Assembly: GCA_044370375.1 (NCBI GenBank)
Contig: JBILVQ010000001.1
Span: forward strand, 173 to 64,172
Direction: 5' to 3'
Source of the DNA: Bacteroidia bacterium
Lineage (GTDB): Bacteria > Bacteroidota > Bacteroidia > UBA4408
DNA: 64,000 nt
Of this stretch, positions 1 through 64,000 are shown one piece after another. The notes under the pieces were generated by a model. That model did not search any database. It saw nothing but the letters and a program-made list of their open reading frames with translations, and was not told where the DNA came from. Numbering within the stretch: position 1 is the first letter of the stretch; every line of letters starts with the position of its first letter. The position numbers and the translations under genes are program-made.

Positions 1-1893
1 AATACCAACGCGGCCACAGGCTTTAATGTGGGTGGATACAGGGCAGGAAGTGCAACCCAGTTAACAACCTTTAATTCCTCGTCTGCAAATCAAACCATTT
101 CGGGTATTGGTGCCAACCTTACAAACTTCAGTAATCTAACCATTAATAATACTTTTTCTTCTGGTGTGGTTTCTCTGTCAGCATCTTCTAATATTAGGGT
201 TAGCGCAACGCTTACCTTAACCGAAGGAACCCTACAAGACGGAGCAAACACCATCACGTGTATAGGAAATATCGATAACTCATCAGTGCACGCTTCAACA
301 GGTGCCGGTAGAATTCTTTGTTCCGGAACCGTTTTGCAAATTTTATCAGGCGATAACACGGGTCAGTTTGGTAATCTTACCATCAATAATTCACTTGGAT
401 TACAATCCACTGCCAATATCCAAATTAACAATACCCTTACCTTTACTTTAGGTAGTATCTACATAGATAATAAACTGCTCACTTTTAATACAAGTGCTGC
501 AGTGGCTGGAACAGTTGATGCTACCAAAATGATCAAAACCAATGGCGCATTAAGTGATAGTGGTGTGGTAAAAGTATTTGCCTCAGGTGCTTCCTCCTTT
601 ACTTTTCCCGTTGGTGTGGGTGCAAAGTACACCCCAGTAACCTATAATGTAACTGCAAATGCTGCTCCCGGCACCATTCAATTGAAGAATATTAACAACG
701 ATCATCCTGCAACCACCGATGCCGGCTCTTTTGAGTTAGGATATTATTGGAGTGTTCGTTCAACCGGATTTTCCGGATTAGCCGTTACGCACACTTATAA
801 TTATCTGAATGCTGATGTTTCAGGTACCGAGGCAAGCTATGTTACAGGAAGGTTTTTGAGCGGAGCCTGGAACCCAATTGGTGGAACCCCCGGAACGGTG
901 AATGACGTGGCCAATACAATTAGTTTGGCAGGGGTTAATTATTTGGATGGCGATTTTACAGCAGGAGAAACCAACGAGTTTTCTGCCATTGCAACGCTTT
1001 ATAGCCGCGATGCCACCTTTGGAGGTAATTGGGATGATGTAAATACATGGTCCTCGGTAAGTCATGCAGGTCCTGCTGCAGGTTTTATCCCAACTTTTCA
1101 TAATGTAATCATCGCTGCAGGACATACCGTTAATTCAAACGGAAACTTCAGAACATCTTCTACCCTGCAAATAAATGGAACGCTTGATTTGGCAAATGAT
1201 ATTGGCAATAACTTTGGAACGGTTTCTGGAAATGGAATTATCCGAATTTCTGCCACAGGTGGCGGTAGCTTCATTTTTCCGGGTGGGTCATATGTTTCCA
1301 CAGAAAGTGAAATTGTTATCGATAATTTGGAAGAAGGAAAGTATTCTGTCATTAACGGAAATTCTTTTTGCGGAAAAATTGGAACAGAAGTATCCCTTCA
1401 TTATGAGAAAGACTTGTCGGCCGGTTTTTCAATCGAGAAAAATTCCGAAAATGCTTTGTTGGTGAAGTTGATACCTGATCAGGTAGGTAGCGATATAATC
1501 AGATGGAATTTCGGAGATGGTTCTGTGATAGAAGCAGAAGGGGAGACTCAACATACGTATTCTTCAGGTGGAAACTTTATTGTGCAAATGGAGAAAATCA
1601 ATGGCGAATGCCGGGTAGTAGGAGAGAAGCAAATTGTGATTGGAACCAATGACAATGGATTTGAAATCCTGAATAATCAGGATGTATTAAAGGTAAAATA
1701 TGTTTCTGAAAACTCGGCCTATGCTTTGATAGAGATTACCAACCTCAGCGGACAAGTGGTTTCTGAAGTTGTTCAGGATTATTTTAATGCATCAGTTAGA
1801 GATATTTCCATTGCCCACTTATCTCCGGGCATTTATATGGTGAATATCAAATCGAATGGTAAGATTCTGTCGAAGAAAATTTTTAAGGAATAG
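1..1893 (+). CDS. C-terminal part of a secreted T9SS cargo protein with a PKD domain and a type-A Por-secretion C-terminal sorting domain. The 5' end lies upstream of the window.
   Basis: The reading frame is open from nt 1 and the ORF track gives 28..1893. A PKD signature is present (RWNFGDGSVIEAEGETQHTY...G). The C-terminus (LSPGIYMVNIKSNGKILSKKIFKE) matches the Por_Secre_tail/T9SS type-A CTD pattern. The upstream part is rich in Asn/Thr/Gly repeats, consistent with a beta-helix adhesin. Confidence 0.7.
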   Translation, partial: NTNAATGFNVGGYRAGSATQLTTFNSSSANQTISGIGANLTNFSNLTINNTFSSGVVSLSASSNIRVSATLTLTEGTLQDGANTITCIGNIDNSSVHASTGAGRILCSGTVLQILSGDNTGQFGNLTINNSLGLQSTANIQINNTLTFTLGSIYIDNKLLTFNTSAAVAGTVDATKMIKTNGALSDSGVVKVFASGASSFTFPVGVGAKYTPVTYNVTANAAPGTIQLKNINNDHPATTDAGSFELGYYWSVRSTGFSGLAVTHTYNYLNADVSGTEASYVTGRFLSGAWNPIGGTPGTVNDVANTISLAGVNYLDGDFTAGETNEFSAIATLYSRDATFGGNWDDVNTWSSVSHAGPAAGFIPTFHNVIIAAGHTVNSNGNFRTSSTLQINGTLDLANDIGNNFGTVSGNGIIRISATGGGSFIFPGGSYVSTESEIVIDNLEEGKYSVINGNSFCGKIGTEVSLHYEKDLSAGFSIEKNSENALLVKLIPDQVGSDIIRWNFGDGSVIEAEGETQHTYSSGGNFIVQMEKINGECRVVGEKQIVIGTNDNGFEILNNQDVLKVKYVSENSAYALIEITNLSGQVVSEVVQDYFNASVRDISIAHLSPGIYMVNIKSNGKILSKKIFKE

Positions 1894-1978
1894 AGCCTAA
1901 TTAGGACAATGTACTAAAAGCGGTTAGAAGCCGGATTGGTTTCTAGCTGGAAGGCTGAATAAGCATTTAGCGGCAAAT

Positions 1979-2020
1979 AAAGAAAGGGAGACAAATTAAT
2001 TTTGACTCCCTTTCTTTTTT
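1979..2020. terminator. Bidirectional rho-independent terminator between convergent genes
   Basis: A perfect 12-bp inverted repeat is present: AAAGAAAGGGAG, a 15-nt loop, then CTCCCTTTCTTT. It is followed by a T-run on the + strand and preceded by an A-run (a T-run on the - strand). It lies between the stop of the + CDS at 1893 and the stop of the - CDS at 2038. Confidence 0.5.
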
Positions 2021-2037
2021 ACCACATGGAAATAAAA

Positions 2038-3024
2038 CTATATTTCTCTTTCAATCAAAGAGTAAGAAAATTCTTTCATCGAATTTTTTTTATGATCCTG
2101 GCAGGAAAGTTTATCCAAAAATCCGATGCCTTCCTCAAAGTGATCTTTCATCGCTGCCTCGGCAAGTTTCCTTATACCCAGAAAATCATAAATTTGCTTT
2201 ACTGCTTCAACCTTTTTGTCGGGATCAGAATCTCCGGAGAATAGCCAGTATTGCAAATCTTCTTTGGTATATCCTGAAGCCAATTCAAGTGCTTTAAGCA
2301 ACAAATAGGTTTTTTTATTGGCTACAATATCTCCGCCGGCCTGTTTGCCAAATTTCGTTGTTTCGCCATACACATCCAGAATATCATCTTGTAATTGAAA
2401 GGCAATGCCACAGTGCTTTCCAAAAGAATAAAGATGGTCTGCATCGCTTGCAGAAGCCCCGGCGGTAATAGCGCCAATTTTCAAACTACCCGCCAACAAA
2501 ACTGCGGTTTTGAGCATGATCATTCTTGTGTATTGGTCTATACTTACCAAATCTTTTTTCTCAAAATTCATATCCCATTGTTGCCCCTCACAGACTTCGA
2601 TGGCACATTTCCAGAAGGTTCCTAATACATTTTCAACGATTTCAGGCCGGGTTTTTGCCATTAATTTACACGACTCAACAAACATGGTATCGCCGGATAA
2701 TATGGCAATGTTGGCATTCCATTTTGCATGAACAGTTGCTTGCCCTCTTCTGAGAGGCGCATTATCCATGATGTCGTCATGCAGTAGCGTGAAATTATGA
2801 AATACTTCAATACCCATGGCAGGATAAAGGGCATCTTCAATCCGGCCATTGAATAAATCGTTTGCCATCAACAGCAACATTGGCCTTAATCTTTTTCCGC
2901 CTAGCTGCAGCGTATAGTCAATGGGTTGGTATAATTCTGAAGGTTGTTTGCCTGAAATCTCTTTTCGAAAAGCCTCAATGGCGTTTTCTAAAGTTTTTTT
3001 AAAAAAAGGGGTGTCCAAAATCAA
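2038..3024 (-). CDS. Polyprenyl diphosphate synthase (trans-isoprenyl diphosphate synthase family), probably an IspB or GGPPS type
   Basis: The first Asp-rich motif (FARM) is LLHDDIMDNAPLRRG and the second Asp-rich motif is FQLQDDILDVYG. The 328-aa length is typical. A 4-nt ATGA-type overlap with the upstream epimerase gene suggests translational coupling. Confidence 0.85.
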   Translation of the reverse strand: MILDTPFFKKTLENAIEAFRKEISGKQPSELYQPIDYTLQLGGKRLRPMLLLMANDLFNGRIEDALYPAMGIEVFHNFTLLHDDIMDNAPLRRGQATVHAKWNANIAILSGDTMFVESCKLMAKTRPEIVENVLGTFWKCAIEVCEGQQWDMNFEKKDLVSIDQYTRMIMLKTAVLLAGSLKIGAITAGASASDADHLYSFGKHCGIAFQLQDDILDVYGETTKFGKQAGGDIVANKKTYLLLKALELASGYTKEDLQYWLFSGDSDPDKKVEAVKQIYDFLGIRKLAEAAMKDHFEEGIGFLDKLSCQDHKKNSMKEFSYSLIEREI

Positions 3025-3980
3025 AGAATGAATTTAGAATTTTCAATGATGATTTTCATTCCGTCTTCAAAAGGCAGCATTGGCCGGTCCAAAAGAGTTT
3101 TCATTTTCGAAATATCCGGCTTTCTTCTTGTCATGTCTCCTTCTTCCAGAGCCGACATGTGTGTGATTTTTGAAGAAGAATTGGTTAAGGAAATTATTTT
3201 TTTTGCCAGCTCTAAGATGGTAACTTCCTCATCACCGCCAATGTTTACAACATCATTAACATACATGTTCCTTTCGAAAGCGTTCACAGTAGCGGCAATG
3301 TTGTCATCTATAAAACAGAAAGTCCTTGTTTGAGAGCCATCTCCATAAACGGTAATCGGTTTGTCTTTTAAGGCCTTTGCCAGAAATTTGCTTACAACAA
3401 AATCTTTACTTTGTTTGGGCCCATAGGTGTTGAAAAATCTGAAAACAGTATATTCTAGTCCGTATTCAACCTTGTACGACTTTAAAAATGCTTCGCCTAC
3501 ATTTTTTACAATCGCATAAGGAAGTCTAGAATTTAATGGTGTTGTATGTTCATTTTGAGGAAATTCTACTGGTTCACCATAAACCTCAGAACTTGAGGAA
3601 TAGTAAATTCTTTTAACCCCTGAATTTTTTGAAAGCGTGCAAATATTTTTTAAGCCAATAATATCGTTTAGCACCATTACTGGGTTTTTCAAAGTTCTTT
3701 GCACCCCAACCAATGCAGCATAGTGAAATACATAGTCGAAGCGAAAGGCATAAAAAATACCGGAGATATCATCAAAATTATTCACATCTGCTTTGATAAA
3801 GCGAATGTTGTTATGCTTAGAAACAGGAACTTTTTCTATTTCTCCGGTAATTAGATTGTCGGCAATTACTACGTAATTGTTGGGGTTTTCGGCAAGTTTT
3901 TCGGCCAGTGCGCTGGCAATAAACCCCGCTCCACCGGTTACAAGGATGCTGGTCATGTGTGGTTGAATACTTTGTGGCAT
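3021..3980 (-). CDS. NAD-dependent epimerase/dehydratase (extended SDR family, of the UDP-glucuronate decarboxylase or UDP-sugar 4-epimerase type)
   Basis: An N-terminal Rossmann motif (LVTGGAGFIASALAEKL) is followed by catalytic S..Y...K elements (YSSSSEVYG, YAIVKNVGE). Its start overlaps the rfbA stop by 1 nt (TAATG). Confidence 0.8.
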   Translation of the reverse strand: MPQSIQPHMTSILVTGGAGFIASALAEKLAENPNNYVVIADNLITGEIEKVPVSKHNNIRFIKADVNNFDDISGIFYAFRFDYVFHYAALVGVQRTLKNPVMVLNDIIGLKNICTLSKNSGVKRIYYSSSSEVYGEPVEFPQNEHTTPLNSRLPYAIVKNVGEAFLKSYKVEYGLEYTVFRFFNTYGPKQSKDFVVSKFLAKALKDKPITVYGDGSQTRTFCFIDDNIAATVNAFERNMYVNDVVNIGGDEEVTILELAKKIISLTNSSSKITHMSALEEGDMTRRKPDISKMKTLLDRPMLPFEDGMKIIIENSKFIL

Positions 3981-4837
3981 TAGGGTAAATTAATTAGGTA
4001 GGAGCCATAACCGCTTTTCAGCAAAGGTTCGGCCAATTCAATGAGTTTTTGTTTGGTGATAAAGCCTTGTCGGTAGGCTACTTCTTCAATACATCCTATT
4101 TTCAAACCTTGTCGCTCTTCAATCACCTGAACAAACTGACCGGCCTGCATCAAAGAGGAAAATGTTCCGGTATCAAGCCAAGCAGTACCTCTGTCCAATA
4201 TTCCAACTTTAAGTTTACCCTGCGAAAGATAGTTCTTATTTACATCGGTGATTTCGTATTCTCCGCGGGCACTTGGCTTCAAATTTTTGGCTATTTCCAC
4301 CACTGTGTTGTCATAAAAATACAAACCGGGCACGGCAAAATTCGATTTGGGGACCTTGGGCTTTTCCTCAATGGAGATGGCCCTGTTGTTTTGATCAAAC
4401 TCCACCACCCCATATCTTTCAGGGTCTGAAACATGATAGGCGAAAACTACACCACCTTCAGGATTGTTGTTTTCTGCAAGAAGTTTTTGTAAACCGCTTC
4501 CGTAGAAAATATTATCACCTAAAATTAACGCAACCTTTTCGGTCCCGATAAACTGTTCACCAATAACAAATGCCTGTGCAAGTCCGTTGGGTGTTGGCTG
4601 TTCGGCATATTCAAAGTTGCAGCCAAGGTTTTTTCCATCACCCAGGAGTCGTTTAAAATGCGGTAAATCATGGGGAGTCGAAATAATCAGGATTTCATTG
4701 ATTCCGGCCATCATTAACACTGAGAGCGGATAATAAATCATAGGTTTATCATAAACAGGCATTAACTGTTTACTCACCGCAAGCGTAAGAGGATGCAACC
4801 TCGTTCCGGATCCACCGGCTAAAATAATTCCTTTCAT
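3980..4837 (-). CDS. rfbA: Glucose-1-phosphate thymidylyltransferase
   Basis: The canonical N-terminus [18 protein letters not shown] is present, with RmlA-like sequence throughout. The ORF track extends to 4903, but the conserved start is the internal Met, whose ATG ends at 4837. The 22-aa upstream extension is probably not translated. Confidence 0.85.
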
Positions 4838-5118
4838 TTTTTTGGGAAATGGCACATCCGTAATTGCTTTCCGTAATTTTGAATTTCGTTTGGTTGCTTC
4901 CAATTCATTTCTTCCGGTCTGAAAATTACCTGTGCCTGTTTTAACCTACAAAAAGTTGTTCGCATTACAACATACAAACCTACGTTATTTCTGCAAAAAC
5001 TCCAAAGTTTTGATGCTAACCCTACTCTTCAAATTTTAATTAAAGTTCCACCTCCCTAATTTAGAATGCTTTGGTTAACTGCAAGGTCATGGTATCTTGT
5101 AAATTGTAAGACTAAGTT

Positions 5119-5126
5119 TAACTTTG
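5119..5126 (+). promoter_or_regulatory. Candidate Bacteroidota sigma-A -7 box (TAnnTTTG) upstream of ribF
   Basis: The sequence TAACTTTG sits about 18 nt upstream of the TTG start of ribF. This is a motif match only. Confidence 0.25.
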
Positions 5127-5143
5127 TGTAAAATAAGCGGATT

Positions 5144-6076
5144 TTGCAGGTTTTCAATGATATTGCCCAATTAGCCTCTGCCTTGCCTGGTGCTTGTGTA
5201 GCTACAACCGGTACCTTCGATGGGGTACACTTGGGGCATAAAAAAATACTTACAGCCCTTTCAGAGGCTGGAAAGAAAAGAGGGATCCCCAGCGTATTGG
5301 TTACTTTTTGGCCACACCCACGACTGGTTTTGTTCCCCGACGATCCTCAACTTAAACTATTAAGTTCTCCAGAAGAAAAGTACGATTTATTAGCCTCCAT
5401 CGGAATAGATTTTTTGCTTGTTATCCCTTTTTCTAAGGAATTTTCGCGCATGTCCTCCCTTGAATTTGTTCGCGACCTTTTGGTTCAACAACTAAAAGCT
5501 ATCCATTTGGTGATGGGATATGATCACCATTTCGGAAGGAATCGCGAAGGGTCCATTGCCAACATGAAGGAATTTGGAGTGCTCTACAATTTTTCTGTTG
5601 AGGAGGTTCCTGCTTTGAACATCGCTGAGGTTTCCATTAGCTCTTCTAAAATTCGAAGTTTGCTCGAAGAAGGAAGCATTCCGCTGGCCAACAGCTTTTT
5701 GGGCTATTCCTATTCCCTTTCCGCATCGGTGGGTAAGGGCGACCAAAGGGGAAAATCACTTGGGTTTCCAACCGCTAATCTTTTGCTGGCCAATCCTTTG
5801 AAAATAGTACCGGGAAATGGTGTCTATGTAGTTAATGTAAAAAGTTTGTTTGGGGTTCATCGCGGAATGATGAATATTGGAACCAATCCTACCTTTTCTG
5901 ATAATTCTTTGCTGAAAATGGAAGTCCATCTTTTGGATTTTGATGGAGATTTATACAACAGTCAGATAACGGTGGTTTTTTTGCAAAAAATCAGAGAGGA
6001 AAAGAAATTTTCATCCCCCGATGAATTGGTGGCCCAATTATTGCACGATAAGCAGGTTGCCCAGAATTTTATTTAA
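5144..6076 (+). CDS. ribF: Bifunctional riboflavin kinase / FMN adenylyltransferase
   Basis: The N-terminal FAD-synthetase motif TGTFDGVHLGHKKIL is present, with a C-terminal riboflavin-kinase domain (GDQRGKSLGFPTANL). The ORF track begins at a TTG codon. Confidence 0.85.
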   Translation: MQVFNDIAQLASALPGACVATTGTFDGVHLGHKKILTALSEAGKKRGIPSVLVTFWPHPRLVLFPDDPQLKLLSSPEEKYDLLASIGIDFLLVIPFSKEFSRMSSLEFVRDLLVQQLKAIHLVMGYDHHFGRNREGSIANMKEFGVLYNFSVEEVPALNIAEVSISSSKIRSLLEEGSIPLANSFLGYSYSLSASVGKGDQRGKSLGFPTANLLLANPLKIVPGNGVYVVNVKSLFGVHRGMMNIGTNPTFSDNSLLKMEVHLLDFDGDLYNSQITVVFLQKIREEKKFSSPDELVAQLLHDKQVAQNFI

Positions 6077-6667
6077 ATGCAGTTAAAGGCATTTGGTCTT
6101 CATTTTTGTTTTTCACTTTTGTTTTGCCTCATGGGTATTTCAACCCTGAAGGCAGAAAAGAGGGTTTACACCTCCTTGATTGATGCCCTTCGTGATAGTT
6201 TATCGGTTGAAGTACTCGATTTGAGCAGAGACGGTTTGCACGAGGTTCCTCATCGTATTGCCGCCCTTGTGAATTTAAAGGAGCTCTATTTAGCGCACAA
6301 TAAAATTGATGAGCTACCTCCTTTCATCGGATCACTCACCAAACTCGAGATTTTGGATGTCTCCGTCAATAAGTTGACAACCATTCCCTACCAAATTGGT
6401 AGCCTTTCTGCACTCAGGGAATTGGTGTTGTTTAGGAATCGAATTGCTCTGCTGCCTCCTTCCATCGGTTCGTTGAAGTCCCTTAACAAGCTGGATCTGT
6501 GGAATAATGAGCTTGAATTTTTGCCCCCGGAATTGCTTCAGTTAACCAGCTTGCAAGAGTTGGATTTAAGAGGAATCATTATCCCTTATGAAGAGCAAAA
6601 AAAGCTGAGTAAAAACCTGCCCGCAACACAAATTTATTTTTCAACCCCTTGTAATTGTTCCAAATAA
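6077..6667 (+). CDS. Secreted leucine-rich repeat (LRR) protein
   Basis: An N-terminal signal peptide (FGLHFCFSLLFCLMGISTLKA) is followed by about six LxxLxxLxLxxNxLxxLPxxIGxL repeats. The start abuts the ribF stop (TAAATG). The 3' end overlaps the response-regulator start by 13 nt. Confidence 0.7.
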   Translation: MQLKAFGLHFCFSLLFCLMGISTLKAEKRVYTSLIDALRDSLSVEVLDLSRDGLHEVPHRIAALVNLKELYLAHNKIDELPPFIGSLTKLEILDVSVNKLTTIPYQIGSLSALRELVLFRNRIALLPPSIGSLKSLNKLDLWNNELEFLPPELLQLTSLQELDLRGIIIPYEEQKKLSKNLPATQIYFSTPCNCSK

Positions 6668-7353
6668 CCATGAGCCAAAAAATATTGTTAATTGAGGATG
6701 AAGAAAAAACAGCCCTTTCTCTGAAGATGGGTTTGGAAGAAAATAAGTTTACGGTTGATTGGGTTTCAGACGGAACCGAAGGACTCAGGTGCGCCCTGAA
6801 TAACAGGTACGAATTGATTGTTTCAGATATTATTATTCCTGAAATGAGTGGAGTGGAATTATGTGCCGCGCTTAGAGCCAGTGGAGTTTCTACACCGGTT
6901 TTGTTAATTTCTGCTTTGGGAACCCTTGATGATAAGATGAAGGGCTTTGATGCCGGTTCAGACGATTACCTGGTGAAACCCTTCGCCTTTGAAGAGTTGA
7001 TTGCAAGAATGAAGGCCCTGTTGAAGCGTTCAAAGGAATTCGTTAAACCGCTTAAAGTTTTATCCTACGGAAAATACGAACTTGATTTGGAAGACAAAGT
7101 TATTCGTGTAGAAAATATAATTGTAGAACTTACCCCACGCGAATTTGCTCTCATGGAATATTTTATTCTTAACAAAGAAAAAGTAATTTCAAGAACCGAA
7201 ATTGCCGAGAAAATTTGGCATATTACCTTTGATGCAGCTACCAATGTAATTGATGTTTATGTAAATTATTTGCGAAAAAAACTTGAAAAATCTTTTGGCG
7301 ATAAGTTGATACAAACCCGCCATGGGCTGGGCTATATGTTGAAGCAATCCTAA
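6655..7353 (+). CDS. Response regulator transcription factor, OmpR/PhoB family (receiver domain plus winged helix)
   Basis: Receiver-domain features include ILLIEDEEK, a conserved Asp in VSDIIIP and LTALG..D. The C-terminal winged HTH is TPREFALMEYF...RHGLGY. The stop overlaps the HK start (TAATG). Confidence 0.85.
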   Translation: MFQITMSQKILLIEDEEKTALSLKMGLEENKFTVDWVSDGTEGLRCALNNRYELIVSDIIIPEMSGVELCAALRASGVSTPVLLISALGTLDDKMKGFDAGSDDYLVKPFAFEELIARMKALLKRSKEFVKPLKVLSYGKYELDLEDKVIRVENIIVELTPREFALMEYFILNKEKVISRTEIAEKIWHITFDAATNVIDVYVNYLRKKLEKSFGDKLIQTRHGLGYMLKQS

Positions 7354-8735
7354 TGCAAATCAGATCGAAATTAACGGTTAATTTCACAAGTATTGTAGTT
7401 GTTATAATTGCAGTTAGTTTTCTTTCTATTTTTTGGTCCTCTGCAAATTACCGACACGAAGAGTTTGTTCTTCGTTTGAATCAAAAAGCATCCACTACGG
7501 CAGAACTTTATTTCACGGTTGATGAGGTTGATTCTGCTTTGTTGAAATTGATTGATAGTAAAAAAAGAGATTTGCTGTTTAAAGAAAATGTCTTGATTTA
7601 CGATAGTGAATTTCGTAAGCTATACCAAAGTACAGATTCCGTTTTTTTTAATTTGCCCTTAACCGAATTGGCAACCTTTCAACCTAATGTTGTGCATGAA
7701 TTTGATGCTGGTGATTTTGAAATAATCGGATTTATTTATCCGTTCAAGAACAAGAAACACTATGTTGTTGCAGGAGGAATTGACAGGTATGGCCTGCGAA
7801 AAGTAAATTATCTCATGAATACCCTTTTGATTTCTTTTGTGGTGTTTTCTTTATTGGTTTTTTTTGCCGGATACTTTTTTTCCGGCAAAGCCCTCGAACC
7901 AATTTCCAAAATTGTAAAACAAGTAAGATCCTTTACTCCGGCCAATTTATCCTCACGGCTAAGCGTAGATAATAACAGGGATGAGTTGGCGAGGTTGTCG
8001 CAAACCATTAACAGTTTGCTCACCAGAATTGAAAGTGCTTTTCACCTTCAAAAAAGTTTTGTTGCTAATGCCTCCCACGAATTAAGAAACCCCTTGGCGA
8101 TGATTACATCTCAAATTGAAGTGGGTCTTTTGAAGGAACGCGAAACCCAAGATTATCAAAGAATTTTGGAGTCCATTCTCGAAGATATTAAGGGGATCAA
8201 TGAAATTGTACAACGCTTGATGGAATTGGCGAATATTGAATCTGATTCTTCCGGCATTCTCTTCAGTAAGGTTAGGCCCGATGAAATTCTTTATCAGGCA
8301 AGACTTGATTTTTTGAAGGTAAAGCAAGATGCTCAGATTGATACAGATGTGCTTGCTTTGCCCGAGGATGAAAATGTTTTGGTTGAATATGGCAATGAAA
8401 GATTGTTAAGAATTGCTTTCTTTAATCTGATAGAGAACGCCTACAAATATTCAAATTTTGGCAAGGTGCTTATTACTTTTGAAACGAAAAAGAACCAGAA
8501 CATCATTAGTTTCGTGAATGAATCAAAATTTATGCAGGATTTAGACCTTACAAAAATATTCGAACCCTTCCACCGTGGAAACGTGCACCGAAACATTAAA
8601 GGGCACGGAATTGGACTATACCTGGTGAAAAAAATTATTGATATTCACCATTGTAACATTCAGGTGGTAAAATTGGGAGAGCAAACTGTAAAATTTATTA
8701 TTTCCTTCCCCCAAAAGCAATCTGCCTTTAATTAG
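7353..8735 (+). CDS. Sensor histidine kinase (two TM helices, periplasmic sensor domain, HAMP, HisKA, HATPase_c)
   Basis: The H-box is ASHELRNPL. The N and G boxes are FFNLIENAYKYS and GHGIGLYLVKKI. Two hydrophobic segments flank a region of about 130 aa. Confidence 0.85.
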   Translation: MQIRSKLTVNFTSIVVVIIAVSFLSIFWSSANYRHEEFVLRLNQKASTTAELYFTVDEVDSALLKLIDSKKRDLLFKENVLIYDSEFRKLYQSTDSVFFNLPLTELATFQPNVVHEFDAGDFEIIGFIYPFKNKKHYVVAGGIDRYGLRKVNYLMNTLLISFVVFSLLVFFAGYFFSGKALEPISKIVKQVRSFTPANLSSRLSVDNNRDELARLSQTINSLLTRIESAFHLQKSFVANASHELRNPLAMITSQIEVGLLKERETQDYQRILESILEDIKGINEIVQRLMELANIESDSSGILFSKVRPDEILYQARLDFLKVKQDAQIDTDVLALPEDENVLVEYGNERLLRIAFFNLIENAYKYSNFGKVLITFETKKNQNIISFVNESKFMQDLDLTKIFEPFHRGNVHRNIKGHGIGLYLVKKIIDIHHCNIQVVKLGEQTVKFIISFPQKQSAFN

Positions 8736-8736
8736 T

Positions 8737-9570
8737 CTAGGAAAATAATACACTGGTTCCGTAGCCCGATTTAACTGGGTTTACAATCAATACGGGTATT
8801 TGTGCATCATTGGTAATAATGGTTCTTTCATCTGTTCCGGCAAGAATTTCCGGGAAGCCGCTTTCCTGACTGTTTACAACCGCAATTAAATCAATATCCT
8901 GTGCTGCTGCATAAGCCAACATGTTTTTTACAAAAGCGCCTGAAGCATTAATTTCCTGAACATCAAATTCAATTTTATTGATTCTCAATTCGTTTTTGGC
9001 AAGAGCAACATTGTTGGCAACCGTTTGCTTAAAGTGATCGTCACTGGCCAATGGGTAAAAAATGTGAACCTTGGAACCAAATGATTTAGCCACTGAAATT
9101 GTCATGGATAATTTTTGTTTCGTTTCTTTCGAAAAATCCATCGGAAGCAAAATGTTTTGGTATCCATCCCTGAACTTTCTTTCCTGAACCACAATAAAAG
9201 GAACCTTTGAATTGGTTATTACTTTCACTGCATAACTTCCTAAAATATGCTGCATGCCCTTAACACCGTGGGTTCCCATAACAATCAGTTTTGCATCGTT
9301 CTCTGAGGCAAAATTTCCAATGGCATCAAAAATAGAGCCTACTCTTGTTGCGATGGTCAAATGCACATTCGCAGGAACAGGAAATCTGTTTACTGTATCG
9401 TGAAGGCTTTTTTCCGCATCCTTAATCTCCTTTTCTTTGGCAACAATATTTAGCAATATAATTCTGCTCTCTGATTGTCTGCTCGCTATGCCTATCGCGT
9501 GAGTGAGCGCACAATCTGCTACTGCCGAAAAATCAGTAGGAACAATGATGGTATTTCCAATAGGGTTCAT
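8737..9570 (-). CDS. Universal stress protein, tandem UspA domains
   Basis: It is a paralogue of the 25371..26204 product (MNPIGNTIIVPTDFS vs MKKFLVPTDFS). The ATP-binding-like motif VMGTHGVKGMQHILGSYA is present. The ORF track extends to 9756, but the conserved start is the internal ATG ending at 9570. Confidence 0.75.
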   Translation of the reverse strand: MNPIGNTIIVPTDFSAVADCALTHAIGIASRQSESRIILLNIVAKEKEIKDAEKSLHDTVNRFPVPANVHLTIATRVGSIFDAIGNFASENDAKLIVMGTHGVKGMQHILGSYAVKVITNSKVPFIVVQERKFRDGYQNILLPMDFSKETKQKLSMTISVAKSFGSKVHIFYPLASDDHFKQTVANNVALAKNELRINKIEFDVQEINASGAFVKNMLAYAAAQDIDLIAVVNSQESGFPEILAGTDERTIITNDAQIPVLIVNPVKSGYGTSVLFS

Positions 9571-9723
9571 TTGATGTTTTCCTGTTTTTAGGAACGCAAA
9601 GTAACAAAAAATGATTGTAAAGGGGGCATTAATTTTGATAGTTTTTATCAAAAAATGTTTGTTTTTCGAAGAATTATTGCAACTTTGCGGGTCAACCCAA
9701 AAATGGGTGACTACCCATTGGTT

Positions 9724-9731
9724 TAGTTTTG
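9724..9731 (+). promoter_or_regulatory. Candidate -7 box (TAGTTTTG) for the giant adhesin gene. An inverted repeat ATGGGT-N4-ACCCAT lies nearby (about 9694-9709).
   Basis: A TAnnTTTG match lies about 26 nt upstream of the ATG at 9757. An adjacent 6-bp inverted repeat with a 4-nt spacer sits in the divergent Usp/adhesin intergenic region. These are motif matches only. Confidence 0.25.
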
Positions 9732-9756
9732 TACAATTAATCGAGGATTTCAGCAT

Positions 9757-12700
9757 ATGATGAACTTTAACCTGAAGTGTATTGCCAAAGAAAAATTCAT
9801 TCTCAAGAGTGTAATTTCTTGTTTTTTATGGGCATTTGCTTTTTCTGCCTTGCTTCTCAGCCCCAGAACTGCCGGTGCTACCGTCTTTAACGTGAATACG
9901 CTCGTGGATGGCGGTCCGGGCTCTCTAAGAGCCGCAATCCTGGCAGCCAACAATGATGGAACTGCTACTGCAGGTGCTCCGCATATTATCAATTTAACCG
10001 GACTCTCAGGAACCTTAACGCTTGATTCTGCCCTCAGAAATGTTGAAAACCACATCACTTTTAATGGTCCGTCCAACAACTCCTTAACCATCCGCAGAAA
10101 CCCCACAGCTCCCACTTTTTCTGTTTTCTTAATTAAACCCTTTTCTACACCAAACATCGTTGTTCGGATGAATAATTTAGTGGTTACAGAGGGTAATAGT
10201 TTAACCGGTGGAGGAATTTATGTGGAAGCTTCTACCCTTGTGATTAACCAGTGTCGTATTTTCCGAAACTTCTCAAGCAATGGTCTAGGCGGTGGTATTT
10301 GTATCAATGATGCGGAGGTGGAAATAAACAATTCCACCATTGATAATAACCGGAATTTGGCCGGTTTGGGTGGTGGTATTTACATGAATTTGGGTAGCCT
10401 CCTAATGAATAATTGTACGGTTTTCGGTAATCGTGCCTCCATTGGAGGAGGTATTGATAAGGCCGACATTGGGGCCATGGTCATCAATAACTGTACTTTT
10501 ACCAGAGACACTGCCGATGATATTGGTGGCGGTATTTACAATGATTTTGGTGTATTTGAATTGAACAACTCTATTGTTACTGGAAACCTTGGTGTTAATG
10601 GAGGAAATGATATTGTTCAGGGTGTTTTCTCCACTTTTGGTCATAATCTTATTGGGAATATCAATGGGGTGGTTTTCTTTGGTAACCAAACCGGAAACAC
10701 AGGTGCTGGCGTTAATGCTTCTTTTGTTTTAAATCAAACATTGGCCAACAATTCAGGTCCAACTCCAACCTGTGTGCTGGTGCCTTGCAGTCCGGCTATC
10801 GATAATGGAACCAGCAACGCTTATCCCTTACCCATCTCCTCTGCCACCGACCAAAGAGGAATCGTGCGGAGTAATTTCGGTACTGCTTTTGATATTGGCG
10901 CTGTAGAGTATAGCGGGCCTATTTCTTCCGATGTTTCAAGGTGTGGTCCGGGGCAGGTTACAATTACTGCATTTGCCGGCACCGCCTACCTTTGGTATGA
11001 TGCTCCAGTGGGTGGAAATTTGTTAGGTTTTGGCGCTAACTTTAACGTTAGTATTAACACTAGCACTACCATTTATTTGGCCGATTTTTTCAATGGTTGT
11101 GAATCAACAACAAGAATTCCTGTAAATGTAACCATCCTTCCCCTTGCTCCTCAACCTACAATTACACCCCTTGGGTCAACCACGTTTTGTGATGGAGGTT
11201 CTTTGGTGCTCGAGTCTAGTACTGATCCAACTTATGTGAGTTTTGATTGGGAGCCAGGAACAGGAACAGGACAAACCTTTCAGGTTACATCGGCCGGATC
11301 CTATACGGTTACCGTTGTAGATCTCAATGGATGTTCTGCAACCTCTAATCCGGTGCTTGTTACCGTTAATCCAAACCCTGTCCCGGTAATTACCTCAAGT
11401 GGTTCACTGAATTTGTGCAGTGGAACCACCGTTACTCTTGTTTCAAGCATCCCTTCAGGGAATTTGTGGAATACAGGTGAAACCAATGATAGTTTGGTAG
11501 TGAATACCGCAGGATCCTATTTTACCGTTGTAACCGATGCAAACGGATGCTCCGGCCAATCAAATACTATTGTTATTAATGCCGTTCCCGTTCCTCAAAC
11601 TCCTGTTATTTCTGCAAGCGGCCCTACAACTTTTTGTACCGGTGGTTCCGTTACACTTACTTCTAGCAGTGCAACCGGTAACCTTTGGGGACCCAATGGC
11701 GAAACAACACAAAGTATTGTTGTTAATACTTCCGGAACTTATTTTCTTACCGTTTCTGATGGCAATAATTGTGTTTCCGACACAGCTTTTGTTACCGTGG
11801 TGGTGAATAGTTTGCCCCAAGTTACGGTTAGTCCTGCCGGACCTGTAAACATTTGTCAGGGATCCTCTACGGTATTAACTTCCTCACAGCCTACTGGTAA
11901 TGTATGGTCTGATAATTCAACCGGAAACACGCTGACCGTGAGTGCTGCCGGAAGTTATTTTGTAACTTTTACTGACGGAAATGGTTGTTCTGCTGTTTCC
12001 AATACTGTCGTAGTTAATACAACAAACGCACCTACACCTCCGGTTATAACGGCCAATGGCCCGCTAACTTTCTGCGATGGCAATTCGGTAGTTCTTACAT
12101 CAAATATTGCTGCCAATATCTTGTGGTCAACGGGTGAAACAACGCAGTCCATCACCGTTGTCAATTCAGGCTCTTATACTGTTTCGGTAACCGTTAACGG
12201 GTGTTCCTCCACTTCACAACCTGTAAACGTTACAGTTACCCCGGGCCCTGTTGCAGCAGTAATTACTCCTTCAGGACCAATAACCTTTTGTGCAGGGTCT
12301 TCTGTAACACTTACTTCAGATATTGCCTCAGGCATTTTATGGTCAACCGGTGAAAGTACACAGTCAATTGTGGTTAATGCCTCCGGTTCCTATACCGTTT
12401 CAGTTACCGATGGCTCTGGTTGTACAACCGAATCTTTGCCGGTGGTAGTAACGGTTAATCCTTTGCCTACAACACCGGTCATTACTCCGTCAGGTCCTAC
12501 AACTTTCTGTTTTGGTCAAAGTGTAACGCTCACTTCTAGTTCGGCAACAGGTAATGTTTGGTCAACCGGCGAAACCACGCAATCTATTGTGGTAAGTAGT
12601 ACGCAGGTTATTACGCTAACCGTAACAGATAATAATCTTTGTTCTTCTACTTCCTTGCCTCTATCCATAACGGTCAACCCCCTTCCTCAAACACCAACCA

Positions 12701-15700
12701 TTACCCCCGGAGGTAATCCAACCTTTTGCTTAGGTGAATCAATTACCCTTACGTCAAGTCCTGCGGTTTCCTATTCATGGAGTCCTTCGGTTGGAACTTC
12801 TCAAACCATTACTGTCATTGCCAGTGGTTCCTATACGGTTACCATTACAGATATTAATGGCTGTACTGCTACTTCTAACCCATTTGCAGTTAATGTAAAC
12901 CAACCAACCCCTGTCAGCATTACAGGAGATAATACATTTTGTCAAGGTTCAACGGCTAATCTTTCAGCCAGTGCAGGTGTTTCCTGGCTGTGGTCAACAG
13001 GACAAACAACTCAAAATATCAGCGTTGCTCAAAGTGGTTCCTACACAGTGGAGATAATTGATGCGAACGGTTGTGCCTCTGTTTCTGCTCCCTTTGTTGT
13101 AACTGAATTATTGACGCCTAATCCTGTAGTAAACCCTGCAGGACCTATTCAGGCTTGTTCCAATGAGACGGTGGTTCTTACTTCCTCATTTGGTTCAGGG
13201 AATGTTTGGAGCAATGGTGAAACCACACAATCCATCAATGTTACTAGCTCTGGTAGTTATTTTACCGTAATCACCGGTAACAATGGTTGCATTGGCACCT
13301 CCAATATTGTAGAGGTAATTATTCTTCCGGCACCAACAGCCCCTGTGGTTACATCTTCAGGCTCAACCAATATTTGCACAGGATCATCTGTAACCCTTAC
13401 CTCAGATGTTGCAACAAATATTATTTGGAATACTGGTGAAACTACTCCTTCCATCAATGTTTCCCTTTCAGGTTCATATTTTGTTACTGTTACCGCTCCA
13501 AATGGATGTTCTTCTTCTTCTATTCCTGTAACCGTAGTGGTTGATCTTCCTCCTGCGGCACCCTTATTGCCAAGTCCAGTTTCACAATGTGGCGGCATCG
13601 TCACCCTTGATGCTGGTGCAGTAAATGCCGGTACCAGCTATTTGTGGAGTACTGGGGAAACAACCCAAACCATTGCGGTGAATGTTTCCGGAAATTATTT
13701 CGTTACCCTCACCAACAATTGTGGATCGGTAAATAGTAATACGGCTGTTGTTACTATTTTGCCTGTGCCGGTTGCTCCAATAATAACAGCGAATGGACCT
13801 ACCACTTTTTGTCAGGGTGGATCTGTTGATCTAACTTCTGATGTAGCTAGCAATATTCTGTGGAACAACGGTTCCAATGCTCAAACCATTTCGGTGAACC
13901 AAACAGGAAATTATTTTGTGGTGTTTACCGACGCGAATGGTTGCACTGCTGCCTCTAATGGTATTGATGTTATTGTTGATATTCCATTGCTTGCACCTGT
14001 TTTACCTACCAATATTAGCCAGTGTGGCGGTGGTTTGGTTTTAGATGCCGGTTTCTTTGGTGGTAGCACCAGCTATTTGTGGAGTACAGGAGAAACAACG
14101 CAGACCATTACCGTTAATGCTACAGGAACCTATTCTGTTGAAGTAACCAATGCTTGTGGTACAGTGACTTCAAACCTTGCCGATATCACCATTATTCCTT
14201 TGCCTCCTGCACCCGTAATTACTGCCAACGGGCCAACCACCTTTTGTCAGGGAGGTAGTGTTACACTTACCAGCAGTGCCCTAAGCAATAATCTTTGGAG
14301 CAATGGCGAAACAACACAATCCATTCTTGTTAATCAATCAGGAAATTATTCTGTAACCATTGCCGGTGTTAATGGTTGCTCCAGCAGTTCAAACACCATT
14401 ACCGTGATTGTCGACATCCCTCCGGTTGCTAGCAATTTGGGAGGTCCTTATGTACAATGCGGAGGTACAGTAACCCTTGATGCCGGAAATTCAGGTGGTT
14501 CAACCACCTTTTTATGGTCAAACGGTGAAACCACTCAAACGATAAATGTTGCCACCTCCGGTAATTATCAGGTAGTAATCACAAATTCTTGTGGATCGGT
14601 TACCAGTACAGTAGCTTTAGTTACCATTGAACCAGTACCTCCGGTTCCATCCATCCTTCCTAACGGCCCTGCTACCTTCTGTCAGGGAGGTCAGGTAACC
14701 TTAACCGCCTCTGTTGATCCATCTGTTGTTTCTTTGTTATGGAGTACAAGTGAAACTTCTAACTCCATTTCAGTAGCCACAACAGGCTCCTATACTGTTA
14801 CAGCATTTTCTGCCAATGGCTGCAGTGCAACCTCTTTACCAACAATTGTAACGGTTGATTTTCCTCCTGTTGCTCCAAATTTGGGTGGACCTTATAACCA
14901 ATGTGGAGGAACCGTGTTTTTGGAAGCCAATTTCTTTGGAGGATCCACCACCTATTTATGGAGCAATGGTGAAACAACACAAAGTATACTTGCAGCTACT
15001 TCCGGAAATTATTCGGTTACCATTACCAATTCATGTGGTTCTGTTACCAGTGCTCCTGCAACAGTAATCATTAATCCTTTGCCAACAACCCCATTAATCT
15101 CTGCCTCCGGGCCAACCAATTTTTGTCAAGGAGGCTCTGTTGATTTATCTGTGATTTTTGATCCATCGGTGACGTCTGTTTTATGGAGCACAGGTGAAAC
15201 CACAAACACTATTACGGTTTCAACCGGTGGAAGCTACTTTGTTACCGTTTTTGGTGCCAATAATTGCTCAAGCACCTCGGCACCAATAAATGTTAATGTT
15301 AACACGCTTCCAGTAAGCCCTGTATTGCCTGCAAGTATAAGCCAATGCGGTGGGTCGGTTACCCTCGATGCCGGTCCTGTGCAGCCCGGTAGCGTTTATG
15401 CATGGTCTAATGGCGAATCTACCCAAACAATTACGGTAACCGCCTCAGGAAACTATTTTGTTACCATCATTAATGCTTGTGGAACTGCTCTAAGTAATGT
15501 TTCACAGGTTGAAATTCTACAAGCACCTCCTGCACCTTTAGTAACAGCTTCTGGTCCTACCACTTTCTGTCAAGGAGCTTCTGTTGATTTGACTGCGAGC
15601 TTTTCGAATAACATCATTTGGAATACAGGAGAAACCACCCAAACAATTTCTGTAAGTCAATCAGGAAATTATTTTGTGGTTTTCACTGCTGCGAATGGTT

Positions 15701-18700
15701 GCACTTCATCTTCAATACCGGTTACTGTGATTGTTGATTTACCTCCGGTTGCACCCGTTTTACCACCAAGTATCACTCAATGCGGTGGTTCTGTTACGCT
15801 TGATGCCGGTTCTTTGGGAGGAAGTACTTCTTATTTATGGAGTAATGGGGCTACCACTTCTTCTATTACTGTTACCGTAAGTGGTAGTTATTCTGTTTTG
15901 GTTAGTAATTCATGCGGAACAGTTCTTTCAAATGTTTCTGTTGTTACGATTGAACCATTACCTCCGGCACCGGTTGTTACAGCCGGCGGACCAACAACCT
16001 TTTGCCAGGGAGGATCGGTAACCTTGAACAGTGATGTTTCTACCGGTATTGTATGGAGTAATGGTTCAACCGACCCTTCCATTGTTGTGTCGCAATCAGG
16101 CAACTATTTCGTAAGTGTAATTTCTGCAAATGGTTGTTCAAACTCTTCTAATATTGTTACCGTAATTGTTGATGTTCCGCCAACCGCACCCAATTTAGGC
16201 GGACCTTATGTTCAGTGCGGAGGACAGCTTACACTTTCGGCCGGTATACTGGGTGGAAGTACTACCTATTTATGGTCTAATGGTGAAACTACCCCTTCTA
16301 TTTCTGTAAACCAAAGCGGAAATTACAGTGTGGTGGTTACCAATTCTTGTGGAAGTGTAACAAGTACAACAGCAAATGTTACCATTAACCCCTTGCCAAC
16401 AACTCCAACCATTCAGGCCAACGGACCTATTTCATTTTGTGAGGGAAGCTCGGTTGATCTAACAGCGATTGTTGACAATACAGTGCTGGGATTGACTTGG
16501 AATACGGGAGAAACTACCAACACCATAACCGTTGATACATCAGGAGCCTATTTTGTAACTGTTTTTGGTGCCAACAATTGCAGCGCATCATCACTTCCGG
16601 TTACGGTTTCTGTTGATACGCTACCTACAGCTCCTGATTTAGGTGGACCCATCACCCAATGTGGTGGTACGGTAACCCTTGATGCAGGTTTCTTTGGAGG
16701 ATCTACGAATTATTTGTGGAGCAATGGTGAAACAACGCAAACAATTGTTGTAACCAGCTCTGGTTTATACTCCGTTGCCATCAGCAATAGTTGTGGTTCG
16801 GTCATTAGCAATCCTGTTGTAATTAATATTGAAACGCCTCCTGCTACACCTGTAATAGTGCCGAGCGGACCGCTTGATATTTGTTTAGGTTCTTCGGTTG
16901 ATTTAACCATCAATCCCGACCCAACAGTGGTTGCGGTATTGTGGAGCACAGGTGAAACCACCAACACCATCACCGTAAGTTCTGCTCAAGCAATATTTGT
17001 GACCGTAACCGATGCGAACGGTTGCTCAAGTATTTCTTTAACTGTCAATGTTAATGTGGATAATCCTCCGGTGGCCGTTGTTTTGCCGGATACCGTTGAT
17101 CAATGCGGTGGAACAGTAACCCTGGATGCAGGCTTGATTCCTTCCGGCTCAACCTACTTATGGAGCACCGGTGAAACAACCCAAACCATTGTGGTTGCAA
17201 ATAGTGGGGTTTTTAATGTTTCAGTTATTAATTCTTGTGGAACAGCCCTTAGTAATGATGTAGTAGTAAATTTGTTAGCTGCACCACCAATTCCAACCAT
17301 TACAGCATCTGGTCCTACAACCTTTTGTGTAGGTGATTCTGTGGGATTAACCGTGAGTAACGATCCTTTGGTAACTTCAATTCTTTGGAGTACCGGAGAA
17401 ACTACGCCTACCATTTTTGCTTCCACTCCCAATGCTTTAACCGTAACGGTTTCTTACGCCAACGGATGCAGCAGTTCTTCTTTACCAACCAGCATTGTGG
17501 TCCAAAACCCGCCGGTAGCGGCAGTTCTGGGTGGGCCATTTACTCAATGTGGAGGCACCTTAACACTCGATGCAGGTGTTATTCCTCCAGGAAGTGTTTA
17601 TGCTTGGAGCAATTCTGAAACAACGCAAACCATTACCGTATCGCAATCAGGAAATTATTTTGTTACCATTTCTAATTCCTGTGGTTCGATAACGAGTGAC
17701 ACAGCTGACGTAATCATTAATCAATTACCCAACACGCCTTTAATTACAAGCAGCGGTCCAACTACTTTCTGTATTGGAGACTCGGTGGTTTTGACCAGTA
17801 GTAATCCAAATAATAACCTTTGGTCGAATGGTCTAACAACCCAAAGTATTACGGTAGATACGGCCGGAACCTTCACTGTTTCTGTGGTTTCTGCCCCTGG
17901 ATGTTCAGCAACCTCCAATCCCATTACCATCGTGGTTCAAAATCCACTGGTGGCAGTTAATTTAGGTGGAGATGTTAATGAATGTGGCAGCAATGTAGTA
18001 TTGAATGCCGGCAATCCCGGATCAACATACACATGGACCGACCTTACAGGAAATAACATTTTAAGTCCGACCCAATCAGTAACCCTCGTTAATAGCGGCT
18101 TTGTTTTTGTTGTGGTAGAAAACGCTTGTAATAGTGTAACTTCCGATACCATTACAGTAACCATCAATGCATCCCCTGCCACTCCGGTAATTAATGTAAC
18201 CGGTTCGCTTACTTTCTGTGAAGGCGATTCTGTTTTGTTGGTTGCTTCTGGAGGCTCTTCTGTTGATTTAATAAACAACGGTGACTTTTCTTCCGGTGCC
18301 AATGGTTTCGTGTCTGACTACAATTTTTCTAACAACCTTATACCAGAGGCCACTTATAATGTGGGTCCGGATGCATCGGTTTTCCACCCCTCCTTTAATG
18401 GGTCAGGAAACAATGGAGGAAATTTTCTTGTAGTTAATGGCTCTTCCACACCGGGACAATCGGTATGGTCGCAAACCGTGAGTGTGCAACCAGGTGCATC
18501 TTATGATATTGGTCTTTTCCTCTCTTCTATGGTGGCCGGAAATCCTGGCGAGATTCAATTGAGAGTAGACGGAATAGACGTAGGTGCGGTGATGAACTGC
18601 CCTGGATCTATCAACACATGGGTTCCCTTTACACAAACGTGGACTGCAGGAGTTTCGCCTTTTGCCAATTTATCATTGCATAGTATGAGTTCAACTTCAG

Positions 18701-20964
18701 GTGGAAATGATTTTGGAGTTGACGATATCACCATGAATTGTACCAATTGTTCCTCTGTTGCCAACTATGTTTGGAGCAATGGTGCAACAGGTGATTCATT
18801 GGTTGTTGATAGTTCAGGCACTTATACAGTTTCCATTGTCAATGGCTTGAACTGTTCTGCAACTTCACAACCCGTTACCGTGATTGTGAATTTGTTGCCA
18901 CAAATTCCTGCATTTGCCGATACTACTCAATGTGGAGGTAGCATCACTTTGGATGCCGGAAATCCAGGTGCTACTTATCTTTGGTCGAATGGTCAAACTA
19001 CACAAACCATTGTGGTTTCATCAACTTCCGCCAATGTTTTTGTAGCCATTACCAACTCCTGCGGTACCGTTTCCTCTGATACGGTAGATGTAACCATTAA
19101 CGCTATTCCGGTGTTTGACCTTGGTGGTCCATACGATATTTGTAATGGTGGCTCGGTTACGCTTGATCCGGGAATTGCTGGTTTAACGTATGATTGGAGT
19201 ACTTCAGAAACCACACAAAGCATCTCTGTTAGCACAGCAGGTAATGTGATTCTGACTGTTACAAATCCTTTGACCGGATGTAACTTTACCGATACCGCGG
19301 TTGTTAACGTTAACTTCCCTCCGGTTGTAAATTTAGGACCAGACATTGTACAGTGTGGAGGAACGGTAATTTTAGATGCACAGAACCCGGGCTCAACTTA
19401 TTTGTGGTCAAGTGGCGAAACAACACAAACCCTTTCCTTGACAGGTACTCAGGTAACCACTGTTTCGGTTACTGTTACCAATACATGCGGAACTACTGTT
19501 AGTTTGCCAATTACGGTAGATATTCGCCCTGCACCAAGTCCTGCCTTTATTGTGGCCGGTGGTCCAACCACTCTTTGTGAAGGAGATTCTGTAGAATTAT
19601 TCGCCAGCCCCGGAACATCCTATATATGGGCACCGGGTGGTGAAACAACCAATTCCATCACGGTTGGTGTTTCGGGCACTTATGGAGTAACGGTTATTGA
19701 TGGAAATGGTTGTCCGTCCATCGCACCTGCTGTAGTGGTGGATGTATTGCCATTGCCTGGTGTACCAGCTATTATTACTGCAAACGGACCAACGACCTTT
19801 TGCCTTGGCGGTTCCGTTACTTTGAGTTCAGCTAGCTTAACAGGAAATACCTGGTTGCCATCCGGTAATACGAATAATGCCATAACCGTATTCAATGGCG
19901 GCCCTGTAGTATTAGTTGTTACTGCACCAAATGGATGTTCTTCGGTTTCTGATACGGTGGATGTAATTGTAAATTTCCCACCTCCAGCCTTTGTTGTTGT
20001 TAATGGAAATCCTAATCTGTGTTTAGGGGATTCATTGGTGTTAACAGCAAACAATGGTCAAGGCTTTACCTACTTATGGTCACCCGGTGGACAAACAAGC
20101 CCGTCCATTTCGGTTGCTGCGGCTGGAGACTACACTGTAACAGTAACTGATACGAATAATTGTTCTTCTACCTCCATTGCAACCAATGTGGTTTCGATAA
20201 CTCCACCTCCTATTCCGGTAATTAGTTCCTCAGGGGCTTTGGCTTGCTTTACAGGAAGTGTAACACTTTCTGCAAGTGGTCAGGGCGACTTTGTTTGGTC
20301 TAACGGTCTTGTTGGGTCAGTGGTAGAGGTAAATCAACCGGGAGATTATTTTGTGACGGTAACCAACACATTCTCTTGTTCATCGGTATCAGATACCATA
20401 ACCCTAGTTCCTTCCAAGGATATGAGTGTTACATTGAGTAGTCCGGTTTATGAAAGCAACCAGAAAAATATTCGTTGTTTCGAAGGATCGGATGGGGTAA
20501 TTGAAGCCAAAGTAGAAGGTGGTTACGAACCATTTACCTACGCTTGGTCTAATGGAGCCACCACAGCCAAAATTGAAGGGGTTAAAGGAGGGAATATTGA
20601 TTACGTGGTAACGGTAACAGATGCCTATGGTTGTACAGCAACCCAAACTATTCAACTTACCACTCCGGAAAATCCTTTGGAACAGACGCCTCAGGGCTTC
20701 TCGCCTGATGGTAATGGAGTTAACGATAAGTTTATCATTCCAGGAATTGAGTCTTATTCAAATGTAAAGATTTGGATTTATAATCGTTGGGGCAATGAAC
20801 TGTATCAGGTAAATGGAACTTACAATACAGAAAATGCTTGGGATGGAACCGGACCCAACGGAAGCCAGTTACCTGATGGAACTTACTTCATGGTACTTGA
20901 AGCAGAATCACCTGAATGTGGCACCATTGCTACACAACGTTACATTGAACTTAGAAGGAAATAA
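9757..20964 (+). CDS. Giant (3735 aa) SprB-like cell-surface adhesin, a T9SS type-B cargo. Its order of parts is signal peptide, parallel beta-helix domain, about 41 Ig-like repeats (one carrying a nested CBM4/9-like domain), a SprB repeat, and a CHU_C/type-B C-terminal domain.
   Basis: The signal peptide is MMNFNLKCIAKEKFILKSVISCFLWAFAFSALLL. Aa ~40-385 carry GGGIY/GGGIC beta-helix repeats ending in DQRGIVR...DIGAVEY. Aa ~385-3560 carry repeats of about 80 aa with two conserved Cys (..GPTTFCQGGSV.LTS...LWSNGETTQSI.V..SGNY.V.....NGCSS.S). The SprB-repeat motif is CFEGSDGVIEAKVEGGYEPFTYAWSNGA. The C-terminus (FSPDGNGVNDKFIIPG...YNRWGNELYQ...DGTYFMV) matches the gliding-motility-associated C-terminal domain / T9SS type-B CTD. 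Confidence 0.85.
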   Translation: MMNFNLKCIAKEKFILKSVISCFLWAFAFSALLLSPRTAGATVFNVNTLVDGGPGSLRAAILAANNDGTATAGAPHIINLTGLSGTLTLDSALRNVENHITFNGPSNNSLTIRRNPTAPTFSVFLIKPFSTPNIVVRMNNLVVTEGNSLTGGGIYVEASTLVINQCRIFRNFSSNGLGGGICINDAEVEINNSTIDNNRNLAGLGGGIYMNLGSLLMNNCTVFGNRASIGGGIDKADIGAMVINNCTFTRDTADDIGGGIYNDFGVFELNNSIVTGNLGVNGGNDIVQGVFSTFGHNLIGNINGVVFFGNQTGNTGAGVNASFVLNQTLANNSGPTPTCVLVPCSPAIDNGTSNAYPLPISSATDQRGIVRSNFGTAFDIGAVEYSGPISSDVSRCGPGQVTITAFAGTAYLWYDAPVGGNLLGFGANFNVSINTSTTIYLADFFNGCESTTRIPVNVTILPLAPQPTITPLGSTTFCDGGSLVLESSTDPTYVSFDWEPGTGTGQTFQVTSAGSYTVTVVDLNGCSATSNPVLVTVNPNPVPVITSSGSLNLCSGTTVTLVSSIPSGNLWNTGETNDSLVVNTAGSYFTVVTDANGCSGQSNTIVINAVPVPQTPVISASGPTTFCTGGSVTLTSSSATGNLWGPNGETTQSIVVNTSGTYFLTVSDGNNCVSDTAFVTVVVNSLPQVTVSPAGPVNICQGSSTVLTSSQPTGNVWSDNSTGNTLTVSAAGSYFVTFTDGNGCSAVSNTVVVNTTNAPTPPVITANGPLTFCDGNSVVLTSNIAANILWSTGETTQSITVVNSGSYTVSVTVNGCSSTSQPVNVTVTPGPVAAVITPSGPITFCAGSSVTLTSDIASGILWSTGESTQSIVVNASGSYTVSVTDGSGCTTESLPVVVTVNPLPTTPVITPSGPTTFCFGQSVTLTSSSATGNVWSTGETTQSIVVSSTQVITLTVTDNNLCSSTSLPLSITVNPLPQTPTITPGGNPTFCLGESITLTSSPAVSYSWSPSVGTSQTITVIASGSYTVTITDINGCTATSNPFAVNVNQPTPVSITGDNTFCQGSTANLSASAGVSWLWSTGQTTQNISVAQSGSYTVEIIDANGCASVSAPFVVTELLTPNPVVNPAGPIQACSNETVVLTSSFGSGNVWSNGETTQSINVTSSGSYFTVITGNNGCIGTSNIVEVIILPAPTAPVVTSSGSTNICTGSSVTLTSDVATNIIWNTGETTPSINVSLSGSYFVTVTAPNGCSSSSIPVTVVVDLPPAAPLLPSPVSQCGGIVTLDAGAVNAGTSYLWSTGETTQTIAVNVSGNYFVTLTNNCGSVNSNTAVVTILPVPVAPIITANGPTTFCQGGSVDLTSDVASNILWNNGSNAQTISVNQTGNYFVVFTDANGCTAASNGIDVIVDIPLLAPVLPTNISQCGGGLVLDAGFFGGSTSYLWSTGETTQTITVNATGTYSVEVTNACGTVTSNLADITIIPLPPAPVITANGPTTFCQGGSVTLTSSALSNNLWSNGETTQSILVNQSGNYSVTIAGVNGCSSSSNTITVIVDIPPVASNLGGPYVQCGGTVTLDAGNSGGSTTFLWSNGETTQTINVATSGNYQVVITNSCGSVTSTVALVTIEPVPPVPSILPNGPATFCQGGQVTLTASVDPSVVSLLWSTSETSNSISVATTGSYTVTAFSANGCSATSLPTIVTVDFPPVAPNLGGPYNQCGGTVFLEANFFGGSTTYLWSNGETTQSILAATSGNYSVTITNSCGSVTSAPATVIINPLPTTPLISASGPTNFCQGGSVDLSVIFDPSVTSVLWSTGETTNTITVSTGGSYFVTVFGANNCSSTSAPINVNVNTLPVSPVLPASISQCGGSVTLDAGPVQPGSVYAWSNGESTQTITVTASGNYFVTIINACGTALSNVSQVEILQAPPAPLVTASGPTTFCQGASVDLTASFSNNIIWNTGETTQTISVSQSGNYFVVFTAANGCTSSSIPVTVIVDLPPVAPVLPPSITQCGGSVTLDAGSLGGSTSYLWSNGATTSSITVTVSGSYSVLVSNSCGTVLSNVSVVTIEPLPPAPVVTAGGPTTFCQGGSVTLNSDVSTGIVWSNGSTDPSIVVSQSGNYFVSVISANGCSNSSNIVTVIVDVPPTAPNLGGPYVQCGGQLTLSAGILGGSTTYLWSNGETTPSISVNQSGNYSVVVTNSCGSVTSTTANVTINPLPTTPTIQANGPISFCEGSSVDLTAIVDNTVLGLTWNTGETTNTITVDTSGAYFVTVFGANNCSASSLPVTVSVDTLPTAPDLGGPITQCGGTVTLDAGFFGGSTNYLWSNGETTQTIVVTSSGLYSVAISNSCGSVISNPVVINIETPPATPVIVPSGPLDICLGSSVDLTINPDPTVVAVLWSTGETTNTITVSSAQAIFVTVTDANGCSSISLTVNVNVDNPPVAVVLPDTVDQCGGTVTLDAGLIPSGSTYLWSTGETTQTIVVANSGVFNVSVINSCGTALSNDVVVNLLAAPPIPTITASGPTTFCVGDSVGLTVSNDPLVTSILWSTGETTPTIFASTPNALTVTVSYANGCSSSSLPTSIVVQNPPVAAVLGGPFTQCGGTLTLDAGVIPPGSVYAWSNSETTQTITVSQSGNYFVTISNSCGSITSDTADVIINQLPNTPLITSSGPTTFCIGDSVVLTSSNPNNNLWSNGLTTQSITVDTAGTFTVSVVSAPGCSATSNPITIVVQNPLVAVNLGGDVNECGSNVVLNAGNPGSTYTWTDLTGNNILSPTQSVTLVNSGFVFVVVENACNSVTSDTITVTINASPATPVINVTGSLTFCEGDSVLLVASGGSSVDLINNGDFSSGANGFVSDYNFSNNLIPEATYNVGPDASVFHPSFNGSGNNGGNFLVVNGSSTPGQSVWSQTVSVQPGASYDIGLFLSSMVAGNPGEIQLRVDGIDVGAVMNCPGSINTWVPFTQTWTAGVSPFANLSLHSMSSTSGGNDFGVDDITMNCTNCSSVANYVWSNGATGDSLVVDSSGTYTVSIVNGLNCSATSQPVTVIVNLLPQIPAFADTTQCGGSITLDAGNPGATYLWSNGQTTQTIVVSSTSANVFVAITNSCGTVSSDTVDVTINAIPVFDLGGPYDICNGGSVTLDPGIAGLTYDWSTSETTQSISVSTAGNVILTVTNPLTGCNFTDTAVVNVNFPPVVNLGPDIVQCGGTVILDAQNPGSTYLWSSGETTQTLSLTGTQVTTVSVTVTNTCGTTVSLPITVDIRPAPSPAFIVAGGPTTLCEGDSVELFASPGTSYIWAPGGETTNSITVGVSGTYGVTVIDGNGCPSIAPAVVVDVLPLPGVPAIITANGPTTFCLGGSVTLSSASLTGNTWLPSGNTNNAITVFNGGPVVLVVTAPNGCSSVSDTVDVIVNFPPPAFVVVNGNPNLCLGDSLVLTANNGQGFTYLWSPGGQTSPSISVAAAGDYTVTVTDTNNCSSTSIATNVVSITPPPIPVISSSGALACFTGSVTLSASGQGDFVWSNGLVGSVVEVNQPGDYFVTVTNTFSCSSVSDTITLVPSKDMSVTLSSPVYESNQKNIRCFEGSDGVIEAKVEGGYEPFTYAWSNGATTAKIEGVKGGNIDYVVTVTDAYGCTATQTIQLTTPENPLEQTPQGFSPDGNGVNDKFIIPGIESYSNVKIWIYNRWGNELYQVNGTYNTENAWDGTGPNGSQLPDGTYFMVLEAESPECGTIATQRYIELRRK
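10909..20440 (+). repeat. In-frame tandem array of about 41 Ig-like repeats of about 80 aa (~240 bp) inside the adhesin gene. In the central roughly 13 pairs, two repeat sub-types alternate as A/B, giving a ~480-bp super-repeat.
   Basis: The protein-level periodicity can be read directly. Type A repeats read GPTTFCQGGSV.LTSD....I.WNTGETT..I.V..SGNYFV.....NGC.SSS. Type B repeats read QCGG.VTLDAG..GGST.YLWSNGETTQTI.V...GNY.V...NSCG.V.S. The DNA copies are diverged, at roughly 65-75% identity by eye, and no exact long DNA repeats were seen. Confidence 0.75.
18262..18750 (+). other. CBM4/9-like (galactose-binding-like jelly-roll) domain nested inside an Ig-like repeat of the adhesin
   Basis: A segment of about 163 aa (VDLINNGDFSSGANGF...SVWSQTVSVQPGASYDIGLF...NDFGVDDITMNC) interrupts a repeat between its first half (TFCEGDSVLLVASGG) and its second half (SSVANYVWSNGATGDSLVV...NCSATS). 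The NGDF...W...G.Y......DD..M/L pattern resembles CBM_4_9. Confidence 0.5.
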
Positions 20965-20969
20965 TCAGA

Positions 20970-21932
20970 ATGAAAAGGAAAATGCAGCAACACAATAAAT
21001 ATCTTTTCATGAAAAGGATAGCAGCACTAATTGCAGTCTTGATGCTTACCTCAGGGGCACTAAAAGCTCAGCAGGATATCATGATAAGCCAATATATGTT
21101 TAACGGATTATTTTTGAATCCTGCCTATGCCGGTTCGCATAAATACATGGGAGCAAGTTTGCTTCACAGGCGTCAGTGGGTAAATTTCCCTGGGGCACCT
21201 GTTACCAGTATTTTTGCAATCGACGGGCCTTTGGCCAACAGAAGAATGGGCTGGGGAATGATGGTGGCAACAGAGAAAATTGGAGCTACCAGCCAAACAG
21301 ATTTATTTGGTAATTATTCCTACAACATTCCATTAGCGAAAGGAAAACTTTCTTTTGGTTTAAGAGCAGGAGGGTCATTGGTAACCGCAAATCTGGCACA
21401 GTTAAAAACTGTAGAAAGCGGAGATGAGGCTTTTGCAACCAATATCCGTTCAAAGTTCCTTCCCAAATTTGGTGCAGGGGTTTATTATTATGCTAAGATG
21501 TTCTATGCAGGTATCTCTGTTCCAACGCTGGTTGCTTACGACTCAAAAAGGGACTTTAGTTTCGATGTTTCAAAATCTTCAAGTGTAAGAAATCATACCT
21601 TCTTAACAGCGGGCTATGTATTTGTCGTTAATCCAATGGTTAAACTAAAGCCTTCGGTTTTGGTGAAATATCAGCCGGCAGCTCCTGTACAGGCAGATAT
21701 TAACCTTAATGTTTTGTTAAACGATGTACTATGGCTGGGAAGTTCTTTCCGCACAGGTGAATCTATTGTAGGTTTGGTTGAATATCAAATTAATCCAATG
21801 TTCAGAGTGGGTTATGCCTTTGATTACAACCTAACACAAATTCGTAAATTCTCAGCAGGTTCACACGAAATTATGCTTGGAATTGATTTTGGCCGTGATA
21901 TTCTGAAAACCAAGAACCCTCGATTCTTTTAA
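20970..21932 (+). CDS. Type IX secretion system membrane protein, PorP/SprF family
   Basis: The signal peptide is followed by the family N-terminal signature QQDIMISQYMFNGLFLNPAYAG. The length of about 300 aa is typical of an outer-membrane beta-barrel. It lies immediately downstream of a type-B CTD cargo gene (6-nt gap). The true start is probably the internal Met at about 21009 (MKRIAALIAVLML...). Confidence 0.8.
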   Translation: MKRKMQQHNKYLFMKRIAALIAVLMLTSGALKAQQDIMISQYMFNGLFLNPAYAGSHKYMGASLLHRRQWVNFPGAPVTSIFAIDGPLANRRMGWGMMVATEKIGATSQTDLFGNYSYNIPLAKGKLSFGLRAGGSLVTANLAQLKTVESGDEAFATNIRSKFLPKFGAGVYYYAKMFYAGISVPTLVAYDSKRDFSFDVSKSSSVRNHTFLTAGYVFVVNPMVKLKPSVLVKYQPAAPVQADINLNVLLNDVLWLGSSFRTGESIVGLVEYQINPMFRVGYAFDYNLTQIRKFSAGSHEIMLGIDFGRDILKTKNPRFF

Positions 21933-21935
21933 TTT

Positions 21936-23861
21936 TTGAAATCTGACATGAAATTCCCACTTCCAAGAACGATTCTCCTTGCTGCCATTCTCCTGCTTTC
22001 TTTGTCAGGATGTACCAGATACTACATTAGCCAGGGGAACAAAAATTTTGATGCACTTGCTTATTATAAAGCTGCACAGTTTTACGAAAAAGCTGTGGCC
22101 AAAAAGCAAGACCCGAAAGCATTAACCAATCTTGCCGTTTGCTATCGTTCTATGAACGAATACAAAAAAGCAGAGGATACTTATGCAAAAGTTGTTGCAC
22201 TTCCGGGTGTAGATCCAATGCATACTTTGTCGTACGCAAAGGTTTTAATGAACAATGGAAAAACCGAACAAGCTGCTGAACAGTTAAAGAATTATCTAAA
22301 GCTAAAGCCAACTGACTCCAGTGCTGAAATGCTTTTACGTTCTTTAAATGAGCGCAATACCATGATGAAGGATACCACCCAATGGTCTTTGACCGCGGTA
22401 AAAATGGGAGGTATTCAAGAGTTTTTTAGTCCGGTTAGATATAAGGATGGTTATATTTTTTCTGCCACCGGTGAGGCTTCTAAAACAGAGGCCAATCCAT
22501 CAACAGGAAAAGGTTATTACGATTTGTATTTTGTAAAGCAAGATGCTTCAGGCAATTTTGGTACGCCTGCTAAATTAGAAGGTCATATCAATGGTAAATT
22601 ACATGATGGGATGGCTGCTGTGGTACCGGGAGGAAATGAACTTTATTATACCACCACCAATGATGAAGGACTGAACGAGGAGGAACGATACGAAAAAGTA
22701 ATCGGTTTAAAAATTCAGAAGGATGTAATGAAAGACGGAAAGTGGGAGAAAGCCGAAGATTTTCCGCACAACAGCGGGGATTATTCTACAGGACATCCTA
22801 CACTCACCTATGATGGTAAAACCATGTATTTTATTTCGGATAAACCGGGAGGTAGCGGAGGCACTGATATATATTCTACCAAATTGGTAAATGGTGCATG
22901 GTCTGCTCCTGAAAATTTGGGTTCATTGATTAATACTCCTGAAAATGAAATGTTTCCGTATGTGGACAGTTTAGGCAATTTGTATTTTTCAAGTTTCGGT
23001 CATAAAACCATGGGCGGCTTGGATGTATTTGTTTGCAAAAACGAAATGGGAAAACTCTCTCCACCGGTGAACCTTAACTATCCATTGAACTCAAGTAAGG
23101 ATGACTTTAGTTTCTCTATTGACAATAACGGAACCCGTGGTTTAGTTTCTTCCAATCGTTCAGGAACAGATAAAATTTATTCCTTTACAAAGAACCCGGC
23201 AAAAATTGAAGTAACCGGAACCGTAAGCAGCAAAGTTGATGGCAAGCCATTGGCCAATGTTAAAATTGATATTTCAGATAAAATGGGTGGTTCAACGGTA
23301 ACGGTTTATACCGATGAAGCAGGGAATTACAAGGCTGTTTTGGAGTCGGAAAAGGAATTTGAATTTTCAGTATCCAAAGACGGATATTTTGCGCAAACTG
23401 CAACGGTAAGTACAAAAGGAAAGAAAGACAACCTAAAACAGGATTTTGTGTTGGATGAGTTGGTAATTGATAAGCCTGTGGTAATTGACCAAAGCGAAGA
23501 TCCCAACAAACCAAGACCTATTTTCTTTGACTTCGATAAATGGGATATCAGGCCTGATGCTTACGAAAATCTGAACAAATTAGTGAAGCTGTTGAAGGAT
23601 AATCCGAAGGTTAATATTGAACTAAGTTCGCACACCGATTGTAGAGGAACTGATTCTTACAATCAGAAACTATCTGAAAGAAGAGCCAAGTCAACTGCCA
23701 AATATCTTACGGAAAAGGGTATCAAATCCAAGAGAATCAAGTCAAAAGGTTACGGTGAAAGAAAATTGGTGAATAAATGTGCTGATGGAGTACCGTGTTC
23801 AACTGAGGAGCATCAGGAAAACAGAAGAACCGAATTCAAAGTAATCAGTGTTGACAAATAA
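21936..23861 (+). CDS. OmpA-family lipoprotein with TPR repeats, a TolB-like beta-propeller region and a C-terminal OmpA/MotB peptidoglycan-binding domain
   Basis: A lipobox is present (LLLSLSGC). The N-terminal third carries TPR-like repeats. The middle carries WD40/TolB-like repeats (MYFISDKPGGSGGTDIYS..., LYFSSFGHKTMGGLDVF). The OmpA-domain C-terminus reads FDFDKWDIRPDAYENLNKLVKLL...ELSSHTDCRGTDSYNQKLSERRAKSTAKYL. Confidence 0.8.
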   Translation: MKSDMKFPLPRTILLAAILLLSLSGCTRYYISQGNKNFDALAYYKAAQFYEKAVAKKQDPKALTNLAVCYRSMNEYKKAEDTYAKVVALPGVDPMHTLSYAKVLMNNGKTEQAAEQLKNYLKLKPTDSSAEMLLRSLNERNTMMKDTTQWSLTAVKMGGIQEFFSPVRYKDGYIFSATGEASKTEANPSTGKGYYDLYFVKQDASGNFGTPAKLEGHINGKLHDGMAAVVPGGNELYYTTTNDEGLNEEERYEKVIGLKIQKDVMKDGKWEKAEDFPHNSGDYSTGHPTLTYDGKTMYFISDKPGGSGGTDIYSTKLVNGAWSAPENLGSLINTPENEMFPYVDSLGNLYFSSFGHKTMGGLDVFVCKNEMGKLSPPVNLNYPLNSSKDDFSFSIDNNGTRGLVSSNRSGTDKIYSFTKNPAKIEVTGTVSSKVDGKPLANVKIDISDKMGGSTVTVYTDEAGNYKAVLESEKEFEFSVSKDGYFAQTATVSTKGKKDNLKQDFVLDELVIDKPVVIDQSEDPNKPRPIFFDFDKWDIRPDAYENLNKLVKLLKDNPKVNIELSSHTDCRGTDSYNQKLSERRAKSTAKYLTEKGIKSKRIKSKGYGERKLVNKCADGVPCSTEEHQENRRTEFKVISVDK

Positions 23862-23982
23862 GGGCAACAGCTGTTTAGGTTTTCTTTGACCGGTTTTGTT
23901 GCGGATTGTGTTATCTTTACACAGAAATTGCGAAGGGACTGCAATGGTTTAATGTTCATCTAATTTAACTTGAATTATTGTC

Positions 23983-24699
23983 ATGATAAAAAGGAAAGAT
24001 CAAGCACATGTGGATTGTCATCATTGTGACTCAAGATTCAAATCTGTTTTTTGCGACCTCGCCTCTGAGGAATTGGAGGCCTTAAACAACCATAAATCTT
24101 GTTCCCAGATTAAAAAAGGACAGGTGATTTTTAATGAAGGATTTCACCCGCATGGAATTTATTGCGTTAACAGTGGGAAAATCAAGGTTTCTCAAATGGG
24201 CGATGCAGGTCGCGAGCACATTGTACGTCTTGCAAAGGATGGCGATATTTTAGGTTATCGTGCGGTTTTGAGTGGTGATAAATATTCTTGTTCAGCAATT
24301 GCTTTAGATGACTGTAATATTTGTTTTGTGCCCAAGGAAGTATTTTTGGGTATGGTACAAAGAGATGTTTCGCTTTCAATGAGCATGATGCGATTGCTCT
24401 CCGACAACCTAAAGCAAGCCGAAACGAGAATAACCGAAATGGCCCAGAAACCGGTGCGTGAAAGATTGGCTGAATCCATATTGTTCCTGAAAGAAACTTA
24501 TGGCTATGAAACCGGTACCAACATTCTTAATGTAACCATGTCGCGGGAGGAGCTTGCCAACATGACAGGAACGGCAACCGAAACCGCCATACGATTACTT
24601 TCGGAGTTAAAATCCGATGGAATTATTGAGCTAACAGGAAAGAAAATTGGCATATTAGACCATTCTAAACTGGTTAAAACCGCCAACTTGTTTGATTAG
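23983..24699 (+). CDS. Crp/Fnr-family transcriptional regulator with an N-terminal Cys cluster (FNR-like)
   Basis: A cNMP-binding-like beta-roll is present in the middle. The C-terminal HTH is REELANMTGTATETAIRLLSELKSDGII. The N-terminus carries Cys at positions 12, 15, 24 and 40 (VDCHHCDSRFKSVFC...HKSC), reminiscent of an FNR Fe-S ligand set. Confidence 0.8.
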   Translation: MIKRKDQAHVDCHHCDSRFKSVFCDLASEELEALNNHKSCSQIKKGQVIFNEGFHPHGIYCVNSGKIKVSQMGDAGREHIVRLAKDGDILGYRAVLSGDKYSCSAIALDDCNICFVPKEVFLGMVQRDVSLSMSMMRLLSDNLKQAETRITEMAQKPVRERLAESILFLKETYGYETGTNILNVTMSREELANMTGTATETAIRLLSELKSDGIIELTGKKIGILDHSKLVKTANLFD

Positions 24700-24794
24700 C
24701 ACTGTTTAACATGATAAAAATCATGTTTTCTATTGACCCTTATCATTCTAATCATTTATAATTGAAGCTAAGTTTGCTGAGATTAATTCAGTAA

Positions 24795-25355
24795 ATGCCT
24801 ACCGATTATTTGTTTCATACCACCCAATTAAAACCTGATGGATTAACCCTGTATCAGGCCGAACGCCATCATGCAGAAACCCGTGTAGTGTTAAACCTAT
24901 TGGGAAAAACCATGGAGCGCTTGGTTACAACTGAGAATTTGCCCGTCCTTTGGCCTGAATTATATGATCGATTTTTAATACTGGCCGATACCATTGAAAA
25001 CAACCAAAGAAAGGAGGAAACTATTTTCTTTCCCTTTGTGGCGAAAATGCTTTCTATTCTTCAAGGCAATAAATCAGTTGATTTTCCGCTGCAAACAATG
25101 GTTAAAAAACCCATTGATCTAATGAGAAAGGAACATGAAAGGGTTAGAAAAATTATGGATGAAATAAGAGACCTTACAGATAATTATTCTTTGAAATCAG
25201 TCAGTTCTTTCGAAGGGAAACTATGTCTTTCAGAATTATTCGTCCTTCATCAAAACCTCGAAAAGCATTTTTACCTTGAAGAAAACATTCTGTTTGAACA
25301 AGTTTTTTTTCTCGAAAATAAATTAAACGAAGCTAATCCGGGTTTTTTTCGATAA
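24795..25355 (+). CDS. Hemerythrin-like (HHE cation-binding) domain protein
   Basis: H/E spacing typical of hemerythrin-like domains is seen in MRKEHERVRKIMDEIRDL and HQNLEKHFYLEENILFEQV (H....E.H...EE..LF), plus an N-terminal ERHHAE. This is a motif-level call only. Confidence 0.45.
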   Translation: MPTDYLFHTTQLKPDGLTLYQAERHHAETRVVLNLLGKTMERLVTTENLPVLWPELYDRFLILADTIENNQRKEETIFFPFVAKMLSILQGNKSVDFPLQTMVKKPIDLMRKEHERVRKIMDEIRDLTDNYSLKSVSSFEGKLCLSELFVLHQNLEKHFYLEENILFEQVFFLENKLNEANPGFFR

Positions 25356-25370
25356 TATTGTTAAGCCCAA

Positions 25371-26204
25371 ATGCAAATCAACATGAAAAAATTTTTAGTC
25401 CCAACCGATTTTTCCCACGCTGCCGGAACCTCAGTAGATTACGCTGCAGCTATGGCCCAGTTTATGGGAGCTGAAATCCTATTGTTTCATGCCTTTCATA
25501 TTCCTATTCCTTCTACAGAAGCGCCTGTCGTTTTAATTTCTGAAGAAGATTTAATGAATGAAAATTTAACAACGCTGAAAAAATTTGCCCAAACCCTGAC
25601 AGATAAATTTCCGGGTTTAACGGTCAATTGCCTAGTTAATTCAGGTTTTGCAGCCGAAGAAATTCCTAAAATTGCCATGAGTCAAAAAGCAGACTTAATT
25701 GTAATGGGAGTAGGAGGATCAGGAATGGTAGATGAATATCTTTTTGGAAGCACTACCGTTGGCGTTATTCGTCATACCAAAATTCCGGTTTTGGTTATTC
25801 CAAAGAATCATATTTTTTCTCCTCCCGCTGGAATTGTTTTTTCTTGCGATTATACGGAGTTGCGTCAACTAAGCACCGCTGACCTGATCAAAAACATAGT
25901 CAAAACATTCAATAGTCATTTATTTGTGTTGAGTGTAGAAAGAGAGGGTGACCGTGTTTCTATTGAGAAAGCTATCTCAGGAGTTCACATTGAAGGTGCA
26001 TTTAGCGAAATAAAACATTCACTTCATTTTCCTTATGGTGATGATGTAGTAAGTGGGATTAATGAGTTTGCAGATCAACATAAAGCCGGTTGGGTCATTA
26101 TGATACCACATGAACATGGATTTCTGGATCGCTTGTTGAACCGAAGTCTTACCCGAAAAATGATTTTCCACACCCATACGCCTTTGTTTGTAATTCACGA
26201 TTAA
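25371..26204 (+). CDS. Universal stress protein, tandem UspA domains
   Basis: Features include MKKFLVPTDFSHAAGTSVDYAA, LIVMGVGGSGMVDEYLFGSTT and a second domain. It is a paralogue of 8737..9570. Confidence 0.75.
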   Translation: MQINMKKFLVPTDFSHAAGTSVDYAAAMAQFMGAEILLFHAFHIPIPSTEAPVVLISEEDLMNENLTTLKKFAQTLTDKFPGLTVNCLVNSGFAAEEIPKIAMSQKADLIVMGVGGSGMVDEYLFGSTTVGVIRHTKIPVLVIPKNHIFSPPAGIVFSCDYTELRQLSTADLIKNIVKTFNSHLFVLSVEREGDRVSIEKAISGVHIEGAFSEIKHSLHFPYGDDVVSGINEFADQHKAGWVIMIPHEHGFLDRLLNRSLTRKMIFHTHTPLFVIHD

Positions 26205-26213
26205 TTCAATCCT

Positions 26214-26624
26214 ATGAAACTTGACATCAACTACCAGACTTCTTTGAATGAAATTCAAAATGAGTTTTCTGCCAGGTTTCCTAATCTCCAGTTGCGCTTT
26301 TTTTTACTCAATCATCCCGATGGCTCTAACCCTGCCAAAGAAGAGCTTTCACCACTATTGAAATTAGAGGAGGTGCGAAAAGTACAAGGCAATGGCTGGG
26401 TTACTTTAGAAAAAGACCAAACTGTGGCCAAGTTGGAAGCAGATTTTAGAGTTCATTTTGGCCTTAATGCACAAGTCTTTAGAAGAGCAGGTAAAAACTG
26501 GCTGGAAACCACCAGTACCGATAGTTGGACCCTCGAAAAACAAAATGAATTTGGCGCAGAAAGTCTTTTGACCATTAATGAATCCGACAAACCTTCCGAT
26601 TATAGCCTTCGGGATGAGGATTAA
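26214..26624 (+). CDS. Hypothetical protein (136 aa, acidic C-terminus), probably co-transcribed with the upstream Usp
   Basis: The ORF starts 10 nt after the Usp stop and has no recognisable motifs. Its codon usage is consistent with its neighbours. Confidence 0.4.
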   Translation: MKLDINYQTSLNEIQNEFSARFPNLQLRFFLLNHPDGSNPAKEELSPLLKLEEVRKVQGNGWVTLEKDQTVAKLEADFRVHFGLNAQVFRRAGKNWLETTSTDSWTLEKQNEFGAESLLTINESDKPSDYSLRDED

Positions 26625-26749
26625 AGGTTGAATTCTTTGTTTGCTTTGTTTTTTTTGAAATAAGACACAAAATAGTCCCATTTTCAGTTTCCTGTCTCAA
26701 GAAATCTTCACGATATTTCGATTTCGCTTTGTAGATTAGCGGTCAGAAA

Positions 26750-28273
26750 TTGAATGATATGCAACAGCCTTTAAGTGAACAGGAAATTGTAAGAAGAAAC
26801 TCCCTTGCAGAACTGGAAAAATCAGGGGTAAACCCTTACCCTGCAGAAGAATTTGTGGTAAATACCCATGCCGCAGATATTCATGAGAATTACGAAAGGG
26901 ATAAGTTGGGTTATAAGAACGTTAGCATGGCAGGAAGGATCATGACCCGAAGAATTATGGGTAATGCTTCCTTTGCAGAAATTCAAGACAATACCGGCAG
27001 AATTCAGATTTACATCAAAAGGGATGAAATTTGTCTAGGCGAGGATAAGGCGCTCTACAATGTTGTTTTCAAAAAGCTATTGGATATTGGAGATATTGTA
27101 GGTGTAAAGGGTTATGTATTTACAACCCAAACCGGTGAAATTACTTTGCATGTCACCTCTTTTGTTTTACTATCCAAATCACTGCGCCCTCTCCCAATTG
27201 TGAAAACAGATGAATCGGGCAATGTGTTTGATGCCTTTACTGATCCTGAACAAAGGTACAGGATGAGATACCTCGACTTAATTGTAAATCCAGAAGTACG
27301 CTTCACTTTTGTGAAAAGAGCACAGTTGGTTAATTCAATGCGGACCTTCCTGAATAACAAAAGTTATCTCGAAGTTGAAACCCCGGTGCTTCAGCCACTC
27401 TATGGCGGTGCAGCAGCCCGACCATTTAAGACGCATCACAATACGCTTGATATGACTTTGTATCTGCGTATTGCCAATGAATTGTACCTTAAAAGACTTA
27501 TCGTTGGAGGATTTGAAGGCGTTTATGAATTTGCTAAGGACTTTAGAAATGAAGGAATGAGCAGGTTTCATAATCCTGAATTTACCCAGATGGAATTGTA
27601 TGTTGCCTACAAAGATTATCTATGGATGATGAATCTTGTAGAACAAATGGTAGAAAAGGTTTGCATCGATTTAAACGGATCGAACGAAGTATCCGTTGGT
27701 TCAAATACCATTAGCTTTCAAAGGCCTTGGAAGCGTTATACCATGTATGGCGCCATCAAAGAATATACAGGTTACGAGGTAGAAAAAATGAGTGATGATG
27801 AATTAGCAAAGGCTGCTGTTGCCCTTGGCGGAAAAGCCGAGAAAAGCATGGGAAGAGGTAAACTCATTGATGAAATTTTTGGTGCAGCCTGCGAACCAAA
27901 AATGATTCAGCCAACCATCATCATGGATTATCCTGTTGAAATGTCGCCACTTGCAAAAAAACATCGAAGTGCCGAAGGCTTGGTAGAGCGCTTTGAGGTT
28001 ATTTGTAATGGCAAGGAAATTTGTAATGCTTATTCAGAATTGAACGACCCCATTGATCAGCGCAAAAGACTCGAAGAACAACTGGAGCTTGGGCTGCGAG
28101 GCGATGAGGAGGCCATGACGCTTGATGAAGATTTTATTCGTGCTATAGAATTCGGAATGCCACCCACTGCCGGCCTTGGAATTGGAATCGATCGTCTTTG
28201 TATGATCATGACCAATGCCAACTCCATCCAAGATGTAATTTTTTTCCCACAAATGCGACCGGAGAAGATTTAG
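26750..28273 (+). CDS. lysS: Lysine--tRNA ligase (class II)
   Basis: An N-terminal OB-fold anticodon-binding region is present. The class II motifs are [23 protein letters not shown] and [14 protein letters not shown]. The length is 507 aa. Confidence 0.9.
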
Positions 28274-28287
28274 GCTTTTTTGGGTCA

Positions 28288-30246
28288 ATGCAATTTTTAA
28301 AGAAAAATCACGATTACTGGGCGCTGCTTCCCATTCTGGCAGTTGCTGCCTTTTTCAGGTGGAAGGGATTTGCCGAATGGTCGCTTACCAATGATGAGTT
28401 GAGCGCACTATATGGCCTTTCTCTTGAAACGCTTTCTTTAACTATCAACGATTATGTTTACAACGATATGCATCCTGCCGGTGTACAATTGTTGATGTTT
28501 GCGTGGTGCAAAATTTTTGGTACTTCTGTCTTTGCTGTTCGATTGCCATTCGTTGTTATGGGCATTCTTTCTGTAGCACTCACCTTTGAAGTGGGAAAGA
28601 GATTTTTTTCAGCCAATGTTGGCTTAATGGCCGCAGCTTATTTTGCCATTATGCAATTACCGGTGCTCTATACACAGTTGGCAAGGCCTTATAGCAGTGG
28701 AATGTTGCTGGTCTTGTGGACAACCATTGCTTGGCATAATCTGGTGTCTGCCAATAGCCGTGCATCCATGGTACATTACCTACATTGGAGTTTGACCACG
28801 GCATTGTGTTTATACAACCATTATTTTAGCGCATTGGTCCCTATTGTGCTAGGTTTTTCAGGTTATTTTATCCTTGACAAGTCACAGTTTAAAGCATATT
28901 CTTTTTCAGGGATGCTTTCCTTACTTTTGTTTTTGCCCCATTTATCTTTATCCATTGCCCAATTTTCAAGAGGCGGTGTGGGAACCTGGTTGGGTCCGCC
29001 TGATATTCGCTTTTTTAATGATTTTTTCTTTGCGCTGTTTAACGAAAATTATTTCACCTGGTTTCTGTTTTCAATGCTTGCTTTCTTCGCTTTGGTTAAG
29101 TCAAGAGCAAACTTTGTAAACAAGCCAAATTGGATTATTTCTTTGGTGCTATTCCTCTTTCCATTGCTGTTAGGATATTTTTATTCAGTTTATGTTAACC
29201 CGGTACTTCAACCTTCTATTTTGCTTTTTTTTGTTCCCTTTCTATTAATGGCTGCCATGGCAGGGTTTACTGCCTATTCAGCGAGAGTGGTGGTTTTGCT
29301 TTCTTTTTTGGTTTTAGGAATAGGGTCTTTTACCATCATTAAAGTAAACAAGTTCAACCAAAGCGAGAAGTTTGCAACGTTTAGTGAAATAGCAAGACTC
29401 GTGCAGCATAGCGTGGATAGCCTTGGACGTGACAATATCGATTTTGCCATGAATGTGGTGCATCCCTTTTACCTGGAATATTATTTTAAACGAAAGAATA
29501 TAACGATTCCTTTTTTAACAAGTTCAAACAAGGGGGGTGAGGAGTTGAGGAAATTCCGGAGTCTTGTCAATCAGTCTAACAAGAAGTATTTCCTTTATAC
29601 ATGGACAAATAGTGATAACCCGCTGCAGATTTATTCGATCATTAGGGAAAAATTCCCTTGTTTGATAGAAAGAAAATTCTTCTTTAATAGTGAGTTTTAT
29701 TTGTTTGCAAAACAAGATGCATGCACCGATTCAATTGAAAAAACCAGATTTGTTTCGGTGAATACTTTTAAAACGAATCTCGCCTATTGGTCGTATGCTG
29801 GTCCATACAAGGATTCGCTTAATAATCAATGGTCCGGAATGGGTCAATTGTTAACACCAAAAGTTCTTTATAGCGAAAATTTTGAAGCGCCTTTGAAAGA
29901 TTTAATTCTACAAACGGATGATATTATTCTGGCATCTGTTGATTTTAAATCCCTTTCAGATAATTGCAAGGCCACCTTGTGTATTTCTGTTTCCGATAGC
30001 GATAAAGATATTCATTGGAGTGCTACTCCATTAAGTGTATTTATTGATTCTACGAAAGATTTTTCAAGGGCTTACCATGCAATCCGTATACCTGAAATTA
30101 GAACCCAATCCGCCAAGGTTAAGGTATATGTTGCAAACCCGGATGCCACAGGTAATTTGATTGTCAATAATTTTGTTGTAAAAGCAACGGATGGCAACCC
30201 ATTACTGTACGGCAAAAGGATTAAGTTTTCTTCGCTGCCGGAATGA
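28288..30246 (+). CDS. Polytopic membrane glycosyltransferase, GT39/GT83-like (ArnT/PMT family) with a C-terminal soluble domain
   Basis: The first-loop DE motif is SLTNDELSALYG. The family-typical segment is DMHPAGVQLLMFAWCKIFGTSVFAVRLPFVVMGILSVALTFEVGKRFF. There are about 11 or more hydrophobic helices. The ORF track starts at 28198 inside lysS. The ATG at 28288 (MQFLKK), just after the lysS stop, is the more likely start. Confidence 0.6.
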   Translation: MQFLKKNHDYWALLPILAVAAFFRWKGFAEWSLTNDELSALYGLSLETLSLTINDYVYNDMHPAGVQLLMFAWCKIFGTSVFAVRLPFVVMGILSVALTFEVGKRFFSANVGLMAAAYFAIMQLPVLYTQLARPYSSGMLLVLWTTIAWHNLVSANSRASMVHYLHWSLTTALCLYNHYFSALVPIVLGFSGYFILDKSQFKAYSFSGMLSLLLFLPHLSLSIAQFSRGGVGTWLGPPDIRFFNDFFFALFNENYFTWFLFSMLAFFALVKSRANFVNKPNWIISLVLFLFPLLLGYFYSVYVNPVLQPSILLFFVPFLLMAAMAGFTAYSARVVVLLSFLVLGIGSFTIIKVNKFNQSEKFATFSEIARLVQHSVDSLGRDNIDFAMNVVHPFYLEYYFKRKNITIPFLTSSNKGGEELRKFRSLVNQSNKKYFLYTWTNSDNPLQIYSIIREKFPCLIERKFFFNSEFYLFAKQDACTDSIEKTRFVSVNTFKTNLAYWSYAGPYKDSLNNQWSGMGQLLTPKVLYSENFEAPLKDLILQTDDIILASVDFKSLSDNCKATLCISVSDSDKDIHWSATPLSVFIDSTKDFSRAYHAIRIPEIRTQSAKVKVYVANPDATGNLIVNNFVVKATDGNPLLYGKRIKFSSLPE

Positions 30247-31991
30247 AGCAATTTTTACCTCAGCCATATTATGCTTTGCTTGGATTAATCCTACTGGCAC
30301 TTTTTTTTACTTTCAGAAATCCGAATAACGCATGGGATCGGGTTATCCAAGCAGAGGGTTTGGGCTATTATGCGTATTTGCCTGCTATCTTCATTCACCA
30401 TGATCTATCGTGGGAGTCAACCGCATTGGCTGCACAGCCTTATTATAATCGCGATATCAGAGGCGATTTCCTGAATAAAATTGATCAGAAAGGAATCAAT
30501 AAGTATTTTCCGGGTATCGCCATTTTGTGGTTGCCTTTTTTTTTAGTTGCTCATTTTTTGTCTTTTCTTACAGGGATGAATCCGGATGGGTTCGGTTTGC
30601 TTTATCAGTATTCAATTGCGTTTTCGGCTATTTTTTATTTATTACTAGGACTAAAGTATTGCGAAGGGATGCTCAAAGAACTATCACTCACGGTTTTTTG
30701 GGCTCGCCTTTCCAGCCTACTGATTTTATTGGGTAGTAATCTTTTATACAATACGCTTGGTGTTGCTTCACAATCACATGTTTATTCCTTTTTTCTTTTG
30801 TCTGGAGTGCTGTTTCATGGTATACGCTATTTTCGTTTAATGGCCGTAGATAAAAGAGATGTTATTTTTGCATCACTTTATCTTTCAATTGCCTTTTGCA
30901 TCCGACCAACAGATATTTTGGTCTTACTGTCGTTGCCTTTTTTTATCGCAGTTTTGAAAATTCCAATCAATAGTTTAAGGTTGTTTATTAGCAATATCCG
31001 CCACCTTTCCTTTGCTGCTTTTTCTTTTCTTCTTCCTATTGCGCTTACCATGCTTCTTTGGTATTTACAAACAGAAAGTTTTATTGCAGATAGTTATGTA
31101 GGAGAACATTTTTATTTTGCGAACCCGCAATTGAGTAATTTTTTATTCAGTTTTAGAAAGGGCTGGCTAACTTATCATCCTATATTTTATTTATCGTTTG
31201 TTGGTCTGTTGATTTTGCTTTTTCAACAAAACCGGGCTGCCTTCTTTTCGGGATTTCTTTTCGTTTTTATGCTGGTTTATGTTTTCTCTTCTTGGTGGAT
31301 CTGGACTTATTCTGTTCCTTTCGGACAGAGGGTTATGATTGATTTTTATCCATTTTTTATTTTTCTTTTCGGATTAGCATTGAAATATTTGAATTCACTA
31401 AGATTAAAAATATTTGTAAGCATCTCTCTTTTGTTGGTTACTTTTAATCTTTGGCGAACTTACCAATATCAAAAGGGAATTATTCCATGGGAATATGTTA
31501 CCTCAAAGCTATATTTTTCAACCATTTTTGATGGTGGCCCTGTTGCACGTTATTTGGTAAATGAACCCAGGATAGTGGATCGGAAAACACTTTCATTAAC
31601 CCCGCTTGAAAATGGCCTTGGCCGGTTGCAAACGGAAACTTCCATCAGGAATGTTTTTCAAACCGCATTGCCTTCTTTCGATGCAGCAGGGATTCGGCAT
31701 TTGCGCGTTAATACAACTGCTAACTGCCCTAAAATTTCAGGAGAAGTAAGGATTGATTTGGTATTGTTTTTTGAAGGCAAAGAGGTCAGAAGAGAGTCAC
31801 GATTTGCGAATGATTATTTTCATCCCGGAAAGTTTACTCCAATTTGTTTCGGATTCGAATTTGCTCCTCATGAAAAGGCCGATAGTCTTGTTTATCAGCT
31901 CCTATATGGGCCTAATGCTGAGCCTGTTCTTTTTGGTAACGTACAAATTGAATTAATGGCAGAAAACGAAATACCTGAATTTGTTCCATAA
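30243..31991 (+). CDS. Polytopic integral membrane protein, possibly a second GT-C-fold glycosyltransferase, translationally coupled to the GT39-like gene
   Basis: It overlaps the upstream gene by 4 nt (ATGA). It has about 12 hydrophobic segments, an early loop motif (WDRVIQAEGLGYYAYLP) and a C-terminal soluble domain of about 150 aa. No definitive family motif was recognised. Confidence 0.5.
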   Translation: MKQFLPQPYYALLGLILLALFFTFRNPNNAWDRVIQAEGLGYYAYLPAIFIHHDLSWESTALAAQPYYNRDIRGDFLNKIDQKGINKYFPGIAILWLPFFLVAHFLSFLTGMNPDGFGLLYQYSIAFSAIFYLLLGLKYCEGMLKELSLTVFWARLSSLLILLGSNLLYNTLGVASQSHVYSFFLLSGVLFHGIRYFRLMAVDKRDVIFASLYLSIAFCIRPTDILVLLSLPFFIAVLKIPINSLRLFISNIRHLSFAAFSFLLPIALTMLLWYLQTESFIADSYVGEHFYFANPQLSNFLFSFRKGWLTYHPIFYLSFVGLLILLFQQNRAAFFSGFLFVFMLVYVFSSWWIWTYSVPFGQRVMIDFYPFFIFLFGLALKYLNSLRLKIFVSISLLLVTFNLWRTYQYQKGIIPWEYVTSKLYFSTIFDGGPVARYLVNEPRIVDRKTLSLTPLENGLGRLQTETSIRNVFQTALPSFDAAGIRHLRVNTTANCPKISGEVRIDLVLFFEGKEVRRESRFANDYFHPGKFTPICFGFEFAPHEKADSLVYQLLYGPNAEPVLFGNVQIELMAENEIPEFVP

Positions 31992-32012
31992 TTTTTGTAA
32001 TTTTATTTTTTT

Positions 32013-33011
32013 ATGGAAAAACCGAGCATTGGAATCATAGGAGGAGGTAGTTGGGCAACTGCATTAGCAAAGATTTTTTCCCAACAAACCGGGTTGTCAA
32101 TCAACTGGTGGGTAAGAAACCAGGAGGTGGCCAACCATATTGAAAGTTTTGGTCACAACCCGAATTACCTTAGTTCTGTTCAATTTGAGAAAAACAGAAT
32201 TTATGTTTCTTCCTCAATTCAAGAGGTAATTAAAAGAAGCACTTATTTGGTATTTGCTATCCCCGCTGCTTTTCTACAGAAATCTTTGTCAGGCGTTTCA
32301 TCACGAGATTTAGAAAACAAGTTTATTATTTGTGCCATTAAAGGCGTTATTCCTGAAAAGAATTTAATTCCCTGTCATTTTTTCCAGAATGAATTTAAGG
32401 TGGGTCAGGATGCGATAGGCGTTATTACTGGTCCGTGTCATGCAGAGGAAGTGGCGCTTGAAAAACTAAGTTTTCTGACCATTGCTTCTTCCAATCAGAA
32501 ATTATCATTGCAAGTTTCAGACTGGCTGAAATGTCGTTACATCCGTACCGTTCTTTCAACCGATACGGATGGTGCGGAATATGCCGGTGTGCTAAAGAAT
32601 ATTTATGCTGTTGGCAGTGGAATTTTTCATGGCCTAGGCTATGGCGACAATTTTCAGGCAGTTTTTATTACCAATGCCATTCGTGAAATGGAACGCTTTT
32701 TGTCAAAAACCAGCACAATTACTTATGATGTAAAAGAGTCTGCCTATTTGGGTGATTTGTTGGTCACAGCCTATTCACAGTTTAGCAGGAACCGTACTTT
32801 TGGAAATATGATTGGTAAGGGTTACTCTGTAAAGTCGGCACAAATTGAAATGAATATGATTGCCGAAGGTTTTTATGCCTGCAAAAGTATCTATCAGATA
32901 AATCAACAATTAGGGGCCGATATTCCAATTGTTGATGCGGTTTACAGGATTCTCTATGAGCGAATGAGTCCTGCCATTGAAATGAAATTACTGAGTTCAA
33001 AACTTTCCTAA
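32013..33011 (+). CDS. gpsA: NAD(P)H-dependent glycerol-3-phosphate dehydrogenase
   Basis: The N-terminus IGIIGGGSWATALAKIF is present, along with the conserved GpsA central region (ITGPCHAEEVA) and C-terminal region. Confidence 0.85.
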   Translation: MEKPSIGIIGGGSWATALAKIFSQQTGLSINWWVRNQEVANHIESFGHNPNYLSSVQFEKNRIYVSSSIQEVIKRSTYLVFAIPAAFLQKSLSGVSSRDLENKFIICAIKGVIPEKNLIPCHFFQNEFKVGQDAIGVITGPCHAEEVALEKLSFLTIASSNQKLSLQVSDWLKCRYIRTVLSTDTDGAEYAGVLKNIYAVGSGIFHGLGYGDNFQAVFITNAIREMERFLSKTSTITYDVKESAYLGDLLVTAYSQFSRNRTFGNMIGKGYSVKSAQIEMNMIAEGFYACKSIYQINQQLGADIPIVDAVYRILYERMSPAIEMKLLSSKLS

Positions 33012-33017
33012 AATAAA

Positions 33018-34040
33018 TTGGCTATGATGAAGTATAGATTGTTCGGTAAATCCGGACTTAGGGTTTCTGAGATTTGTTTAGGAACCATGACCTTTGGTAC
33101 CGAATGGGGCTGGGGTGCTGATTGGGATGAATCCAAAAAGATTTTTGAAGAATACACCAATGCCGGAGGAAATTTTCTTGATACGGCAAACCGCTATACA
33201 GAAGGTACTAGCGAAAGATTTTTAGGCGAATTGATGGCTGCAGATCGTCACCATTTTGTTTTGGCAACCAAGTATTCTTTGAAAGACCGCTTTGGTGATC
33301 CGAACTTTGTGGGTAATCACCGTAAAAACATGATGCGTTCGGTGCAGGAAAGTTTACTTCGTTTAAAAACCGATTATATCGATGTTTTGTGGGTTCACGC
33401 CTGGGATTTTCTTACTCCCGAACAAGAAGTGATGCGCGGTTTAGACGACCTTGTGTCCAGAGGTATGGTACATTACATTGGAATTTCCGACACGCCTGCA
33501 TGGGTTGTTTCACGTTGCAACACCATGGCAGAATTGATGGGTTGGACTTGTTTTACTGGATTGCAAGTTGAATACAGTTTAATGCAAAGAACCCCTGAAC
33601 GCGATCTTCTTCCCATGGCAGCAGCTCTTGGCTTAACGGTTACACCCTGGGCGCCTTTGGCAGGAGGTGTTTTAACCGGTAAGTACCTCAAAAATGATCC
33701 GGGTAGAATTACAGAAGGAAGTATCCGACGAAATGAAAGAAATACCACAATCGTTAAAGAGGTGATGGCCATTGCAGATGCCAAGTCTTGCTCATCTGCT
33801 CAGGTCGCTCTTGCTTGGATGCGGCAACATGCTGTTGGCTCTATCCCTATTGTTGGAGCCAGAAAGGCAACGCATTTGCAGGATAGTTTAGGCAGCGTTC
33901 ATGTAGTTTTAGACCAGAATGAGTTGACGCGTCTCAATGAGGTCAGCAAAGTTGAATTGGGCTTTCCGCACGATTTTTTGTCAGGAGATCCAATCAAAGA
34001 CAATTTATATGGAGGAACCTATTTCGATATCATTCGTTAA
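33018..34040 (+). CDS. Aldo/keto reductase family oxidoreductase
   Basis: The N-terminus YRLFGKSGLRVSEICLGTMTFG is present, along with FLDTANRYTEGTSE and IGISDTPAW. The length is 340 aa. Confidence 0.85.
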   Translation: MAMMKYRLFGKSGLRVSEICLGTMTFGTEWGWGADWDESKKIFEEYTNAGGNFLDTANRYTEGTSERFLGELMAADRHHFVLATKYSLKDRFGDPNFVGNHRKNMMRSVQESLLRLKTDYIDVLWVHAWDFLTPEQEVMRGLDDLVSRGMVHYIGISDTPAWVVSRCNTMAELMGWTCFTGLQVEYSLMQRTPERDLLPMAAALGLTVTPWAPLAGGVLTGKYLKNDPGRITEGSIRRNERNTTIVKEVMAIADAKSCSSAQVALAWMRQHAVGSIPIVGARKATHLQDSLGSVHVVLDQNELTRLNEVSKVELGFPHDFLSGDPIKDNLYGGTYFDIIR

Positions 34041-34045
34041 GGTGG

Positions 34046-35569
34046 ATGGAAAAATTAAATGATGAATTCTTATTTCTTGTAGAAAAGCAAATGAAAAATT
34101 TTTGGGTGTTGGCATTTATTTTCATAGGCATGGTATTCCAAAGTCCTGCACAGCCCGGCAATTGGCAGGGTACCTTTTGTGGAGAGGTAAAAAGTTTAAA
34201 TTTATCTGTTTGGAATTCGTTTCTCGATTCAATGCCTCAAACCTATAAGGGTGTTTTGTCCGGGAATCGTTTCGAAGTAAAGGTTGACCTCACCTTTGAT
34301 CAGCCACTCTTGCTGGAGGTTGACAGTGTGCAAGGGTATATTCCCGGATTTAAGTTTTTAAAGGAAGAGGCTGAGTGGATTTGTACCAATGAAGCTGCGA
34401 AATTAAAAGTAAAGAACCTTGCAAGCTCTGACCTTGCCGCCTATTTTGATTTTTCCGCAAGATTTTTTAATAACCTAGAAAAAAGTCAGTTGAAGGAAGT
34501 GGAGGACAAAAGTATTGATGCTTGGGAGGATTTGATTTTTAAGAATTCAAGAAAACAAAGAGAATATTTTGAAGCAATCACCAAACAGGCTCTGTCTGAT
34601 CCTTCCCTAAGGAATGACCTGATGGCACAAATAAAGTTCAATTACTTTTCTCTTTTGCTAGCCTATTCTGTTGATGGTCCTTTGCAACAAAAATCTACTC
34701 CCAACCAAAAAATTCCTGCATTAATGTTAGAGAAACTTCCTGTCCCGGAAGAACAATTCAATGCCTTGATGAAGTACGCATGGTATAGAAATTATATTAT
34801 GAACTGGGTTTTTTATCGTGCAGCAGCATCCACCGATTTTAATTTTAAAAATGGTTTTTCATCTTGGCTTGAGTCTGCTGTAAATGTTGCATTCACCATT
34901 CCTGATAAAACCGCCAAATCCTTCGCAGAATCTTATTTGCTTCGATTTTTTTCTCCCTCTTTATCTGCTGTTACGATTCAGGCCTTGTTGAAGGATATTC
35001 AAATAAATCCCGCCCTTGCAGCAGCCGATTTAAGTGCCCACAAGGAAAAGCTTTTGGCATTGGTGAAAGCAAAAGAAAAGGAGCAGAAGGCTAATAAAAA
35101 AGTAACAGCATCAAGCATTTCAACACCTGAAAGTACCAGCACAAAATCTGGAGGTGTTTTGATGGTTGATAAGAATGGTAAGCCTGTTAGTCTAGAGAGC
35201 TATAAGGGGAAGGTAGTGTATGTTGATTTTTGGGCAAGCTGGTGCGGACCCTGCCGGCAGCAGTTTCCTTTCTCTGCAAAAATGCACGAATCCTTAACGG
35301 AAAAGCAAAAGAAGAAAATCGTTTTTCTTTACATCTCTATTGACGACAGTGAAGATGCATGGCAAAAGTCAATCCGTGATTTAAAAATTATTGGGGATCA
35401 CGCTATTTCTAAGGGTGGATGGAGATCAGAAGTATGTAAAGTTTTTGGAATTAGTTCTATTCCCCGCTACATGATTGTGGATAAGAATGGAAAAGTGATT
35501 GAAGAAAATGCACCTAGACCATCTGACCCAGATCTGCTTCAAAAACTAATTAAACTGGCAGAGGAGTAA
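34046..35569 (+). CDS. TlpA/ResA-like thiol-disulfide oxidoreductase (thioredoxin fold) with an N-terminal domain of unknown function (~360 aa)
   Basis: The C-terminal redoxin domain with a CxxC active site reads VYVDFWASWCGPCRQQFP. An N-terminal signal/anchor segment is present. Confidence 0.7.
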   Translation: MEKLNDEFLFLVEKQMKNFWVLAFIFIGMVFQSPAQPGNWQGTFCGEVKSLNLSVWNSFLDSMPQTYKGVLSGNRFEVKVDLTFDQPLLLEVDSVQGYIPGFKFLKEEAEWICTNEAAKLKVKNLASSDLAAYFDFSARFFNNLEKSQLKEVEDKSIDAWEDLIFKNSRKQREYFEAITKQALSDPSLRNDLMAQIKFNYFSLLLAYSVDGPLQQKSTPNQKIPALMLEKLPVPEEQFNALMKYAWYRNYIMNWVFYRAAASTDFNFKNGFSSWLESAVNVAFTIPDKTAKSFAESYLLRFFSPSLSAVTIQALLKDIQINPALAAADLSAHKEKLLALVKAKEKEQKANKKVTASSISTPESTSTKSGGVLMVDKNGKPVSLESYKGKVVYVDFWASWCGPCRQQFPFSAKMHESLTEKQKKKIVFLYISIDDSEDAWQKSIRDLKIIGDHAISKGGWRSEVCKVFGISSIPRYMIVDKNGKVIEENAPRPSDPDLLQKLIKLAEE

Positions 35570-35585
35570 GGTGTTTTTTCTTTTT

Positions 35586-36233
35586 TTACGAAAAAAAATT
35601 CCCTCTAATGGCCTTGGAAACTGCCTCTGTGTTGGAGTTTACCTGCAATTTTTCATATATTCTTTTGATATGAGTGCGAACAGTTTCTATCCCAATGCAA
35701 AGTTCTGAAGCAATCATTTTGTAACTTAATCCGTTGACAAGACATTTTAAAACTTCCAACTCGCGGGGCGATAAATTGTTTTCTTGTATTTTTTCTTTCC
35801 CCTTGCCTGAAAAATACTGCACCACTTTTTTAGCAATTGAAGAGGTCATAGGGGCACCGCCCATCGATGCCTCCCTGATGGCCTCAATGATTTTTGCAGG
35901 TGGTGATTTCTTAAGCAAATAACCAGAGGCTCCTGCCCGCATTGAGTCAAATATCCTGTCCTCATCCTCAAAAACGGTTAGCATAATAATCTCAACCTGA
36001 GGTCTTACTTTTTTTATTTGCTTTACTCCCTCAATGCCGCTTTGGCCTGGCATATCTATATCCATTAGGATTACATCGGGCTTCAAATTCTCGGCATGCA
36101 CGGCTGCCTCCAAACAATTAGAAAAGGCCCCTGCCACATGAATGCCAGGGGTTAATCGTAGTAATTGGATGAGACCGTTTCTGATTTCATCGTTGTCGTC
36201 AAAAATCATTAAACTTATCTTGTTCATCGACAC
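35586..36233 (-). CDS. Response regulator, NarL/FixJ (LuxR) family
   Basis: A receiver domain (IFDDNDEIRNGL...DVILMDIDMPG) is followed by a LuxR-type HTH (LSPRELEVLKCLVNGLSYKMIASELCIGIETVRTHIKRIYEKL). Confidence 0.85.
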   Translation of the reverse strand: MSMNKISLMIFDDNDEIRNGLIQLLRLTPGIHVAGAFSNCLEAAVHAENLKPDVILMDIDMPGQSGIEGVKQIKKVRPQVEIIMLTVFEDEDRIFDSMRAGASGYLLKKSPPAKIIEAIREASMGGAPMTSSIAKKVVQYFSGKGKEKIQENNLSPRELEVLKCLVNGLSYKMIASELCIGIETVRTHIKRIYEKLQVNSNTEAVSKAIRGNFFS

Positions 36234-36283
36234 GAATTTTTATTCAAAGTTAAGCCTTACCATCAATAGTATTTGTCCCCAAT

Positions 36284-39200
36284 TTAGGGGATGGGAATTT
36301 GGAAAACGAATTTTGTTCCACTTCCTTCCATCGAATTTATTTGTAATTTACCTTTAATTGCTGTTGTTCTTTCTTTGATATTTCTTAGCCCGTTTCTTTT
36401 GCTTTCTTTTTCCGGATCAAATCCTATTCCATTATCGGAAATGGTTAGCATTAGCCTTTTGTCGTTAATTTCAATGGAAACATCAATGATTTTACACTTG
36501 GAATGTTTACAGGCATTGTTGATTATTTCTTTGAAAATTAGATAAATATTTTTTCTTAGGAGCATGTTGAGTTTGGTGTCCTGAAAGTTTTCAGGGGTTA
36601 CTTTAAAATTTAATTGTATGTTATAATATTCGGTGTTTTCATTCGCCTGCTCCCTCATTCTGACGATCATGTTTTTAAGGCCATCTTCTTTAGGATTTAT
36701 CGCCCATACAATATCATCCATTACGTTTAGCATTTTTTGAGCATTACCACCAATTTGTTCGCTTATTTTCTTTCCTTCGGTTTCTTTGTCATTGAGCGTA
36801 TACTTCAACGTTTCACTTAACAAGGAAATACTGCTTAAGGTGGAACCAACTTCATCATGCAAATCGCGCGAAATGTTATTTCTTAGTCCTTGCAATTCCA
36901 TAATTCTCCTTAACCGGATTCGATAGGTAAGATAGAATACAAAGCCTGTTAGGGAAACTAAAATAAAATAAAACCACCATTGATAATACCAGGGGGCAGA
37001 TACGAAGAAATTAAATTCCCTGATAACACTACTCCATGTTTGTCCATCTAGAGTGTAAGCCAACTCAAAACAAAATTCTCCAGCGGGTAAATCAACATAG
37101 GTTACCGTGTTTTCAAAAGTATAGTTCCAATCCTTTTCCAGTCCGCTTAAACGATATTTGTACTTAACCAACTGTGACTGGTTGAAGGTGAAAGAGCTAA
37201 AGGATATTTGTGTATTGCTTTTTCTAAATCCAAGCTTTAGCTTTGTTTGATATTGGGAAGGAGGGATGGTTTTTTGATTTATGACAAGGTCGGTAATGGC
37301 GGGTGGAGTTAGTTTTACTTTTTGATTGGCTTGTGCAAGATCGAATCCGAAAATCTTTTCGCCATCATGAAAAATTAGTTTGTTTTGTCCTGCAATGTGA
37401 TGAATATTTCCGGTGGTTGTTTTTATTCCATTTCCCGAAAGTCCTTCGAAAAACCTTATTTGCTTGTCGCGTGTGTTGAATTGAATGAGTCCCGAATGGT
37501 ATGTCATCCATAGGGTTGAATCTATTTTTAGGAAGCCATTGATCATTTTGCTGGGTAAACCATTGATCCTTGAATACAGTTTTTTGCGCATGGTTTTTAA
37601 TTCCACTTCATAAAATCCCTCTGAAGAAGTATTGGAATAGAGATGCTTTGAATCATGAATAAATTTACCACCCACATTCGAAGAATCGTAATGTACAACC
37701 CTTGCTGTTTTTTTGTTCACATCCATCCACCCTCGATTGGTAATAAACCTGATTTTTTCATGATCAATATTTATTCCTCCATATACCCCGTAACCCCTGT
37801 TCTCTTTCATCTTTACCGGTGTGTTTACAGCCGTAACTTTTTTATATGGGATGTTTAATTTTAAAATATTTTCCTTGTCCCACCACCATCTCGATAACCA
37901 CACTACGGAATCTCCTTGCTCATCGACTTTCATTACCGGTGATTTTTTGAAATGATCCGTTTTAGTAAATGTTATTTCCTTTTTTTTATTCAAATCAAGA
38001 AAGGAAAATGCCTTTGTTCTCTGAAGGTAAATGCGTTGATAAGAAGAGGAAGAAATATTCCACAATTCGCCTGCTTCCATATTGTAAATTAATGGGAAGG
38101 TGCTACGTACACTCCATGAAGGATCAACAATTAAAAGCGTTTGATTGTCTGCAATAGCTAAATCTCCATTGTTGAGTTTTGTCATGGATGCGATATGGGT
38201 TAAGCCTAATTTTTTTGCATCATTTTCATAAGTATAGGTTGGCTTATTTAGGCTTAATTTTGAAATGCCTTCGCGGTGACCAATCCACAAAACATTGTTG
38301 CGGTCGAGCATCAAGCAATTCAATTCATTCGATTGAATGGAATTTGGATCGCCTGGGCGAATTGTGTAGTGATAATATTGACCCGTTTTTAAGTGATATT
38401 CGTAAAGTCCGGAGGCTGTAGCAATCCACATGCGATTGTCGCCATCTTCTTGAAAGTCGGAGGGTAAGGTTTCGAATTTTTCTCCTTCAAGACCGGTAAA
38501 TTTCATGCTGTCTGATTTCTTTTGGGTTAAATCAATTTTAAAGAAAGCAGGAAACCAATAGTCAATCCATAGATGATTGTTTTGGTCAATTTCTAAATCA
38601 ATGACTGCCTTCCCATCTCTGTTTTTTTGTGCCAGTTCAGCATTGAAAATGAAGTCATATTCACTATAATTTTTGTAAGAAATGAATTTTTTTTCTCCTT
38701 TTTTTAGGATGTTCAAACCACTCAGGGTTCCCAGAAATAAATTCCCGTTTCGATCAATAGCAATACTGCTGGTGAAATCGTTGGATAGCCCCGAGTTTTC
38801 TACCGTGAATTTTTTAATCAGTTTTTGATGCTGAAAAAGAAACAGTCCTGCCCGGGTTGAAACAAGGATGCTGTCTTTACCCCAACCGGCAACGCAGGTA
38901 ATACCCATGGCATCGCCATTGAATTGTGGATGTGTGGTTTGATTGTAGTTTTTTACCTCAAGGGTCTGGGTATTAAATATGGTTAATCCCCCGGTAAAAG
39001 TGCCAATCCAAAGATTTTCCTCTTCATCTTCATAGAGGGTAGAAATTCTACCTGAAGCAATGCTTTGGTTAGGACGCATGGGATCATGTTCAAATTTTTT
39101 GAATTGATGCCCGTCATACCTTAATAAACTTTCATCATTTCCTATCCAGATGAATCCCTGATGGTCTTGCAACAAACAATTCACACCACCGAATTCTAGT

Positions 39201-39301
39201 CCATCTTGTAAACTTAAATGGGTAAAGTATGGGTTTACCTGCGATAACCCATTCAACCATTGAAAACAAAGTAGGATGATTATCCCAAATGACTTTTTCA
39301 T
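36284..39301 (-). CDS. Sensor histidine kinase with periplasmic two-component-regulator beta-propeller/Y_Y_Y domains, one TM helix, and HisKA_3 plus HATPase_c
   Basis: The architecture is a signal peptide, about 750 aa of propeller repeats, a TM helix (WWFYFILVSLTGFVFYL), and then the H-box (DLHDEVGSTLSSISLL) and ATPase motifs (DNGIGFD, GLRNIKERTTAIKGKL). It is paired with the adjacent LuxR-type response regulator. Confidence 0.8.
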   Translation of the reverse strand: MKKSFGIIILLCFQWLNGLSQVNPYFTHLSLQDGLEFGGVNCLLQDHQGFIWIGNDESLLRYDGHQFKKFEHDPMRPNQSIASGRISTLYEDEEENLWIGTFTGGLTIFNTQTLEVKNYNQTTHPQFNGDAMGITCVAGWGKDSILVSTRAGLFLFQHQKLIKKFTVENSGLSNDFTSSIAIDRNGNLFLGTLSGLNILKKGEKKFISYKNYSEYDFIFNAELAQKNRDGKAVIDLEIDQNNHLWIDYWFPAFFKIDLTQKKSDSMKFTGLEGEKFETLPSDFQEDGDNRMWIATASGLYEYHLKTGQYYHYTIRPGDPNSIQSNELNCLMLDRNNVLWIGHREGISKLSLNKPTYTYENDAKKLGLTHIASMTKLNNGDLAIADNQTLLIVDPSWSVRSTFPLIYNMEAGELWNISSSSYQRIYLQRTKAFSFLDLNKKKEITFTKTDHFKKSPVMKVDEQGDSVVWLSRWWWDKENILKLNIPYKKVTAVNTPVKMKENRGYGVYGGINIDHEKIRFITNRGWMDVNKKTARVVHYDSSNVGGKFIHDSKHLYSNTSSEGFYEVELKTMRKKLYSRINGLPSKMINGFLKIDSTLWMTYHSGLIQFNTRDKQIRFFEGLSGNGIKTTTGNIHHIAGQNKLIFHDGEKIFGFDLAQANQKVKLTPPAITDLVINQKTIPPSQYQTKLKLGFRKSNTQISFSSFTFNQSQLVKYKYRLSGLEKDWNYTFENTVTYVDLPAGEFCFELAYTLDGQTWSSVIREFNFFVSAPWYYQWWFYFILVSLTGFVFYLTYRIRLRRIMELQGLRNNISRDLHDEVGSTLSSISLLSETLKYTLNDKETEGKKISEQIGGNAQKMLNVMDDIVWAINPKEDGLKNMIVRMREQANENTEYYNIQLNFKVTPENFQDTKLNMLLRKNIYLIFKEIINNACKHSKCKIIDVSIEINDKRLMLTISDNGIGFDPEKESKRNGLRNIKERTTAIKGKLQINSMEGSGTKFVFQIPIP

Positions 39302-39381
39302 TTCTCAGGCTAAATTGTAAAAATTTATTGTACCCACATGGTTTTTTTCTAATCTTGCTACCTTCGCATCAAATATCTGCT

Positions 39382-39798
39382 ATGTCTGATCAGGAATTTA
39401 ACTCATCCAAAGCGCCCGAGCCTGTGGGGCTTTATCCTCATGCCCGCAAAGTTGGCAATCTGTTATTTCTTTCCGGTGTTGGTCCTCGTGAAAGAGGTAC
39501 AAAAAAAATTCCGGGGGTTGACCTTGATACTTTTGGAAATATCCTGTCTTATAGTATTGAAGAGCAATGCCATAGTGTTTTTAGAAATGTTCGTTACATT
39601 TTGGAAGATGCCGGCAGCTCATGGGATAAAATAGTGGATGTAACGGTTTACTTAACCAACATGAAAGACGATTTTCCTACTTACAATCGCCTGTGGGCCG
39701 AATATTTTAAGGAGAATCCCCCGTGTCGTACTACTTTGGAAATCAATTGTTTACCAACGCCCATTGCGATTGAACTAAAGGTTATAGCAACGCTTTAG
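39382..39798 (+). CDS. RidA/YjgF/TdcF-family reactive-intermediate deaminase
   Basis: Features include APEPVGLYPHARKVGNLLFLSGVGP, VDVTVYLTNMKDDFPTYNRLWAEYF and RTTLEI. The ORF track starts at 39289, overlapping the HK gene. The internal ATG at about 39382 (MSDQEF) fits the family length of 138 aa. Confidence 0.75.
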   Translation: MSDQEFNSSKAPEPVGLYPHARKVGNLLFLSGVGPRERGTKKIPGVDLDTFGNILSYSIEEQCHSVFRNVRYILEDAGSSWDKIVDVTVYLTNMKDDFPTYNRLWAEYFKENPPCRTTLEINCLPTPIAIELKVIATL

Positions 39799-39921
39799 AT
39801 TTCTTGTTGACCCTTGATTGTTAGGGAATTATGAATTTTTGTGAACAGAAGTTTTTACAGGGGGTTCAGGTATTCCAAAAAATTGTAAATTCGCAGGCTT
39901 TTATAAAAAGCAGGCGAAAAA

Positions 39922-42900
39922 ATGTCAAAATCTTATCCTGAATACAAGCAACTCAACCTTCCGGCAATTACAGCCGAAATCCTGAGTTTTTGGGAACAGC
40001 ATGATATATTTGGTGAGTCTGTGCGGTTGCGGGAGGGAAACCCATCTTTTGTTTTCTATGAAGGTCCTCCTTCCGCCAATGGAATGCCCGGAATCCATCA
40101 TGTGATGGCACGCACCATCAAAGATATTTTTTGTCGCTATCAAACCATTCTGGGTAAACAGGTTCACCGAAAGGCCGGTTGGGATACCCATGGTCTTCCT
40201 ATTGAATTGGCGGTTGAAAAAACACTTGGCATTACCAAGGAAGACATCGGCAAATCAATTTCTGTTGAAGATTACAACAAAGCTTGCCGCACTGAGGTAA
40301 TGAAGTACACCGATCAGTGGGAGGAACTTACCCGCCAAATGGGGTACTGGGTTGATATGAAAGACCCTTACATAACCTACGACAATAAGTATATTGAGTC
40401 GGTTTGGTGGTTGTTAGGTCGTTTGTTTGACAAAGGCCTGCTCTACAAGGGTTATACCATTCAGCCCTATTCTCCTGCCGCAGGTACAGGCCTTTCATCG
40501 CACGAGTTAAATCAACCCGGATGTTACCGTCAGGTCAAAGACAGGACCGCAGTGGCTATGTTTGAGCTTATTCAGGATGACTCTTCAAAAAAATTATGGT
40601 TAGAAGGTGTTCAAGAGGTTTTTTTCCTGGCTTGGACAACCACGCCATGGACCCTTCCCTCCAATACTGCCCTCGCTGTTGGCCCCGAAATTCAATATGT
40701 TTCCGTTCATACCCTTCATCCCTTTACCGGAAAAGAAGTGGTGGTCATTTTGGCCGCACAATTATTGAACAAGTATTTCTCTAAAACCAATGAGGGGCTC
40801 CCGTTTGCTGATTATAAAATGGGTTCAAAGGATATTCCCTTTAAAGTGGTACAGGAAATCAAAGGGAGTGATTTAAAGGGCCTTTCTTACCACCAACTAT
40901 TACCATTTGCACAACCGGATTCAGGAGATGCTTTTAAGGTAATAGCCGGTGATTTTGTAACAACTGAAGATGGAACCGGTATTGTGCACATTGCTCCTAG
41001 CTTTGGTGCCGATGACTTTAAAGTGGCCAAACAAAATGGTATCGGTTCTCTAACGCTGGTTGATAAACGCGGAAGGTTTTTACCCGTAGTTTCCGACGGA
41101 ATTTTTCTTTACGGAAATGAATATGTTAAGGAAGCTTATCTCAATGAAGATGAGAAGCAATCCGAATTCCTTAAGCAAAAACAAATTCTTGAATCAGCCG
41201 GAAAAATTAAGGAATTAAAAAGTTATTTAAGTGTTGATGAACGAATTGTTCTGAAGTTGCAGGAAGAGGGCAAGCTTTTTAAAAAAGAAAGCTACGAACA
41301 CTCTTACCCGCACTGTTGGAGAACAGATAAACCGGTTCTTTACTATCCGCTCGATTCCTGGTTTGTAAAGATTCCTGAGGTTCGCCAGCGCATGGTTGAA
41401 CTCAACAAAACCATTCATTGGAAACCTGAATCAACCGGAACCGGCCGTTTTGGCAATTGGCTCGAAAACGCCAACGATTGGAATTTGTCCCGTTCACGTT
41501 TTTGGGGCATCCCTTTGCCTATTTGGCGAACCGAAGACGGTAGTGAATCAATTTGTATTTCTTCTGCAGAACAACTGCAGCATGAAATAAAGAAGTCTAT
41601 AGAAAGGGGAATAATGAAGACCAATCCATTGCATGATTTTGTGCCCGGAGATTTCTCTTCTTCCAATTATGCATCCTTCGATTTACATAAACCCTATGTA
41701 GATGATATTGTCCTTGTAGCTCCTTCCGGAAAACCCATGTACCGGGAAGCCGATTTAATTGATGTTTGGTTCGATTCAGGCGCAATGCCTTATGCACAAG
41801 TGCATTATCCTTTCGAGAATAAAGAAAGCGTAGATTCAGGAAAAGTTTTTCCCGCCGATTTTATTGCCGAAGGGGTTGACCAAACCAGAGGATGGTTTTA
41901 TACCCTGCATGCCATTGCAACACTTTGCTTCGATTCTGTTGCCTACAGAAATGTAATTTCTAACGGACTGGTTTTGGATAAAAACGGTAATAAAATGAGC
42001 AAACGCCTTGGCAATGCCGTTGACCCGTTTAGTACAATGTCCAAATATGGTACAGATGCCACCCGATGGTATATGATTACCAATGCTCAGCCTTGGGATA
42101 ATCTTAAGTTTGATGAAGAAGGTATTACCGAAGTACAAAGAAAATTCTTTGGTACGCTCTACAATACCTATGGCTTTTTTGCATTGTATGCGAATGTAGA
42201 TCAGTTTGTTTTTGATCCTTCTGCCCTCATCCCGGTTCAGCAAAGAACCGAATTAGATCGTTGGATTCTAAGTCGCTTAAACCACCTGGTGAAAGAGGTG
42301 AGGCTTGCCCTTGACGATTTTGAGCCAACAAAGGCAGCAAGGATGATTGAAGAATTCGTTGATCAACATCTTTCTAACTGGTATGTGCGTTTGGCCAGAA
42401 AAAGGTTTTGGAAAGGAGAAATGTCTTCCGATAAGTTAGCGGCCTACCAAACCCTTTTTGAAGCACTCATCACCTGCAGTCAGTTAATTTCTCCCTTTGC
42501 TCCGTTTTTTGCCGATTGGCTTTACCGAAACTTGAATAATCCTGCTGCTCATTCCTTAAACGGAAAGCATGCTGTTTTGGGTTATTCTTCTGTTCACCTT
42601 AGTTTGCTTCCTGTTGCCAATGAGTCGCAAATTGATTTGAATCTTGAGCGCAAAATGGACCTGGCGCAGAAAGTTTCGAGTCTTATTCTTTCTATTCGTA
42701 AAAAAGAGAACATAAGGGTTCGGCAACCACTCAATAAAATAAGAATTCCTTTGGTTCACCCGCAACTCGAAAAGGATATTTCTGAGGTTAAAGAGTTAAT
42801 CCTTTCTGAGGTGAATATCAAGGAAATTGAGTTTGTGAGTAGCGAAAATTCAGGGATGGTAAAAAACCTGAAATTGAATTTTAAAACCCTGGGAAAGAAA

Positions 42901-43392
42901 TTCGGAAAACAAATGAAGGCCATTCAGGAGTTTGCCTTGCAGAACAGCAACGAAGTAATCAGTGCTATTGAAAACCACGGGGAGTTTTCAATGAATCTGC
43001 CCGATGGAGCGGTAATTCTTTTGCCTGAGGACGTAGAAATAATTCCTGTTGACATCCCGGGTTGGAAAGTGCAAAACAGTGGTAGCCTTACCGTTGCCCT
43101 GGATGTAACCTTAACCCCAAAGCTGGTTCGGGAGGGAATTGCCCGCGAATTGGTAAACAGAATTCAAAATTTAAGAAAAGAAAAAGGGTTGAATGTTATC
43201 GACCTGATCAATGTGCAATTGGTTGACCAGCCTGTCTTGAGAGAGGCGGTAACCGAGAATTTGGAATATATTTGCACCCAAACCCTGACCAAAAATCTTC
43301 ATTGGGTTTCTTCTTCAGAAAACCCTGATGGTGTAGCGGTAGAATTAGATGAAACTGTTTCTACCATGATTTCTATAAATAAAGTAAGTTGA
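39922..43392 (+). CDS. ileS: Isoleucine--tRNA ligase (type 2)
   Basis: The HIGH-region variant is PSANGMPGIHHVM and the KMSKS motif is KMSKRLGN. Editing-domain and anticodon-binding regions are present. The length is 1156 aa. Confidence 0.9.
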   Translation: MSKSYPEYKQLNLPAITAEILSFWEQHDIFGESVRLREGNPSFVFYEGPPSANGMPGIHHVMARTIKDIFCRYQTILGKQVHRKAGWDTHGLPIELAVEKTLGITKEDIGKSISVEDYNKACRTEVMKYTDQWEELTRQMGYWVDMKDPYITYDNKYIESVWWLLGRLFDKGLLYKGYTIQPYSPAAGTGLSSHELNQPGCYRQVKDRTAVAMFELIQDDSSKKLWLEGVQEVFFLAWTTTPWTLPSNTALAVGPEIQYVSVHTLHPFTGKEVVVILAAQLLNKYFSKTNEGLPFADYKMGSKDIPFKVVQEIKGSDLKGLSYHQLLPFAQPDSGDAFKVIAGDFVTTEDGTGIVHIAPSFGADDFKVAKQNGIGSLTLVDKRGRFLPVVSDGIFLYGNEYVKEAYLNEDEKQSEFLKQKQILESAGKIKELKSYLSVDERIVLKLQEEGKLFKKESYEHSYPHCWRTDKPVLYYPLDSWFVKIPEVRQRMVELNKTIHWKPESTGTGRFGNWLENANDWNLSRSRFWGIPLPIWRTEDGSESICISSAEQLQHEIKKSIERGIMKTNPLHDFVPGDFSSSNYASFDLHKPYVDDIVLVAPSGKPMYREADLIDVWFDSGAMPYAQVHYPFENKESVDSGKVFPADFIAEGVDQTRGWFYTLHAIATLCFDSVAYRNVISNGLVLDKNGNKMSKRLGNAVDPFSTMSKYGTDATRWYMITNAQPWDNLKFDEEGITEVQRKFFGTLYNTYGFFALYANVDQFVFDPSALIPVQQRTELDRWILSRLNHLVKEVRLALDDFEPTKAARMIEEFVDQHLSNWYVRLARKRFWKGEMSSDKLAAYQTLFEALITCSQLISPFAPFFADWLYRNLNNPAAHSLNGKHAVLGYSSVHLSLLPVANESQIDLNLERKMDLAQKVSSLILSIRKKENIRVRQPLNKIRIPLVHPQLEKDISEVKELILSEVNIKEIEFVSSENSGMVKNLKLNFKTLGKKFGKQMKAIQEFALQNSNEVISAIENHGEFSMNLPDGAVILLPEDVEIIPVDIPGWKVQNSGSLTVALDVTLTPKLVREGIARELVNRIQNLRKEKGLNVIDLINVQLVDQPVLREAVTENLEYICTQTLTKNLHWVSSSENPDGVAVELDETVSTMISINKVS

Positions 43393-43411
43393 ACCAAAGT
43401 GATTAAATGCC

Positions 43412-44455
43412 ATGGCAAAAAAAATTGCAAACAAAAAGGGAAAGCCGGCAAAGGATAACAAAAAGAAACCTGTAGCTGCTGCAAAATCTTCCAAAAAGCC
43501 GGCTCCAAAACCAGCAAAGAAGGCGGAAACTAAACCTGCCAAAAAAGCGGTTTCAAAGCCCGCAAAAAAGGCTGCACCTGCTAAGAAGGCTGCTGTAAAG
43601 AAGGCGGCACCTGTAAAGAAAACCGCTGTAAAAGCAAAAGTTGCCAAAACGGTAACCAAAGCCTCCAAGACAGCAAAACCTGCTCCCAAGCCGGTAAAAA
43701 AAGCAGTTAAGCCTGTAGTGAAGGCAGTTTCAAAAGCCAAGGCTACTGCCGCAAGTCCCAAAAAAGCCAAGGCCGATTTGCTCGCTAAACCGGCACAGAA
43801 AATAGCCGCTAAAGCTGTAAGTAAGCCTGCTTCTAAAAAGGAGGAGAAACCCGTTGCTAAAGCCGTGGTTTCGGTAAAACCCGAAAAGGTAATGAAACCT
43901 GCTCCCCAACCAAGTCCCAAACCTTCTGTGAACCCACGCAAAACCGAAGTTGCTAAAGTAAAGGCGCAACCAAAGAAAGAAGAGTCTATGGTGGATGAAG
44001 ATGAAGACGATAAGCGTCCAATGCCTGCTCCGGTTGTTCCAAAGAAGGAAGAAGTGGTGGTGGATAGAAGTGGTTTCTTAACCAGAACAAAGTTTACAGA
44101 TGCTGAATTGTCTGAATTTAGAGATCTGATAAAAAAGAAGTTGGAATTCGCCATCAAGGATTACGAGTTGTTAAAGGATACCTTGTCGCATCGCGATAAC
44201 AATGGAACAGATGATACTTCTCCAACTTTTAAATTGCTCGAAGATGGATCAGAGGTTCTTTCAAAAGAGGAAACAACACAATTAGCGGTTCGTCAACAAA
44301 AGTACATTCAGTCGCTTGAAAATGCGCTTATTAGGATAGAGAACAAGACCTATGGCATTTGCAGGGCAACCGGCCAAATGATTAGCAAGGAACGTTTAAG
44401 AAGTGTACCCCATGCAACCCTGAGCATTCAGGCCAAATTGGATCAAAGCAATTAA
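43412..44455 (+). CDS. DksA/TraR-family protein with a long Lys/Ala/Pro-rich (histone H1-like) N-terminal extension and a degenerate zinc finger
   Basis: The C-terminal ~110 aa (FTDAELSEFRDLIKKKLEFA...NALIRIENKTYGICRATGQMISKERLRSVPHATLSIQ) aligns with the DksA/TraR coiled-coil plus C4 region, but only one Cys is present. The N-terminal ~220 aa are AKKA/KPAK-rich low complexity. It sits in the ileS to lspA position. Confidence 0.65.
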   Translation: MAKKIANKKGKPAKDNKKKPVAAAKSSKKPAPKPAKKAETKPAKKAVSKPAKKAAPAKKAAVKKAAPVKKTAVKAKVAKTVTKASKTAKPAPKPVKKAVKPVVKAVSKAKATAASPKKAKADLLAKPAQKIAAKAVSKPASKKEEKPVAKAVVSVKPEKVMKPAPQPSPKPSVNPRKTEVAKVKAQPKKEESMVDEDEDDKRPMPAPVVPKKEEVVVDRSGFLTRTKFTDAELSEFRDLIKKKLEFAIKDYELLKDTLSHRDNNGTDDTSPTFKLLEDGSEVLSKEETTQLAVRQQKYIQSLENALIRIENKTYGICRATGQMISKERLRSVPHATLSIQAKLDQSN

Positions 44456-44470
44456 CTATTTTCCCTTTCA

Positions 44471-44511
44471 AATGCATTGCCTCATCGCTAAGGTGAGGCA
44501 TGCATTTTTTT
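44471..44511 (+). terminator. Rho-independent terminator after the DksA/TraR-like gene
   Basis: A hairpin of ATGCATTGCCTCATC, a gctaa loop and GGTGAGGCATGCAT (about 13 bp with one bulge) is followed by a T-run of 7 or more. It lies immediately before the lspA start. Confidence 0.5.
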
Positions 44512-44512
44512 T

Positions 44513-45193
44513 ATGAAGCCCTATTTTAAACCTTTTTTGCTTGTTTTTTTGGTGCTGCTTTTCGACCAAGTCCTTAAAATTTGGATCAAAACAAACATGT
44601 ACCTTGGACAAGAATTTGTTATTTTTCCCGATTGGTTCATTATCCATTTTACAGAAAACAATGGAATGGCCTTTGGAATGGAATTAGCCGGTTCGGCCGG
44701 AAAGTTACTCTTGAGCATTTTTAGGGTGATAGCCATTGGAGGCATTGGTTACGGCCTTTATTATGTGGTAAAAAAGAAATTCCATCCGGGATTTATTACC
44801 TGCGTTGCTCTGGTTTTTGCAGGCGCATTGGGCAACTTGATTGACAGCGCTTTCTATGGCGTTATCTTTGGGGATAGCTATTCAGGGGTAGCTGAGGTAT
44901 TCCCAAAGGAAGGTGGCTATGCCGGTTATCTCCACGGCAAGGTGGTGGATATGCTCTATTTTCCCTTAATAGAGGGCCATTTTCCTCAATGGTTTCCAAT
45001 TTGGGCTGGTGAAGAGTTTATTTTCTTCAGGCCTGTATTTAATATTGCGGATATGTCTATTTCTACCGGAATGGGTCTGTTCATCTTGTTTCAGAACAGA
45101 TATTTTCCTGATCAAAAAATTAAAGAAGAGGAAAAATCTACGGATGCAGGTGCAACCGAAAACAATGACGAAACGGTAGAAAAACCCCTTTAA
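44513..45193 (+). CDS. lspA: Lipoprotein signal peptidase (signal peptidase II)
   Basis: There are four TM segments, with conserved Asn/Asp residues (FTENNGMAFG, NLIDSAFYG, FNIADMSI). It occupies the canonical position downstream of ileS. Confidence 0.8.
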   Translation: MKPYFKPFLLVFLVLLFDQVLKIWIKTNMYLGQEFVIFPDWFIIHFTENNGMAFGMELAGSAGKLLLSIFRVIAIGGIGYGLYYVVKKKFHPGFITCVALVFAGALGNLIDSAFYGVIFGDSYSGVAEVFPKEGGYAGYLHGKVVDMLYFPLIEGHFPQWFPIWAGEEFIFFRPVFNIADMSISTGMGLFILFQNRYFPDQKIKEEEKSTDAGATENNDETVEKPL

Positions 45194-45594
45194 GAGGTTC
45201 TTTTTCGCTGGCGGTCTAATACTTTTTTACGCTTGTCATCAGTAGAAGAGCTTTTGAAACTCAGCCACAAAGCAATTACCACAAGAATAATTACCATTAA
45301 TATCATGAACAGAGAGGTCCAGGTACTTTCGTTGGTCTTTACTATATCCTTGGCCTCACTGAAAACCCCTTTGATGGTTTTGTTTACCCCTGCGGCTGTA
45401 TCGGCTGACGCGGTGTCTGCTACGGCTTCCTGTGCAAATGAAATTGCCCCCGTAAATAATCCCTGAAGAAGGATTAAAATACCTGAAAGTGTCCATTTTG
45501 TTGGGATTTCCCTCAGATTTAATTCCGGAATTCGCATACCTGTCATAACTTTATTTTTAGAAAAACGCTTAAAAGTACAACATATTATCGACAA
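45190..45594 (-). CDS. Hypothetical small membrane protein
   Basis: It has a signal-like hydrophobic segment (LSGILILLQGLFTGAISFAQE), a C-terminal TM segment (LFMILMVIILVVIALWLSF) and a basic tail. It converges on lspA with a 4-nt overlap. The start codon is uncertain (alternatives are MTGMRIP and MRIPEL). Confidence 0.4.
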   Translation of the reverse strand: MSIICCTFKRFSKNKVMTGMRIPELNLREIPTKWTLSGILILLQGLFTGAISFAQEAVADTASADTAAGVNKTIKGVFSEAKDIVKTNESTWTSLFMILMVIILVVIALWLSFKSSSTDDKRKKVLDRQRKRTS

Positions 45595-45666
45595 ATCAAA
45601 GAATTAGCCATATTAAAATCTAAAAAAGCAGGTTTTGACATTTTTTAAAAAGTTTTTTCTACCTTT

Positions 45667-46191
45667 GTGGCGCTTAAAAAGAAAAATGATAGGAGGGGAC
45701 GAGTAGTCCCCTCTTTTTTTTCATGCTTGCCAATGCTTAATGCTGAACATATAAATCAGTTGGTTCTTGAACATATTCACGGTTCAGGAATTTTTCTTGT
45801 AGATATTAAAGTTTCTAAAGGAAACAAAATATCTGTGTTTATTGACCGTTTGGAAGGACTGGCCATTGATGATTGTGTTGCCCTCAGTCGATTCCTTGAG
45901 GAAAAACTAGACCGCGAAGCCAACGATTTTGAGCTGGAGGTTTCTTCCCCTGGTCTTGATGCACCTTTTAAAGTGCCCGAACAATACAGCAAAGCTGTTG
46001 GCAGAACGATTCAGGTCCTTACCCTTGAAAGCAAGAAATTGGAAGGAGTACTCAAAAAAGTTGAAGACCAAACCTTATTCATTGAGCTCTTAACCAAAAA
46101 GAAAAAGGCAGCTAACAACCCTCAAGAAACTGAGGTTGTATTGCCCTTGACACAAATTAAATCCACCAAAGAATTGTTAATAATCAAATAA
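45667..46191 (+). CDS. rimP: Ribosome maturation factor RimP
   Basis: Features include LVLEHIHGSGIFLVDIKV...ISVFIDRLEGLAIDDCVALSRFLEEKLDRE and a C-terminal domain. The ORF track starts at a GTG (45667). The first 22 codons span the terminator-like hairpin, so the likely true start is the ATG at about 45733 (MLNAEH...). Confidence 0.8.
   Translation: MALKKKNDRRGRVVPSFFSCLPMLNAEHINQLVLEHIHGSGIFLVDIKVSKGNKISVFIDRLEGLAIDDCVALSRFLEEKLDREANDFELEVSSPGLDAPFKVPEQYSKAVGRTIQVLTLESKKLEGVLKKVEDQTLFIELLTKKKKAANNPQETEVVLPLTQIKSTKELLIIK
45693..45721 (+). terminator. Intrinsic-terminator-like hairpin in the leader of the rimP-nusA-infB operon (candidate attenuator)
   Basis: An 8-bp GC-rich stem (GAGGGGAC and GTCCCCTC) flanks a gagta loop and is followed by a run of 8 or more Ts on the + strand. 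It lies between a TAnnTTTG match (TACCTTTG, about 45655-45663) and the conserved rimP Met (about 45733). Coordinates are ±2. Confidence 0.45.
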
Positions 46192-46197
46192 CCCGAT

Positions 46198-47448
46198 ATG
46201 AACCACATCAATCTTATTGAATCGTTTTCTGAGTTCAAAGAGTTCAAAAGCATTGACCGTCCTACCATGATGAGTATACTCGAAGATGTTTTTCGTAGTA
46301 TGATTATCAAACGCTATGGAACAGATGAAAACTTCGATATCATTATCAATATTGACAAAGGCGACCTTGAAGTTTGGAGAAACCGCCTTATTGTTGATGA
46401 TGAGTTTGCTGAAGATAGCTTCGATTATGATGAGAATAAACACATCAGCCTTACAGATGCCCGAAAAGTTGATGCCGATTTCGATATAGGTGAAGAAATA
46501 ACCGAACCGGTTAACATGAATGATTTCGGTAGAAGGGCAGTTTTGGCTTTGCGTCAGAATTTGGTTTCAAGGGTGCTTGAACTCGAAAAAGACGGTATTT
46601 ACCGTAAGTACAAAGAAAGAGTAGGAGAGATTGTTACCGGAGAAGTTTATCAAATTTGGAAACGCGAAATTTTATTGCTCGATGACGAAGGGAATGAACT
46701 TATTTTGCCAAAAATAGAACAAATCCCTACCGATTTTTTCAAAAAAGGCGACACCGTTAAATCGGTGGTGGCAAGGGTGGAAATGAAAAACAATAACCCC
46801 TCCATTATTCTATCCAGAACTTCCCCCGTTTTTCTTGAGCGACTTTTTGAACAAGAGGTTCCCGAAGTTTTTGATGGCTTAATTACCATCAAGAAAATTG
46901 TTCGCGAGCCGGGCGAGCGATCAAAAGTTGCTGTTGAATCGTATGACGACAGAATTGATCCAGTAGGAGCTTGTGTGGGTATGAAGGGATCCAGAATTCA
47001 TGGAATTGTTAGAGAATTAAGAAACGAAAACATTGATGTAATCAATTACACCAATAATGTTTCACTCTACATTACACGTGCCCTTAGTCCTGCAAAAATT
47101 ACATCCATAAAACTGGATGAAGAAACCAAAAGAGCCGAAGTTTATTTAAGACCCGATCAGGTTTCTCTTGCCATCGGAAAAGGAGGCCATAACATTAAAT
47201 TGGCCGGTAAATTAACCGGGTATGAAATTGATGTTTACCGTGACTCTGATATCGATCAGGAGGATGTGGATTTGGAAGAATTTGCAGATGAAATTGAATC
47301 CTGGATTATTGATGAATTGAAAGCCATTGGCTGCGACACTGCTAAGAGTGTACTTGAACTCAGCCCCGAAGAATTGCTGAAAAGAACCGATCTTGAGGAG
47401 GAAACAATCAAAGATGTTCGCTCCATTTTAAAAGCAGAGTTTGAATAA
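46198..47448 (+). CDS. nusA: Transcription termination/antitermination factor NusA
   Basis: The architecture is an N-terminal domain, S1 and two KH domains (GACVGMKGSRIHGIVRELRNENIDVI, IGKGGHNIKLAGKLTGYEIDV). The length is 416 aa. It lies downstream of rimP and upstream of infB. Confidence 0.9.
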   Translation: MNHINLIESFSEFKEFKSIDRPTMMSILEDVFRSMIIKRYGTDENFDIIINIDKGDLEVWRNRLIVDDEFAEDSFDYDENKHISLTDARKVDADFDIGEEITEPVNMNDFGRRAVLALRQNLVSRVLELEKDGIYRKYKERVGEIVTGEVYQIWKREILLLDDEGNELILPKIEQIPTDFFKKGDTVKSVVARVEMKNNNPSIILSRTSPVFLERLFEQEVPEVFDGLITIKKIVREPGERSKVAVESYDDRIDPVGACVGMKGSRIHGIVRELRNENIDVINYTNNVSLYITRALSPAKITSIKLDEETKRAEVYLRPDQVSLAIGKGGHNIKLAGKLTGYEIDVYRDSDIDQEDVDLEEFADEIESWIIDELKAIGCDTAKSVLELSPEELLKRTDLEEETIKDVRSILKAEFE

Positions 47449-47485
47449 TTCTCACACAAAAAAGTTTAAACAATTAAGGAACTGA

Positions 47486-50410
47486 ATGCCCGAAAGCACA
47501 GAAAATATCAGGTTAAGTAAAGCCGCCAAGGAATTAAACGTTGGGATTGCCACCATCCTCGAATTCGCTCAAAAGAAAGGATTAAGCGTGGATTCTAATC
47601 CCAATGGGAAAATTTCCATGCAGATTTTCGAGGTTCTTGAAAAAGAATTCTCAAAAGACAAACAGGCAAAGGAGGAATCTAAGCAAAAGTCATTGTCAAC
47701 ACGCCAGAAAAAGGAGACAATTACCATTGACGAGAAAACCCCTACACCGCACAGCCACGATAAGAAAGAGGCAGAGGAAATTTTAATCAAGGATAACAAT
47801 ATCCCCTTTCAACGTGAGGTGGAAGTGCCAAAGGTTGAAGAAGTGGTTGTTGTGCCTGAGCCAGAGAGCATTCCGGAACCTCCGGAAATTATCCCCGAAC
47901 CTGTGGTTGTTGAAGCTTCTGTACCTCCTGAAGTTCCGGTACCCGCTGCCCCTGAAAATGCAGAACCTGAGGTAATAAAACCTAGAATTGAAGAAGCCAT
48001 CAATCCTAAAGTTGTTGGCAAAATAGATCTCGAATCCCTTTCCGGCAAAGGAAAATCAGGCAAGAAATCCATCAAAAAGGAAGAAGCCGAAGTGCCTGCC
48101 AAAACGAAAGCCAAGGTTAAAGAGGAACCCAAAACCGAGCCTGTTCAGGAAGTGCCGGCAACTCCTGCAGTGGTGCCGCCGGCCGAAGTTGAAACACCCA
48201 AACCCGAAGCTCCGGAAAAAGTTGAACCCGAGCACCATGTTACCCAGTACGGAAAATTAGAGGGCCCAACCATTCTTGGCAAAATGGTTTTGCCGGTGAA
48301 GGAAGAGAAAAAGAAGCCCGTTGCTTCTAGTTCCGGAAATGAACAAGGGAAAAAGAAAAGAAAACGCATTAAAAAAGGCCCACTGGGTGCCGAAGGTGGC
48401 GCTCCTGACCAAAATCAACAGAACCAGCAAGGTCAGGCAAATGCCGGTCAACAACAAAGAAGACCTAATCAAAGACCTAACCAGGGTCGTCCGCTTCCTC
48501 CCGTTAAAAAAGAACTTACCCAAGAGGAAATTGATGCCCAGATAAAAGAAACCCTTGCAAGATTAAGCGGTACAGGAAAATCGTCCTCCTCTAAATACAG
48601 AAGACAAAAACGTGAATTGGCCAGTCAGCAAGTACAGGACGATCTACAGCAATTAGAAGAAGGCAAAAGAGTTCTTCACGTAACAGAATTTATTTCTGCC
48701 AATGAGTTGGCCAGTTTAATGAACGTTCCGGTTAACAACGTTATCTCAACTTGTATGAGTCTGGGTATGTTTGTTTCTATCAACCAGCGTTTAAGTGCCG
48801 AAATTATTTCCATTGTTGCCGAAGAATTTCATTTCAAAGTTGAGTTTGTTTCTGCAGAGGCCACTGTATCGGCCAAAGAAGAAGCCGACCGACCTGAGGA
48901 TCTTACTCCACGACCACCCATTGTTACCGTGATGGGTCACGTTGACCATGGTAAAACCTCTTTGCTGGACCATATCAGAAAAACCAATGTTATTGGTGGA
49001 GAGGCAGGAGGAATTACCCAGCACATTGGTGCCTATGGGGTGAAATTGGATAGCGGAAAAAGAATTACTTTCTTGGATACCCCCGGACACGAGGCCTTTA
49101 CAGCTATGCGTGCAAGGGGTGCTCAGGTAACAGATATAGTAATCATTGTAGTGGCTGCTGATGATAATGTAATGCCTCAAACCAGAGAGGCCATTAACCA
49201 CGCTCAGGCAGCGGGTGTTCCCATTATCATTGCCATCAATAAAATTGATAAACCCGGAGCAAATCCTGACAAAATCAGAGAGGAGCTTTCTGCAATGAAC
49301 ATTTTGGTGGAAGAATGGGGAGGAAAATACCAGTGTCAGGAAATTTCAGCTAAAAAAGGCACCAACATGGATGTTCTCCTAGAAAAAGTTCTTCTTGAAG
49401 CCGAAATGCTTGATTTAAAGGCCAATGCTAAAAAGAATGCCATTGGTACCGTGATAGAATCTTCATTAGATAAAGGACGTGGATATGTAACCACTGTACT
49501 TATTCAATCCGGAACACTAAAAATGGGTGATACCATGCTGGCCGGTTGTTACAGCGGTAAGGTAAAAGCAATGTTCAACGAAAGAGGAATCACCGTAAAA
49601 GAGGCCGGACCTTCAACACCTGTGTTGTTGCTCGGACTTTCAGGTGCTCCTACCGCAGGAGATACCTTTAAAGTAATGGATGATGAAAGGGAAGCCAAAG
49701 AAATTGCAGCCAAAAGGCTTCAGTTATTGCGTGAGCAAGGTTACCGAACACAAAAACATATTACGTTGGATGAAATTGGCCGAAGATTGGCCATTGGCGA
49801 CTTTAAGGAACTAAACATCATTGTAAAAGGAGATGTGGATGGTTCTGTTGAAGCGTTAACCGATTCATTGTTGAAATTAACCACCGAAAAGGTTCAGGTA
49901 AATGTGATTCACAAATCGGTTGGACAGGTAACGGAATCCGATGTTTTGCTGGCTTCTGCCTCTAATGCCATTATTGTAGCATTCCAGGTTCGTCCGTCTG
50001 CCTCAGCAAGAAAACTGGCCGAGCAGGAACAAATCGATATACGGATGTACTCTGTAATCTACGATGCCATCAATGAGGTGAAATCGGCCATGGAGGGAAT
50101 GTTGGCACCTACTTTTGAGGAAAAAATCACCTGTAACATCGAAATTAGGGATGTTTTCAAGATTTCTAAGGTGGGAACCATTGCAGGATGTATGGTTTTG
50201 GACGGAAAAGTCAACCGAAACACAAAAGTCAGGGTAATCCGCGATGGAATCGTGGTTTATACGGGCGAACTGGGCTCACTGAAAAGGTTTAAGGACGATG
50301 TGAAGGAAGTTGCCTCCGGATATGAGTGCGGTTTGAACATCAATAATTTCAACGATATCAAGGTTGGAGACATCATAGAAGGCTACGAAATGGTAGAAAT
50401 GAAAAGATAA
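47486..50410 (+). CDS. infB: Translation initiation factor IF-2
   Basis: The G-domain is [21 protein letters not shown]...[30 protein letters not shown]...NKIDK. The N-terminal ~380 aa are low-complexity P/E/K-rich. The length is 974 aa. Confidence 0.9.
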
Positions 50411-50465
50411 TGCATCTTTTTCATCCTTCATGTGTTGAAAATTTTTTTAAAGTTGAAAAAAGTTT

Positions 50466-50473
50466 TACATTTG
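50466..50473 (+). promoter_or_regulatory. Candidate -7 box (TACATTTG) upstream of rplM-rpsI
   Basis: A TAnnTTTG match lies about 45 nt upstream of the GTG start of rplM and is followed by a CCCC-TTTTT-GGGG mini-hairpin. This is a motif match only. Confidence 0.25.
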
Positions 50474-50517
50474 CAGCCCCTTTTTGGGGTAGTACAATAA
50501 TTTAAAAAAGAAAAACA

Positions 50518-50973
50518 GTGGACGCTCTTAGCTACAAAACTGTATACGCCAACAATCAAACTGTTGAGAAACAGTGGTTGGTAATTAATGCCGAAGACCT
50601 TGTCCTTGGCCGTTTATCTTCTCAAATTGCCAAAATTTTGAGAGGAAAACACAAAGCAAGTTTCACCCCTAATGTTGACTGCGGAGACAACGTTATCGTG
50701 ATTAATGCCGAAAAGGTAAAACTCACCGGTAATAAAGTTTCTGAGAAGGAATACGTTCGTTACACCGGCTATCCGGGCGGGCAGCGTTTTACCTCTCCTG
50801 CATTATTGCTCAACTCTCATCCTGAAAGGATTATTGAGTTAGCGGTGCGCAGAATGTTGCCAAAAACGAAATTAGGCCGCGCGGTTTTTGGTAATCTTTA
50901 TGTTTACCCCGGAACCAGCCATCCTCATGAGGCACAAAAACCAAAAGAACTCGATATCAAACCTTTGCTTTAA
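50518..50973 (+). CDS. rplM: 50S ribosomal protein L13
   Basis: The product (KQWLVINAEDLVLGRLSSQIAKILRGKHKASFTPNVDCGDNVIVINAEK) is typical L13. The start codon is GTG. Confidence 0.9.
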   Translation: MDALSYKTVYANNQTVEKQWLVINAEDLVLGRLSSQIAKILRGKHKASFTPNVDCGDNVIVINAEKVKLTGNKVSEKEYVRYTGYPGGQRFTSPALLLNSHPERIIELAVRRMLPKTKLGRAVFGNLYVYPGTSHPHEAQKPKELDIKPLL

Positions 50974-50979
50974 TATTTC

Positions 50980-51366
50980 ATGGAAGTAACCAATACCACC
51001 GGAAGAAGGAAAACAGCCGTAGCCCGCGTTTATTTGCAGGCTGGAACCGGTAATGTTGTGATTAATAATCGCGACCTCAAGAACTATTTTCCAACCGCTA
51101 CCCTTCAGTACAAAGTACAACAGCCTCTTGAAGCTACCGGTGTTGCCGGTACTTACGATATTAAAGTAAACGTTGCTGGCGGAGGAATTACCGGACAGGC
51201 AGAAGCGGTTCGCTTGGCCATTTCAAAAGCTTTGGTTGAATTGAACGCAGAAAATCGTACAGCACTTAAACCACTTGGCTTCCTTACCCGTGACCCAAGA
51301 ATGGTTGAGCGTAAAAAGCCCGGCCAGAAAAAGGCTCGTAAACGCTTCCAGTTCAGTAAACGTTAA
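50980..51366 (+). CDS. rpsI: 30S ribosomal protein S9
   Basis: Features include GRRKTAVARVYL and the C-terminus PGQKKARKRFQFSKR. Confidence 0.9.
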   Translation: MEVTNTTGRRKTAVARVYLQAGTGNVVINNRDLKNYFPTATLQYKVQQPLEATGVAGTYDIKVNVAGGGITGQAEAVRLAISKALVELNAENRTALKPLGFLTRDPRMVERKKPGQKKARKRFQFSKR

Positions 51367-51399
51367 TTTTTATTTCATACCCAAGCAGAATTCCTCCAG

Positions 51400-52200
51400 A
51401 TGTCAAGAACTAACTATACAGAATTACTCGAAGCAGGTGTTCATTTCGGTCACCTAAAGAGAAAATGGAATCCCAAAATGGCTCCCTATATCTTTATGGA
51501 GAAAAACGGAATCCACATCATTGATCTGAACAAGACCCAGGCGATGCTTGATGAAGCAGCCGATGCAATGAAACAAATTGCAAAATCAGGTAAAAAAATA
51601 TTGTTCGTTGCTACGAAAAAGCAAGCCAAAGAGGTGGTTGCCAATGCCGTTGGAAAAATTAACATGCCCTATGTTACCGAAAGATGGCCCGGTGGTATGC
51701 TAACCAATTTTGCAACCATCCGTAAGGCGATCAAAAAAATGTCTACCATCGATAAAATGTCTACCGATGGTACTTTTGAAAATATCCACAAAAAGGAAAG
51801 ATTGATGTTTACCCGCGAACGCGAAAAACTTCAAAAAACCCTTGGAAGTATTGCCGACCTTACCCGTTTGCCTGCTGCCATTTTTATTGTAGATATCTCT
51901 AAAGAACATATCGCTGTTGCAGAAGCCCGCAGATTAAACATCCCTACCTTTGCTATTGTTGATACCAACAGCAATCCTGATGTAGTTGATTTTGCCATCC
52001 CTGCCAATGATGATGCATCCAAATCCATCGAATTGATCATGCGTGTGCTTACCAATGCCATTCAAGAAGGTTTGTCAGAAAGAAAAGTAGACAAAGACAA
52101 AGATGCCGATGGCGCTGATGGAGAAGTTGTTGCTACGCTTGAAGAAGCCGCTGAAGAAGCAACAGACGGAAAAAGACCAAGAAAATCTAAAAAAGACTAA
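51400..52200 (+). CDS. rpsB: 30S ribosomal protein S2
   Basis: Features include [24 protein letters not shown]...GIHIIDL and an acidic C-terminal tail. Confidence 0.9.
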
Positions 52201-52221
52201 TCAACCAAAATAATTTTTACC

Positions 52222-53055
52222 ATGTCAAGTGGAATTGCCATTTCAGCTGCTGATGTAAACAAATTACGTGCACAAACCGGAGCAGGAATGATGGATTGTA
52301 AAAAAGCTTTGATGGAATCTGAAGGAGATTTCGAAAAAGCGATTGATTACCTCCGTAAAAAAGGACAAAAAGTTGCTGCCAACCGTGGCGACCGTGATGC
52401 CCGCGAGGGTTATGTAATTGCAAAAGTTGCTGCTGATGCAACCAAAGGAATCATTCTTTCCTTGAACTGCGAAACCGATTTCGTAGCCAAAAACGATGCA
52501 TTTATTCAGTTTGCTACTGAAATTGCCGATAAAGCCTTAGCAACATTTCCTGCAAATGCAGAGGAATTGTTGGCTCAGGATTTGAATGGCTTGTCAGTTG
52601 CCGACAGAATTATTGAGAATGTTGGAAAAATTGGCGAGAAAATAGAAATTTCTCACTTTGCGCCTATTCAGGCGGCTTGTGTGGTTGCTTACAACCATCC
52701 CGGAAACAGAGTGGCTACTTTAATTGGCTTCAATAAAGCATCCAACGAGCAAATCATGCGTGATGTAGCAATGCAAGCTGCTGCAATGGCGCCTGTTGCA
52801 CTCGATAGAGGAGATGTTTCTACCGAAATGCTCGAAAGAGAAATTGAAATTGGTAAGGAGCAAGCAAGAGCAGAAGGAAAACCCGAAGATAAAATTGAAA
52901 TGATTGCCAAAGGGAAGGTTGAAAAATTCTATAAAGAATCAACCTTGCTCAATCAAGAGTTTATCAAGGACAACAAGAAAACAGTTCGTCAATACATGGA
53001 CGAAAACGATAAAGGCCTTACTGCTACAGCATTCAAGCGAGTAGCCCTCGGCTAA
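52222..53055 (+). CDS. tsf: Translation elongation factor Ts
   Basis: The UBA-like N-terminus is AADVNKLRAQTGAGMMDCKKALMESEGDFEKAIDYLRKKG. The length is 277 aa and the gene lies downstream of rpsB. Confidence 0.9.
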   Translation: MSSGIAISAADVNKLRAQTGAGMMDCKKALMESEGDFEKAIDYLRKKGQKVAANRGDRDAREGYVIAKVAADATKGIILSLNCETDFVAKNDAFIQFATEIADKALATFPANAEELLAQDLNGLSVADRIIENVGKIGEKIEISHFAPIQAACVVAYNHPGNRVATLIGFNKASNEQIMRDVAMQAAAMAPVALDRGDVSTEMLEREIEIGKEQARAEGKPEDKIEMIAKGKVEKFYKESTLLNQEFIKDNKKTVRQYMDENDKGLTATAFKRVALG

Positions 53056-53071
53056 ACTTTATTAGAAATTC

Positions 53072-53103
53072 AAAAAGAGAGACTTGGTTCTCTCTTTTTT
53101 TTT
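53072..53103 (+). terminator. Rho-independent terminator after tsf
   Basis: The stem is AAAAAGAGAGA and TCTCTCTTTTT around a cttggt loop, followed by a T-run of about 9. It lies between tsf and pyrH. Confidence 0.5.
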
Positions 53104-53112
53104 AACCTGATT

Positions 53113-53820
53113 ATGGCATATAAAAGAATTTTACTCAAATTGAGCGGTGAATCCCTCATGGGCGATAAGCAATTTGGTATTGATAATGACCGATTGGCTC
53201 AATACGCGAAAGAAATAAAACAAGTTAGCGAGAAAGGCATACAGGTGGCAGTAGTGATTGGTGGTGGAAATATCTTTAGAGGTATTCAAGCCGAACAAGG
53301 TGGCATGGATCGTGTTCAAGGCGATTACATGGGCATGTTGGCAACTGTCATTAATTCGATGGCGCTACAAAGTGCCCTTGAAGGCATGGATGTACCAACA
53401 AGGTTGTTGTCGGCCATTAAAATGGAGGAAATTTGTGAACCTTTTATCCGTAGAAGAGCGGTTCGCCATTTGGAAAGAGGTTTGGTGGTCATTTTCGGTG
53501 CCGGTACTGGAAACCCCTATTTTACAACGGATACTGCAGCCTCTTTGCGTGCCATTGAAATTGAGGCCAATGTTATTTTGAAGGGAACCAGGGTGGATGG
53601 AATTTATACCGCTGACCCTGAAAAGGATGCATCTGCCGTGAAATATGAGAACATCTCCTTCGATGAGGTTTATAGCAAAGGCCTTAATGTGATGGACATG
53701 ACAGCTTTTACTTTGTGTAAAGAAAATAACCTGCCCATCATTGTTTTCGATATGAACAAGCCCGGTAATTTGTTAAAATTGGTTGCAGGAGAAAAAATTG
53801 GTACTTTGGTTGAAGTTTAA
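53113..53820 (+). CDS. pyrH: UMP kinase
   Basis: Features include [22 protein letters not shown]...[11 protein letters not shown]...[15 protein letters not shown]. Confidence 0.9.
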
Positions 53821-53832
53821 AAAGTAGAAATT

Positions 53833-54399
53833 ATGAGTGCTGAAAAAGCGAAAGCAAGTATTGATTTGGCCGAAGAATTAATGAAGAAGGCCATTCAACA
53901 TCTCGAAAGTGAGCTAACAAAAGTAAGAGCAGGAAAGGCCAATCCACAAATGGTGGAAGGGGTTTCTGTTGAGTATTATGGAAGTCATGTGCCTTTGAGC
54001 AATGTTTCCAGTGTAAGCTCTCCTGATGCCCGGACCCTGATCATCCAACCATGGGAAAAAAACATGTTGTTGCCCATCGAGAAAGCTATCCAGGTAGCAA
54101 ACCTAGGCTTTAACCCGCAAAATGATGGAAACTTCATTCGTATTTCTGTCCCACCGTTAACAGAAGACAGAAGAAAAGATTTGGTTAAGAAAGCCAAAGC
54201 CGAAGCAGAACATTGCAAGGTTACTTTACGCACTGCCCGCAGAGATGCAAATGAAACACTTAAGAAATTAGTGAAGGAAGGTTTGCCTGAAGATTTAGCA
54301 AAAGATGGTGAAACAAAAGTGCAGAACCTTACCGATAGCTATTCTTCAAAGGTTGATAAAATTATTGAAGTGAAAGAAAAGGAAATCATGACCGTTTAA
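53833..54399 (+). CDS. frr: Ribosome recycling factor
   Basis: The length is 188 aa. Features include VRAGKANPQMVEGVSVEYYGSHVPL and the C-terminus LTEDRRKDLVKKAKAEAEHCKV... Confidence 0.9.
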   Translation: MSAEKAKASIDLAEELMKKAIQHLESELTKVRAGKANPQMVEGVSVEYYGSHVPLSNVSSVSSPDARTLIIQPWEKNMLLPIEKAIQVANLGFNPQNDGNFIRISVPPLTEDRRKDLVKKAKAEAEHCKVTLRTARRDANETLKKLVKEGLPEDLAKDGETKVQNLTDSYSSKVDKIIEVKEKEIMTV

Positions 54400-54417
54400 T
54401 CGGCATAGAAAAATATT

Positions 54418-54452
54418 GCCCCCAATGGTTCAGTACTATTGGGGGCTTTTTT
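54418..54452. terminator. Terminator hairpin between convergent frr (+) and marR-like (-) genes
   Basis: The stem is GCCCCCAAT and ATTGGGGGC around an 11-nt loop. It is followed by TTTTTT on the + strand and preceded by an A-rich stretch (T-rich on the - strand). Confidence 0.5.
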
Positions 54453-54464
54453 ATACTTGTTGAT

Positions 54465-54941
54465 TTACCCTCTTAGCTTATCAAGTAATTCATTCAAAAG
54501 CTTGGCTTCAGCCTCATCAAGTGTGCTTAATTCTGCCAGCATTTTCTCTTCCTCAATATCCATTTGAAGCAATAATTTTAACCCTTCTTCGGTTATGCTT
54601 ACTTCAACTGCTCTTCTGTCATTAAGATTTGTCTGACGTTGTACCAATTTTTTTTGTCGCAGTTTTTCAACCAGGCGTGAAGCATTTGAATTTTTATCAA
54701 TCATCCTTTCGGATATGGAAAGGATCGAGCAGGGATTGGGTAATTGCCCTCTCAGGATTCTTAAAATATTGTATTGCTGTGGAGAGATGCCATAAGCTTT
54801 GAAGTGTTGAATACTTTTTAAATGAAGCCAACTGCCTGTAAAGAATAAGTTGATGAATAGTTTGTGGTATTCATTGTTAAACTTTTTTTGTCTGATGTCT
54901 TCATGGATATTTCCCACAATGTTTGCCTCTTTAACTCCCAA
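54465..54941 (-). CDS. MarR-family transcriptional regulator
   Basis: The winged-HTH region is ISPQQYNILRILRGQLPNPCSILSISERMIDKNSNASRLVEKLRQKKLVQR. The length is 158 aa. Confidence 0.75.
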   Translation of the reverse strand: MGVKEANIVGNIHEDIRQKKFNNEYHKLFINLFFTGSWLHLKSIQHFKAYGISPQQYNILRILRGQLPNPCSILSISERMIDKNSNASRLVEKLRQKKLVQRQTNLNDRRAVEVSITEEGLKLLLQMDIEEEKMLAELSTLDEAEAKLLNELLDKLRG

Positions 54942-54946
54942 AAAAA

Positions 54947-55825
54947 TCAGGCGCTGATAGCTTCCACCTCCTTGTTTACTTTTTTAACCAGGCCCTGCAA
55001 TACCTTGCCCGGTCCGGCCTCAATGAATTGTGTAGCGCCATCCTTCAACATGTTTTCAACGGTTTGGGTCCAGCGAACAGGAGCTGTTAACTGAGCTACC
55101 AGGTTTTTCTTTATTAATGCAGGATCGGCAACAGCCTGCGCATTTACATTTTGGTAAACGGGGCAAATGGGCACATTAAATTCGCTTTGCTCAATGGCCT
55201 CCTCCAATTCTTTTCTGGCAGGTTCCATCAGAGGAGAATGAAAAGCTCCCCCAACCTGCAATACCAAAGCTCTTTTGGCTCCTGCTTGTTTCATTAAATC
55301 GCAGGCCTGATTGATTCCTTCAATACTTCCTGATATTACCAGTTGTCCGGGGCAATTATAATTGGCGGCAACAACCACCTCTCCCTTAACAGAAGCACAA
55401 ACTTCTTCCACCTTTGCGTCTTCTAAACCCAATACAGCTGCCATGGTTGATGGATTTTGTTCACAGGCTTTTTGCATAGCATTTGCACGCTTGGCAACCA
55501 AACGAAGTCCGTTTTCAAAACTCAATGTACCATTGGCTACAAGCGCAGAAAATTCACCAAGGGAATGTCCTGCCACCATATCCGGATGAAAATTATTCCC
55601 CAAGCTTTTGATAACTGCCATTGAATGAATAAAAATGGCAGGCTGGGTAACATTTGTTTGTCGCAGCTGTTCTTCGGTGCCATGAAACATGATTTCGCTA
55701 ATATTAAAACCAAGGATTTCATTTGCTTTATCAAACAAAGCCTTAACATCTGAATTGTTTTCATAAAGATCTTTTCCCATGCCCGGAAACTGGGCACCCT
55801 GTCCGGGGAAGATGTAAGCTTTCAT
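54947..55825 (-). CDS. fabD: ACP S-malonyltransferase
   Basis: Features include MKAYIFPGQGAQFPGMGKDLYE, the active-site GHSLGEFSAL and a C-terminal ferredoxin-like subdomain. Confidence 0.85.
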   Translation of the reverse strand: MKAYIFPGQGAQFPGMGKDLYENNSDVKALFDKANEILGFNISEIMFHGTEEQLRQTNVTQPAIFIHSMAVIKSLGNNFHPDMVAGHSLGEFSALVANGTLSFENGLRLVAKRANAMQKACEQNPSTMAAVLGLEDAKVEEVCASVKGEVVVAANYNCPGQLVISGSIEGINQACDLMKQAGAKRALVLQVGGAFHSPLMEPARKELEEAIEQSEFNVPICPVYQNVNAQAVADPALIKKNLVAQLTAPVRWTQTVENMLKDGATQFIEAGPGKVLQGLVKKVNKEVEAISA

Positions 55826-55834
55826 AGTTTCTTA

Positions 55835-56437
55835 TTAATGTAGTTTTGATTGAATCAGGTTAATAAATTCAGATCGGGTGGTGTCTTTCAAAAATTCACC
55901 GGTAAAGGCAGAGGTGGTGGTAACCGAATTTTGTTTTTGAATTCCTCTCATCTGCATACACAAGTGGGCACATTCAATGACAACCGCAACACCTAAGGGA
56001 TTTAAGGTTTCCTGAATGCAGTCTCTTATTTCTGTGGTCAGTCTTTCCTGTACCTGTAATCTTCTTGCATAGGCCTCAACAACACGTGGAATTTTGCTCA
56101 ATCCAACTATGTAACCATTGGGGATATAGGCAACATGCGCTTTGCCAAGAAAAGGCAATAGATGATGCTCGCACAAAGAATAAACTTCAATGTCTTTAAC
56201 AATGACCATTTGCTTATAATCTTCTTTAAACATGGCAGAAAGAAGAATTTTTTTTGGGTTCAGGCGATAACCATGGGTTAAAAAATGCATGGCTTTGCTC
56301 GCTCTTTCCGGGGTTTTCAGCAAACCTTCCCGCTCGGTGTTTTCTCCCAGTGAATGAAGAACGTTCTTGTAATGTTGAGCTACTTGATTAACCTGATCAT
56401 CACTGTAGGTTATTTTTTTTGAATCAATTTCTTCCAT
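55835..56437 (-). CDS. folE: GTP cyclohydrolase I
   Basis: Features include the CEHHLLPF motif, [14 protein letters not shown] and the C-terminal QERLT. The length is 200 aa. Confidence 0.85.
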
Positions 56438-56448
56438 TTTTCAGCAGA

Positions 56449-56862
56449 TTAATTTCCAAAATACTCAACAAAATTATTCTCCGTTTCATACAACAATATC
56501 TTGTGAAGGCTGCAACCATGTTCTTGCAAAATCGGAAATAATTCGTTCCAAATTCCTATGGCAAGGTTTTCAGTAGATGCCATTTTTCCACGCATAAAGG
56601 CTACCTCGAGGTTGATGTTTTTGTGGTCGATCGCTTCCACAATTTTCTCTTTAATAATTCTACTCAGAAGTTTAAGATCAATAACAAAACCGGTTTCAGG
56701 ACTCGGTTCCCCTTTTACCGTAACAAACAAATCGAAATTATGTCCATGCCAGTTGGCGTTGGCGCATTTACCAAAGGTAGCGGCATTTTTTTCATCGCTC
56801 CAGTCCTCGCGCCAAACTTTATGGGCCGCGTTAAAGTGTTCTTTTCTTGTAACGTAAATCAT
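56449..56862 (-). CDS. queD: 6-carboxy-5,6,7,8-tetrahydropterin synthase / 6-pyruvoyl-tetrahydropterin synthase family
   Basis: Features include RKEHFNAAHKV...CANANWHGHNFDLFVTVKGEPSPETGFVIDL. The length is 137 aa and the gene is adjacent to folE. Confidence 0.8.
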   Translation of the reverse strand: MIYVTRKEHFNAAHKVWREDWSDEKNAATFGKCANANWHGHNFDLFVTVKGEPSPETGFVIDLKLLSRIIKEKIVEAIDHKNINLEVAFMRGKMASTENLAIGIWNELFPILQEHGCSLHKILLYETENNFVEYFGN

Positions 56863-56936
56863 AACAATTGGTCAAAGATAAGAAATGTTAGGGCAGACCA
56901 TATGCATCGGCCCCCCTTTTCTTTATATTCCTTTGA

Positions 56937-57674
56937 ATGCATATTCCTGCTAATTTTGCAAAAGAAATGGTGAACAAAAATTATTATGGTTTATTGGTAA
57001 TGGCAACTCGTTTGGAGGCCGGACCCTTGCTTGATCATTTTGTTGCCGATTCCACCAATTTCAGATTGTATCATGGTAAAAATCATTGGGAACATTGGAT
57101 AATGCTCATTACCGGTGTTGGTATGGTCAACACAGCACTTTTTACCGGCATCACCTTGTCTTCTTTTTCTTTCAAAATGGCTGTAAATGCAGGGGTTGCC
57201 GGATCATTTAATCAACAGCTATCCTTAGGAACCGTGCTCCGTATTGATGAGGACAGCATTCCCGAATTAGGTGCCGAAGATCATGATGCCTTCATGAATC
57301 TGAACGAGTTGGGAATTTATTTTCCTGAGCAGTTACCTCTGGATCCTGAGAACAAGTTGTCTGCCTTTCATGACGACTCGATTTTTCCGTCCTTATGGGC
57401 CCAATTACCCAAAGGGAAGGCGGTTACTGTTAACAAGGCCCACGGCAATGCTCAATCTATTGAGGCCTTTGAAAGCGAATTTGTTGCTGAATTGGAAAGC
57501 ATGGAGGGAGCGGGTTTCATGATGGCTTGTAAAGCATTGCATCTTCCCTTTCTCCAAATACGATCTATTTCCAACTATGTTGAACCCAGAAACAAGGCAA
57601 ACTGGAAAATGGCTTTGGCCCTTCGTAATTTACATGAGACCCTCAACAATGGTCTTACATCAAACAAAAAATGA
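56937..57674 (+). CDS. mqnB: Futalosine hydrolase-like nucleosidase (PNP/MTAN family), putative MqnB
   Basis: An MTA/SAH-nucleosidase-like C-terminal segment is present (ESMEGAGFMMACKALHLPFLQIRSISNYV), along with an N-terminal glycine-rich segment (ITGVGMVNTA). A 4-nt overlap with the downstream mqnD-like gene suggests coupling. Confidence 0.55.
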   Translation: MHIPANFAKEMVNKNYYGLLVMATRLEAGPLLDHFVADSTNFRLYHGKNHWEHWIMLITGVGMVNTALFTGITLSSFSFKMAVNAGVAGSFNQQLSLGTVLRIDEDSIPELGAEDHDAFMNLNELGIYFPEQLPLDPENKLSAFHDDSIFPSLWAQLPKGKAVTVNKAHGNAQSIEAFESEFVAELESMEGAGFMMACKALHLPFLQIRSISNYVEPRNKANWKMALALRNLHETLNNGLTSNKK

Positions 57675-58507
57675 AACTAGTTCTAGCCTATTCACCATGT
57701 CCTAACGACACCTTTATTTTCGGAGCCCTTATTAATCAATTAATAGATACCGAGGGCATTGAATTTGAAGTGGTATTGGATGACGTAGAATCTTTGAACA
57801 GAGCGGCCCTCAAGCACAAGTATCCGATTACTAAATTGAGTTTTGGCATGTATGCAAACGTTATCGGTAATTATCATTTGCTTTCTGCCGGGGCAGCTCT
57901 CGGAAGGGCATGCGGACCCTTGCTTATCAGCAGGCAACCCATCGCGGAAATAAAATCCAGTGACGCATACCGGATTGCTATTCCCGGAAAGAACACAACG
58001 GCCAATTTTTTATTAAACATCTTTTTTCCGGCCCTGACCTATAAAAAGGAAATGCTATTCAGTGAAATTCAGCCTGCATTGATCAGAAATGAGATTGATC
58101 TGGGCCTGATCATTCATGAAAGTCGTTTTACCTATGAAAAAAGCGGACTGTATAAAGTGGCCGATTTAGGCGAATTATGGGAGAATGCTACCGGTTTTCC
58201 GATTCCTTTGGGTGGTATTTTTATCGACCAGCAATTACCCTTGGCAATAAGCAAAAAAGTAAATCGTTTAATCAGAAAAAGCATTGAGTTTGCAAGAAAC
58301 AACCCTGATGCCATCATGCCTTATGTTCGTGAACATGCCAACGAAATGGATGAATGGGTAATGAAACAGCACATTGATTTGTATGTCAACAACTATTCTT
58401 TAAATTTGGGCGAAGATGGTAAGGAAGCGGTGCGGTATTTGTTGACAAGAGCAGGTAAAGACAAATCTTTATTAATGAGTGAGTTGAATTGGTTGGTACA
58501 GGATTAA
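57671..58507 (+). CDS. mqnD: MqnA/MqnD-family menaquinone (futalosine pathway) biosynthesis protein, probably 1,4-dihydroxy-6-naphthoate synthase MqnD
   Basis: The N-terminus LVLAYSPCPNDTFIFGAL resembles the MqnD signature. The length of 278 aa fits the SBP-like fold family. Confidence 0.55.
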   Translation: MKLVLAYSPCPNDTFIFGALINQLIDTEGIEFEVVLDDVESLNRAALKHKYPITKLSFGMYANVIGNYHLLSAGAALGRACGPLLISRQPIAEIKSSDAYRIAIPGKNTTANFLLNIFFPALTYKKEMLFSEIQPALIRNEIDLGLIIHESRFTYEKSGLYKVADLGELWENATGFPIPLGGIFIDQQLPLAISKKVNRLIRKSIEFARNNPDAIMPYVREHANEMDEWVMKQHIDLYVNNYSLNLGEDGKEAVRYLLTRAGKDKSLLMSELNWLVQD

Positions 58508-58519
58508 AATTGAAATGAT

Positions 58520-59485
58520 ATGATCATAATTACCGGAGCAGCAGGTTTTATAGGTAGTGCATTGCTGGCTTTTCTAAACGAAAAAAATTTCAATGATATT
58601 GTTTTGGTGGACCATTTTACCAATGAACAAAAATTGAAAAATCTGGCTGGCAAGAAGTATTCTTTTATGGTTAACCGTGAAGAGTTTCATGATTGGCTCG
58701 ACATTCATCACTCCTTGGTACAATTTGTTTTTCATTTGGGGGCGAGGACCGATACGGCAGAGTTTGATTTGGATTTGCTGAATCGATTGAATTTGAATTT
58801 CAGCAAGAAAGTTTTTGAACAGTGTACGGAATATGGATTGCCTTTGGTGTATGCATCCTCTGCTGCTACCTATGGTGATGGAGCCTTGGGATTTGATGAT
58901 GACGAAAGCATCTGTCCGCAATTGCATCCCCTAAACCCTTACGGTTTTTCCAAGAATGAGATGGACAAGTGGGTCCTTCGTCAGCCTGAGCGGCCTTACT
59001 TTTGGGCAGGTTTAAAATTCTTTAACGTATACGGCCCCAATGAGTATCATAAAAAAAGAATGGCCTCTGTTATTTTTCATTCATATCATCAGATAAAGAA
59101 TAATGGTGAGGTAAAACTGTTTCGTTCTCACAGACCCGAGTATGCCGATGGCGAGCAATTGAGAGATTTTGTTTATGTAAAAGATGTTTGCAAGGTTTGT
59201 TATTTCTTTATGAAGAACAGGAGCCGTTCCGGTATTTATAATTTGGGAACAGGTGAGGCAAGAAGTTTTCTTGACTTAACCAATTCCGTTTTTTTGTCGA
59301 TGAATTTAAAACCTGCTATTTCCTTTATCGATATTCCGGAGGACATTCGAAACAAGTATCAGTATTATACACAAGCAAAAATGGAAAAATTGCGCAGGGC
59401 CGGATTTACAGATGATTTTACCAGCCTTGAGGCAGGTATCAGTGATTATGTAAAGAATTATCTCCTGGAAGAGAAGTATTACTAA
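58520..59485 (+). CDS. hldD: ADP-L-glycero-D-manno-heptose 6-epimerase
   Basis: The N-terminus MIIITGAAGFIGSALLAFLNEKNFNDIVLVDHF is present, with the SDR catalytic YxxxK (ASSAATYGDG...) and an overall RfaD-like layout. Confidence 0.75.
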   Translation: MIIITGAAGFIGSALLAFLNEKNFNDIVLVDHFTNEQKLKNLAGKKYSFMVNREEFHDWLDIHHSLVQFVFHLGARTDTAEFDLDLLNRLNLNFSKKVFEQCTEYGLPLVYASSAATYGDGALGFDDDESICPQLHPLNPYGFSKNEMDKWVLRQPERPYFWAGLKFFNVYGPNEYHKKRMASVIFHSYHQIKNNGEVKLFRSHRPEYADGEQLRDFVYVKDVCKVCYFFMKNRSRSGIYNLGTGEARSFLDLTNSVFLSMNLKPAISFIDIPEDIRNKYQYYTQAKMEKLRRAGFTDDFTSLEAGISDYVKNYLLEEKYY

Positions 59486-59925
59486 TGCTCATTGATATCA
59501 TTCGTTTTTTGCTTGGCTTAAAACCGGTACGTTATTTTTTTTCTGCCGGAATTGCCACCATCGTAGATGTTGTTGTATATTATTTGGTTTACAATCATGT
59601 GCTTCATCAAGAGGAGCTTTCAATTGTTAATTCAATGATTTTTAAGGCGCCAACAGTTGCACTAACATGCTCCTATTCTTGCGGCCTGGTCACCAATTTC
59701 ACCATTACCAAATATTTTGTTTTTCATGAGTCTGAATTATCAGGAAGAATTCAATTGTTTCGTTTTATCTTGGTGGCCTTTGTAGTGTTGATAGCCAATT
59801 ATTATTTCATGTATTTTTTAATCAATATTTTGGGCTGGTTCCCAACTTTATCGAGAGCAGTTTCTGCCATAAGCATTGGCGTATTTAGTTTTGTTGCCCA
59901 TCGTTTTTTTTCTTTTAAGATATAG
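59485..59925 (+). CDS. GtrA-family membrane protein (polysaccharide synthesis/translocation accessory)
   Basis: The length is 146 aa with four hydrophobic helices. The GtrA-like N-terminus is RYFFSAGIATIVDVVVYYLV. It overlaps the hldD stop by 1 nt (TAATG). Confidence 0.6.
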   Translation: MLIDIIRFLLGLKPVRYFFSAGIATIVDVVVYYLVYNHVLHQEELSIVNSMIFKAPTVALTCSYSCGLVTNFTITKYFVFHESELSGRIQLFRFILVAFVVLIANYYFMYFLINILGWFPTLSRAVSAISIGVFSFVAHRFFSFKI

Positions 59926-60041
59926 AAGAAAACAATAAATTTATTGAAACGTCTTTTGTTTGATTAAAATATTTAATTGGGCAGGATAGAACCTACCGTT
60001 TTCTGGTTAAGTTTTAGTCCTCTCAAGAGGTCAAATTGATA

Positions 60042-60216
60042 AAAGGGCATAAAAGCAGAAATTAAATTCTTGTAACCATTGAATTCATCTGAATTATCTA
60101 CCTGTAATGCGTAATTGGTTCCATCAACCCTCAAATTAAGCTAGGTTAATCCCTGTGAATCTGTTATATCAAAGATATTAAATTAAAACCATTTTCTAGA
60201 ACATAATTTTTGGCAA
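60042..60216 (-). pseudogene. Remnant (~175 bp) of the 5' region of the duplicated CTD-cargo gene. It is a third partial copy of the tandem unit.
   Basis: The stretch 60042-60216 is near-identical by eye (about 90% or more) to 61672-61848, the 5' end of the 60831..61766 gene plus the intergenic spacer. No intact ORF is present. Confidence 0.5.
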
Positions 60217-60822
60217 TTACTCTGTGCCAATTTTTTCTTTTTGAAAGTATTTTTTACCAAAGCAATAGCCGATGGATACTGCCGGGGCAAGCCAGTTTTG
60301 AAATTCGTTAACTCTACGATTAAACGATGGGTCTAATCCATTATAGTAATCTATTATTTTCTTCCCATAAATCAAAGAAACACCCAAAATCAACCTCTCT
60401 TGAAGAATACGTCTTGCGTAGTTTAGACGAAAGTAAACTACAATTGATTTATTCGTTTTGTCCTGAGAGAATGATATTCGGCCCTTGTCATAACCTAATC
60501 CCAACCCTAAAAGGATGCTTCGGCCACTACTATGCTTATAGCCTAAATTTATTGCGGTAGAGATATTATAGGCATGAACTAGTTCATGGTTCCCTTGCAA
60601 ATTATAGCGGTAACCAGCAATCGCATCGGCTTGATAAAACAAACTAGTCTGTTTAATTTTGGAGTTATAGAAATACTGCAAATTGTATGCGTTACTTGTA
60701 CCCCAGAATTCAAAACAAAGGGCATGAAAAAATTGTTTATTTTTTGAAGTACTTGATTGTCCAATTGCAGTTCCATGCAACCCAATTAAAATTGAAATTT
60801 GCAAAACGATTATATTTTTCAT
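60217..60822 (-). CDS. Small outer-membrane beta-barrel protein, PagL-like (putative acyloxyacyl hydrolase / lipid A deacylase family). Copy A.
   Basis: A signal peptide is present. The amphipathic beta-strand pattern is about 200 aa long. The H-x-S motif (YKHSSGRS) with an acidic residue about 15 aa downstream resembles the PagL His-Ser-Glu arrangement. It is a paralogue of 61849..62466 (the shared C-terminus is SIGYCFGKKYFQKEKIGTE). Confidence 0.4.
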   Translation of the reverse strand: MKNIIVLQISILIGLHGTAIGQSSTSKNKQFFHALCFEFWGTSNAYNLQYFYNSKIKQTSLFYQADAIAGYRYNLQGNHELVHAYNISTAINLGYKHSSGRSILLGLGLGYDKGRISFSQDKTNKSIVVYFRLNYARRILQERLILGVSLIYGKKIIDYYNGLDPSFNRRVNEFQNWLAPAVSIGYCFGKKYFQKEKIGTE

Positions 60823-60830
60823 TTTTGAAA

Positions 60831-61766
60831 TTAATTTTTAATTAACTTGGTACTATGGATATTTTCATCAAAATTAATTTTAAGAACATAGATTCCCTTT
60901 GAAATATTTGAAAGGTTGAGTATTGTTTTATTTGAGTAAGAAATACCTGTTTCCAAAATTTGACCCATTGTATTTTGTAATGAATAAGAGTAAGAATGGT
61001 TTACATTAGTTGTTTCTATCGTTAGGGTTTCATTAAACGGATTTGGTGAGATTATTACACGGTGTGATGAATAATTTTCTTGCATGTCAATATTTGGAAC
61101 AATGGTAATTGGATTGATTGAATCAGCTAAATCTGGAAGGTTGATGTTTACCGAGGCATACCTTCCTCCCGTATAACAGGCTGAACTTACAGTCTGAATG
61201 CTTACCTCCGAGCCCGCTTGCAAATAAACCTCCCCTTTAATGGAAACAAAATTGCCGGCCGTAATGCTTGCAGTTACTCCGTCTTGTATAATAAAGTTAG
61301 AATTTTGATAAACAGGAAGGGCTATGCTTTTTTGATTGGTGTTTGCATTGAACAGATAATCACTGTCATAAAGAAACTCTGTGGGAATATCTTCTAAAGT
61401 ATTAATGGTTAAATTGTGTTTGGCATGGAAGTCTTGGTTATAGGTAAGGTTCCTGTTGAAAAGAATTAAATCCACACATTCTTTGTCCCATTGGGCCCTT
61501 ACTACCTGAGAAAAACCATAGCCGCCAATAGCAGAGGAGCTAAGAAAATCTAATGCAGACCTGTTGTTGTTAGGATTGTTTGGATTTCCACCCTCCCATA
61601 CGTTCTTCATGGTTTGCAAAATCAAATCGTAAGTAGTTGTTGATTTTACCGTGCCGTTATCATCAAATTGGTAAAAGGGCATAAAGGCAGAAATTAAATT
61701 CTTGTAAGCATTGAATTCATCTGAATCATCTACCTTTAAGGCGTAATTGGTTCCATCAACCCTCAA
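60831..61766 (-). CDS. T9SS type-A CTD cargo protein, a 5'-truncated tandem duplicate of the 62475..64000 gene (possible pseudogene or TTG-initiated fragment)
   Basis: Residues 1-~210 are near-identical to residues ~190-400 of the 496-aa paralogue. The C-terminal ~100 aa diverge but keep a Por-secretion sorting-domain ending (KGIYVLKINFDENIHSTKLIKN). The ORF starts at a TTG, and the homologous frame upstream hits a stop within 10 codons. There is no signal peptide. Confidence 0.6.
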   Translation of the reverse strand: MRVDGTNYALKVDDSDEFNAYKNLISAFMPFYQFDDNGTVKSTTTYDLILQTMKNVWEGGNPNNPNNNRSALDFLSSSAIGGYGFSQVVRAQWDKECVDLILFNRNLTYNQDFHAKHNLTINTLEDIPTEFLYDSDYLFNANTNQKSIALPVYQNSNFIIQDGVTASITAGNFVSIKGEVYLQAGSEVSIQTVSSACYTGGRYASVNINLPDLADSINPITIVPNIDMQENYSSHRVIISPNPFNETLTIETTNVNHSYSYSLQNTMGQILETGISYSNKTILNLSNISKGIYVLKINFDENIHSTKLIKN

Positions 61767-61848
61767 ATTAAGGTAGGTTAATCCCTCTGAATCTGTTATA
61801 TCAAAGATATTAAATTAAAACCATTTTCTGGAATATAATCTTTGGCCA

Positions 61849-62466
61849 TTACTCTGTGCCAATTTTTTCTTTTTGAAAATATTTTTTACCAAAGCAATAG
61901 CCGATGGATACTCCCGGAAAAAGCCAATTATTTTTTTCTAAAGTCCTTCGATTGAACGTTGGGTTCAATCCATTCTGATAGTTCATAATTTTGATGCCAT
62001 AAACCAATGAAATTCCCAGAATCAATCTTTCATTACATAATCTTCTAGAATAATTAAGTCGAATGTAAGTCAATACTGTTTTGTTTGTTTTATCATCTGA
62101 ACTTAATTTTCCTTGTACGACTCTTCCTTCCTCCTGACCTAAACCAAAACCTAAAAGCAAGCTTCTTCCTGAGTTGTGCAAATAACCTAAATTTCCGGCT
62201 ACTGAAAAATTATACACATGAATTACCCCAGTTTTTCCTGCTGATTCTGACCTATATCCTGCAATTGCATCGGTTTGAAAAAACAAATTCATTTTATTTA
62301 TTTTTTTTAAGAAGAGATAATGAATATTAAATGCTGTGCTCGTACCCCATAACTCTATACATAGCCCATGCTGTTGGTTTAGGTTTTGGTATTTTATTTC
62401 TTTGCCAATCAATTCAAAATTGATGGCCACAACAAATAAGAACAATGTAAAAAGTAATTTTTTCAT
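61849..62466 (-). CDS. Small outer-membrane beta-barrel protein, PagL-like (putative acyloxyacyl hydrolase family). Copy B.
   Basis: A signal peptide is present and the length is 205 aa. The H-x-S motif is YLHNSGRS, with EE 15-16 aa downstream. It is a paralogue of 60217..60822, with DNA identity high at the 3' end and decaying into the gene. Confidence 0.4.
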   Translation of the reverse strand: MKKLLFTLFLFVVAINFELIGKEIKYQNLNQQHGLCIELWGTSTAFNIHYLFLKKINKMNLFFQTDAIAGYRSESAGKTGVIHVYNFSVAGNLGYLHNSGRSLLLGFGLGQEEGRVVQGKLSSDDKTNKTVLTYIRLNYSRRLCNERLILGISLVYGIKIMNYQNGLNPTFNRRTLEKNNWLFPGVSIGYCFGKKYFQKEKIGTE

Positions 62467-62474
62467 TTTTGAAA

Positions 62475-64000
62475 CTAATTTTTAATTATTTTTTGTTTAA
62501 TTATTCCTTCCACAGAAATAATTGAAATAAAATAAACACCATTTTTTAAATGATTTAAGTTTACTTCTGTTTTTCCTGGAAATATTGTGTTAATCTGCAA
62601 GATTTGCCCCATCGAATTTTGTAGAATAAAATTGCTAGGCCGCTCCGTGAATTCAATTTCAATAGTAATGGAGGAAGAAAAGGGATTCGGGTAAGCATTA
62701 ATTTGAGGTTTTATTGGGTCTAGTTGTTTCATTGAATTCTTCTTTACTGATTTTTGAGTTGAAGAATCGATTGGGGCAATAAGATTATTGTTTGATTGTG
62801 AGAATCTTCCACCTGAATAACAATTAGATGTAACAGAACTTATACTTACTTCTGATCCAGAGTTAAAATAAACTTCACCCTTAAGAGAAACAGAATTCCC
62901 TGCAGTGATGTTAGCCGTTACACCACTTGGTATGGTAAAGTTGGAGTTTTGATACACAGGAAGCGCAGTGCTGTTTTGATTGGTGTTAGGATTGAACAGA
63001 TAATCACTGTCATAAAGAAACTCTGTGGGAATATCTTCTAAAGTATTAATGGTTAAATTGTGTTTGGCATGGAAGTCTTGGTTATAGGTAAGGTTCCTGT
63101 TGAAAAGAACTAAATCCACACATTCTTTGTCCCATTGTGCCCTTACAACCTGAGAAAAACCATAGCCGCCAATAGCTGAGGAGCTAAGAAAATCTAATGC
63201 AGACCTGTTGTTGTTAGGATTGTTTGGATTTCCTCCTTCCCATACATTTTTCATGGTTTGCAAAATCAAATCGTAAGTAGTTGTTGATTTTACCGTGCCG
63301 TTATCATCAAATTGGTAAAAGGGCATAAAGGCAGAAATTAAATTCTTGTAAGCATTGGGAACCTGACCATCATCTTCTGCCAAGAAAGTATTGGTTCCAT
63401 CCACCCTTAGGTTAAATTTGGTTAATCCCTCTGAATCCGTTTCATCATAAATATTATTCAAAAACATTCGTCTGAATTTTTCCATTTCTGCATGGTTTAG
63501 AAAAAGGTCATTATTGTTGTTAATGGTGAGTCCCTGCTTATAAGCCTCATAAAAAAAATACATAGAGTTGACTGCATGAGATACGTCCTCGGATGCTTCA
63601 ATTGCCTTTGGGTAATCAAACGAGTTTTCGTCAGGGCAAGGTGCGCATTTGGATAATTCAAGGGACCACCCATTGGTATAATACCAAAAGGAATTATTTG
63701 GGCCGTTTAAAAAAATCGGGGCATCATATTGAATTTCATTTGGACACGGTGAATGGCATTTATCTGTAAAAGTAAGATGGGATTTTAATAATTCTGCTAT
63801 ACGTTTGGCTTTTGTAAGGTGATTGGAATTTCCTGTTAGACCCGTGTAGAGGAAAGGTAATGCGCAAAGAACATTTTGATTGAGTTGAGCAGCTTGTTGA
63901 GGGAAATCTTGATTAAACAGAAAGCCCAATTCAGTGGTGAATAAAATGTCAGCATGTTTGTTCATGGTTATCTCAATCTCCTGGAGCAGAAAATTTGCAA
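62475..64000 (-). CDS. T9SS type-A CTD cargo protein. It probably continues beyond the window end (5' partial).
   Basis: The Por-secretion C-terminal sorting domain ends NGVYFISIISVEGIIKQKIIKN. The ORF track gives 62475..63965 with ATG at 63965. However, the frame stays open to nt 64000 and the called N-terminus (MNKHADILFTTELG) has no signal peptide. A more upstream start outside the window is likely. Confidence 0.65.
   Translation of the reverse strand, partial: ANFLLQEIEITMNKHADILFTTELGFLFNQDFPQQAAQLNQNVLCALPFLYTGLTGNSNHLTKAKRIAELLKSHLTFTDKCHSPCPNEIQYDAPIFLNGPNNSFWYYTNGWSLELSKCAPCPDENSFDYPKAIEASEDVSHAVNSMYFFYEAYKQGLTINNNNDLFLNHAEMEKFRRMFLNNIYDETDSEGLTKFNLRVDGTNTFLAEDDGQVPNAYKNLISAFMPFYQFDDNGTVKSTTTYDLILQTMKNVWEGGNPNNPNNNRSALDFLSSSAIGGYGFSQVVRAQWDKECVDLVLFNRNLTYNQDFHAKHNLTINTLEDIPTEFLYDSDYLFNPNTNQNSTALPVYQNSNFTIPSGVTANITAGNSVSLKGEVYFNSGSEVSISSVTSNCYSGGRFSQSNNNLIAPIDSSTQKSVKKNSMKQLDPIKPQINAYPNPFSSSITIEIEFTERPSNFILQNSMGQILQINTIFPGKTEVNLNHLKNGVYFISIISVEGIIKQKIIKN

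Follow-up and report, generated by a model that had tools for sequence, protein, structure and literature searches.

In the P. gingivalis PorE-PorP-PG1035 complex, PorP binds the type-B cargo and PorE bridges the assembly to peptidoglycan (PMC9143113). The PorP-cargo complex also assembles without PorE, and in this species both genes are described as single-copy core parts of the T9SS needed for type-A cargo, with PG1035 being a small protein of about 50 kDa. The published layout of PorE comprises four domains, TPR, WD40 beta-propeller, CRD and OmpA_C (PMC12773672), and the peptidoglycan-binding residues D576 and N584 in the OmpA_C domain are required in the P. gingivalis protein. F. johnsoniae, in turn, has five or six operons of a type-B cargo gene, a porP-like gene and a porE-like gene (PMC9143113, PMC12618676), and this order of genes is already published and not new. 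Among them, the cargo Fjoh_3952 depends on the shuttle Fjoh_3951, adjoins the PorE-like Fjoh_3950 and forms static foci only (PMC12618676), and a tether to the cell wall via a PorE homologue has already been proposed for an F. johnsoniae operon (PMC12618676; PMC9143113). The SprB-SprF system of F. johnsoniae has no adjoining porE-like gene; a Cys-X-Cys motif in the C-terminal tail of SprF bonds to GldK, for which C324 and C326 are needed, with a disulfide formed between Cys326 and GldK Cys343 (PMC12635249).

The locus described here consists of three ORFs, all on the + strand, in the order cargo, porP-like and porE-like (9757-20964, 20970-21932 and 21936-23861; 3735, 320 and 641 aa), exactly at the positions and sizes given in a first-pass annotation, and the window, i.e. 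the whole 64-kb stretch of DNA analysed, contains a single porP-like and a single porE-like gene. The locus is likened to Fjoh_3952/Fjoh_3951/Fjoh_3950 and to Fjoh_1645-1647 by gene order and family content rather than by sequence, and differs from the F. johnsoniae operons in the beta-helix head, 41 Ig_7 modules and nested CBM-like domain of its cargo and in its host, which belongs to an uncultured lineage (best species-level match 51%, Wandonia 45%). [quoted passage not shown] As in SprB-SprF, a giant repetitive type-B CTD cargo with a SprB repeat is followed by a PorP/SprF-family gene, but Ig_7 modules, not SprB repeats, make up the passenger, and the PorP-like protein is devoid of both Cys and tail. 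Finally, the third protein matches over its full length the family of OmpA-like 'outer membrane integrity' proteins named after C. hutchinsonii CHU_0125 (NF053607), although with a score under the equivalog cut-off. The preferred reading, with a probability of roughly 75%, is that the three genes make up one operon for a surface fibre that is static and attached to the cell wall.

The features of the locus are:

9571..9756, no strand: AT-rich divergent intergenic region 5′ of the cargo gene
9757..20964, +: cargo gene, T9SS type-B substrate, 3735 aa; acidic, mature form ~374 kDa, pI 4.05
9757..9879, +: Sec signal peptide, aa 1-41, from inspection of the translation; N-terminus conserved in orthologue P0242
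9877..10920, +: head formed by a right-handed parallel beta-helix, aa 41-388; PMP-like turns, GGGI[YC]
10903..20415, +: stalk of 41 Ig_7-type modules, aa 383-3553; PF19081 and self-built HMM
18274..18726, +: CBM-like jelly-roll domain, aa 2840-2990 (~150 aa), nested within Ig module 34
20416..20676, +: SprB-repeat module, aa 3554-3640, immediately N-terminal to the CTD
20677..20964, +: type-B T9SS C-terminal sorting domain, aa 3641-3735 and stop codon; PF13585, TIGR04131
20970..21932, +: PorP/SprF-family outer-membrane beta-barrel, PF11751 and TIGR03519; predicted cognate shuttle/anchor
21936..23861, +: PorE-like lipoprotein; TPR ~33-135, PD40 beta-propeller ~150-420, CRD 426-508, OmpA_C-like 530-638 (641-aa numbering)

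Organization of the probable operon

The operon promoter probably sits in the intergenic stretch 5′ of the cargo ORF. The divergent Usp ORF on the − strand is over-extended, as the conserved Usp sequence runs from Met63 (MNPIGNTIIVPTDFS) with its ATG at about 9570, and the Pfam Usp match starts only at residue 69. The intergenic region contains an inverted repeat with a 7-bp stem (a hairpin, 9702-9719) and two TAnnTTTG matches (9630-9637 and 9724-9731); since this motif is not enriched across the window (71 found vs 77 expected), the two matches are promoter candidates only. The three genes are closely spaced, with a gap of 5-44 nt between the cargo and porP-like genes, depending on the start, and of 15 nt between the porP-like and porE-like genes, the latter probably starting at ATG 21948, and the junctions are kept in the orthologue. 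The distance of within 6 nt initially reported for the first junction holds for the longest porP-like ORF (5 nt), but the true start is probably Met14 (21009), leaving 44 nt, because TIGR03519 aligns from residue 14 and residues 1-13 match the orthologue at 7/13, against 90% overall.

The cargo protein

The signal peptide of the cargo has a K-rich n-region and a 16-aa hydrophobic core, VISCFLWAFAFSALLL, as judged by inspection and not with a dedicated predictor, and is probably cleaved at AGA↓TV, in line with the initial assignment. It would be lost in the JGI gene calls, which begin at Met138 and give 3598 aa. The head that follows was likewise correctly recognized as a beta-helix cap: its AF2 model has a pLDDT of 90.1 and a pTM of 0.92, and Foldseek retrieves right-handed beta-helices, with Rhombotarget A on top (E 1e-8, TM 0.61-0.64) and PL6, pectate lyases and tailspikes next. 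The head is closed by a choice-of-anchor Q domain (aa 328-385; NF041518, 56.1 bits), and many of its 848 homologues carry PF13229 or PF02415.

The stalk comprises the approximately 41 Ig-like repeats noted earlier, as a self-built HMM finds one weak module (383-463), 32 further ones (464-2806), one that is split and seven more (3045-3553), and PF19081 scores 172 bits. Each module is about 73 aa long with two conserved Cys spaced 44-47 residues apart, and from around aa 1120 to 2800 the modules alternate in an a/b super-repeat of ~146 aa. The cargo gene is without DNA tandem repeats, and paralogous modules are ~41% identical, compared to 79% for orthologous ones. The HMM match of module 34 is interrupted, being split into 2807-2846 and 2980-3047, and the domain inserted between them had been missed in the first-pass annotation. 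The Pfam scan gave no match to it, while its family numbers 3523 representative clusters, and sub-threshold CBM_4_9 matches occur in the relatives. The AF2 model of the nested domain (pLDDT 94.4) resembles in Foldseek the EclA lectin, CBM22, CBM4, CBM16 and CBM35, with TM ≤0.67, and the domain is conserved in six relatives (P0242, P0258, P0259, L001, L013 and L036). On the basis of these models, both the head and the CBM-like domain might bind ligands.

The same two domains raise the question of whether the passenger could mainly be a polysaccharide-degrading or -processing enzyme, displayed or released, in which the head would be catalytic and the CBM-like domain would serve in targeting. The Foldseek matches of the head do include the PL6 alginate lyase, pectate lyases, a rhamnogalacturonan lyase and phage depolymerase tailspikes, and the nested domain is similar to CBMs found together with glycoside hydrolases. 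However, the lyase matches are weak (E ≥1e-3, TM ≤0.5), the searches made here gave no functional information on the top match Rhombotarget A, the Pfam and NCBIfam scans matched no catalytic family, and a stalk of 41 modules fits reach and adhesion better than catalysis. An enzymatic passenger therefore appears unlikely, and it could still be secreted and tethered by the mechanism proposed below.

At the C-terminus, a SprB repeat was indeed found at approximately aa 3568-3602, where PF13573 reaches 39.3 bits against a cut-off of 28; this is the single match in the cargo and is visible only with the C-terminal segment scanned alone. The cargo was considered as an orthologue of SprB (Fjoh_0979) and rejected as such from its domain content, i.e. 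one PF13573 match and a passenger of Ig_7 modules. The check set beforehand for a type-B CTD gave both expected families above their cut-offs, PF13585 (CHU_C) with 69.7-74.7 bits (cut-off 27) and TIGR04131 with 44.1 bits (cut-off 35), at aa 3644-3718, while the type-A model PF18962 reaches just 13.2 bits. By the CTD and the signal peptide read from its sequence, the cargo is assigned to the T9SS type-B CTD substrates.

The PorP/SprF-like protein

The 320-aa protein belongs to the PorP/SprF family as proposed, with 260.9 bits to PF11751 (cut-off 22.3) and 269.1 bits to TIGR03519 (cut-off 90.55) over model positions 1-292 of 292, and no non-PorP assignment emerged. The protein contains zero Cys and has no periplasmic C-terminal tail, terminating at the barrel with ...KNPRFF, and an [ST]PR[YF]F terminus is common to nearly all of its 68 + 80 relatives. 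None of these 68 + 80 sequences, sets that included no SprF-type positive control, has the Cys-X-Cys tail of SprF. The protein was rejected as an SprF-type gliding carrier for its lack of Cys-X-Cys, a motif documented only for SprF and close homologues.

These features bear on the possibility of a SprB-like cargo, a mobile adhesin used in gliding, with a PorP-like protein that acts as SprF and rides the GldJKN track. Such a role would follow the sprB-sprF gene logic of a giant repetitive type-B cargo with one SprB repeat and a PorP/SprF-family neighbour, but it is highly improbable. First, without Cys and a C-tail the SprF-style Cys326-GldK Cys343 disulfide is impossible, even if the shuttles of other mobile cargo may couple to the track in another way. 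Next, the operon encodes a PorE-like tether, whereas published mobile cargo is not encoded with a PorE-like gene and the PorE-linked Fjoh_3952 is seen as static foci only. Finally, the single PF13573 match leaves the cargo without SprB orthology. Of the two alternatives originally offered, a gliding or an adhesion filament, the adhesin is thus favoured, in the form of a static one tethered to the cell wall, and gliding is disfavoured.

The PorE-like lipoprotein

The third gene was correctly described as an OmpA-family lipoprotein with TPR, propeller and OmpA domains, yet it is specifically PorE-like and not generic, sharing the four-domain PorE layout with a CRD that had been overlooked. By inspection, its signal MKFPLPRTILLAAILLLSLSG↓C ends in the lipobox LSLSG↓C, with the Cys kept as SGC in the family consensus, and Pfam places TPR_19 at 45-87, PD40 at 286-313, CarboxypepD_reg at 426-506 and OmpA at 530-617. 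The protein aligns over its full length with both T9SS_PorE (NF052230, 393.6 bits, cut-off 600) and CHU_0125 (NF053607, 415.9 bits, cut-off 620), the latter being the best-scoring NCBIfam model; as both scores are below the cut-offs, it is filed as a PorE-like paralogue and not PorE itself, with its partners assigned by analogy.

The best PDB match of the OmpA domain is the PorE C-terminal domain (6TOP, E 1e-24), in which SHADrkgpdAYN of PorE aligns with SHTDcrgtdSYN of the present protein. The peptidoglycan-binding Asp and the Asn eight residues on, equated with P. gingivalis D576/N584 by the +8 spacing and the motif and not by deposited numbering, are invariant among 13 diverse family members (alignment A1). 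The suggested tethering to peptidoglycan is consistent with this conservation and with the placement of the protein, but the role is not a novel one, being present in the literature (PMC9143113).

Proposed model of the tethered fibre

The analysis established the families to which all parts belong, the kept gene order, purifying selection, the retained peptidoglycan-binding residues, the missing cysteine motif of SprF and the predicted folds of the head and of the nested domain. On the genetic linkage of the genes, the secretion of the cargo via the T9SS and a cognate PorP/SprF-like shuttle is predicted, and the contacts among the proteins, the immobility of the fibre and its role in adhesion are inferred by analogy with the described systems. 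In the proposed model, Sec would export the 374-kDa cargo, which would fold in the periplasm with approximately one disulfide per Ig module, and the T9SS translocon would recognise its type-B CTD. The cognate PorP/SprF-like barrel would then take up the cargo and hold it at the cell surface via the CTD. The periplasmic PorE-like lipoprotein would bind the barrel, probably by its beta-propeller, with its OmpA_C domain attached to peptidoglycan, and the fibre would as a result be fixed and not carried on the gliding track. The PorE-like protein itself may be unneeded for display, given the PorE-free PorP-cargo complex in P. gingivalis. The stalk would measure on the order of 100-150 nm, and since the passenger combines the beta-helix head with a single CBM-like domain, the most likely job of the fibre would be binding to a glycan-rich surface or another cell.

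Conservation of the cassette

Directly upstream of the porE-like gene, a PorP-like gene is found in 65/76 assessable species-level loci, and where it is present, a type-B CTD lies further upstream in 59/60 assessable ones. Anchoring on PorP in metagenome loci gives a similar picture, with a PorE-like gene next in 55/64, a CTD upstream in 61/66 and the full triad in 45/55, and the order is also kept in the orthologous loci L081, L083 and L089-L094. The comparative synteny suggested as a check thus bears out the triad, in which PorP and PorE stay paired throughout while the cargo varies. The system is not lineage-specific as had been supposed, as the module recurs in Flavobacteriales, Sphingobacteriales, Cytophagales, Chitinophagales and Bacteroidales, and the passenger architecture alone is limited to close relatives.

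The synteny also bears on whether the PorP-like and PorE-like proteins are the general T9SS PorP and PorE of the host, with the giant protein merely a neighbour or a cap. The single PorP-PorE pair of P. gingivalis is needed for gingipain (type-A) secretion and also binds PG1035, which is the only type-B protein of that species and is dispensable, and the 64-kb window likewise holds one copy of each gene. Against this stand the 394 bits of the third gene compared with the PorE cut-off of 600, the highly variable type-B cargo that the pair accompanies in most genomes, and the cargo-specific nature of the F. johnsoniae cassettes. Furthermore, some genomes have several copies, as in a Tenacibaculum MAG with two PorE-family loci (L057 and L063) and in L077, where a type-B CTD precedes each of two PorP-like genes, and the PorE-family loci that lack an adjacent PorP gene, for the most part from Bacteroidales, are those that resemble the stand-alone core type. 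A general role in secretion is accordingly improbable, and the cargo-specific tethered fibre is the preferred reading.

A broader generalization, tentative and somewhat doubtful, is that PorP-PorE cassettes are a phylum-wide interchangeable 'static anchor' readable from sequence, and that the present locus is a lineage-restricted glycan-binding fibre. The signature of such an anchor would be a PorP-like barrel ending in [ST]PR[YF]F without a C-tail Cys and followed by a PorE-like gene, with the two parts occasionally fused, and a natural fusion of PorP_SprF and OmpA in one polypeptide was found in L005. If true, neighbouring genes could tell whether any given type-B adhesin is static or mobile, and an abundant uncultured bacterium would use the fibre for attachment to polysaccharide-rich particles or other cells, by way of its beta-helix head and its nested domain, whose large CBM-like family has no Pfam or NCBIfam match in these scans.

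Within the locus, dN/dS is 0.077 for the cargo, 0.035 for the porP-like and 0.028 for the porE-like gene, and the cargo gene is under purifying selection. Its orthologue in L081 is colinear, with 79% identity over 3004 aa in a gap-free alignment, and six independent metagenome copies have no indels in the cargo among them, the number of Ig modules being constant within the population.

Organization and proposed function of the locus

The first-pass annotation had described a giant adhesin, a PorP/SprF-family protein and an OmpA-like lipoprotein encoded in a row, and this observation is confirmed, with all three open reading frames lying where they had been placed. One domain nested within the adhesin had been missed, and a second T9SS cargo opens the window.

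28-1893, + strand: first ORF, a 621-aa T9SS type-A cargo with a PKD domain and a Por_Secre_tail (31.9 bits), unrelated to the giant cargo
9757-20964, + strand: giant T9SS type-B cargo, 3735 aa
18274-18726, + strand: nested domain of about 150 aa (cargo residues 2840-2990), inside Ig module 34
20970-21932, + strand: PorP-like protein, 320 aa
21936-23861, + strand: PorE-like protein, 641 aa

The locus most likely combines T9SS export of the cargo, its retention by the PorP-like protein and its immobilisation on peptidoglycan by the PorE-like protein. The cargo would be exported as a fibre of about 374 kDa, the cognate PorP-like barrel would capture and retain it, and the PorE-like lipoprotein would fix the fibre to peptidoglycan, while the beta-helix head and a CBM-like domain could supply glycan or surface binding. 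The checks proposed with the first-pass annotation all pass. The C-terminus of the cargo matches the type-B CTD models CHU_C PF13585 (69.7 bits, cut-off 27) and TIGR04131 (44.1 bits, cut-off 35), and the 320-aa protein matches the PorP/SprF models PF11751 (260.9 bits) and TIGR03519 (269.1 bits, cut-off 90.55) from end to end. The cargo signal peptide and the lipobox of the third protein are likewise present, as judged by visual inspection only.

Several start codons appear to need adjustment. The JGI records with a 3598-aa cargo begin at Met138, a start that would cost the protein its signal peptide and is probably an error of annotation; a module indel was considered for the difference from 3735 aa and rejected, as the choice of start codon is the sole difference. 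The PorP-like protein probably starts at Met14 (21009), where the TIGR03519 alignment begins; only 7 of its first 13 residues are conserved in the orthologue, compared with 90% identity overall. The third gene probably starts at ATG 21948.

Architecture of the cargo protein

The head of the cargo, earlier proposed to be a beta-helix cap, is borne out as such by several lines of evidence. NCBIfam places a choice-of-anchor Q domain at residues 328-385, and residues 41-388 have 848 homologues, among them proteins with PF13229 or PF02415. The AF2 model of the head (pLDDT 90.1, pTM 0.92) retrieves right-handed beta-helices in Foldseek, with Rhombotarget A as the best match (E 1e-8), followed by PL6 and pectate lyases and tailspikes. 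The papers found on Rhombotarget A mention it in passing or as a peptide-design target and offer no functional hint.

The stalk is marked by cysteine pairs 44-47 residues apart that recur about every 73 residues. An HMM built from the cargo modules finds one weak module (residues 383-463), 32 regular ones (464-2806), one that is split and seven more (3045-3553), giving 41, so that the previous estimate of about 41 Ig-like repeats was accurate. The SprB repeat is also present: a scan restricted to the final 195 residues gives PF13573 a score of 39.3 bits against a cut-off of 28. The model was not seen in the whole-protein Pfam scan, and the module is additionally covered by a partial match of the module HMM. 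The GC content of the gene, 0.44 vs about 0.38-0.41 in the flanks, is slightly raised, which fits the Thr/Ser/Val/Gly-rich composition of the protein.

The split module, Ig module 34, is interrupted by the nested domain, with the two parts matching HMM positions 1-30 and 26-72. In these scans the domain had no match among the Pfam and NCBIfam models, and a word-indexed homologue search found nothing; an exhaustive HMMER library search recovered a family of 3523 representative clusters at E<=1e-3, with one to seven copies per protein, often beside type-A or type-B CTDs, and with the signature NGDF...GGNDFG[LI]DD. The AF2 model (pLDDT 94.4) matches carbohydrate-binding jelly rolls, namely the EclA lectin, CBM22, CBM4, CBM16 and CBM35, with TM up to 0.67, and the predicted fold, a CBM-like jelly roll, is of high confidence. 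With its thousands of clusters, the family provides a modest lead for work on T9SS cargo ligands.

Stability of the module array

The module array appears to be stable. In L081, an orthologous locus whose PorE-like protein is 87% identical to that of the window, the cargo is exactly 3735 aa long and shares 79% identity with zero gaps over the 3004 residues available. Between the two loci the cargo has a dN/dS of 0.077, the PorP-like protein 0.035 and the PorE-like protein 0.028, all rough figures because dS is saturated. Paralogous modules within the cargo share only about 41% identity, and TRF detects no repeats in the DNA of the gene; the array is therefore old, with each module individually constrained. 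Recent repeat expansion or a phase-variable number of modules was considered and rejected, given the lack of TRF repeats, the gapless L081 orthologue and the absence of indels in six metagenome copies. These six copies (L089-L094) come from independent metagenome assemblies of the same population and show 0-2 mismatches in 9992 nt of the cargo gene; the exact window PorP-like protein is found in 61-62 index blocks of public metagenomes. When the same assemblies are compared with window positions 10970-31930, the 10968 nt after the cargo hold 8-20 mismatches, a SNP density about ten times that in the cargo gene. In more distant relatives the architecture is shared with fewer modules: P0258 and P0259, cargo homologues that keep the nested domain, have 34 and 32 Ig-like HMM matches compared with 42 in the window protein. 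A relative at the 59% level has a 4189-aa cargo.

The third gene encodes a PorE-like protein

The third protein had been described as an OmpA-family lipoprotein, and while the OmpA domain, TPR and propeller are indeed there, it is not a generic member of that family but specifically PorE-like. Its Pfam domains, TPR, PD40 propeller, CarboxypepD_reg and OmpA, reproduce the four-domain organization published for PorE. [quoted passage not shown] 2020, as cited in another paper). The segment SHTD...SYN aligns to SHAD...AYN of PorE, so that its Asp and, eight residues on, its Asn take the places of Asp576 and Asn584, both of which PorE needs in order to function; the two positions are invariant across an alignment of 13 diverse family members. 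The protein also aligns over its full length to NF052230 (T9SS PorE) at 393.6 bits and to NF053607 (CHU_0125 family) at 415.9 bits, both short of the curated cut-offs (600 and 620, respectively). Given the PorE layout, the 6TOP match, the retained Asp and Asn and the scores below the cut-offs, it is filed, as judged from sequence, as a PorE-like paralogue.

In P. gingivalis a PorE-PorP-PG1035 complex has been shown, in which PorP binds the type-B cargo and PorE is the bridge from PorP to peptidoglycan (Gorasia et al. 2022, PMC9143113). The same study notes that six porP-like genes of F. johnsoniae adjoin porE-like genes and that sprB-sprF is without such a neighbour, and proposes that PorP-PorE-like complexes anchor non-mobile type-B proteins. 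In F. johnsoniae, Fjoh_3952 depends on the shuttle Fjoh_3951 and gives static foci only, and the PorE-like Fjoh_3950 comes after it (Paillat et al. 2025, PMC12618676). Of this published model for static type-B adhesins the window locus is a clean example from nature. The triad and the tethering idea have therefore already been described, and the earlier remark that the tether falls outside the SprB/SprF paradigm is true in a narrow sense but overstates its novelty.

Static anchoring versus gliding

In SprF, a Cys-X-Cys motif in the C-terminal tail (C324/C326) forms a disulfide with C343 of GldK, which couples the carrier to the gliding track, and the motif is invariant among close SprF homologues (Liu et al. 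2025, PMC12635249). The PorP-like protein of the window contains no cysteine at all, and its chain stops at the barrel, the last residues being KNPRFF. Cys-X-Cys was found in none of 68 PorP-like proteins from the genome loci and none of 80 from the metagenome loci, nearly all of which end in [ST]PR[YF]F. A gliding role for the cargo had been left open; the cysteine-free PorP-like barrel, without Cys-X-Cys, and the PorE-like gene beside it speak against such a role and favour a static anchor. The motif is documented for SprF-type carriers only and both sample sets are without an SprF-type protein as a positive control, which leaves the published SprF data as the basis of the argument. A search for such a control found nothing in viral contigs, and in metagenomes it returned only the same PorP-like subfamily, with no member carrying the motif.

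Conservation of the PorP-PorE cassette

The arrangement of the three genes is not, as had been suggested, specific to this lineage, since PorE-like loci recur in Flavobacteriales, Sphingobacteriales, Cytophagales, Chitinophagales and Bacteroidales. A genome survey with the PorE-like protein alignment as query and one genome per species gave 80 loci. A PorP-like gene lies directly upstream on the same strand in 65 of the 76 that could be assessed (a further four are truncated too early to tell), and a type-B CTD ends just before it in 59 of the 60 loci with room. The 11 loci without an adjacent PorP, mostly from Bacteroidales, may represent stand-alone core PorE. In a second, PorP-anchored scan of metagenomes the PorE-like gene comes next in 55/64 loci, the CTD lies upstream in 61/66 and the full triad is present in 45/55, so the order of the triad is conserved in both surveys. 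The cargo, on the other hand, ranges in length between about 300 aa and over 3000 aa and is Ig_7-rich at only 26 of 64 loci, while the head and nested domain of the window protein are common to only the three closest loci. Since the cargo varied while the pair was kept, the PorP-PorE pair is a conserved cassette with an exchangeable passenger. The window comes from an uncultured Bacteroidota lineage, for which the best match at the level of one genome per species is 51%, with Wandonia haliotis at 45%.

A fused protein points the same way. In L005, one of the surveyed loci, a single 463-aa ORF (9719-11107, - strand) carries a PorP_SprF barrel (185.5 bits) and a C-terminal OmpA peptidoglycan-binding domain (77.7 bits), joining functions that are split between the second and third genes of the window. 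In another, L077, two PorP-like genes lie on the same strand (1437-2354 and 8849-9763, +), each preceded by a type-B CTD, and PorP cassettes can apparently occur in tandem.

The core of the first-pass interpretation was right, although it understated the specificity and known status of the third gene, left gliding open and was wrong on lineage specificity. Nothing here challenges the current understanding. Where the published static-adhesin model drew on a few F. johnsoniae operons, the survey extends it to many Bacteroidota species, and the small additions are the breadth of synteny, the PR[YF]F ending without cysteines in PorE-linked barrels, the PorP-OmpA fusion and the widespread nested CBM-like domain. 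For the annotation of giant Bacteroidota surface proteins this yields a rule, a conserved PorP-like/PorE-like anchoring cassette with an exchanged passenger, together with testable sequence markers: a C-tail without cysteines, a PR[YF]F terminus and an adjoining PorE-like gene.

Genomic surroundings

No further PorP-like gene, PorE-like gene or type-B CTD occurs in the 64-kb window. Both flanks consist of ordinary chromosomal genes, those upstream being for FAD synthetase, an LRR protein, a two-component system and Usp. The divergent Usp ORF (8737-9756, - strand) is over-extended by about 62 codons and in that form would abut the cargo ATG; its conserved sequence begins at Met63, and a start there frees 186 nt of AT-rich intergenic sequence (9571-9756) for a promoter. 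No sigma-70-like site was found upstream of the cargo, TAnnTTTG is not enriched in the window, no terminator was found after the third gene, and Rfam and tRNA scans of the window returned nothing. The divergent intergenic region contains a perfect inverted repeat with a 7-bp stem, AATGGGT GACT ACCCATT (9702-9719), 38 nt upstream of the cargo ATG, which could be an operator. An antisense ORF of 135 aa (9750-10157, - strand) overlaps the 5′ end of the cargo gene.

Downstream, the operon is followed by genes for a Crp-family regulator, hemerythrin and Usp (23983-26204, + strand), then LysRS and, further on, IleRS, NusA, IF-2 and ribosomal proteins. The first three are likewise found after the operon in L081 (12031-14258) and are absent there in L083, a 59% relative, so they reflect local synteny outside the operon module. 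Elsewhere in the window, at 35586-39301 (- strand), a hybrid sensor kinase of 1005 aa that carries Reg_prop and Y_Y_Y domains adjoins a LuxR-type response regulator, an architecture typical of the polysaccharide-sensing regulators of Bacteroidota.

Follow-up and report, generated by a model that had tools for sequence, protein, structure and literature searches.

The central region of a giant protein encoded in the window analysed here (a stretch of 64,000 nucleotides from Bacteroidia bacterium) is built from small Ig-like modules of two types, A and B, which alternate strictly over modules 12-35 (nt 13339-19104). If 12 A and 12 B modules were placed in random order, the chance of strict alternation would be 7.4e-7. 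We consider it likely that this region forms the middle part of the stalk in a cell-surface fibre of the GhpA/SprB kind and that the alternation is perpetuated by recombination between modules of the same type. The alternating region lies wholly within one ORF on the + strand (9757-20964), and the ORF listing contained no ORFs of 150 aa or more on the opposite strand of the region. The features of this gene, and of the two genes directly downstream, are as follows:

9757..20964, +, whole gene for a predicted 3,735-aa T9SS type-B cargo (single ORF, translated)
9757..9879, +, candidate Sec signal peptide, aa 1-41 (...SPRTAGA/TVFNV; read from the sequence)
9880..10905, +, N-terminal head outside the Ig array, rich in glycine and asparagine, with a choice-of-anchor Q domain at its end (NF041518)
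10906..11151, +, module 1, canonical Ig_7 domain, aa 384-465 (best Ig_7 stretch aa 391-462)
11152..13338, +, modules 2-11, type A only (A-over-B HMM margin)
13339..18168, +, modules 12-33, A and B strictly alternating in 11 dyads of 145-148 aa or 435-444 nt (identities, HMMs, trees)
13774..15531, +, higher-order unit copy 1, modules 14-21, four dyads, 586 aa (Trp pattern, lag-8 identity)
15532..17289, +, higher-order unit copy 2, modules 22-29 (Trp pattern, lag-8 identity)
18169..18264, +, N-terminal part of module 34, a split type A module, aa 2805-2836 (A-profile positions 1-28)
18265..18750, +, nested domain of ~162 aa, aa 2837-2998, CBM4_9/galactose-binding lectin-related by profile matches
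18751..18894, +, C-terminal part of module 34, aa 2999-3046 (A-profile positions 23-72)
18895..19104, +, module 35, type B (B 83.7 vs A 37.6 bits)
19105..19317, +, module 36, A/B hybrid in an A slot (A 48.5 vs B 50.7 bits; HMMs from modules 12-32)
19318..19539, +, module 37, type B, end of the range initially annotated (B 73.0 vs A 36.3 bits)
19540..20430, +, modules 38-40 (type A) and a divergent module 41 (module segmentation, A/B HMM scores)
20431..20964, +, C-terminal region with one SprB-repeat-like module, then the type-B sorting domain and the stop (Pfam)
20686-20910, +, type-B T9SS sorting domain, aa 3644-3718 (CHU_C 74.6 bits)
20970..21932, +, PorP/SprF-family outer-membrane protein (PF11751 260.9 bits; TIGR03519 269.1 vs 90.55)
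21936..23861, +, PorE-like protein with TPR, PD40, CarboxypepD_reg and OmpA domains (Pfam)

The product of the ORF is predicted from its domain matches to be a T9SS type-B cargo, that is, a 'gliding motility-associated C-terminal domain' protein: as a whole it matched Pfam Ig_7 (PF19081) with 172 bits (gathering score 27.3 bits), CHU_C (PF13585) with 69.7 bits (cutoff 27) and the type-B sorting domain TIGR04131 with 44.1 bits (cutoff 35). The exact 3,735-aa sequence is present on 10 contigs in public collections, from several sources, and its public annotation name is 'gliding motility-associated'. Residues 1-41 are probably a Sec signal peptide; the N-terminus is hydrophobic with an AGA/T site, and both the start and the mature N-terminus are kept in the ortholog L001. 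The protein would be exported by Sec and would then cross the outer membrane via the T9SS using its type-B C-terminal domain, and a second T9SS cargo with a type A tail at 28-1893 of the 64-kb window suggests that the genome has a T9SS. The head returned no Pfam matches; it contains a choice_anch_Q match to NF041518 (56.1 bits, aa 328-385), and its repeat pattern indicates that it probably folds as a beta-helix. Behind the head follow ~41-42 Ig-like modules of ~73 aa each, all of which are weak Pfam Ig_7 matches individually, most of them falling just under the threshold (26.0 bits for module 12). A single SprB repeat (PF13573, aa 3568-3602, 39.3 bits) was found when the C-terminal region was searched, and none reached the whole-protein Pfam list. 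The O-glycosylation motif D-S/T-[AILVMT] occurs at 20 sites vs ~15 expected, which is no clear enrichment.

The modules were cut on the invariant Trp and the two Cys, which gave a numbering that agrees with that of the initial annotation. Among modules 12-33, pairwise identity is 52% for A-A pairs and 54% for B-B pairs but 35% for A-B pairs, and mean identity changes with lag accordingly (0.34-0.37 at odd and 0.51-0.58 at even lags). The repeat phylogeny bears out the two clades that had been predicted for it: UPGMA separates the A and B clusters cleanly, and the neighbour-joining A-B split has a bootstrap of 93/100 for the window alone and 92/100 when ortholog L001 is included. The consensus of type A reads GPTTFCxGxSVxLTS...LWSTGETTQSI...NGCSS and that of type B reads QCGGxVTLDAG...YLWSNGETTQTI...NSCGSV, in agreement with the motif strings initially given for the two types. 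Both types nevertheless belong to the same fold family, as indicated by hhalign of A vs B (probability 99.3%), and single modules of both match Ig_7 (23 of 24 A modules at E<=1, best 1.8e-6; eight of 14 B modules, best E 0.0017).

Along the stalk, HMMs trained on modules 12-32 only place A above B by 24-62 bits in modules 2-11, where neighbours are 46% identical, and score modules 38-40 as A as well. The two halves of module 34 matched the A profile at aa 2809-2836 and aa 2999-3048, with the nested domain inserted in the loop preceding the Trp strand, so that this module is of type A, interrupted by an insert, and the alternation is unbroken there; the split module is conserved in the orthologs L001, L081 and P0139. 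The initial annotation had carried strict alternation on from about repeat 12 to repeat 37. This holds for modules 12-35, whereas module 36 is a hybrid; module 37 is again of type B. The B-hybrid-B series of modules 35-37 is not a clean dyad. Module 36 has a positional ortholog in P0139 (55% identity) and is absent from L001, and module 37 is the reciprocal best match of L001 module 28 (64%).

The A-B super-repeat, previously put at ~160 aa or ~480 bp, is shorter than that: direct-repeat spacings of 435/444 nt in modules 12-33, together with the Trp spacings, set the dyad at 145-148 aa (435-444 nt). Above the dyad there is an eight-module repeat of ~1,758 nt, absent from the initial annotation, in which modules 14-21 correspond to modules 22-29. 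Lag-8 identity is 0.582 vs a permutation mean of 0.533 (p=0.001), the Trp spacing series 72, 73, 72, 73, 75, 73, 75, 73 is present twice, and the DNA contains a direct repeat at 1758 nt spacing. The stalk thus has a hierarchy of three levels, namely the module, the dyad and the four-dyad unit. An apparent association between sub-subtypes of A and of B in the B->A register (8/10 concordant by eye) was not significant and is confounded by the eight-module duplication.

Orthologs were drawn from a genome scan, a metagenome scan and an exhaustive search of representative proteins; a word-indexed search with an A-B-A-B segment yielded nothing longer than fragments of 513 aa, so that the orthologs did not show up in it. 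Alternation is kept in those at 79%, 56% and 52% identity, whose alternating zones differ from that of the window by 0, 8 and 6 modules, respectively (8 fewer in P0139, 6 fewer in L001). Counted from the first B module to the B module carrying 'TDLTGNN', the zone comprises 21, 21, 13 and 15 modules in four full-length orthologs, so that the differences are even throughout, with the caveat that MAFFT gap placement within repeat arrays is arbitrary; single-module differences among orthologs are confined to the A-only zone. The 79%-identical ortholog, P0122, is collinear with the window protein, with zero gaps and an identical module string, and every module of the window protein is nearer to its positional ortholog in P0122 (64-86% identity) than to any paralog (at most 73%). 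The partial orthologs L081 and L082 agree with the alternation. No dyad-number polymorphism was found among near-identical strains, in which the 3,598-aa entries differ just in the called start.

We propose that, once a first A-B pair had formed, the array would have grown and shrunk through replication slippage or unequal recombination, in either case involving like modules (A with A or B with B). Such same-type exchange would allow module gains and losses in even numbers only (2, 4, 8), and the alternation would thereby perpetuate itself. We infer this mechanism solely from the even-number differences. Both these differences, which come in units of two or multiples of two, and the eight-module period uphold the initial proposal that the array expanded by duplication of a two-domain unit. 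Module 10 of L001 is a hybrid with a B-like N-terminal half and an A-like C-terminal half and, together with module 36 of the window, indicates that A x B exchanges have occurred.

The alternating layout is rare. Among 80 related genomic loci it was found in one, that of ortholog L001, and the other 79 carry runs of one type, either A-like (e.g. 48 consecutive modules in a Fluviicola MAG) or B-like (Marinifilum, Labilibaculum). These single-type Ig_7 ('Ig-like domain CHU_C associated') arrays resemble the stalk in module family, Trp motif, proline-rich linkers and the pair of conserved Cys (complete in 93% of 602 modules) and differ from it in having one module type each. The B-like arrays of Marinifilum, Labilibaculum and Flavobacteriales are 38-44% identical to B and 28-37% to A, and A-type arrays at other loci lie nearer to A than to B. 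That B belongs to an older sub-type is claimed on the strength of these mean identities and the full-data tree; bootstrap values are low (41/100 for a wider 'B-like' clade with other taxa and 16/100 for the B modules of the window and L001 within that larger set). The stalk would accordingly interleave two old sub-types, A ('GPTTFCxGxSVxLT') and B ('LGGPxxQCGGxVTLDAG'), that elsewhere each form single-type arrays.

An alternative to which we give only a small chance is that alternation was selected, dissimilar neighbours (~35% vs ~55% identity) curbing long-lived misfolding between domains, or domain swapping, as the long all-beta chain folds in the periplasm before it enters the T9SS. In the alternating zone neighbours are indeed 0.36 and next-nearest modules 0.56 identical, the arrangement is kept down to 52% ortholog identity, and for tandem titin domains it has been proposed that misfolded states become less stable when adjacent Ig-like domains diverge (PMC4660218). 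However, eleven consecutive A modules (2-12), with the neighbour identity of 46% noted above, are tolerated in the same protein, and mean module identity in the related single-type arrays reaches 75% (Marinifilum), 66% (Fluviicola) and 69% (another MAG), so that the fold seems not to need divergent neighbours; moreover, same-type recombination accounts for the persistence of the alternation without selection.

The modules had been called Ig-like from the sequence, and structure prediction agrees: an AlphaFold2 model of A16-B17-A18-B19 reached a pLDDT of 94.9 and a pTM of 0.71 and is all-beta with seven to eight strands per module, and its top Foldseek matches are chains of Ig-like domains (probability 1.00), the top 8 all being GhpA fragments. 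In the DSSP strings, from which alone the linker geometry was taken, inter-strand linkers are 11 residues long at A->B and 6 residues at B->A junctions, and type B is without the first short strand (strand A). The dyad would give the stalk an axial period of two modules, with the longer linker at each A->B and the shorter one at each B->A junction. The two Cys attributed to each module were confirmed. The Cys1-Trp and Trp-Cys2 spacings are 19 and 25 residues in B and 17 and 27 in A, with the Cys-Cys distance constant at 44, and this joint shift of the Cys in B, together with the strand topology of the model, is compatible with an intradomain disulfide. Across the 602 homologous modules, covariation of Cys presence and absence is weak (odds ratio 4.5, p=0.046), and in GhpA the reported disulfides join neighbouring Ig-like domains (bioRxiv 10.1101/2024.01.29.577165).

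We also doubt, to about the same degree, the proposal of the initial annotation that the stalk has a real structural unit of two modules, A-B (or B-A). In this reading the modules would pack together or would set a two-module axial repeat of ~8 nm needed for lateral assembly of several chains into a rigid, GhpA-like multi-stranded fibre. The non-equivalent junctions and the missing strand A of type B speak for it, as do a pTM that is high for a four-domain string and linker residues that are (nearly) invariant (V68, A74, L77, I140, P144 and P2). Moreover, the stem of GhpA, the closest homolog with a solved structure, is a hollow heptamer held together by contacts between domains (10.1101/2024.01.29.577165), and matches to GhpA show a 249-aa (three-module) periodicity, so that higher-order repeats do occur in assembled stems. 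On the other hand, 79 of 80 homologous loci are single-type arrays, GhpA itself is described as having '52 slightly varying' repeats and not alternating types (10.1101/2024.01.29.577165), and A and B evolve equally fast (75% vs 78% conserved between orthologs, not significant), with no specially constrained interface apparent. Less probable still is the stronger form in which the dyad is the functional unit, the ~8 nm period from its long and short junctions registering several chains side by side, the super-repeat setting a longer pitch and the lectin-like domain protruding sideways to offer a second binding site; if true, this would make the protein the first of a new class of T9SS surface fibre architecture.

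Copies of the same type are 60-68% identical at the nucleotide level and 35-46% at third codon positions, which is near saturation; the longest exact word common to copies is 20 nt, and TRF found no repeat array. The duplications date far back, and each module has since diverged on its own under purifying selection. With exact words of at most 20 nt, today's copies have too little DNA identity for efficient homologous recombination, so the recombination events must be old. We reject as having virtually no likelihood the idea that the alternation arose through misassembly of a repetitive gene from metagenome-derived sequence, because, even though short-read assemblies often break or collapse repeat arrays and the orthologs L081, L082 and L083 end at contig ends, such dissimilar copies are unlikely to confuse an assembler, the identical protein comes from 10 contigs and several sources, and an ortholog of the same length aligns gap-free.

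The nested domain of module 34 is probably a carbohydrate-binding domain. Its family comprises 3,927 representative proteins at E<=1e-3, the family profile matched the galactose-binding lectin 6yf6 (E=4.6e-5), and 11 of 20 family members matched Pfam CBM_4_9 (best E 1.1e-5), while the window's own copy gave no Pfam matches and a word-indexed search with it returned no match. As single-sequence AlphaFold2 of the split module with its insert reached a pLDDT of only 42.6, the fold is assigned by these profile matches alone. Compared with P0122, the nested domain (87% identical), the head (83%) and the C-terminus (91%) are all better conserved than the stalk modules (mean 76%), which argues for a spacer role of the stalk. 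With ~41 small beta-sandwich modules of the Ig-like kind and short linkers rich in proline between them, the stalk would project the head and the lectin-like domain ~150 nm from the cell (at ~4 nm per module).

Retention at the surface would presumably depend on the two proteins encoded directly downstream. The PorP/SprF-family protein, whose gene holds the same position in the orthologs L001 and L083 (L083 has the same downstream genes), is presumed to be the anchor or shuttle partner of the fibre, and the PorE-like protein is presumed to be its peptidoglycan-binding anchor; the latter scored 393.6 bits with NF052230 PorE (cutoff 600) and 415.9 bits with NF053607, both under the curated cutoffs. 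SprB is the gliding-motility adhesin of Flavobacterium johnsoniae. Like SprB (partner SprF), the protein studied here is very large and repetitive, has a type-B T9SS domain, adjoins a PorP/SprF gene and carries one SprB repeat just before the sorting domain, although its bulk consists of Ig_7-type modules and not of SprB repeats (SprB as described in part in 10.1101/2024.01.29.577165).

The closest known system is GhpA of Aureispira sp. CCB-QB1 (PDB 9flp, 9fls-9fly, 9g8b; 10.1101/2024.01.29.577165), likewise a giant protein secreted by the T9SS, whose N-terminal head is not Ig-like and whose long stem consists of homologous Ig-like modules with the same 'NGC ... GPxxC(x)G' motifs. The dyad stem profile retrieved GhpA from the PDB at E=4.9e-118, with 16 stretches passing individually, and the sorting domain aligned with the GhpA C-terminus (E=9.5e-9). 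The gene order ghpA-ghpB(PorP)-ghpC(PorE) (10.1101/2024.01.29.577165) is also shared, with the PorP-like partner clear and the PorE-like one below cutoffs. GhpA differs in its length (5,898 aa with 52 repeats vs 3,735 aa with ~42 modules here) and in its ~249-aa periodicity, where the stalk described here has two-type alternation, an eight-module super-repeat and a nested lectin-like domain. The hook at its N-terminus has no sequence similarity to the head here: residues 1-398 showed none to full-length GhpA in the PDB set or to other PDB chains, so the function may differ. In GhpA, seven chains make up the hollow rigid stem, the protein is glycosylated, and it acts in prey capture by binding the flagella of the prey.

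Super-repeats are found in other fibres, such as the Ig/Fn3 pattern of titin, the G5-E alternation of SasG/Aap and the domain pairs of filamin. These share with the stalk a fixed-order recurrence of module kinds and a duplication unit larger than one domain; they differ in fold, organism and secretion route, and their partners belong to different families, unlike the partners here, which are sub-types of one family at 35% identity. In Periscope proteins (PMC8201768), too, a stalk of tandem domains sets the projection distance of a binding domain, but their repeats are near-identical in DNA and vary in number between strains, in contrast to the far lower copy identity of the present gene, for which no length variation was found within the 90%-identity cluster or in the 79% ortholog.

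Overall, the alternating layout is rare but conserved; it is a variation on a fibre type that was known before and does not amount to a new system, and it leaves knowledge of the secretion system itself unchanged. Gliding, adhesion and predation in Bacteroidota are driven by giant T9SS fibres, of which SprB and GhpA are examples, and little is known of how the stalks of such fibres are built and evolve. The gene offers a natural example in which one Ig-like family supplies two sub-types in strict alternation, with a three-level hierarchy and changes in even numbers, and its nested lectin-like domain is a candidate ligand-binding site. The stalk could also serve as a test bed for the role of neighbour divergence in the folding of long beta-rich secreted chains and for whether stalk periodicity encodes lateral assembly.

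The whole of the alternating array lies within one large adhesin gene, over which no ORF of at least 150 aa was found on the opposite strand. The features concerned are as follows.

9757-20964, + strand: adhesin gene, one ORF of 3,735 aa containing the whole finding
aa 328-385 of the adhesin, + strand: choice-of-anchor Q domain (NCBIfam)
18265-18750, + strand: nested domain, aa 2837-2998, inside Ig-like module 34

Pfam assigns Ig_7 ('Ig-like domain CHU_C associated', 172 bits) to the protein and a CHU_C type IX secretion domain to its C-terminus, and its type IX secretion system (T9SS) type-B sorting domain scores above the NCBIfam cutoff. Anchoring on the invariant Trp and two Cys delimited 42 modules that repeat every 70-75 aa, numbered as in the initial annotation; the consensus strings computed here for two module types, A (GPTTFCxGxSVxLTS) and B (QCGGxVTLDAG), agree with those given there. 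Among modules 12-33, mean identity varied with the lag, being 0.34-0.37 for odd and 0.51-0.58 for even lags, pairwise identity was 52% (A-A), 54% (B-B) and 35% (A-B), and clustering gave two clean groups. The A and B clades anticipated in a phylogeny of the repeats were recovered, the neighbour-joining bootstrap of the split being 93/100 for the window alone and 92/100 with one ortholog added. An hhalign probability of 99.3% shows the two types to be homologous, and each matches Ig_7 weakly. Types were then assigned with A and B HMMs trained on modules 12-32 only; outside this training set the margin between A and B was at least 24 bits for all modules except module 36, which was nearly tied (48.5 versus 50.7 bits).

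Module types along the adhesin
Modules 2-11: type A
Modules 12-35: strict A/B alternation
Module 36: A/B hybrid
Module 37: type B
Modules 38-40: type A

Such alternation has a probability of ~7e-7 under random order. The alternation of two sequence types, as originally claimed, is real and statistically solid. The period of the A-B pair (dyad), put at ~160 aa or 480 bp, is shorter when measured, at 145-148 aa (435-444 nt). Module 36 (window 19105-19317), with its equal A and B profile scores, has a positional ortholog in the related protein P0139. A seeming break past module 33 is unreal, because module 34 is an A module (the first 28 profile positions at aa 2809-2836, the last 50 at aa 2999-3048) interrupted by the nested domain of ~162 aa. 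With 3,927 representatives (E<=1e-3), the family of this domain is a large one; it is distantly related to CBM4_9, which 11 of 20 members match, and its profile also matches a galactose-binding lectin (E=4.6e-5). Giant proteins often carry several copies of the domain each.

A third level of repetition, beyond the initial account, is an 8-module unit: the Trp spacing 72, 73, 72, 73, 75, 73, 75, 73 occurs twice (modules 14-21 and 22-29), and modules are more alike at lag 8 (identity 0.582) than at lag 4 or 6, and more than in within-type slot permutations (p=0.001). The earlier inference of duplication by a two-domain unit is supported and extends to a three-level hierarchy. Across window 13774-17289, some A modules contain a 3-residue 'DPS' insertion that others lack, B modules have the lead-in 'NLGGPY' or 'VLPxxIS', and the order of these sub-subtypes recurs with the 8-module unit.

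A pattern scan for module arrays, using one genome per species, yielded 80 loci, 79 of which are single-type runs, the majority A-like; B-like runs were found in Marinifilum, Labilibaculum and Flavobacteriales MAGs. The sole alternating locus, L001 from a freshwater Bacteroidota MAG, is an ortholog that shares the head, the split module with its nested domain and the tail of the window protein, and is likewise followed by PorP-like and OmpA-like genes. An exhaustive search and a metagenome scan provided further orthologs.

Orthologs: length, identity to the window protein and alternating zone
P0122: 3,735 aa; 79%, gapless; module string identical
P0139: 3,162 aa; 56%; 8 modules fewer
L001 (the same protein as P0140): 3,006 aa; 52%; 6 modules fewer, with an additional hybrid at the boundary of the A and alternating zones
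L081, L082 and L083: partial; L081 and L082 retain the module order

Copy number in the alternating zone differs by even numbers in every case, and differences of one module occur in the A-only zone alone. In L001, module 10 (L001 7835-8056, aa 1050-1123) has equal A and B scores, with a B-like N-terminal half and an A-like C-terminal half, the pattern expected where a crossover has joined a B module to an A module. In other taxa, B-like modules are closer to B and A-like modules to A, and therefore A and B appear to be older sub-types that were interleaved in this lineage; bootstrap values for this wider grouping are low.

DNA identity between same-type copies is 60-68% (35-46% at third codon positions), the longest exact word common to two modules is 20 nt and Tandem Repeats Finder detected no array, indicating that the repeats are ancient and are not undergoing homogenisation. 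Modules of the window are all more similar to the orthologous P0122 module in the corresponding position (64-86%) than to their paralogs (73% or less), so concerted evolution has not taken place since the two proteins split. Between these proteins the head is 83%, the nested domain 87%, the tail 91% and the stalk modules on average 76% identical, with similar values for A and B modules; the nested domain, kept in all orthologs, is thus above the adjacent stalk. The identical adhesin protein is recorded on 10 contigs, and the 3,598-aa members of its cluster are set apart solely by where their start codon was called.

The structural check proposed at the outset, run as an AlphaFold2 model of modules A16-B17-A18-B19, gave a confident all-beta prediction (pLDDT 94.9, pTM 0.71). 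Of the solved structures, those that match it best are eight GhpA fragments determined by cryo-EM; GhpA is the grappling-hook protein A of Aureispira. GhpA matches the dyad profile (E=4.9e-118) and the adhesin C-terminal domain (E=9.5e-9); the N-terminal 398 residues of the adhesin gave no match to it. GhpA is described as a 5,898-aa T9SS substrate with 52 Ig-like repeats and a hollow heptameric stem bearing O-glycans and disulfides that join adjacent domains, and PorP and PorE homologs are encoded downstream of its gene (10.1101/2024.01.29.577165). In the GhpA chain of PDB 9flp, matches are spaced 249 residues apart (e.g. 1908, 2157, 2406; 3205, 3454), so parts of the stem seemingly have a three-module super-repeat. 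Among 602 homologous modules the Cys pair is complete in 93% and covariation of the two Cys is weak. In type B both are displaced jointly, their mutual spacing constant at 44 residues, and by strand order both are at the module's C-terminal end, a position that fits a putative intradomain bond, unlike the disulfides reported for GhpA, which join adjacent domains.

The stalk, less conserved than head, nested domain and tail, would serve as a spacer, and its alternation is best explained as a product of history. Once a first A-B pair had formed, in-register exchanges between same-type modules would bring gains and losses of even numbers only, and the alternation would therefore maintain itself; the two hybrids, window module 36 and L001 module 10, show that exchange between types does happen, rarely. 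A rival reading, in which the A-B pair is a true structural dyad, is hinted at by the model, in which the junctions are non-equivalent (inter-strand linkers of 11 residues from A to B and 6 from B to A) and B is without the first strand, and by the conservation of the linker residues. Another rival, selection for unlike neighbours, which would curb misfolding (cf. PMC4660218), agrees with the 35% identity between neighbours, but two observations weaken it: this very protein has eleven A modules in succession (2-12), and single-type arrays in other taxa have 66-75% identity. An assembly artefact is excluded by the low identity between copies, the gapless P0122 alignment and the 10 contigs with the identical protein.

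The adhesin gene is followed by a PorP/SprF-family gene (269 bits against an NCBIfam cutoff of 90.55) and a PorE-like gene with TPR, PD40, CarboxypepD_reg and OmpA domains that scores under curated cutoffs, the same layout as for GhpA, and the adhesin reads as a protein that would work, by analogy, like a surface fibre of the GhpA or SprB (gliding adhesin) type. Since its N-terminal head differs from that of GhpA and any oligomerisation is putative, it is not classed as a GhpA ortholog. The surroundings are ordinary chromosome, including FAD synthetase, a leucine-rich-repeat protein, an OmpR-type two-component pair, universal stress proteins (Usp), a Crp-family regulator and lysyl-tRNA synthetase. 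Upstream (6655-9756) lie the OmpR-type response regulator, a HAMP histidine kinase and, on the minus strand, a tandem-Usp protein; downstream of the operon (23983-26204) lie the Crp-family regulator, a hemerythrin and a further Usp, and together these genes suggest possible stress- or oxygen-linked control. The leucine-rich-repeat protein (196 aa, 6077-6667) sits between the FAD synthetase and two-component genes, and at the window start (28-1893) a second T9SS cargo is encoded, which combines a type-A Por_Secre_tail with a PKD-like region. Thr and Ser make up 26% of the entire adhesin, and the stalk (11152-20430, aa 466-3558, 3,093 aa) contains 3 Lys+Arg and 151 Asp+Glu; we can only guess that this scarcity of basic residues reflects resistance to trypsin-like proteases or charge avoidance. 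Overall, the adhesin is a variant within a known kind of protein, the T9SS Ig-like surface fibre.

Follow-up and report, generated by a model that had tools for sequence, protein, structure and literature searches.

A candidate low-oxygen regulator-plus-target unit of Bacteroidota and its recurrent dual-box promoter

We describe a four-gene locus that, judged from its sequence, is probably a regulator-plus-target unit of a Bacteroidota low-oxygen or redox stress regulon. What is new here is the dual-box promoter at 24711-24776 and the recurrence of the same design across Bacteroidota, in front of genes of the uncharacterised family to which the 136-aa protein of this locus belongs. How bacteria adjust gene expression to oxygen is well understood for Proteobacteria, Firmicutes and Actinobacteria. 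Environmental Bacteroidota (Saprospiraceae, Chitinophagaceae, Flavobacteriales) often live at oxic-anoxic interfaces. In the incompletely covered literature we found no description of such regulation in them, and nothing relevant on a Bacteroidota Fnr regulon or on the REC-Crp hybrids discussed below; this is weak evidence of novelty.

Gene content of the locus

The window analysed is a stretch of 64,000 nucleotides. The original prediction placed four genes in it, and open reading frames are listed at exactly those coordinates. It named a Crp/Fnr regulator, a hemerythrin-like protein and a tandem universal stress protein (Usp), and Pfam domains agree for all three. The features are as follows.

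23983-24699, plus strand: Fnr-type Crp/Fnr regulator, 238 aa (Pfam, NCBIfam, Cys conservation, FNR alignments)
24711-24724, no strand assigned: Box 1, distal Fnr-type box, ATGAT-AAAA-ATCAT (orthologue conservation)
24733-24746, plus strand: Box 2, proximal Fnr-type box, TTGAC-CCTT-ATCAT (orthologue conservation, fixed spacing)
24769-24776, plus strand: -7 element of Bacteroidota type, consensus TAnnTTTG (alignment, fixed distance)
24795-25355, plus strand: single-domain hemerythrin-like protein, RIC/YtfE-type fold, 186 aa
25371-26204, plus strand: tandem-domain universal stress protein, 277 aa (PF00582 in two stretches, motif search)
26214-26624, plus strand: acidic 136-aa protein of an uncharacterised Bacteroidota family (profile searches)

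The three genes behind the regulator are co-directional, as had been noticed, and they form a unit: 15 nt lie between the stop of the hemerythrin-like gene and the Usp gene, and 9 nt between the Usp stop codon and the 136-aa gene. The order of all four genes is kept in five orthologous lineages, with hemerythrin identity down to 56%, so the arrangement is no chance juxtaposition.

The promoter upstream of the hemerythrin gene

Two boxes of the Fnr type, ATGATAAAAATCAT and TTGACCCTTATCAT, precede the hemerythrin gene with a spacing of 22 bp; they provide the Fnr/Crp-type palindrome for which a search upstream of 24795 had been advised. They begin 12 nt past the fnr stop. Box 1 (centre 24717.5) sits within a perfect 18-bp palindrome at 24709-24726, which begins 10 nt past the same stop, while the centre of Box 2 (24739.5) precedes the G in the -7 element TAAGTTTG by 36.5 nt. 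With a transcription start some 5 nt beyond this G, a start that we infer near 24781, Box 2 would be centred at about -41.5 and Box 1 at about -63.5. From the former position, Crp/Fnr activators of class II make their contact with RNA polymerase. A TTTG -33 element is absent from its expected place in the promoter, and this suggests that the promoter depends on an activator.

Phylogenetic footprinting alone revealed the element. Both boxes and the -7 element are kept in the five lineages and the flanking intergenic sequence diverges. Box 1 is conserved throughout, with a symmetric double substitution in one locus (L017); Box 2 is conserved too, reading TTGAT-ACTT-ATCAT in two loci (L014, L015); TAnGTTTG is invariant in the alignment. 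At a distant locus, L006, Box 1 is identical and stands at an equal distance from the ATG. Consensus scans did not reveal the element: a scan for the canonical FNR sequence TTGATNNNNATCAA that allowed one mismatch did no better than chance and missed both boxes, each of which has two outer-position differences, and the count of the TGAT-N4-ATCA core was not significant by itself. A sigma-70 promoter, TTGACC-18-TATAAT (11/12 match), overlaps Box 2; we rejected this candidate, as its TATAAT is unconserved in the orthologues, whereas TAnGTTTG is conserved. As regards autoregulation, no box was found upstream of 23983, a poorly conserved region.

Recurrence of the dual box across Bacteroidota

A regular expression for the dual box, with the 22-bp spacing fixed, matched 81 plus-strand sites in 595 kb of related loci and none in 20 shuffles. 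At 62 dual-box sites the G of TTTG is exactly 36.5 nt from the centre of Box 2, and every other distance occurs at most five times. Among 80 loci (species), which were chosen for carrying a gene of the 136-aa family, the dual box lies upstream of that gene in 55, at distances fitting an operon architecture; the other 25 are without it under the expression used. Of 17 perfect boxes in 155 kb, 13 sit in these operon promoters, and in 80 further species perfect boxes are 12.6-fold enriched in operon promoter windows (32 observed, 2.5 expected), although related loci share phylogeny and such statistics therefore overstate independence. Since the shuffles gave no matches, the signature appears specific enough to predict regulon members from genome sequence across the phylum.

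The first genes behind oriented dual boxes (59 in all) include those for DoxX (11), Usp (9), hemerythrin (6) and HSP20 (2), and also CcoN and CcoI of the cbb3 oxidase and the PAS kinase discussed below. At locus L006 a Usp-Usp-unknown operon is divergent from ccoI-ccoS-ccoNO. These comparative data on the sites and on the genes behind them support the placement of the operon in a regulon of the low-oxygen type. Comparable contents are known elsewhere. Usps are common to the Anr, DosR and Lxa low-oxygen regulons (PMC12071387), and a hemerythrin is under Anr regulation in P. aeruginosa (bioRxiv 10.1101/802934), so that in its targets the present set resembles the Anr regulon. The DosR regulon of M. 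tuberculosis, which answers low oxygen and NO, is rich in tandem ATP-binding Usps and includes alpha-crystallin (HSP20) (PMC12071387). Usp and HSP20 genes are likewise found behind dual boxes; however, DosR is a NarL-type response regulator with a different DNA motif and from a different phylum, and the likeness is functional, not homologous.

A wider suggestion can be made, and we make it tentatively. There may be an undescribed phylum-wide low-oxygen or dormancy regulon in Bacteroidota whose composite promoter is rigidly built (a pair of Crp/Fnr boxes 22 bp apart, the proximal one 36.5 nt from a -7 TTTG), whose sensors are interchangeable (an Fnr rich in Cys, or a PAS kinase together with a REC-Crp fusion) and in which a family of about 130 aa is the obligate partner of tandem Usps.

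The hemerythrin-like protein: low oxygen or nitric oxide?

The 186-aa protein matches Pfam Hemerythrin (PF01814) at 40 bits, above a cut-off of 25.3, and a hemerythrin-like four-helix bundle of the RIC type is present. The metal ligands of RIC/YtfE are His 84, 129, 160 and 204 with bridging Glu 133 and 208 (PMC9052748). The corresponding positions here are H26, N70, E74, H114, H158 and E162: YtfE H129 aligns to an invariant Asn70, the other five ligands are conserved in the clade, and the RIC set of four His and two bridging Glu is thus incomplete. The protein had been described as of the RIC/DnrN type. This holds for the fold and fails for the equivalog, since TIGR03652 is matched at model positions 68-216 only (63.7 bits, cut-off 204.7), the scores for YtfE (42 against 254), DnrN (25.5 against 300) and ScdA (23 against 259) are far under their cut-offs, and Pfam gives no match to the ScdA_N domain (PF04405). 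A lack of metal ligands had been named as grounds for giving the assignment up; these grounds apply in part, one of the six ligands being replaced. Co-regulated hemerythrin homologues of other lineages keep His at the Asn70 position. The more distant of them were found with phmmer within the fetched loci; a scan of GTDB genomes with the hemerythrin alignment returned no relatives, its patterns being too clade-specific.

Could the module be specific to nitric oxide or nitrosative stress, in the manner of DNR, NnrR or HcpR, with the RIC-fold protein as its main effector in the repair of NO-damaged Fe-S clusters or in nitrite/NO handling? FNR-type clusters react with NO too, the first gene of the operon does encode a RIC/YtfE/ScdA fold, and YtfE has a role in nitrosative stress management (PMC9052748). 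Nevertheless, we find this unlikely. The genes behind the dual boxes argue against it, as hcp, nor, nir and hmp are all missing from the 59 first genes, and the set of Usp, DoxX, HSP20 and cbb3 oxidase genes is of the low-oxygen type. In many lineages the supposed effector is itself absent or exchanged for DoxX. The regulator does not fit either: its N-terminal Cys motif, invariant here, is missing in DNR, NnrR and HcpR. HcpR, which regulates in response to NO or nitrite in Bacteroides and Porphyromonas and is also Fnr-like, shares family and phylum with the present protein, and its predicted targets in B. fragilis include a RIC gene (PMC1274295). HcpR2 is recognised by a GTAAC-N4-GTTAC operator, a Pro at the position of CRP Glu181 and linkage to hcp (PMC1274295), whereas the present regulator keeps the helix Glu, has the Cys motif and is associated with boxes of the form TGAy-N4-rTCA; no hcp was found in the neighbourhood within the window or among the dual-box genes. 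Low O2 is the signal that we favour over NO, as a prediction.

Which regulator reads the boxes?

Other Crp/Fnr paralogues of the genome may bind these boxes, and so adjacency is no proof of a link between regulator and target. In some 11 lineages the dual box stands beside a PAS kinase and a 352-aa REC-cNMP-HTH_Crp hybrid in place of the Cys-rich Fnr, many loci have no regulator gene within 4 kb, and the recognition helix is ET[AT]IR in both types of regulator, so that either could read the box. It might be argued, then, that the dual box is read by such a hybrid or another paralogue, and that the Cys-rich regulator is a mere neighbour controlling other genes. We doubt this. The order of fnr, boxes and operon is strict in 5/5 orthologous lineages, no further Crp/Fnr gene was seen in the vicinity of the element within the window, and control of adjacent genes is common for regulators.

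The hybrid lineages recall a known arrangement. In the FixL-FixJ-FixK system of rhizobia, an O2-sensing PAS kinase passes its signal on to an activator of the Crp/Fnr type that serves cbb3 oxidase genes. The sister lineages also pair a PAS histidine kinase with a receiver regulator that ends in a Crp/Fnr DNA-binding module, but receiver and Crp/Fnr parts are fused in one protein rather than divided between two regulators, and the kinase is a putative sensor. The window differs from these FixLJK-like versions in carrying the Cys-rich Fnr. One promoter design would thus have been retained and its sensor module swapped.

The Fnr-type regulator

The regulator consists of a cNMP_binding domain (PF00027, 75 bits) and HTH_Crp_2 (PF13545, 59.8 bits), that is, a beta-roll with a C-terminal Crp-type helix-turn-helix, and FNR structures align to it over the full length (E about 1e-21). 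The top one of its 17 NCBIfam matches is Fnr (NF008365), end to end, though at 104.5 bits it is below the cut-off of 228. When it is aligned with 5cvr, the structure of A. fischeri FNR, and with the E. coli protein, C12 corresponds to C20, C15 to C23 and C114 to C122. C24 sits three residues past the position of C29, giving CX2CX8C instead of the CX2CX5C of E. coli FNR. Among 121 homologues C12, C15 and C114 are invariant, and C24 and C40 are kept in 115 and 119. The original prediction of an FNR-like regulator is upheld by this, as is its expectation that the cysteines would be conserved in orthologues. Its choice of C12, C15, C24 and C40 as the cluster set needs amendment: C12 and C15 align, C24 is offset, and C40 has no FNR counterpart, the fourth member of the set being C114. 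Judged by homology, C12, C15, C24 and C114 most likely carry an oxygen-labile iron-sulfur cluster.

C61, like C40, is without counterpart in FNR and is kept in 121/121 homologues, and these extra cysteines could mean a different chemistry. Redox sensing by thiol-disulfide exchange, or by a metal centre other than an FNR-type [4Fe-4S] cluster, would involve all six conserved cysteines. It would accord with the conservation of C40 and C61, which matches that of the FNR-equivalent residues, with the spacing unlike that of FNR and with a mostly conserved H14 (96/121). We nonetheless think it quite improbable, because at three FNR ligand positions out of four, the diagnostic central one among them, an invariant Cys is exactly aligned, and O2 limitation fits the content of the regulon.

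The recognition helix is GTATETAIR. Residues E209, S212 and R213 of FNR are the recognition-helix residues for the target TTGAT-N4-ATCAA; a comparison of ETAIR with the ETISR of FNR shows the same Glu and Arg but Ile in the place of Ser212. The boxes likewise share the TGA-N6-TCA core with the FNR target and are relaxed at the outer positions (wTGAy against TTGAT). The aligned N-terminal and central cysteines and the predicted proximal site near -41.5 are further features held in common with E. coli FNR and P. aeruginosa Anr. The differences are the Cys spacing with C40 and C61, a promoter of the Bacteroidota -7/-33 type, and two boxes with a fixed 22-bp spacing as the rule, not one.

Box 1 has one more property: as RNA it would form a weak hairpin (-6.8 kcal/mol, z -2.75) followed by UUUU, just past the fnr stop. 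That it is nothing but the intrinsic terminator of the regulator gene, resembling an Fnr box incidentally and with no regulatory link, is very improbable even though the symmetric L017 substitution keeps the pairing, for the stem is A/U-rich with just two G-C pairs and does not pass a terminator scan, Box 2 is equally conserved and can form no hairpin, and the full layout, with the two boxes spaced by 22 bp and TTTG another 36.5 nt on, also occurs where no gene ends upstream (between divergent genes at L006 and at many stand-alone loci). Box 1 may still have a dual role as operator and terminator.

If the locus is indeed a low-oxygen unit, its working can be pictured as follows. With the cluster intact, the 238-aa protein would dimerise, and dimers would bind the two wTGAy-N4-rTCAw boxes directly upstream of the hemerythrin gene. 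From the proximal box, a class II-type contact with RNA polymerase would lead to activation rather than repression, and one transcript would span the three genes. The first product, a RIC-fold hemerythrin-like metalloprotein with one His ligand replaced by Asn, would probably deal with iron, Fe-S damage or O2/NO chemistry. The second would be a Usp with an ATP motif, and the small acidic third product would work with it.

Universal stress proteins and the 136-aa family

The operon Usp matches PF00582 in two stretches (105.8 bits) and has an ATP-binding motif of the form G-2x-G-9x-G(S/T), GVGGSGMVDEYLFGS, which lies at residue 113 and is confined to the N-terminal domain. The original prediction pointed to a second, closely related tandem Usp and to possible shared control of the giant adhesin gene and the stress module. 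There is such a Usp on the minus strand (likely start 9570, 277 aa, and not 9756), facing away from the adhesin gene, but it is not closely related to the operon Usp, with which it shares only 28% identity over 185 aa. Shared control finds no support: in the 64-kb window the box-plus-promoter signature occurs a single time, at 24712/24734, no box lies at 9571-9756 upstream of the second Usp and the adhesin gene, and nothing links either of these to the regulator. An inverted repeat in that region, TTTTGATA-N5-TATCAAAA, was considered and discarded, its spacing being wrong for a Crp/Fnr dimer.

The 136-aa protein was said to have no recognisable motifs, and it indeed has no Pfam or NCBIfam match; a fold search gave nothing significant. 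It is acidic and lacks Cys, and its family shows the signature AQVFRksGxxWLETTxTDsWTLekQN. The family is not rare. A word-indexed homology search had suggested a tiny one of 22 clusters; an exhaustive profile search gives about 2,007 representatives at 50% clustering. It is present in 530 GTDB species genomes, and the 80 loci listed are all from Bacteroidota. In 34-36 of the 80 loci the gene directly preceding that of the family encodes a Usp, and in one protein, P0169, Usp-Usp is fused to the 136-aa domain. From this operon linkage and gene fusion, we predict that the family partners with tandem Usps. A widespread uncharacterised family thereby gains a defined physiological context, and a concrete predicted partner makes it, and possibly the function of Usps, approachable by experiment. 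If the tentative phylum-wide regulon is real, the family could open a way to what Usps do biochemically, which has long been unclear. Among these loci, picked for carrying it, the family gene is also the commonest one directly behind the dual-box promoter.

Gene layout

The four co-directional reading frames of the original prediction lie exactly where it had placed them:

23983-24699, + strand: fnr, a Crp/Fnr-family regulator (238 aa; Pfam cNMP_binding and HTH_Crp_2)
24795-25355, + strand: hemerythrin-like protein (186 aa; Pfam Hemerythrin PF01814)
25371-26204, + strand: operon Usp (277 aa; Pfam Usp, two stretches)
26214-26624, + strand: 136-aa protein (no family assigned in Pfam or NCBIfam)

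The last three genes form a putative operon with intergenic gaps of 15 and 9 nt. The four genes are preceded by a T9SS-type unit, which consists of an adhesin of 3,735 aa, then PorP/SprF, then an OmpA-family protein, and they are followed by lysS and a PMT_2 glycosyltransferase; this setting is indicative of Bacteroidota. The gene order and the whole neighbourhood are kept in the same species and in four further lineages, all uncultured, over which hemerythrin identity runs from 91% down to 56%. The giant adhesin (CHU_C/Ig_7; 9757-20964) was compared with those of the related loci L001, L002 and L003. Its length is the same in L003, but two contigs from JGI metagenomes in which the 136-aa protein is identical have a version of 3,598 aa, a difference that suggests a repeat number varying from strain to strain.

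A composite promoter

We aligned the 95-nt spacer between fnr and the hemerythrin gene across five lineages. Three blocks are conserved, with the rest of the sequence diverging:

24711-24724: Box 1, ATGAT-AAAA-ATCAT, within an 18-bp perfect palindrome; symmetric double substitution in the related locus L017
24733-24746: Box 2, TTGAC-CCTT-ATCAT; TTGAT-ACTT-ATCAT in two lineages
24769-24776: -7 element, TAnGTTTG, agreeing with the Bacteroidota consensus TAnnTTTG

A search for an Fnr-type palindrome 5' of 24795 had been proposed, and two such boxes (wTGAy-N4-rTCAw), conserved in the five lineages, are found there with their centres 22 bp apart. A search for the canonical TTGAT-N4-ATCAA recovers neither, and the refined motif TGAYNNNNATCAT occurs twice in the 64-kb window, as Box 1 and Box 2 only. 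The region 5' of fnr itself is poorly conserved and holds no box. Transcription from TAnnTTTG promoters usually starts about 5 nt past the G. If this applies here, the start would be near 24781, with -41.5 and -63.5 as the approximate centres of Box 2 and Box 1; given that predicted start, the geometry is that of class II Crp/Fnr activation with a fixed second site. A sigma-70 promoter match overlapping Box 2 (24733-24762; TTGACC-18-TATAAT, 11/12 against E. coli) is probably fortuitous, since the orthologues do not keep the TATAAT.

A perfect single box, TTGATGCCCGTCAT, lies at 39104-39117, near the 5' end of a minus-strand ORF (36284-39301) and 172 nt 5' of a plus-strand ORF at 39289, without the -7 geometry. 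Its 13-mer TGATGCCCGTCAT recurs between genes of Chitinophaga cymbidii, at L004:7881-7894. The box may have arisen by coincidence or may be a distinct site.

The same promoter across Bacteroidota

In an exhaustive profile search the 136-aa family proved large. Clustering at 50% left 2,007 representatives, of which 1,527 have E <= 1e-10. Members occur in the genomes of 530 GTDB species; the 80 loci retrieved are without exception labelled Bacteroidota. Three distant loci were looked at first:

L006: Usp-Usp-136-aa family gene, divergent from ccoI-ccoS-ccoNO; first ATG 77.5 and 55.5 nt from the boxes, matching the window
L004 (Chitinophaga cymbidii): Usp-flavodoxin-136-aa family gene; boxes ATGACCACAGTCAT
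L010: CBS-136-aa family gene; two boxes, 22 bp apart

Of 17 perfect boxes counted over 155 kb, 13 belong to these promoters. The operon promoter windows of 80 further species contain 32 perfect boxes against 2.5 expected, a 12.6-fold enrichment (Poisson p ~3e-24, a value that takes no account of phylogeny). The pattern of both boxes (the dual box) occurs 81 times on the + strand in 595 kb, against none in 20 shuffles, and it stands 5' of the family gene in 55 of 80 loci. Its distance from that gene fits the operon architecture: -40 to -190 for a solitary gene, some -900 to -1,100 when one Usp precedes it, and some -1,400 to -1,750 when a further gene and a Usp do. Among the carriers of the dual box that can be cultivated are Chitinophaga cymbidii, C. 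eiseniae, C. ginsengisegetis and Phaeodactylibacter luteus KCTC 42180. The spacing to the -7 element is strict as well: the centre of Box 2 and the G of TTTG are separated by exactly 36.5 nt in 62 sites, and each other distance is represented at most 5 times.

Predicted target genes and a proposed exchange of the sensor

The first genes behind 59 oriented composite promoters (dual box plus -7 element) encode the 136-aa family (12), DoxX (11), Usp (9), hemerythrin (6), PAS histidine kinase (2), HSP20 (2), CcoN (COX1; 1), a CcoI-type ATPase (1), and BON, rhodanese and TerB (1 each). The first of these counts is inflated because the loci were picked for carrying that family. The gene set resembles the low-oxygen regulons of Anr, FixK and DosR, all of which include Usps (PMC12071387); a hemerythrin is also under Anr control (bioRxiv 10.1101/802934). 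At L006:1-4256 the dual-box promoter of the Usp-Usp-136-aa operon shares one intergenic region with divergent cbb3 oxidase maturation and structural genes (ccoI/FixI, FixS, ccoNO), which is a direct physical link between the element and genes of micro-oxic respiration.

In about 11 lineages a PAS-HisKA-HATPase kinase and then a 352-aa REC-cNMP_binding-HTH_Crp hybrid precede the operon instead of the Cys-rich Fnr. The hybrid's recognition helix, ETTIR, was counted as the same as the regulator's, and the dual box and -7 geometry are the same too. Since one promoter stands beside either type of regulator, it is the promoter that has been conserved and the sensor module that has been exchanged. 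This exchange is independent support for reading the input as an environmental signal, most plausibly O2 or redox. The kinase and hybrid pair is seen 5' of operons of the type (DoxX or hemerythrin)-Usp-136-aa at L034:224-2621, L039, L046, L082, L087, L091, L045, L028 and L054. In L034 and L039 a dual box also lies 5' of the kinase gene, which suggests autoregulation there.

The Fnr-like regulator

Among curated families the regulator matches Fnr (NCBIfam) best, over the full length, but its score of 104.5 bits is far under the 228-bit cut-off. The nearest solved structure, 2gau (a Crp/Fnr-family regulator), aligns only from residue 20 of the query, so that C12 and C15 fall outside. We aligned the regulator with FNR of Aliivibrio fischeri (crystal structure) and of E. 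coli, and counted its cysteines over 121 homologues of 57-100% identity.

Cysteines of the regulator: conservation in homologues; relation to FNR
C12: 121/121; C20
C15: 121/121; C23
C24: 115/121; 3 residues past the C29 position
C40: 119/121; counterpart absent from E. coli and A. fischeri FNR
C61: 121/121; counterpart absent from E. coli and A. fischeri FNR
C114: 121/121; C122

The idea of an FNR-like cluster is reasonable; the ligands named for it were wrong in the fourth, which should be the central C114 and not C40, because only C114 aligns with FNR C122. The spacing here is CX2CX8C, in contrast to CX2CX5C in FNR, and the recognition helix reads ETAIR, in FNR ETISR. C40 and C61, and also H14 (kept in 96 of 121 homologues), are candidates for a second redox or metal site particular to the Bacteroidota Fnr-like family.

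The hemerythrin-like protein

Only the C-terminal two thirds of the RIC model are matched by this protein (63.7 bits, cut-off 204.7), so the N-terminal domain of RIC is absent. We compared it with YtfE, whose sequence was confirmed against PDB 5fnn, by phmmer, hhalign (93% probability) and MAFFT. The protein ligands of YtfE are H84, H129, H160, H204 and the bridging E133 and E208 (PMC9052748).

YtfE ligands and their equivalents in the window protein
H84: H26
H129: N70
E133: E74
H160: H114
H204: H158
E208: E162

With the low score, the missing domain and N70 in place of H129, the proposed RIC/DnrN membership does not hold. N70 is invariant within the window's hemerythrin clade, and co-regulated hemerythrin-like proteins of other lineages have His there. 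The change is restricted to the window's clade in comparison with the hemerythrins of L050, L054, L070 and L081. A second clade (L050, L070, L081) apparently has Tyr at the H204 position. By these alignments, metal-site variation seems common among the co-regulated RIC-fold proteins.

The 136-aa protein

Association with Usps is the best functional clue to the 136-aa protein. A Usp gene lies directly 5' of the family gene in 34-36 of 80 loci, and the metagenomic protein P0169 (418 aa) is a natural fusion of a tandem Usp (1 to ~280) with a 136-aa family domain (286-411). At L010 the place of the Usp is taken by a CBS pair, another small nucleotide-binding module. In the operon Usp, a G-2x-G-9x-G(S/T) motif for ATP binding is present in the N-terminal domain. 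We infer that the 136-aa protein may be a partner or effector of a nucleotide-binding Usp.

Alternative readings and significance

A module specific for NO is possible: the hemerythrin-like protein has the RIC fold, and Fe-S clusters react with NO. However, no nitrogen-oxide genes are found among the first genes behind the 59 promoters, and the locus lacks the features of HcpR2, namely GTAAC-N4-GTTAC, a Glu to Pro change and hcp linkage (PMC1274295). It is unlikely that the boxes are read by a different Crp/Fnr paralogue, and somewhat less likely still that the regulator uses C40 and C61 for thiol chemistry or for chemistry with another metal. That Box 1 is merely the fnr terminator is very improbable, since Box 2 is conserved as well and loci without a gene end upstream show the identical layout.

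The finding is real and the core interpretation, which was that of the original prediction, is sound; its ligand set, RIC membership, Usp relatedness and adhesin link did not survive. The concept, an Fnr-type regulator adjoining a stress operon, is ordinary. What gives it value is a highly specific composite promoter common across Bacteroidota, the interchangeable sensor modules reading it, and the placing of a large uncharacterised family in the regulon, tied to Usps. Our literature search, whose coverage is incomplete, found no description of this Bacteroidota regulon.

The second Usp and the adhesin

The second Usp (minus strand, most likely start 9570, giving 277 aa) had been called closely related to the operon Usp, and redox control shared between the adhesin and the stress module had been suggested. 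The two Usps are only 28% identical over 185 aa, and the G-2x-G-9x-G(S/T) motif is absent from the second. The region between its gene and the adhesin gene (9571-9756) has no box, and when the whole window is scanned for as little as one relaxed box at the proper distance from a -7 element, 24734 is the sole match; a tolerance of +/-1 nt adds one match, at 46210 (0.36 expected). These results thus give no link between either gene and the regulator. An inverted repeat, TTTTGATA-GTTTT-TATCAAAA, is present at 9633-9653 between the two genes; its half-sites resemble those of Fnr, but a Crp/Fnr dimer would need a spacing other than TTGA-N9-TCAA. The second Usp gene (8737-9570) is convergent with a HAMP-HisKA-HATPase histidine kinase gene (7353-8735), 1 nt apart, and 5' of the latter is a 232-aa ORF (6655-7353), possibly a response regulator. 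The second Usp may belong to this two-component neighbourhood, not to the Fnr module.

Follow-up and report, generated by a model that had tools for sequence, protein, structure and literature searches.

The gene that lies between ileS and lspA in the window analysed here (the whole stretch of DNA under study, 64,000 nucleotides) encodes a 347-residue protein in which a long polycationic tail, rich in lysine, alanine and proline and predicted to be disordered, precedes a DksA-family domain bearing a zinc-independent, C1-type finger motif. The reading that we favour, with moderate confidence, is that this Bacteroidota C1-type DksA with an H1-like tail is an independently evolved counterpart of DdbA from Streptomyces, that is, a secondary-channel factor held on the nucleoid. 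In the stringent response the chief protein partners are factors of the DksA type, about which next to nothing is known in Bacteroidota. The features of the locus are as follows.

39922..43392, + strand: ileS, encoding isoleucyl-tRNA synthetase, the conserved upstream neighbour (PF00133 at 1.6e-116, Anticodon_1, DUF5915).
43412..44455, + strand: coding sequence of the tail-bearing C1-type DksA-family protein, with an ATG start and 347 aa plus stop.
43412..43978, + strand: residues 1-189, K/A/P(V)-rich polycationic low-complexity tract with AKKA, KPAKK, KPA and KPV motifs, delimited by composition and predicted by AlphaFold2 to be disordered.
43979..44011, + strand: residues 190-200, acidic patch EESMVDEDEDD separating the tail from the DksA domain, with 8 D/E in 12 residues (KEESMVDEDEDD).
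44012..44098, + strand: residues 201-229, linker and N-terminal segment of the conserved domain, conservation in the alignment beginning at about residue 226 (TKFTDAELSEF).
44099..44341, + strand: residues 230-310, coiled-coil hairpin predicted by AlphaFold2 (helices 230-258 and 285-310), whose highly conserved tip segment GTDDTSPTFKLLEDGSEVLSKEE holds DxxE/DxL (D278, E281, L283).
44342..44452, + strand: residues 311-347, globular 'finger' region and C-terminal helix, matching PF01258 and aligning to 6PTG, 4IJJ and 1TJL.
44360-44434, + strand: C1-type motif C317-R-A-T320 ... S338-I-Q-A341, within the finger region.
44470..44512, + strand: intrinsic terminator, a 16-bp hairpin at 44470-44507 with a U8 run at 44505-44512, abutting the ATG of lspA.
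44513..45193, + strand: lspA, encoding lipoprotein signal peptidase II, the conserved downstream neighbour (PF01252 at 3.1e-34; NF011369 at 271.8 bits against a cutoff of 200).

The reading frame starts 19 nt past the ileS stop codon and ends 57 nt before lspA. An initial sequence-only reading of this DNA had placed the gene in a conserved ileS to lspA position followed by a strong terminator, and both observations are upheld. In addition to the profile matches of the two neighbours, wherever the flanking DNA on that side is long enough, ileS is found upstream at 56 of 75 related loci and lspA downstream at 63 of 72. The terminator hairpin has a dG of -22.8 kcal/mol (z = -6.2), none of 200 shuffled sequences folding as well, and its U8 run ends one base ahead of the lspA ATG; a comparable hairpin and T-run are present at the related loci L001, L003, L004, L006 and L009-L012. 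A search of the whole 64-kb window against Rfam gave no match, so no leader or riboswitch accounts for the terminator. A scan for sigma-70-type promoters around the gene found none, a result of little weight since the scan was not built for Bacteroidota promoters.

By profile and predicted fold, the C-terminal domain is a member of the DksA family, as the same reading had proposed. Residues 313-339 match PF01258 with 27.0 bits, above the gathering score of 24.9, and the DksA models TIGR02420, NF033459 and TIGR02890 align to residues 232-342, though with scores well under the equivalog cutoffs set for C4-type DksA (42.7 against 115.5 for TIGR02420, 40.4 against 105 for NF033459, and 26.8 against 289 for NF008045). 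The matches in the PDB obtained with phmmer are to DksA from Chlamydia trachomatis (6PTG, 6.8e-7), DksA2 from P. aeruginosa (4IJJ, 6.1e-5) and DksA from E. coli (1TJL, 5.3e-3), and also to 2KQ9. AlphaFold2 predicts with confidence two helices that form a hairpin (residues 230-258 and 285-310, pLDDT 84-96), followed by a beta-hairpin and helices of lower confidence, and the model thus has the DksA/TraR architecture of an antiparallel two-helix coiled coil, then a small finger domain and a C-terminal helix. The top five Foldseek matches in the PDB are all DksA or DksA2 (probability 0.94-1.00). Conservation in the family is highest at the tip segment GTDDTSPTFKLLEDGS(D/E)VLSKEE, which is invariant or nearly so. 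[quoted passage not shown]

It is less certain that such a domain responds to ppGpp in the usual way. In E. coli DksA, R91, K94, K98, R129 and K139 contact ppGpp at site 2. An alignment to the E. coli protein, whose register is the one seen in the 1TJL match, shows no variation at the positions of R91, K94, R125 and K139; K98 is replaced there by Ser or Asn and R129 by Val, and the loss of a basic residue at these two positions makes synergy with ppGpp uncertain. One might suppose, then, that the C-terminal domain has the DksA fold but is no canonical, ppGpp-dependent secondary-channel regulator, having instead a TraR-like, ppGpp-independent or otherwise diverged role, with the tail serving as a spacer or to raise local concentration. 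The insertion at the coiled-coil tip, some eight residues that E. coli DksA lacks, and the scores below the equivalog cutoffs would fit such a role, as would the failure of the Chlamydia C1-type DksA to complement E. coli (PMC9126822). Strict conservation of the tip acids and of the equivalents of R91, K94 and K139 speaks against it, as does the R. sphaeroides C1-type DksA, which is reported to work with ppGpp (PMC4010833; cited in PMC9126822). We regard a diverged role of this kind as quite unlikely, and prefer to see in the domain a secondary-channel factor of the DksA type.

The sequence-only reading had described the zinc finger as decayed, with only one of the four canonical cysteines remaining, and as more extreme than that of DksA2. 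The count is right, in that C317 is the sole Cys of the protein and the four finger positions read C-T-S-A (YGICRATG...LSIQAK), with the spacing C317-RA-T320-x17-S338-IQ-A341. The CxxC-x17-CxxC finger of canonical C4-type DksA is therefore lacking. What is present, CxxT-x17-SxxA, is a recognised zinc-independent C1-type DksA motif (PMC9126822). More generally, in C1/C2-type proteins the motif is CxxS/T-x17-C/S/TxxA, the first Cys alone being retained, and the DksA fold is adopted without zinc (PMC9126822); the Chlamydia C1 protein in particular has a DksA-like fold without metal (PMC9126822). Among the 120 closest homologues the first position is Cys in 120/120, the second is Thr (once Ser) and the fourth is Ala in 119/120 (once Gly), the finger being C-T-S-A or C-T-A-A in 113. 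At genomic loci the picture is the same: Cys and Ser/Thr occupy the first two positions at 79/80 loci, mostly as C-T-S-A, and Ala the fourth, also at 79/80. The C1 finger extends to stand-alone proteins of about 125 aa from Bacteroides, Phocaeicola and Prevotellaceae, some of which have C-T-C-A, the pattern of DksA2. Because the motif matches the C1 definition and is near-invariant among relatives, the protein is best described as a standard C1-type DksA; the finger is neither decayed in this gene, since the same motif is essentially invariant across the Bacteroidota orthologues retrieved, stand-alone forms included, nor more extreme than that of DksA2.

The remainder of the protein is of a quite different character. 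Of residues 1-215, 29% are Lys, 21% Ala, 13.5% Pro and 12% Val, so that K, A and P together make up 64%, in agreement with the tract of about 220 residues rich in these amino acids that had been noted in the 347-aa product; the net charge is +48, with 63 Lys, 2 Arg and no aromatic residue. A scan of the window found no other tract of this kind. AlphaFold2 gives residues 1-225 no secondary structure (pLDDT below about 55). Tandem Repeats Finder reports only a weak array of 2-3 copies, so the tract is cryptic low complexity, and its origin in a recent tandem-repeat expansion was rejected. The likeness to H1-like or AlgP-like tails that had been proposed holds for composition and fails for family membership. 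No Pfam family matched residues 1-215 at E <= 10, and when the tail alone (residues 1-191) was searched against a database of 5.8 billion proteins, none of the 8000 candidates sharing words with it reached E <= 0.001, with the consequence that no homology-based assignment of the tail is possible. Among relatives the composition of the tail is kept and its sequence is not. The protein has no more than one S/TPKK motif, and the tail of one relative (P0102) does exceed the gathering threshold of HC2 (PF07382; 42.3 against 40). As used here, 'H1-like' denotes a compositional resemblance of these sequences and no demonstrable homology. A recurring feature that the sequence-only reading had passed over is the acidic patch between tail and domain. 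Similar patches are seen at L001-L006, L009-L012, L081 and L082, for example VDLDDD at L001, DMDMDDD at L004, runs of 10-11 D/E at L010-L012, KKEENDDMDYY at L081 and KKEEHDDADYY at L082.

It might be argued that this tract is not part of the protein at all: that the true product is a stand-alone DksA-like protein of about 125-135 aa, and the upstream frame a compositional by-product or an assembly artefact. PGAP does give the relatives P0005, P0010 and P0016 as proteins of 124-138 aa. An antisense ORF of 270 aa (43345..44157) is likewise held open across the low-complexity tract, and one public assembly breaks within it. The antisense ORF, however, is the usual mirror image of Lys/Ala codons. 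Inspection of the short annotations shows that P0016 (128 aa) is a suffix of a 355-aa ORF at L003, with its annotated start on ATT; P0010 (124 aa) is a suffix of a 327-aa ORF, with its start on ATA; and P0005 (138 aa) is a suffix of a 320-aa ORF. For P0005 and P0010, the annotation is blank over the 555-620 nt that separate ileS from the called start, although this DNA codes for a "MAKK..." tail. The broken assembly is represented by P0001 (132 aa), which is 100% identical to the C-terminus of the present protein; the idea that a gene caller had picked an internal GTG start was rejected for this entry, a contig-edge fragment (the contig is 3.3 kb long) from an assembly that broke inside the tract.

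Several further lines of evidence favour translation. Across the tract, the gene's own frame has no stop codon, while the other two frames of the + strand have 15 and 13. In pairwise DNA alignments of related loci, 81 of the 85 indels in the tract are multiples of three and the remaining four form two adjacent compensating pairs, which indicates that the tail is translated. At most related loci a long ORF begins with a conserved "MAKK" ATG 10-21 nt past the ileS stop codon and runs in frame into the DksA domain. Equivalent in-frame tracts recur across numerous independent assemblies, some of them on contigs longer than 1 Mb, and this excludes an assembly artefact, the outcome that the sequence-only reading had named as fatal to its proposal. 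The evidence of these comparisons says that the tail is translated, genuine and under selection, and a product confined to the DksA-like domain is extremely improbable. The annotation error is systematic (NCBI calls shortened to 124-138 aa, in two cases from an ATT or ATA codon); it hides the architecture and would mislead comparative studies.

On the loci and clusters surveyed, the fusion is the rule in the source clade and is widespread beyond it, rather than a peculiarity of one gene; the design is a common one among uncultured Bacteroidia. The closest loci in species-representative genomes (L001-L017) have C-terminal domains 67-79% identical to that described here, and at 15 of the 17 the ORF is complete and bears a K/A/P-rich extension of 160-280 aa; L005 and L007 run into the ends of their contigs, the tract being visible in L007 all the same. 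Nearly all of the closest genomic relatives bear such a tail. The gap from ileS to the MAKK start codon is 10-21 nt at most of these 17 loci and 69-181 nt at five. MAKK tails with the same 10-21 nt gap occur also at L081 and L082, and an extension at L041, L056 and L063, while orthologues of 66% identity or less from named Bacteroidales and Flavobacteriales are mostly of about 125 aa. When 1.84 billion cluster representatives were scanned exhaustively with HMMER, 3220 matched at E <= 1e-3 and 129 at E <= 1e-30. Among the best 150 of the 3220 matched representatives (50%-identity clusters), 78 have 60 aa or more ahead of the domain, and in 65 of those 78 K+R amounts to at least 20%. Because several short close relatives are truncated NCBI calls, such counts of tail-bearing proteins are underestimates. 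Parsimony on tail presence over a neighbour-joining tree of the domain requires at least 25 changes, but this figure was not accepted at face value as a number of gains and losses, because many of the 'tail-less' entries are truncated annotations or fragments and a domain of about 120 aa resolves poorly.

The account of this architecture that we favour is that the resident zinc-independent C1-type DksA of Bacteroidota gained in this lineage a disordered polycationic N-terminal tail of about 190 aa, similar in composition to the C-terminal domain of histone H1, together with a short acidic patch. By analogy, the tail may be expected to bind DNA and the protein to bind RNA polymerase (RNAP). The C-terminal domain would insert its coiled coil into the secondary channel of RNAP, as DksA does, by means of the conserved acidic tip, while the tail would bind DNA non-specifically by charge and so place the factor on the nucleoid. 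Such placement would link DNA compaction or occupancy to the control of transcription initiation. More speculatively, the acidic patch might fold back on the tail and tune its affinity for DNA.

A tail of this kind could also be directed at some other polyanion than chromosomal DNA, such as polyphosphate granules, RNA or ribosomes, in which case the DksA domain might be sequestered or released as polyphosphate or RNA levels change during starvation. K/A/P tracts bind polyanions with little specificity, and the tail is conserved in composition only, not in sequence. AlgP, an H1-like, KPAA-rich protein of Pseudomonas, is reported to be tied to the spacing of polyphosphate granules (PMC9239181), and lysine-rich tracts are reported to interact with polyphosphate (PMC12077175). 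On the other hand, the tail of DdbA, the sole characterised protein of such architecture, binds and condenses DNA (PMC3643593), the partner domain here would act on RNAP, which itself works on DNA, and nothing in the locus is connected with polyphosphate. We therefore think a non-DNA target unlikely, and retain the nucleoid-held secondary-channel factor as the preferred interpretation.

A bolder extension of that interpretation can be framed, although we consider it distinctly doubtful. In a large and mostly uncultured branch of the Bacteroidia, the only DksA-type factor might be permanently built into chromatin by an H1-like disordered tail (net charge +40 to +80) and gated by the acidic patch. 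It might there be a major nucleoid-associated protein that organises RNAP-nucleoid condensates, or couples compaction to initiation, perhaps without ppGpp. If true, this would amount to a convergent re-invention of the solution found in Streptomyces DdbA, largely invisible in databases as a result of truncation by annotation pipelines.

Both components of the protein, and even the architecture as exemplified by DdbA, were already known. What is new is the Bacteroidota version, with its C1 finger, longer tail, acidic patch, clade-wide distribution and concealment by annotation; a literature search found no description of an H1-like/DksA fusion from this phylum. Among systems already known, the stand-alone TraR/DksA-family proteins of Bacteroidota (about 125 aa; Bacteroides, Phocaeicola, Prevotellaceae, Marinilabilia, Flavobacteriales) are orthologous to the C-terminal domain at 60-66% identity and share the C-T-S-A (sometimes C-T-C-A) finger and the ileS-X-lspA synteny, but have no N-terminal extension; in the Bacteroides and Phocaeicola examples the gap from ileS to the start codon is 31-171 nt. 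The best PDB matches by sequence, 6PTG and 4IJJ, are zinc-independent C1/C2-type DksA proteins, a class to which the DksA of R. sphaeroides also belongs and with which the one-Cys motif is shared. The C1/C2-type proteins of Chlamydia, P. aeruginosa and R. sphaeroides are, however, stand-alone proteins of 130-140 aa without a polycationic tail, and the Bacteroidota family differs from them in the insertion of about eight residues in the tip region and in having DxxDxL in place of DxxDxA. In Chlamydia, northern-blot data suggest that dksA is transcribed jointly with lspA (PMC9126822). As for the tail, its K/A/P-rich, repetitive, disordered and polyanion-binding composition is shared with Chlamydia Hc1/Hc2 (PF07382), Pseudomonas AlgP and the C-terminal tails of actinobacterial HupS/Hlp, whereas it has no profile match to the H1-like/HC2 (PF07382) or linker-histone families.

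The nearest precedent is DdbA (SCO2075) of Streptomyces coelicolor, a bifunctional nucleoid-associated protein with H1-like and DksA-like parts (PMC3643593). In vitro its H1-like N-terminal domain binds DNA and condenses it, and genetically the protein has a DksA-like activity, overexpression suppressing relA phenotypes (PMC3643593). Phenotypes are described for it in the condensation of the nucleoid and in supercoiling under osmotic stress, besides the suppression of relA defects (PMC3643593). The correspondence with the protein described here, an H1-like tail joined to a DksA-like domain, is a match in architecture only. DdbA keeps a four-Cys zinc finger (PMC3643593) where the Bacteroidota protein has the C1 type, C-T-S-A; it has five (S/T)(A/T)AKK repeats in an N-terminal domain that was expressed as a 138-aa protein (PMC3643593), as against a 215-aa extension with an acidic patch and 0 occurrences of that pentapeptide; and it differs in phylum and in locus, the present gene occupying the ileS-lspA slot. 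Since the C-terminal domain shares its locus, 60-66% identity and C-T-S-A with stand-alone Bacteroidota orthologues, while DdbA keeps four Cys, the Bacteroidota fusion, when set against the published description of DdbA, most likely arose independently, on a resident gene. Such apparent convergence argues that holding a secondary-channel factor on the nucleoid is a design of general use.

Close relatives of the dksA-like gene have been given PGAP (NCBI) gene calls shortened to 124–138 aa, and the annotated starts fall as follows in four genomic loci and their database protein entries:

L003, about 3320–4387: dksA-like relative; the start annotated for P0016 is on ATT
L081, 1455–2417: dksA-like relative; the start annotated for P0005 is on an internal ATG
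L082, 1392–2375: dksA-like relative; the start annotated for P0010 is on ATA
L002: dksA-like relative; the call for P0032 begins at an internal GTG

With the starts of P0005 and P0010 so placed, 555–620 nt downstream of ileS are left without annotation in L081 and L082, and this stretch codes, in frame, for the Lys/Ala/Pro-rich tail beginning MAKK. Assembly has also intervened. A contig of 3363 bp from a public metagenome (ERZ21845800, the source of P0001) matches the C-terminal domain, lspA, rimP and nusA of the window identically, and it starts at base 2 of the gene: the Lys/Ala/Pro tract is the point at which short-read assembly of this contig broke. Such breakage within the tract is a further reason for the under-representation of the tail–DksA fusion in databases.

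The tract and its surroundings hold the following additional features:

43345–44157, (-) strand: antisense open reading frame of 270 aa, rich in F, A, G and L, covering the Lys/Ala/Pro tract
43979–44011, residues 190–200: acidic patch EESMVDEDEDD, separating the basic tail from the DksA domain
45190–45594, (-) strand: open reading frame of 134 aa, convergent with lspA and overlapping its stop by 4 nt
47486–50410, (+) strand: infB (IF-2)

The antisense frame was rejected as a gene, being the mirror image of Lys and Ala codons. The acidic patch recurs in most close relatives, and might serve as an intramolecular counter-charge to the basic tail. The 134-aa frame matched no Pfam family at threshold; its C-terminus is basic, and a hydrophobic stretch in it resembles a single transmembrane segment. 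The ERZ21845800 contig has a called gene of 118 aa, thus similar in size, in the same position. As read from its translation, IF-2 has a long low-complexity N-terminal region of its own (approximately residues 95–330), P/E/V/K-rich and Q/N-rich. A search of both strands of the whole window (1–64000) against Rfam gave no family at gathering score.

Within 44470–44515, the strong terminator closes with a U8 run whose last base is 44512. The ATG of lspA lies at 44513, which leaves lspA with virtually no 5' leader beyond the terminator itself. Judged from this arrangement, lspA would have to be expressed either by read-through or from a promoter that overlaps the dksA-like gene. A comparable hairpin and T-run lie 3' of the gene in L001, L003, L004, L006 and L009–L012, but are absent from L013–L017 and the Bacteroides loci.
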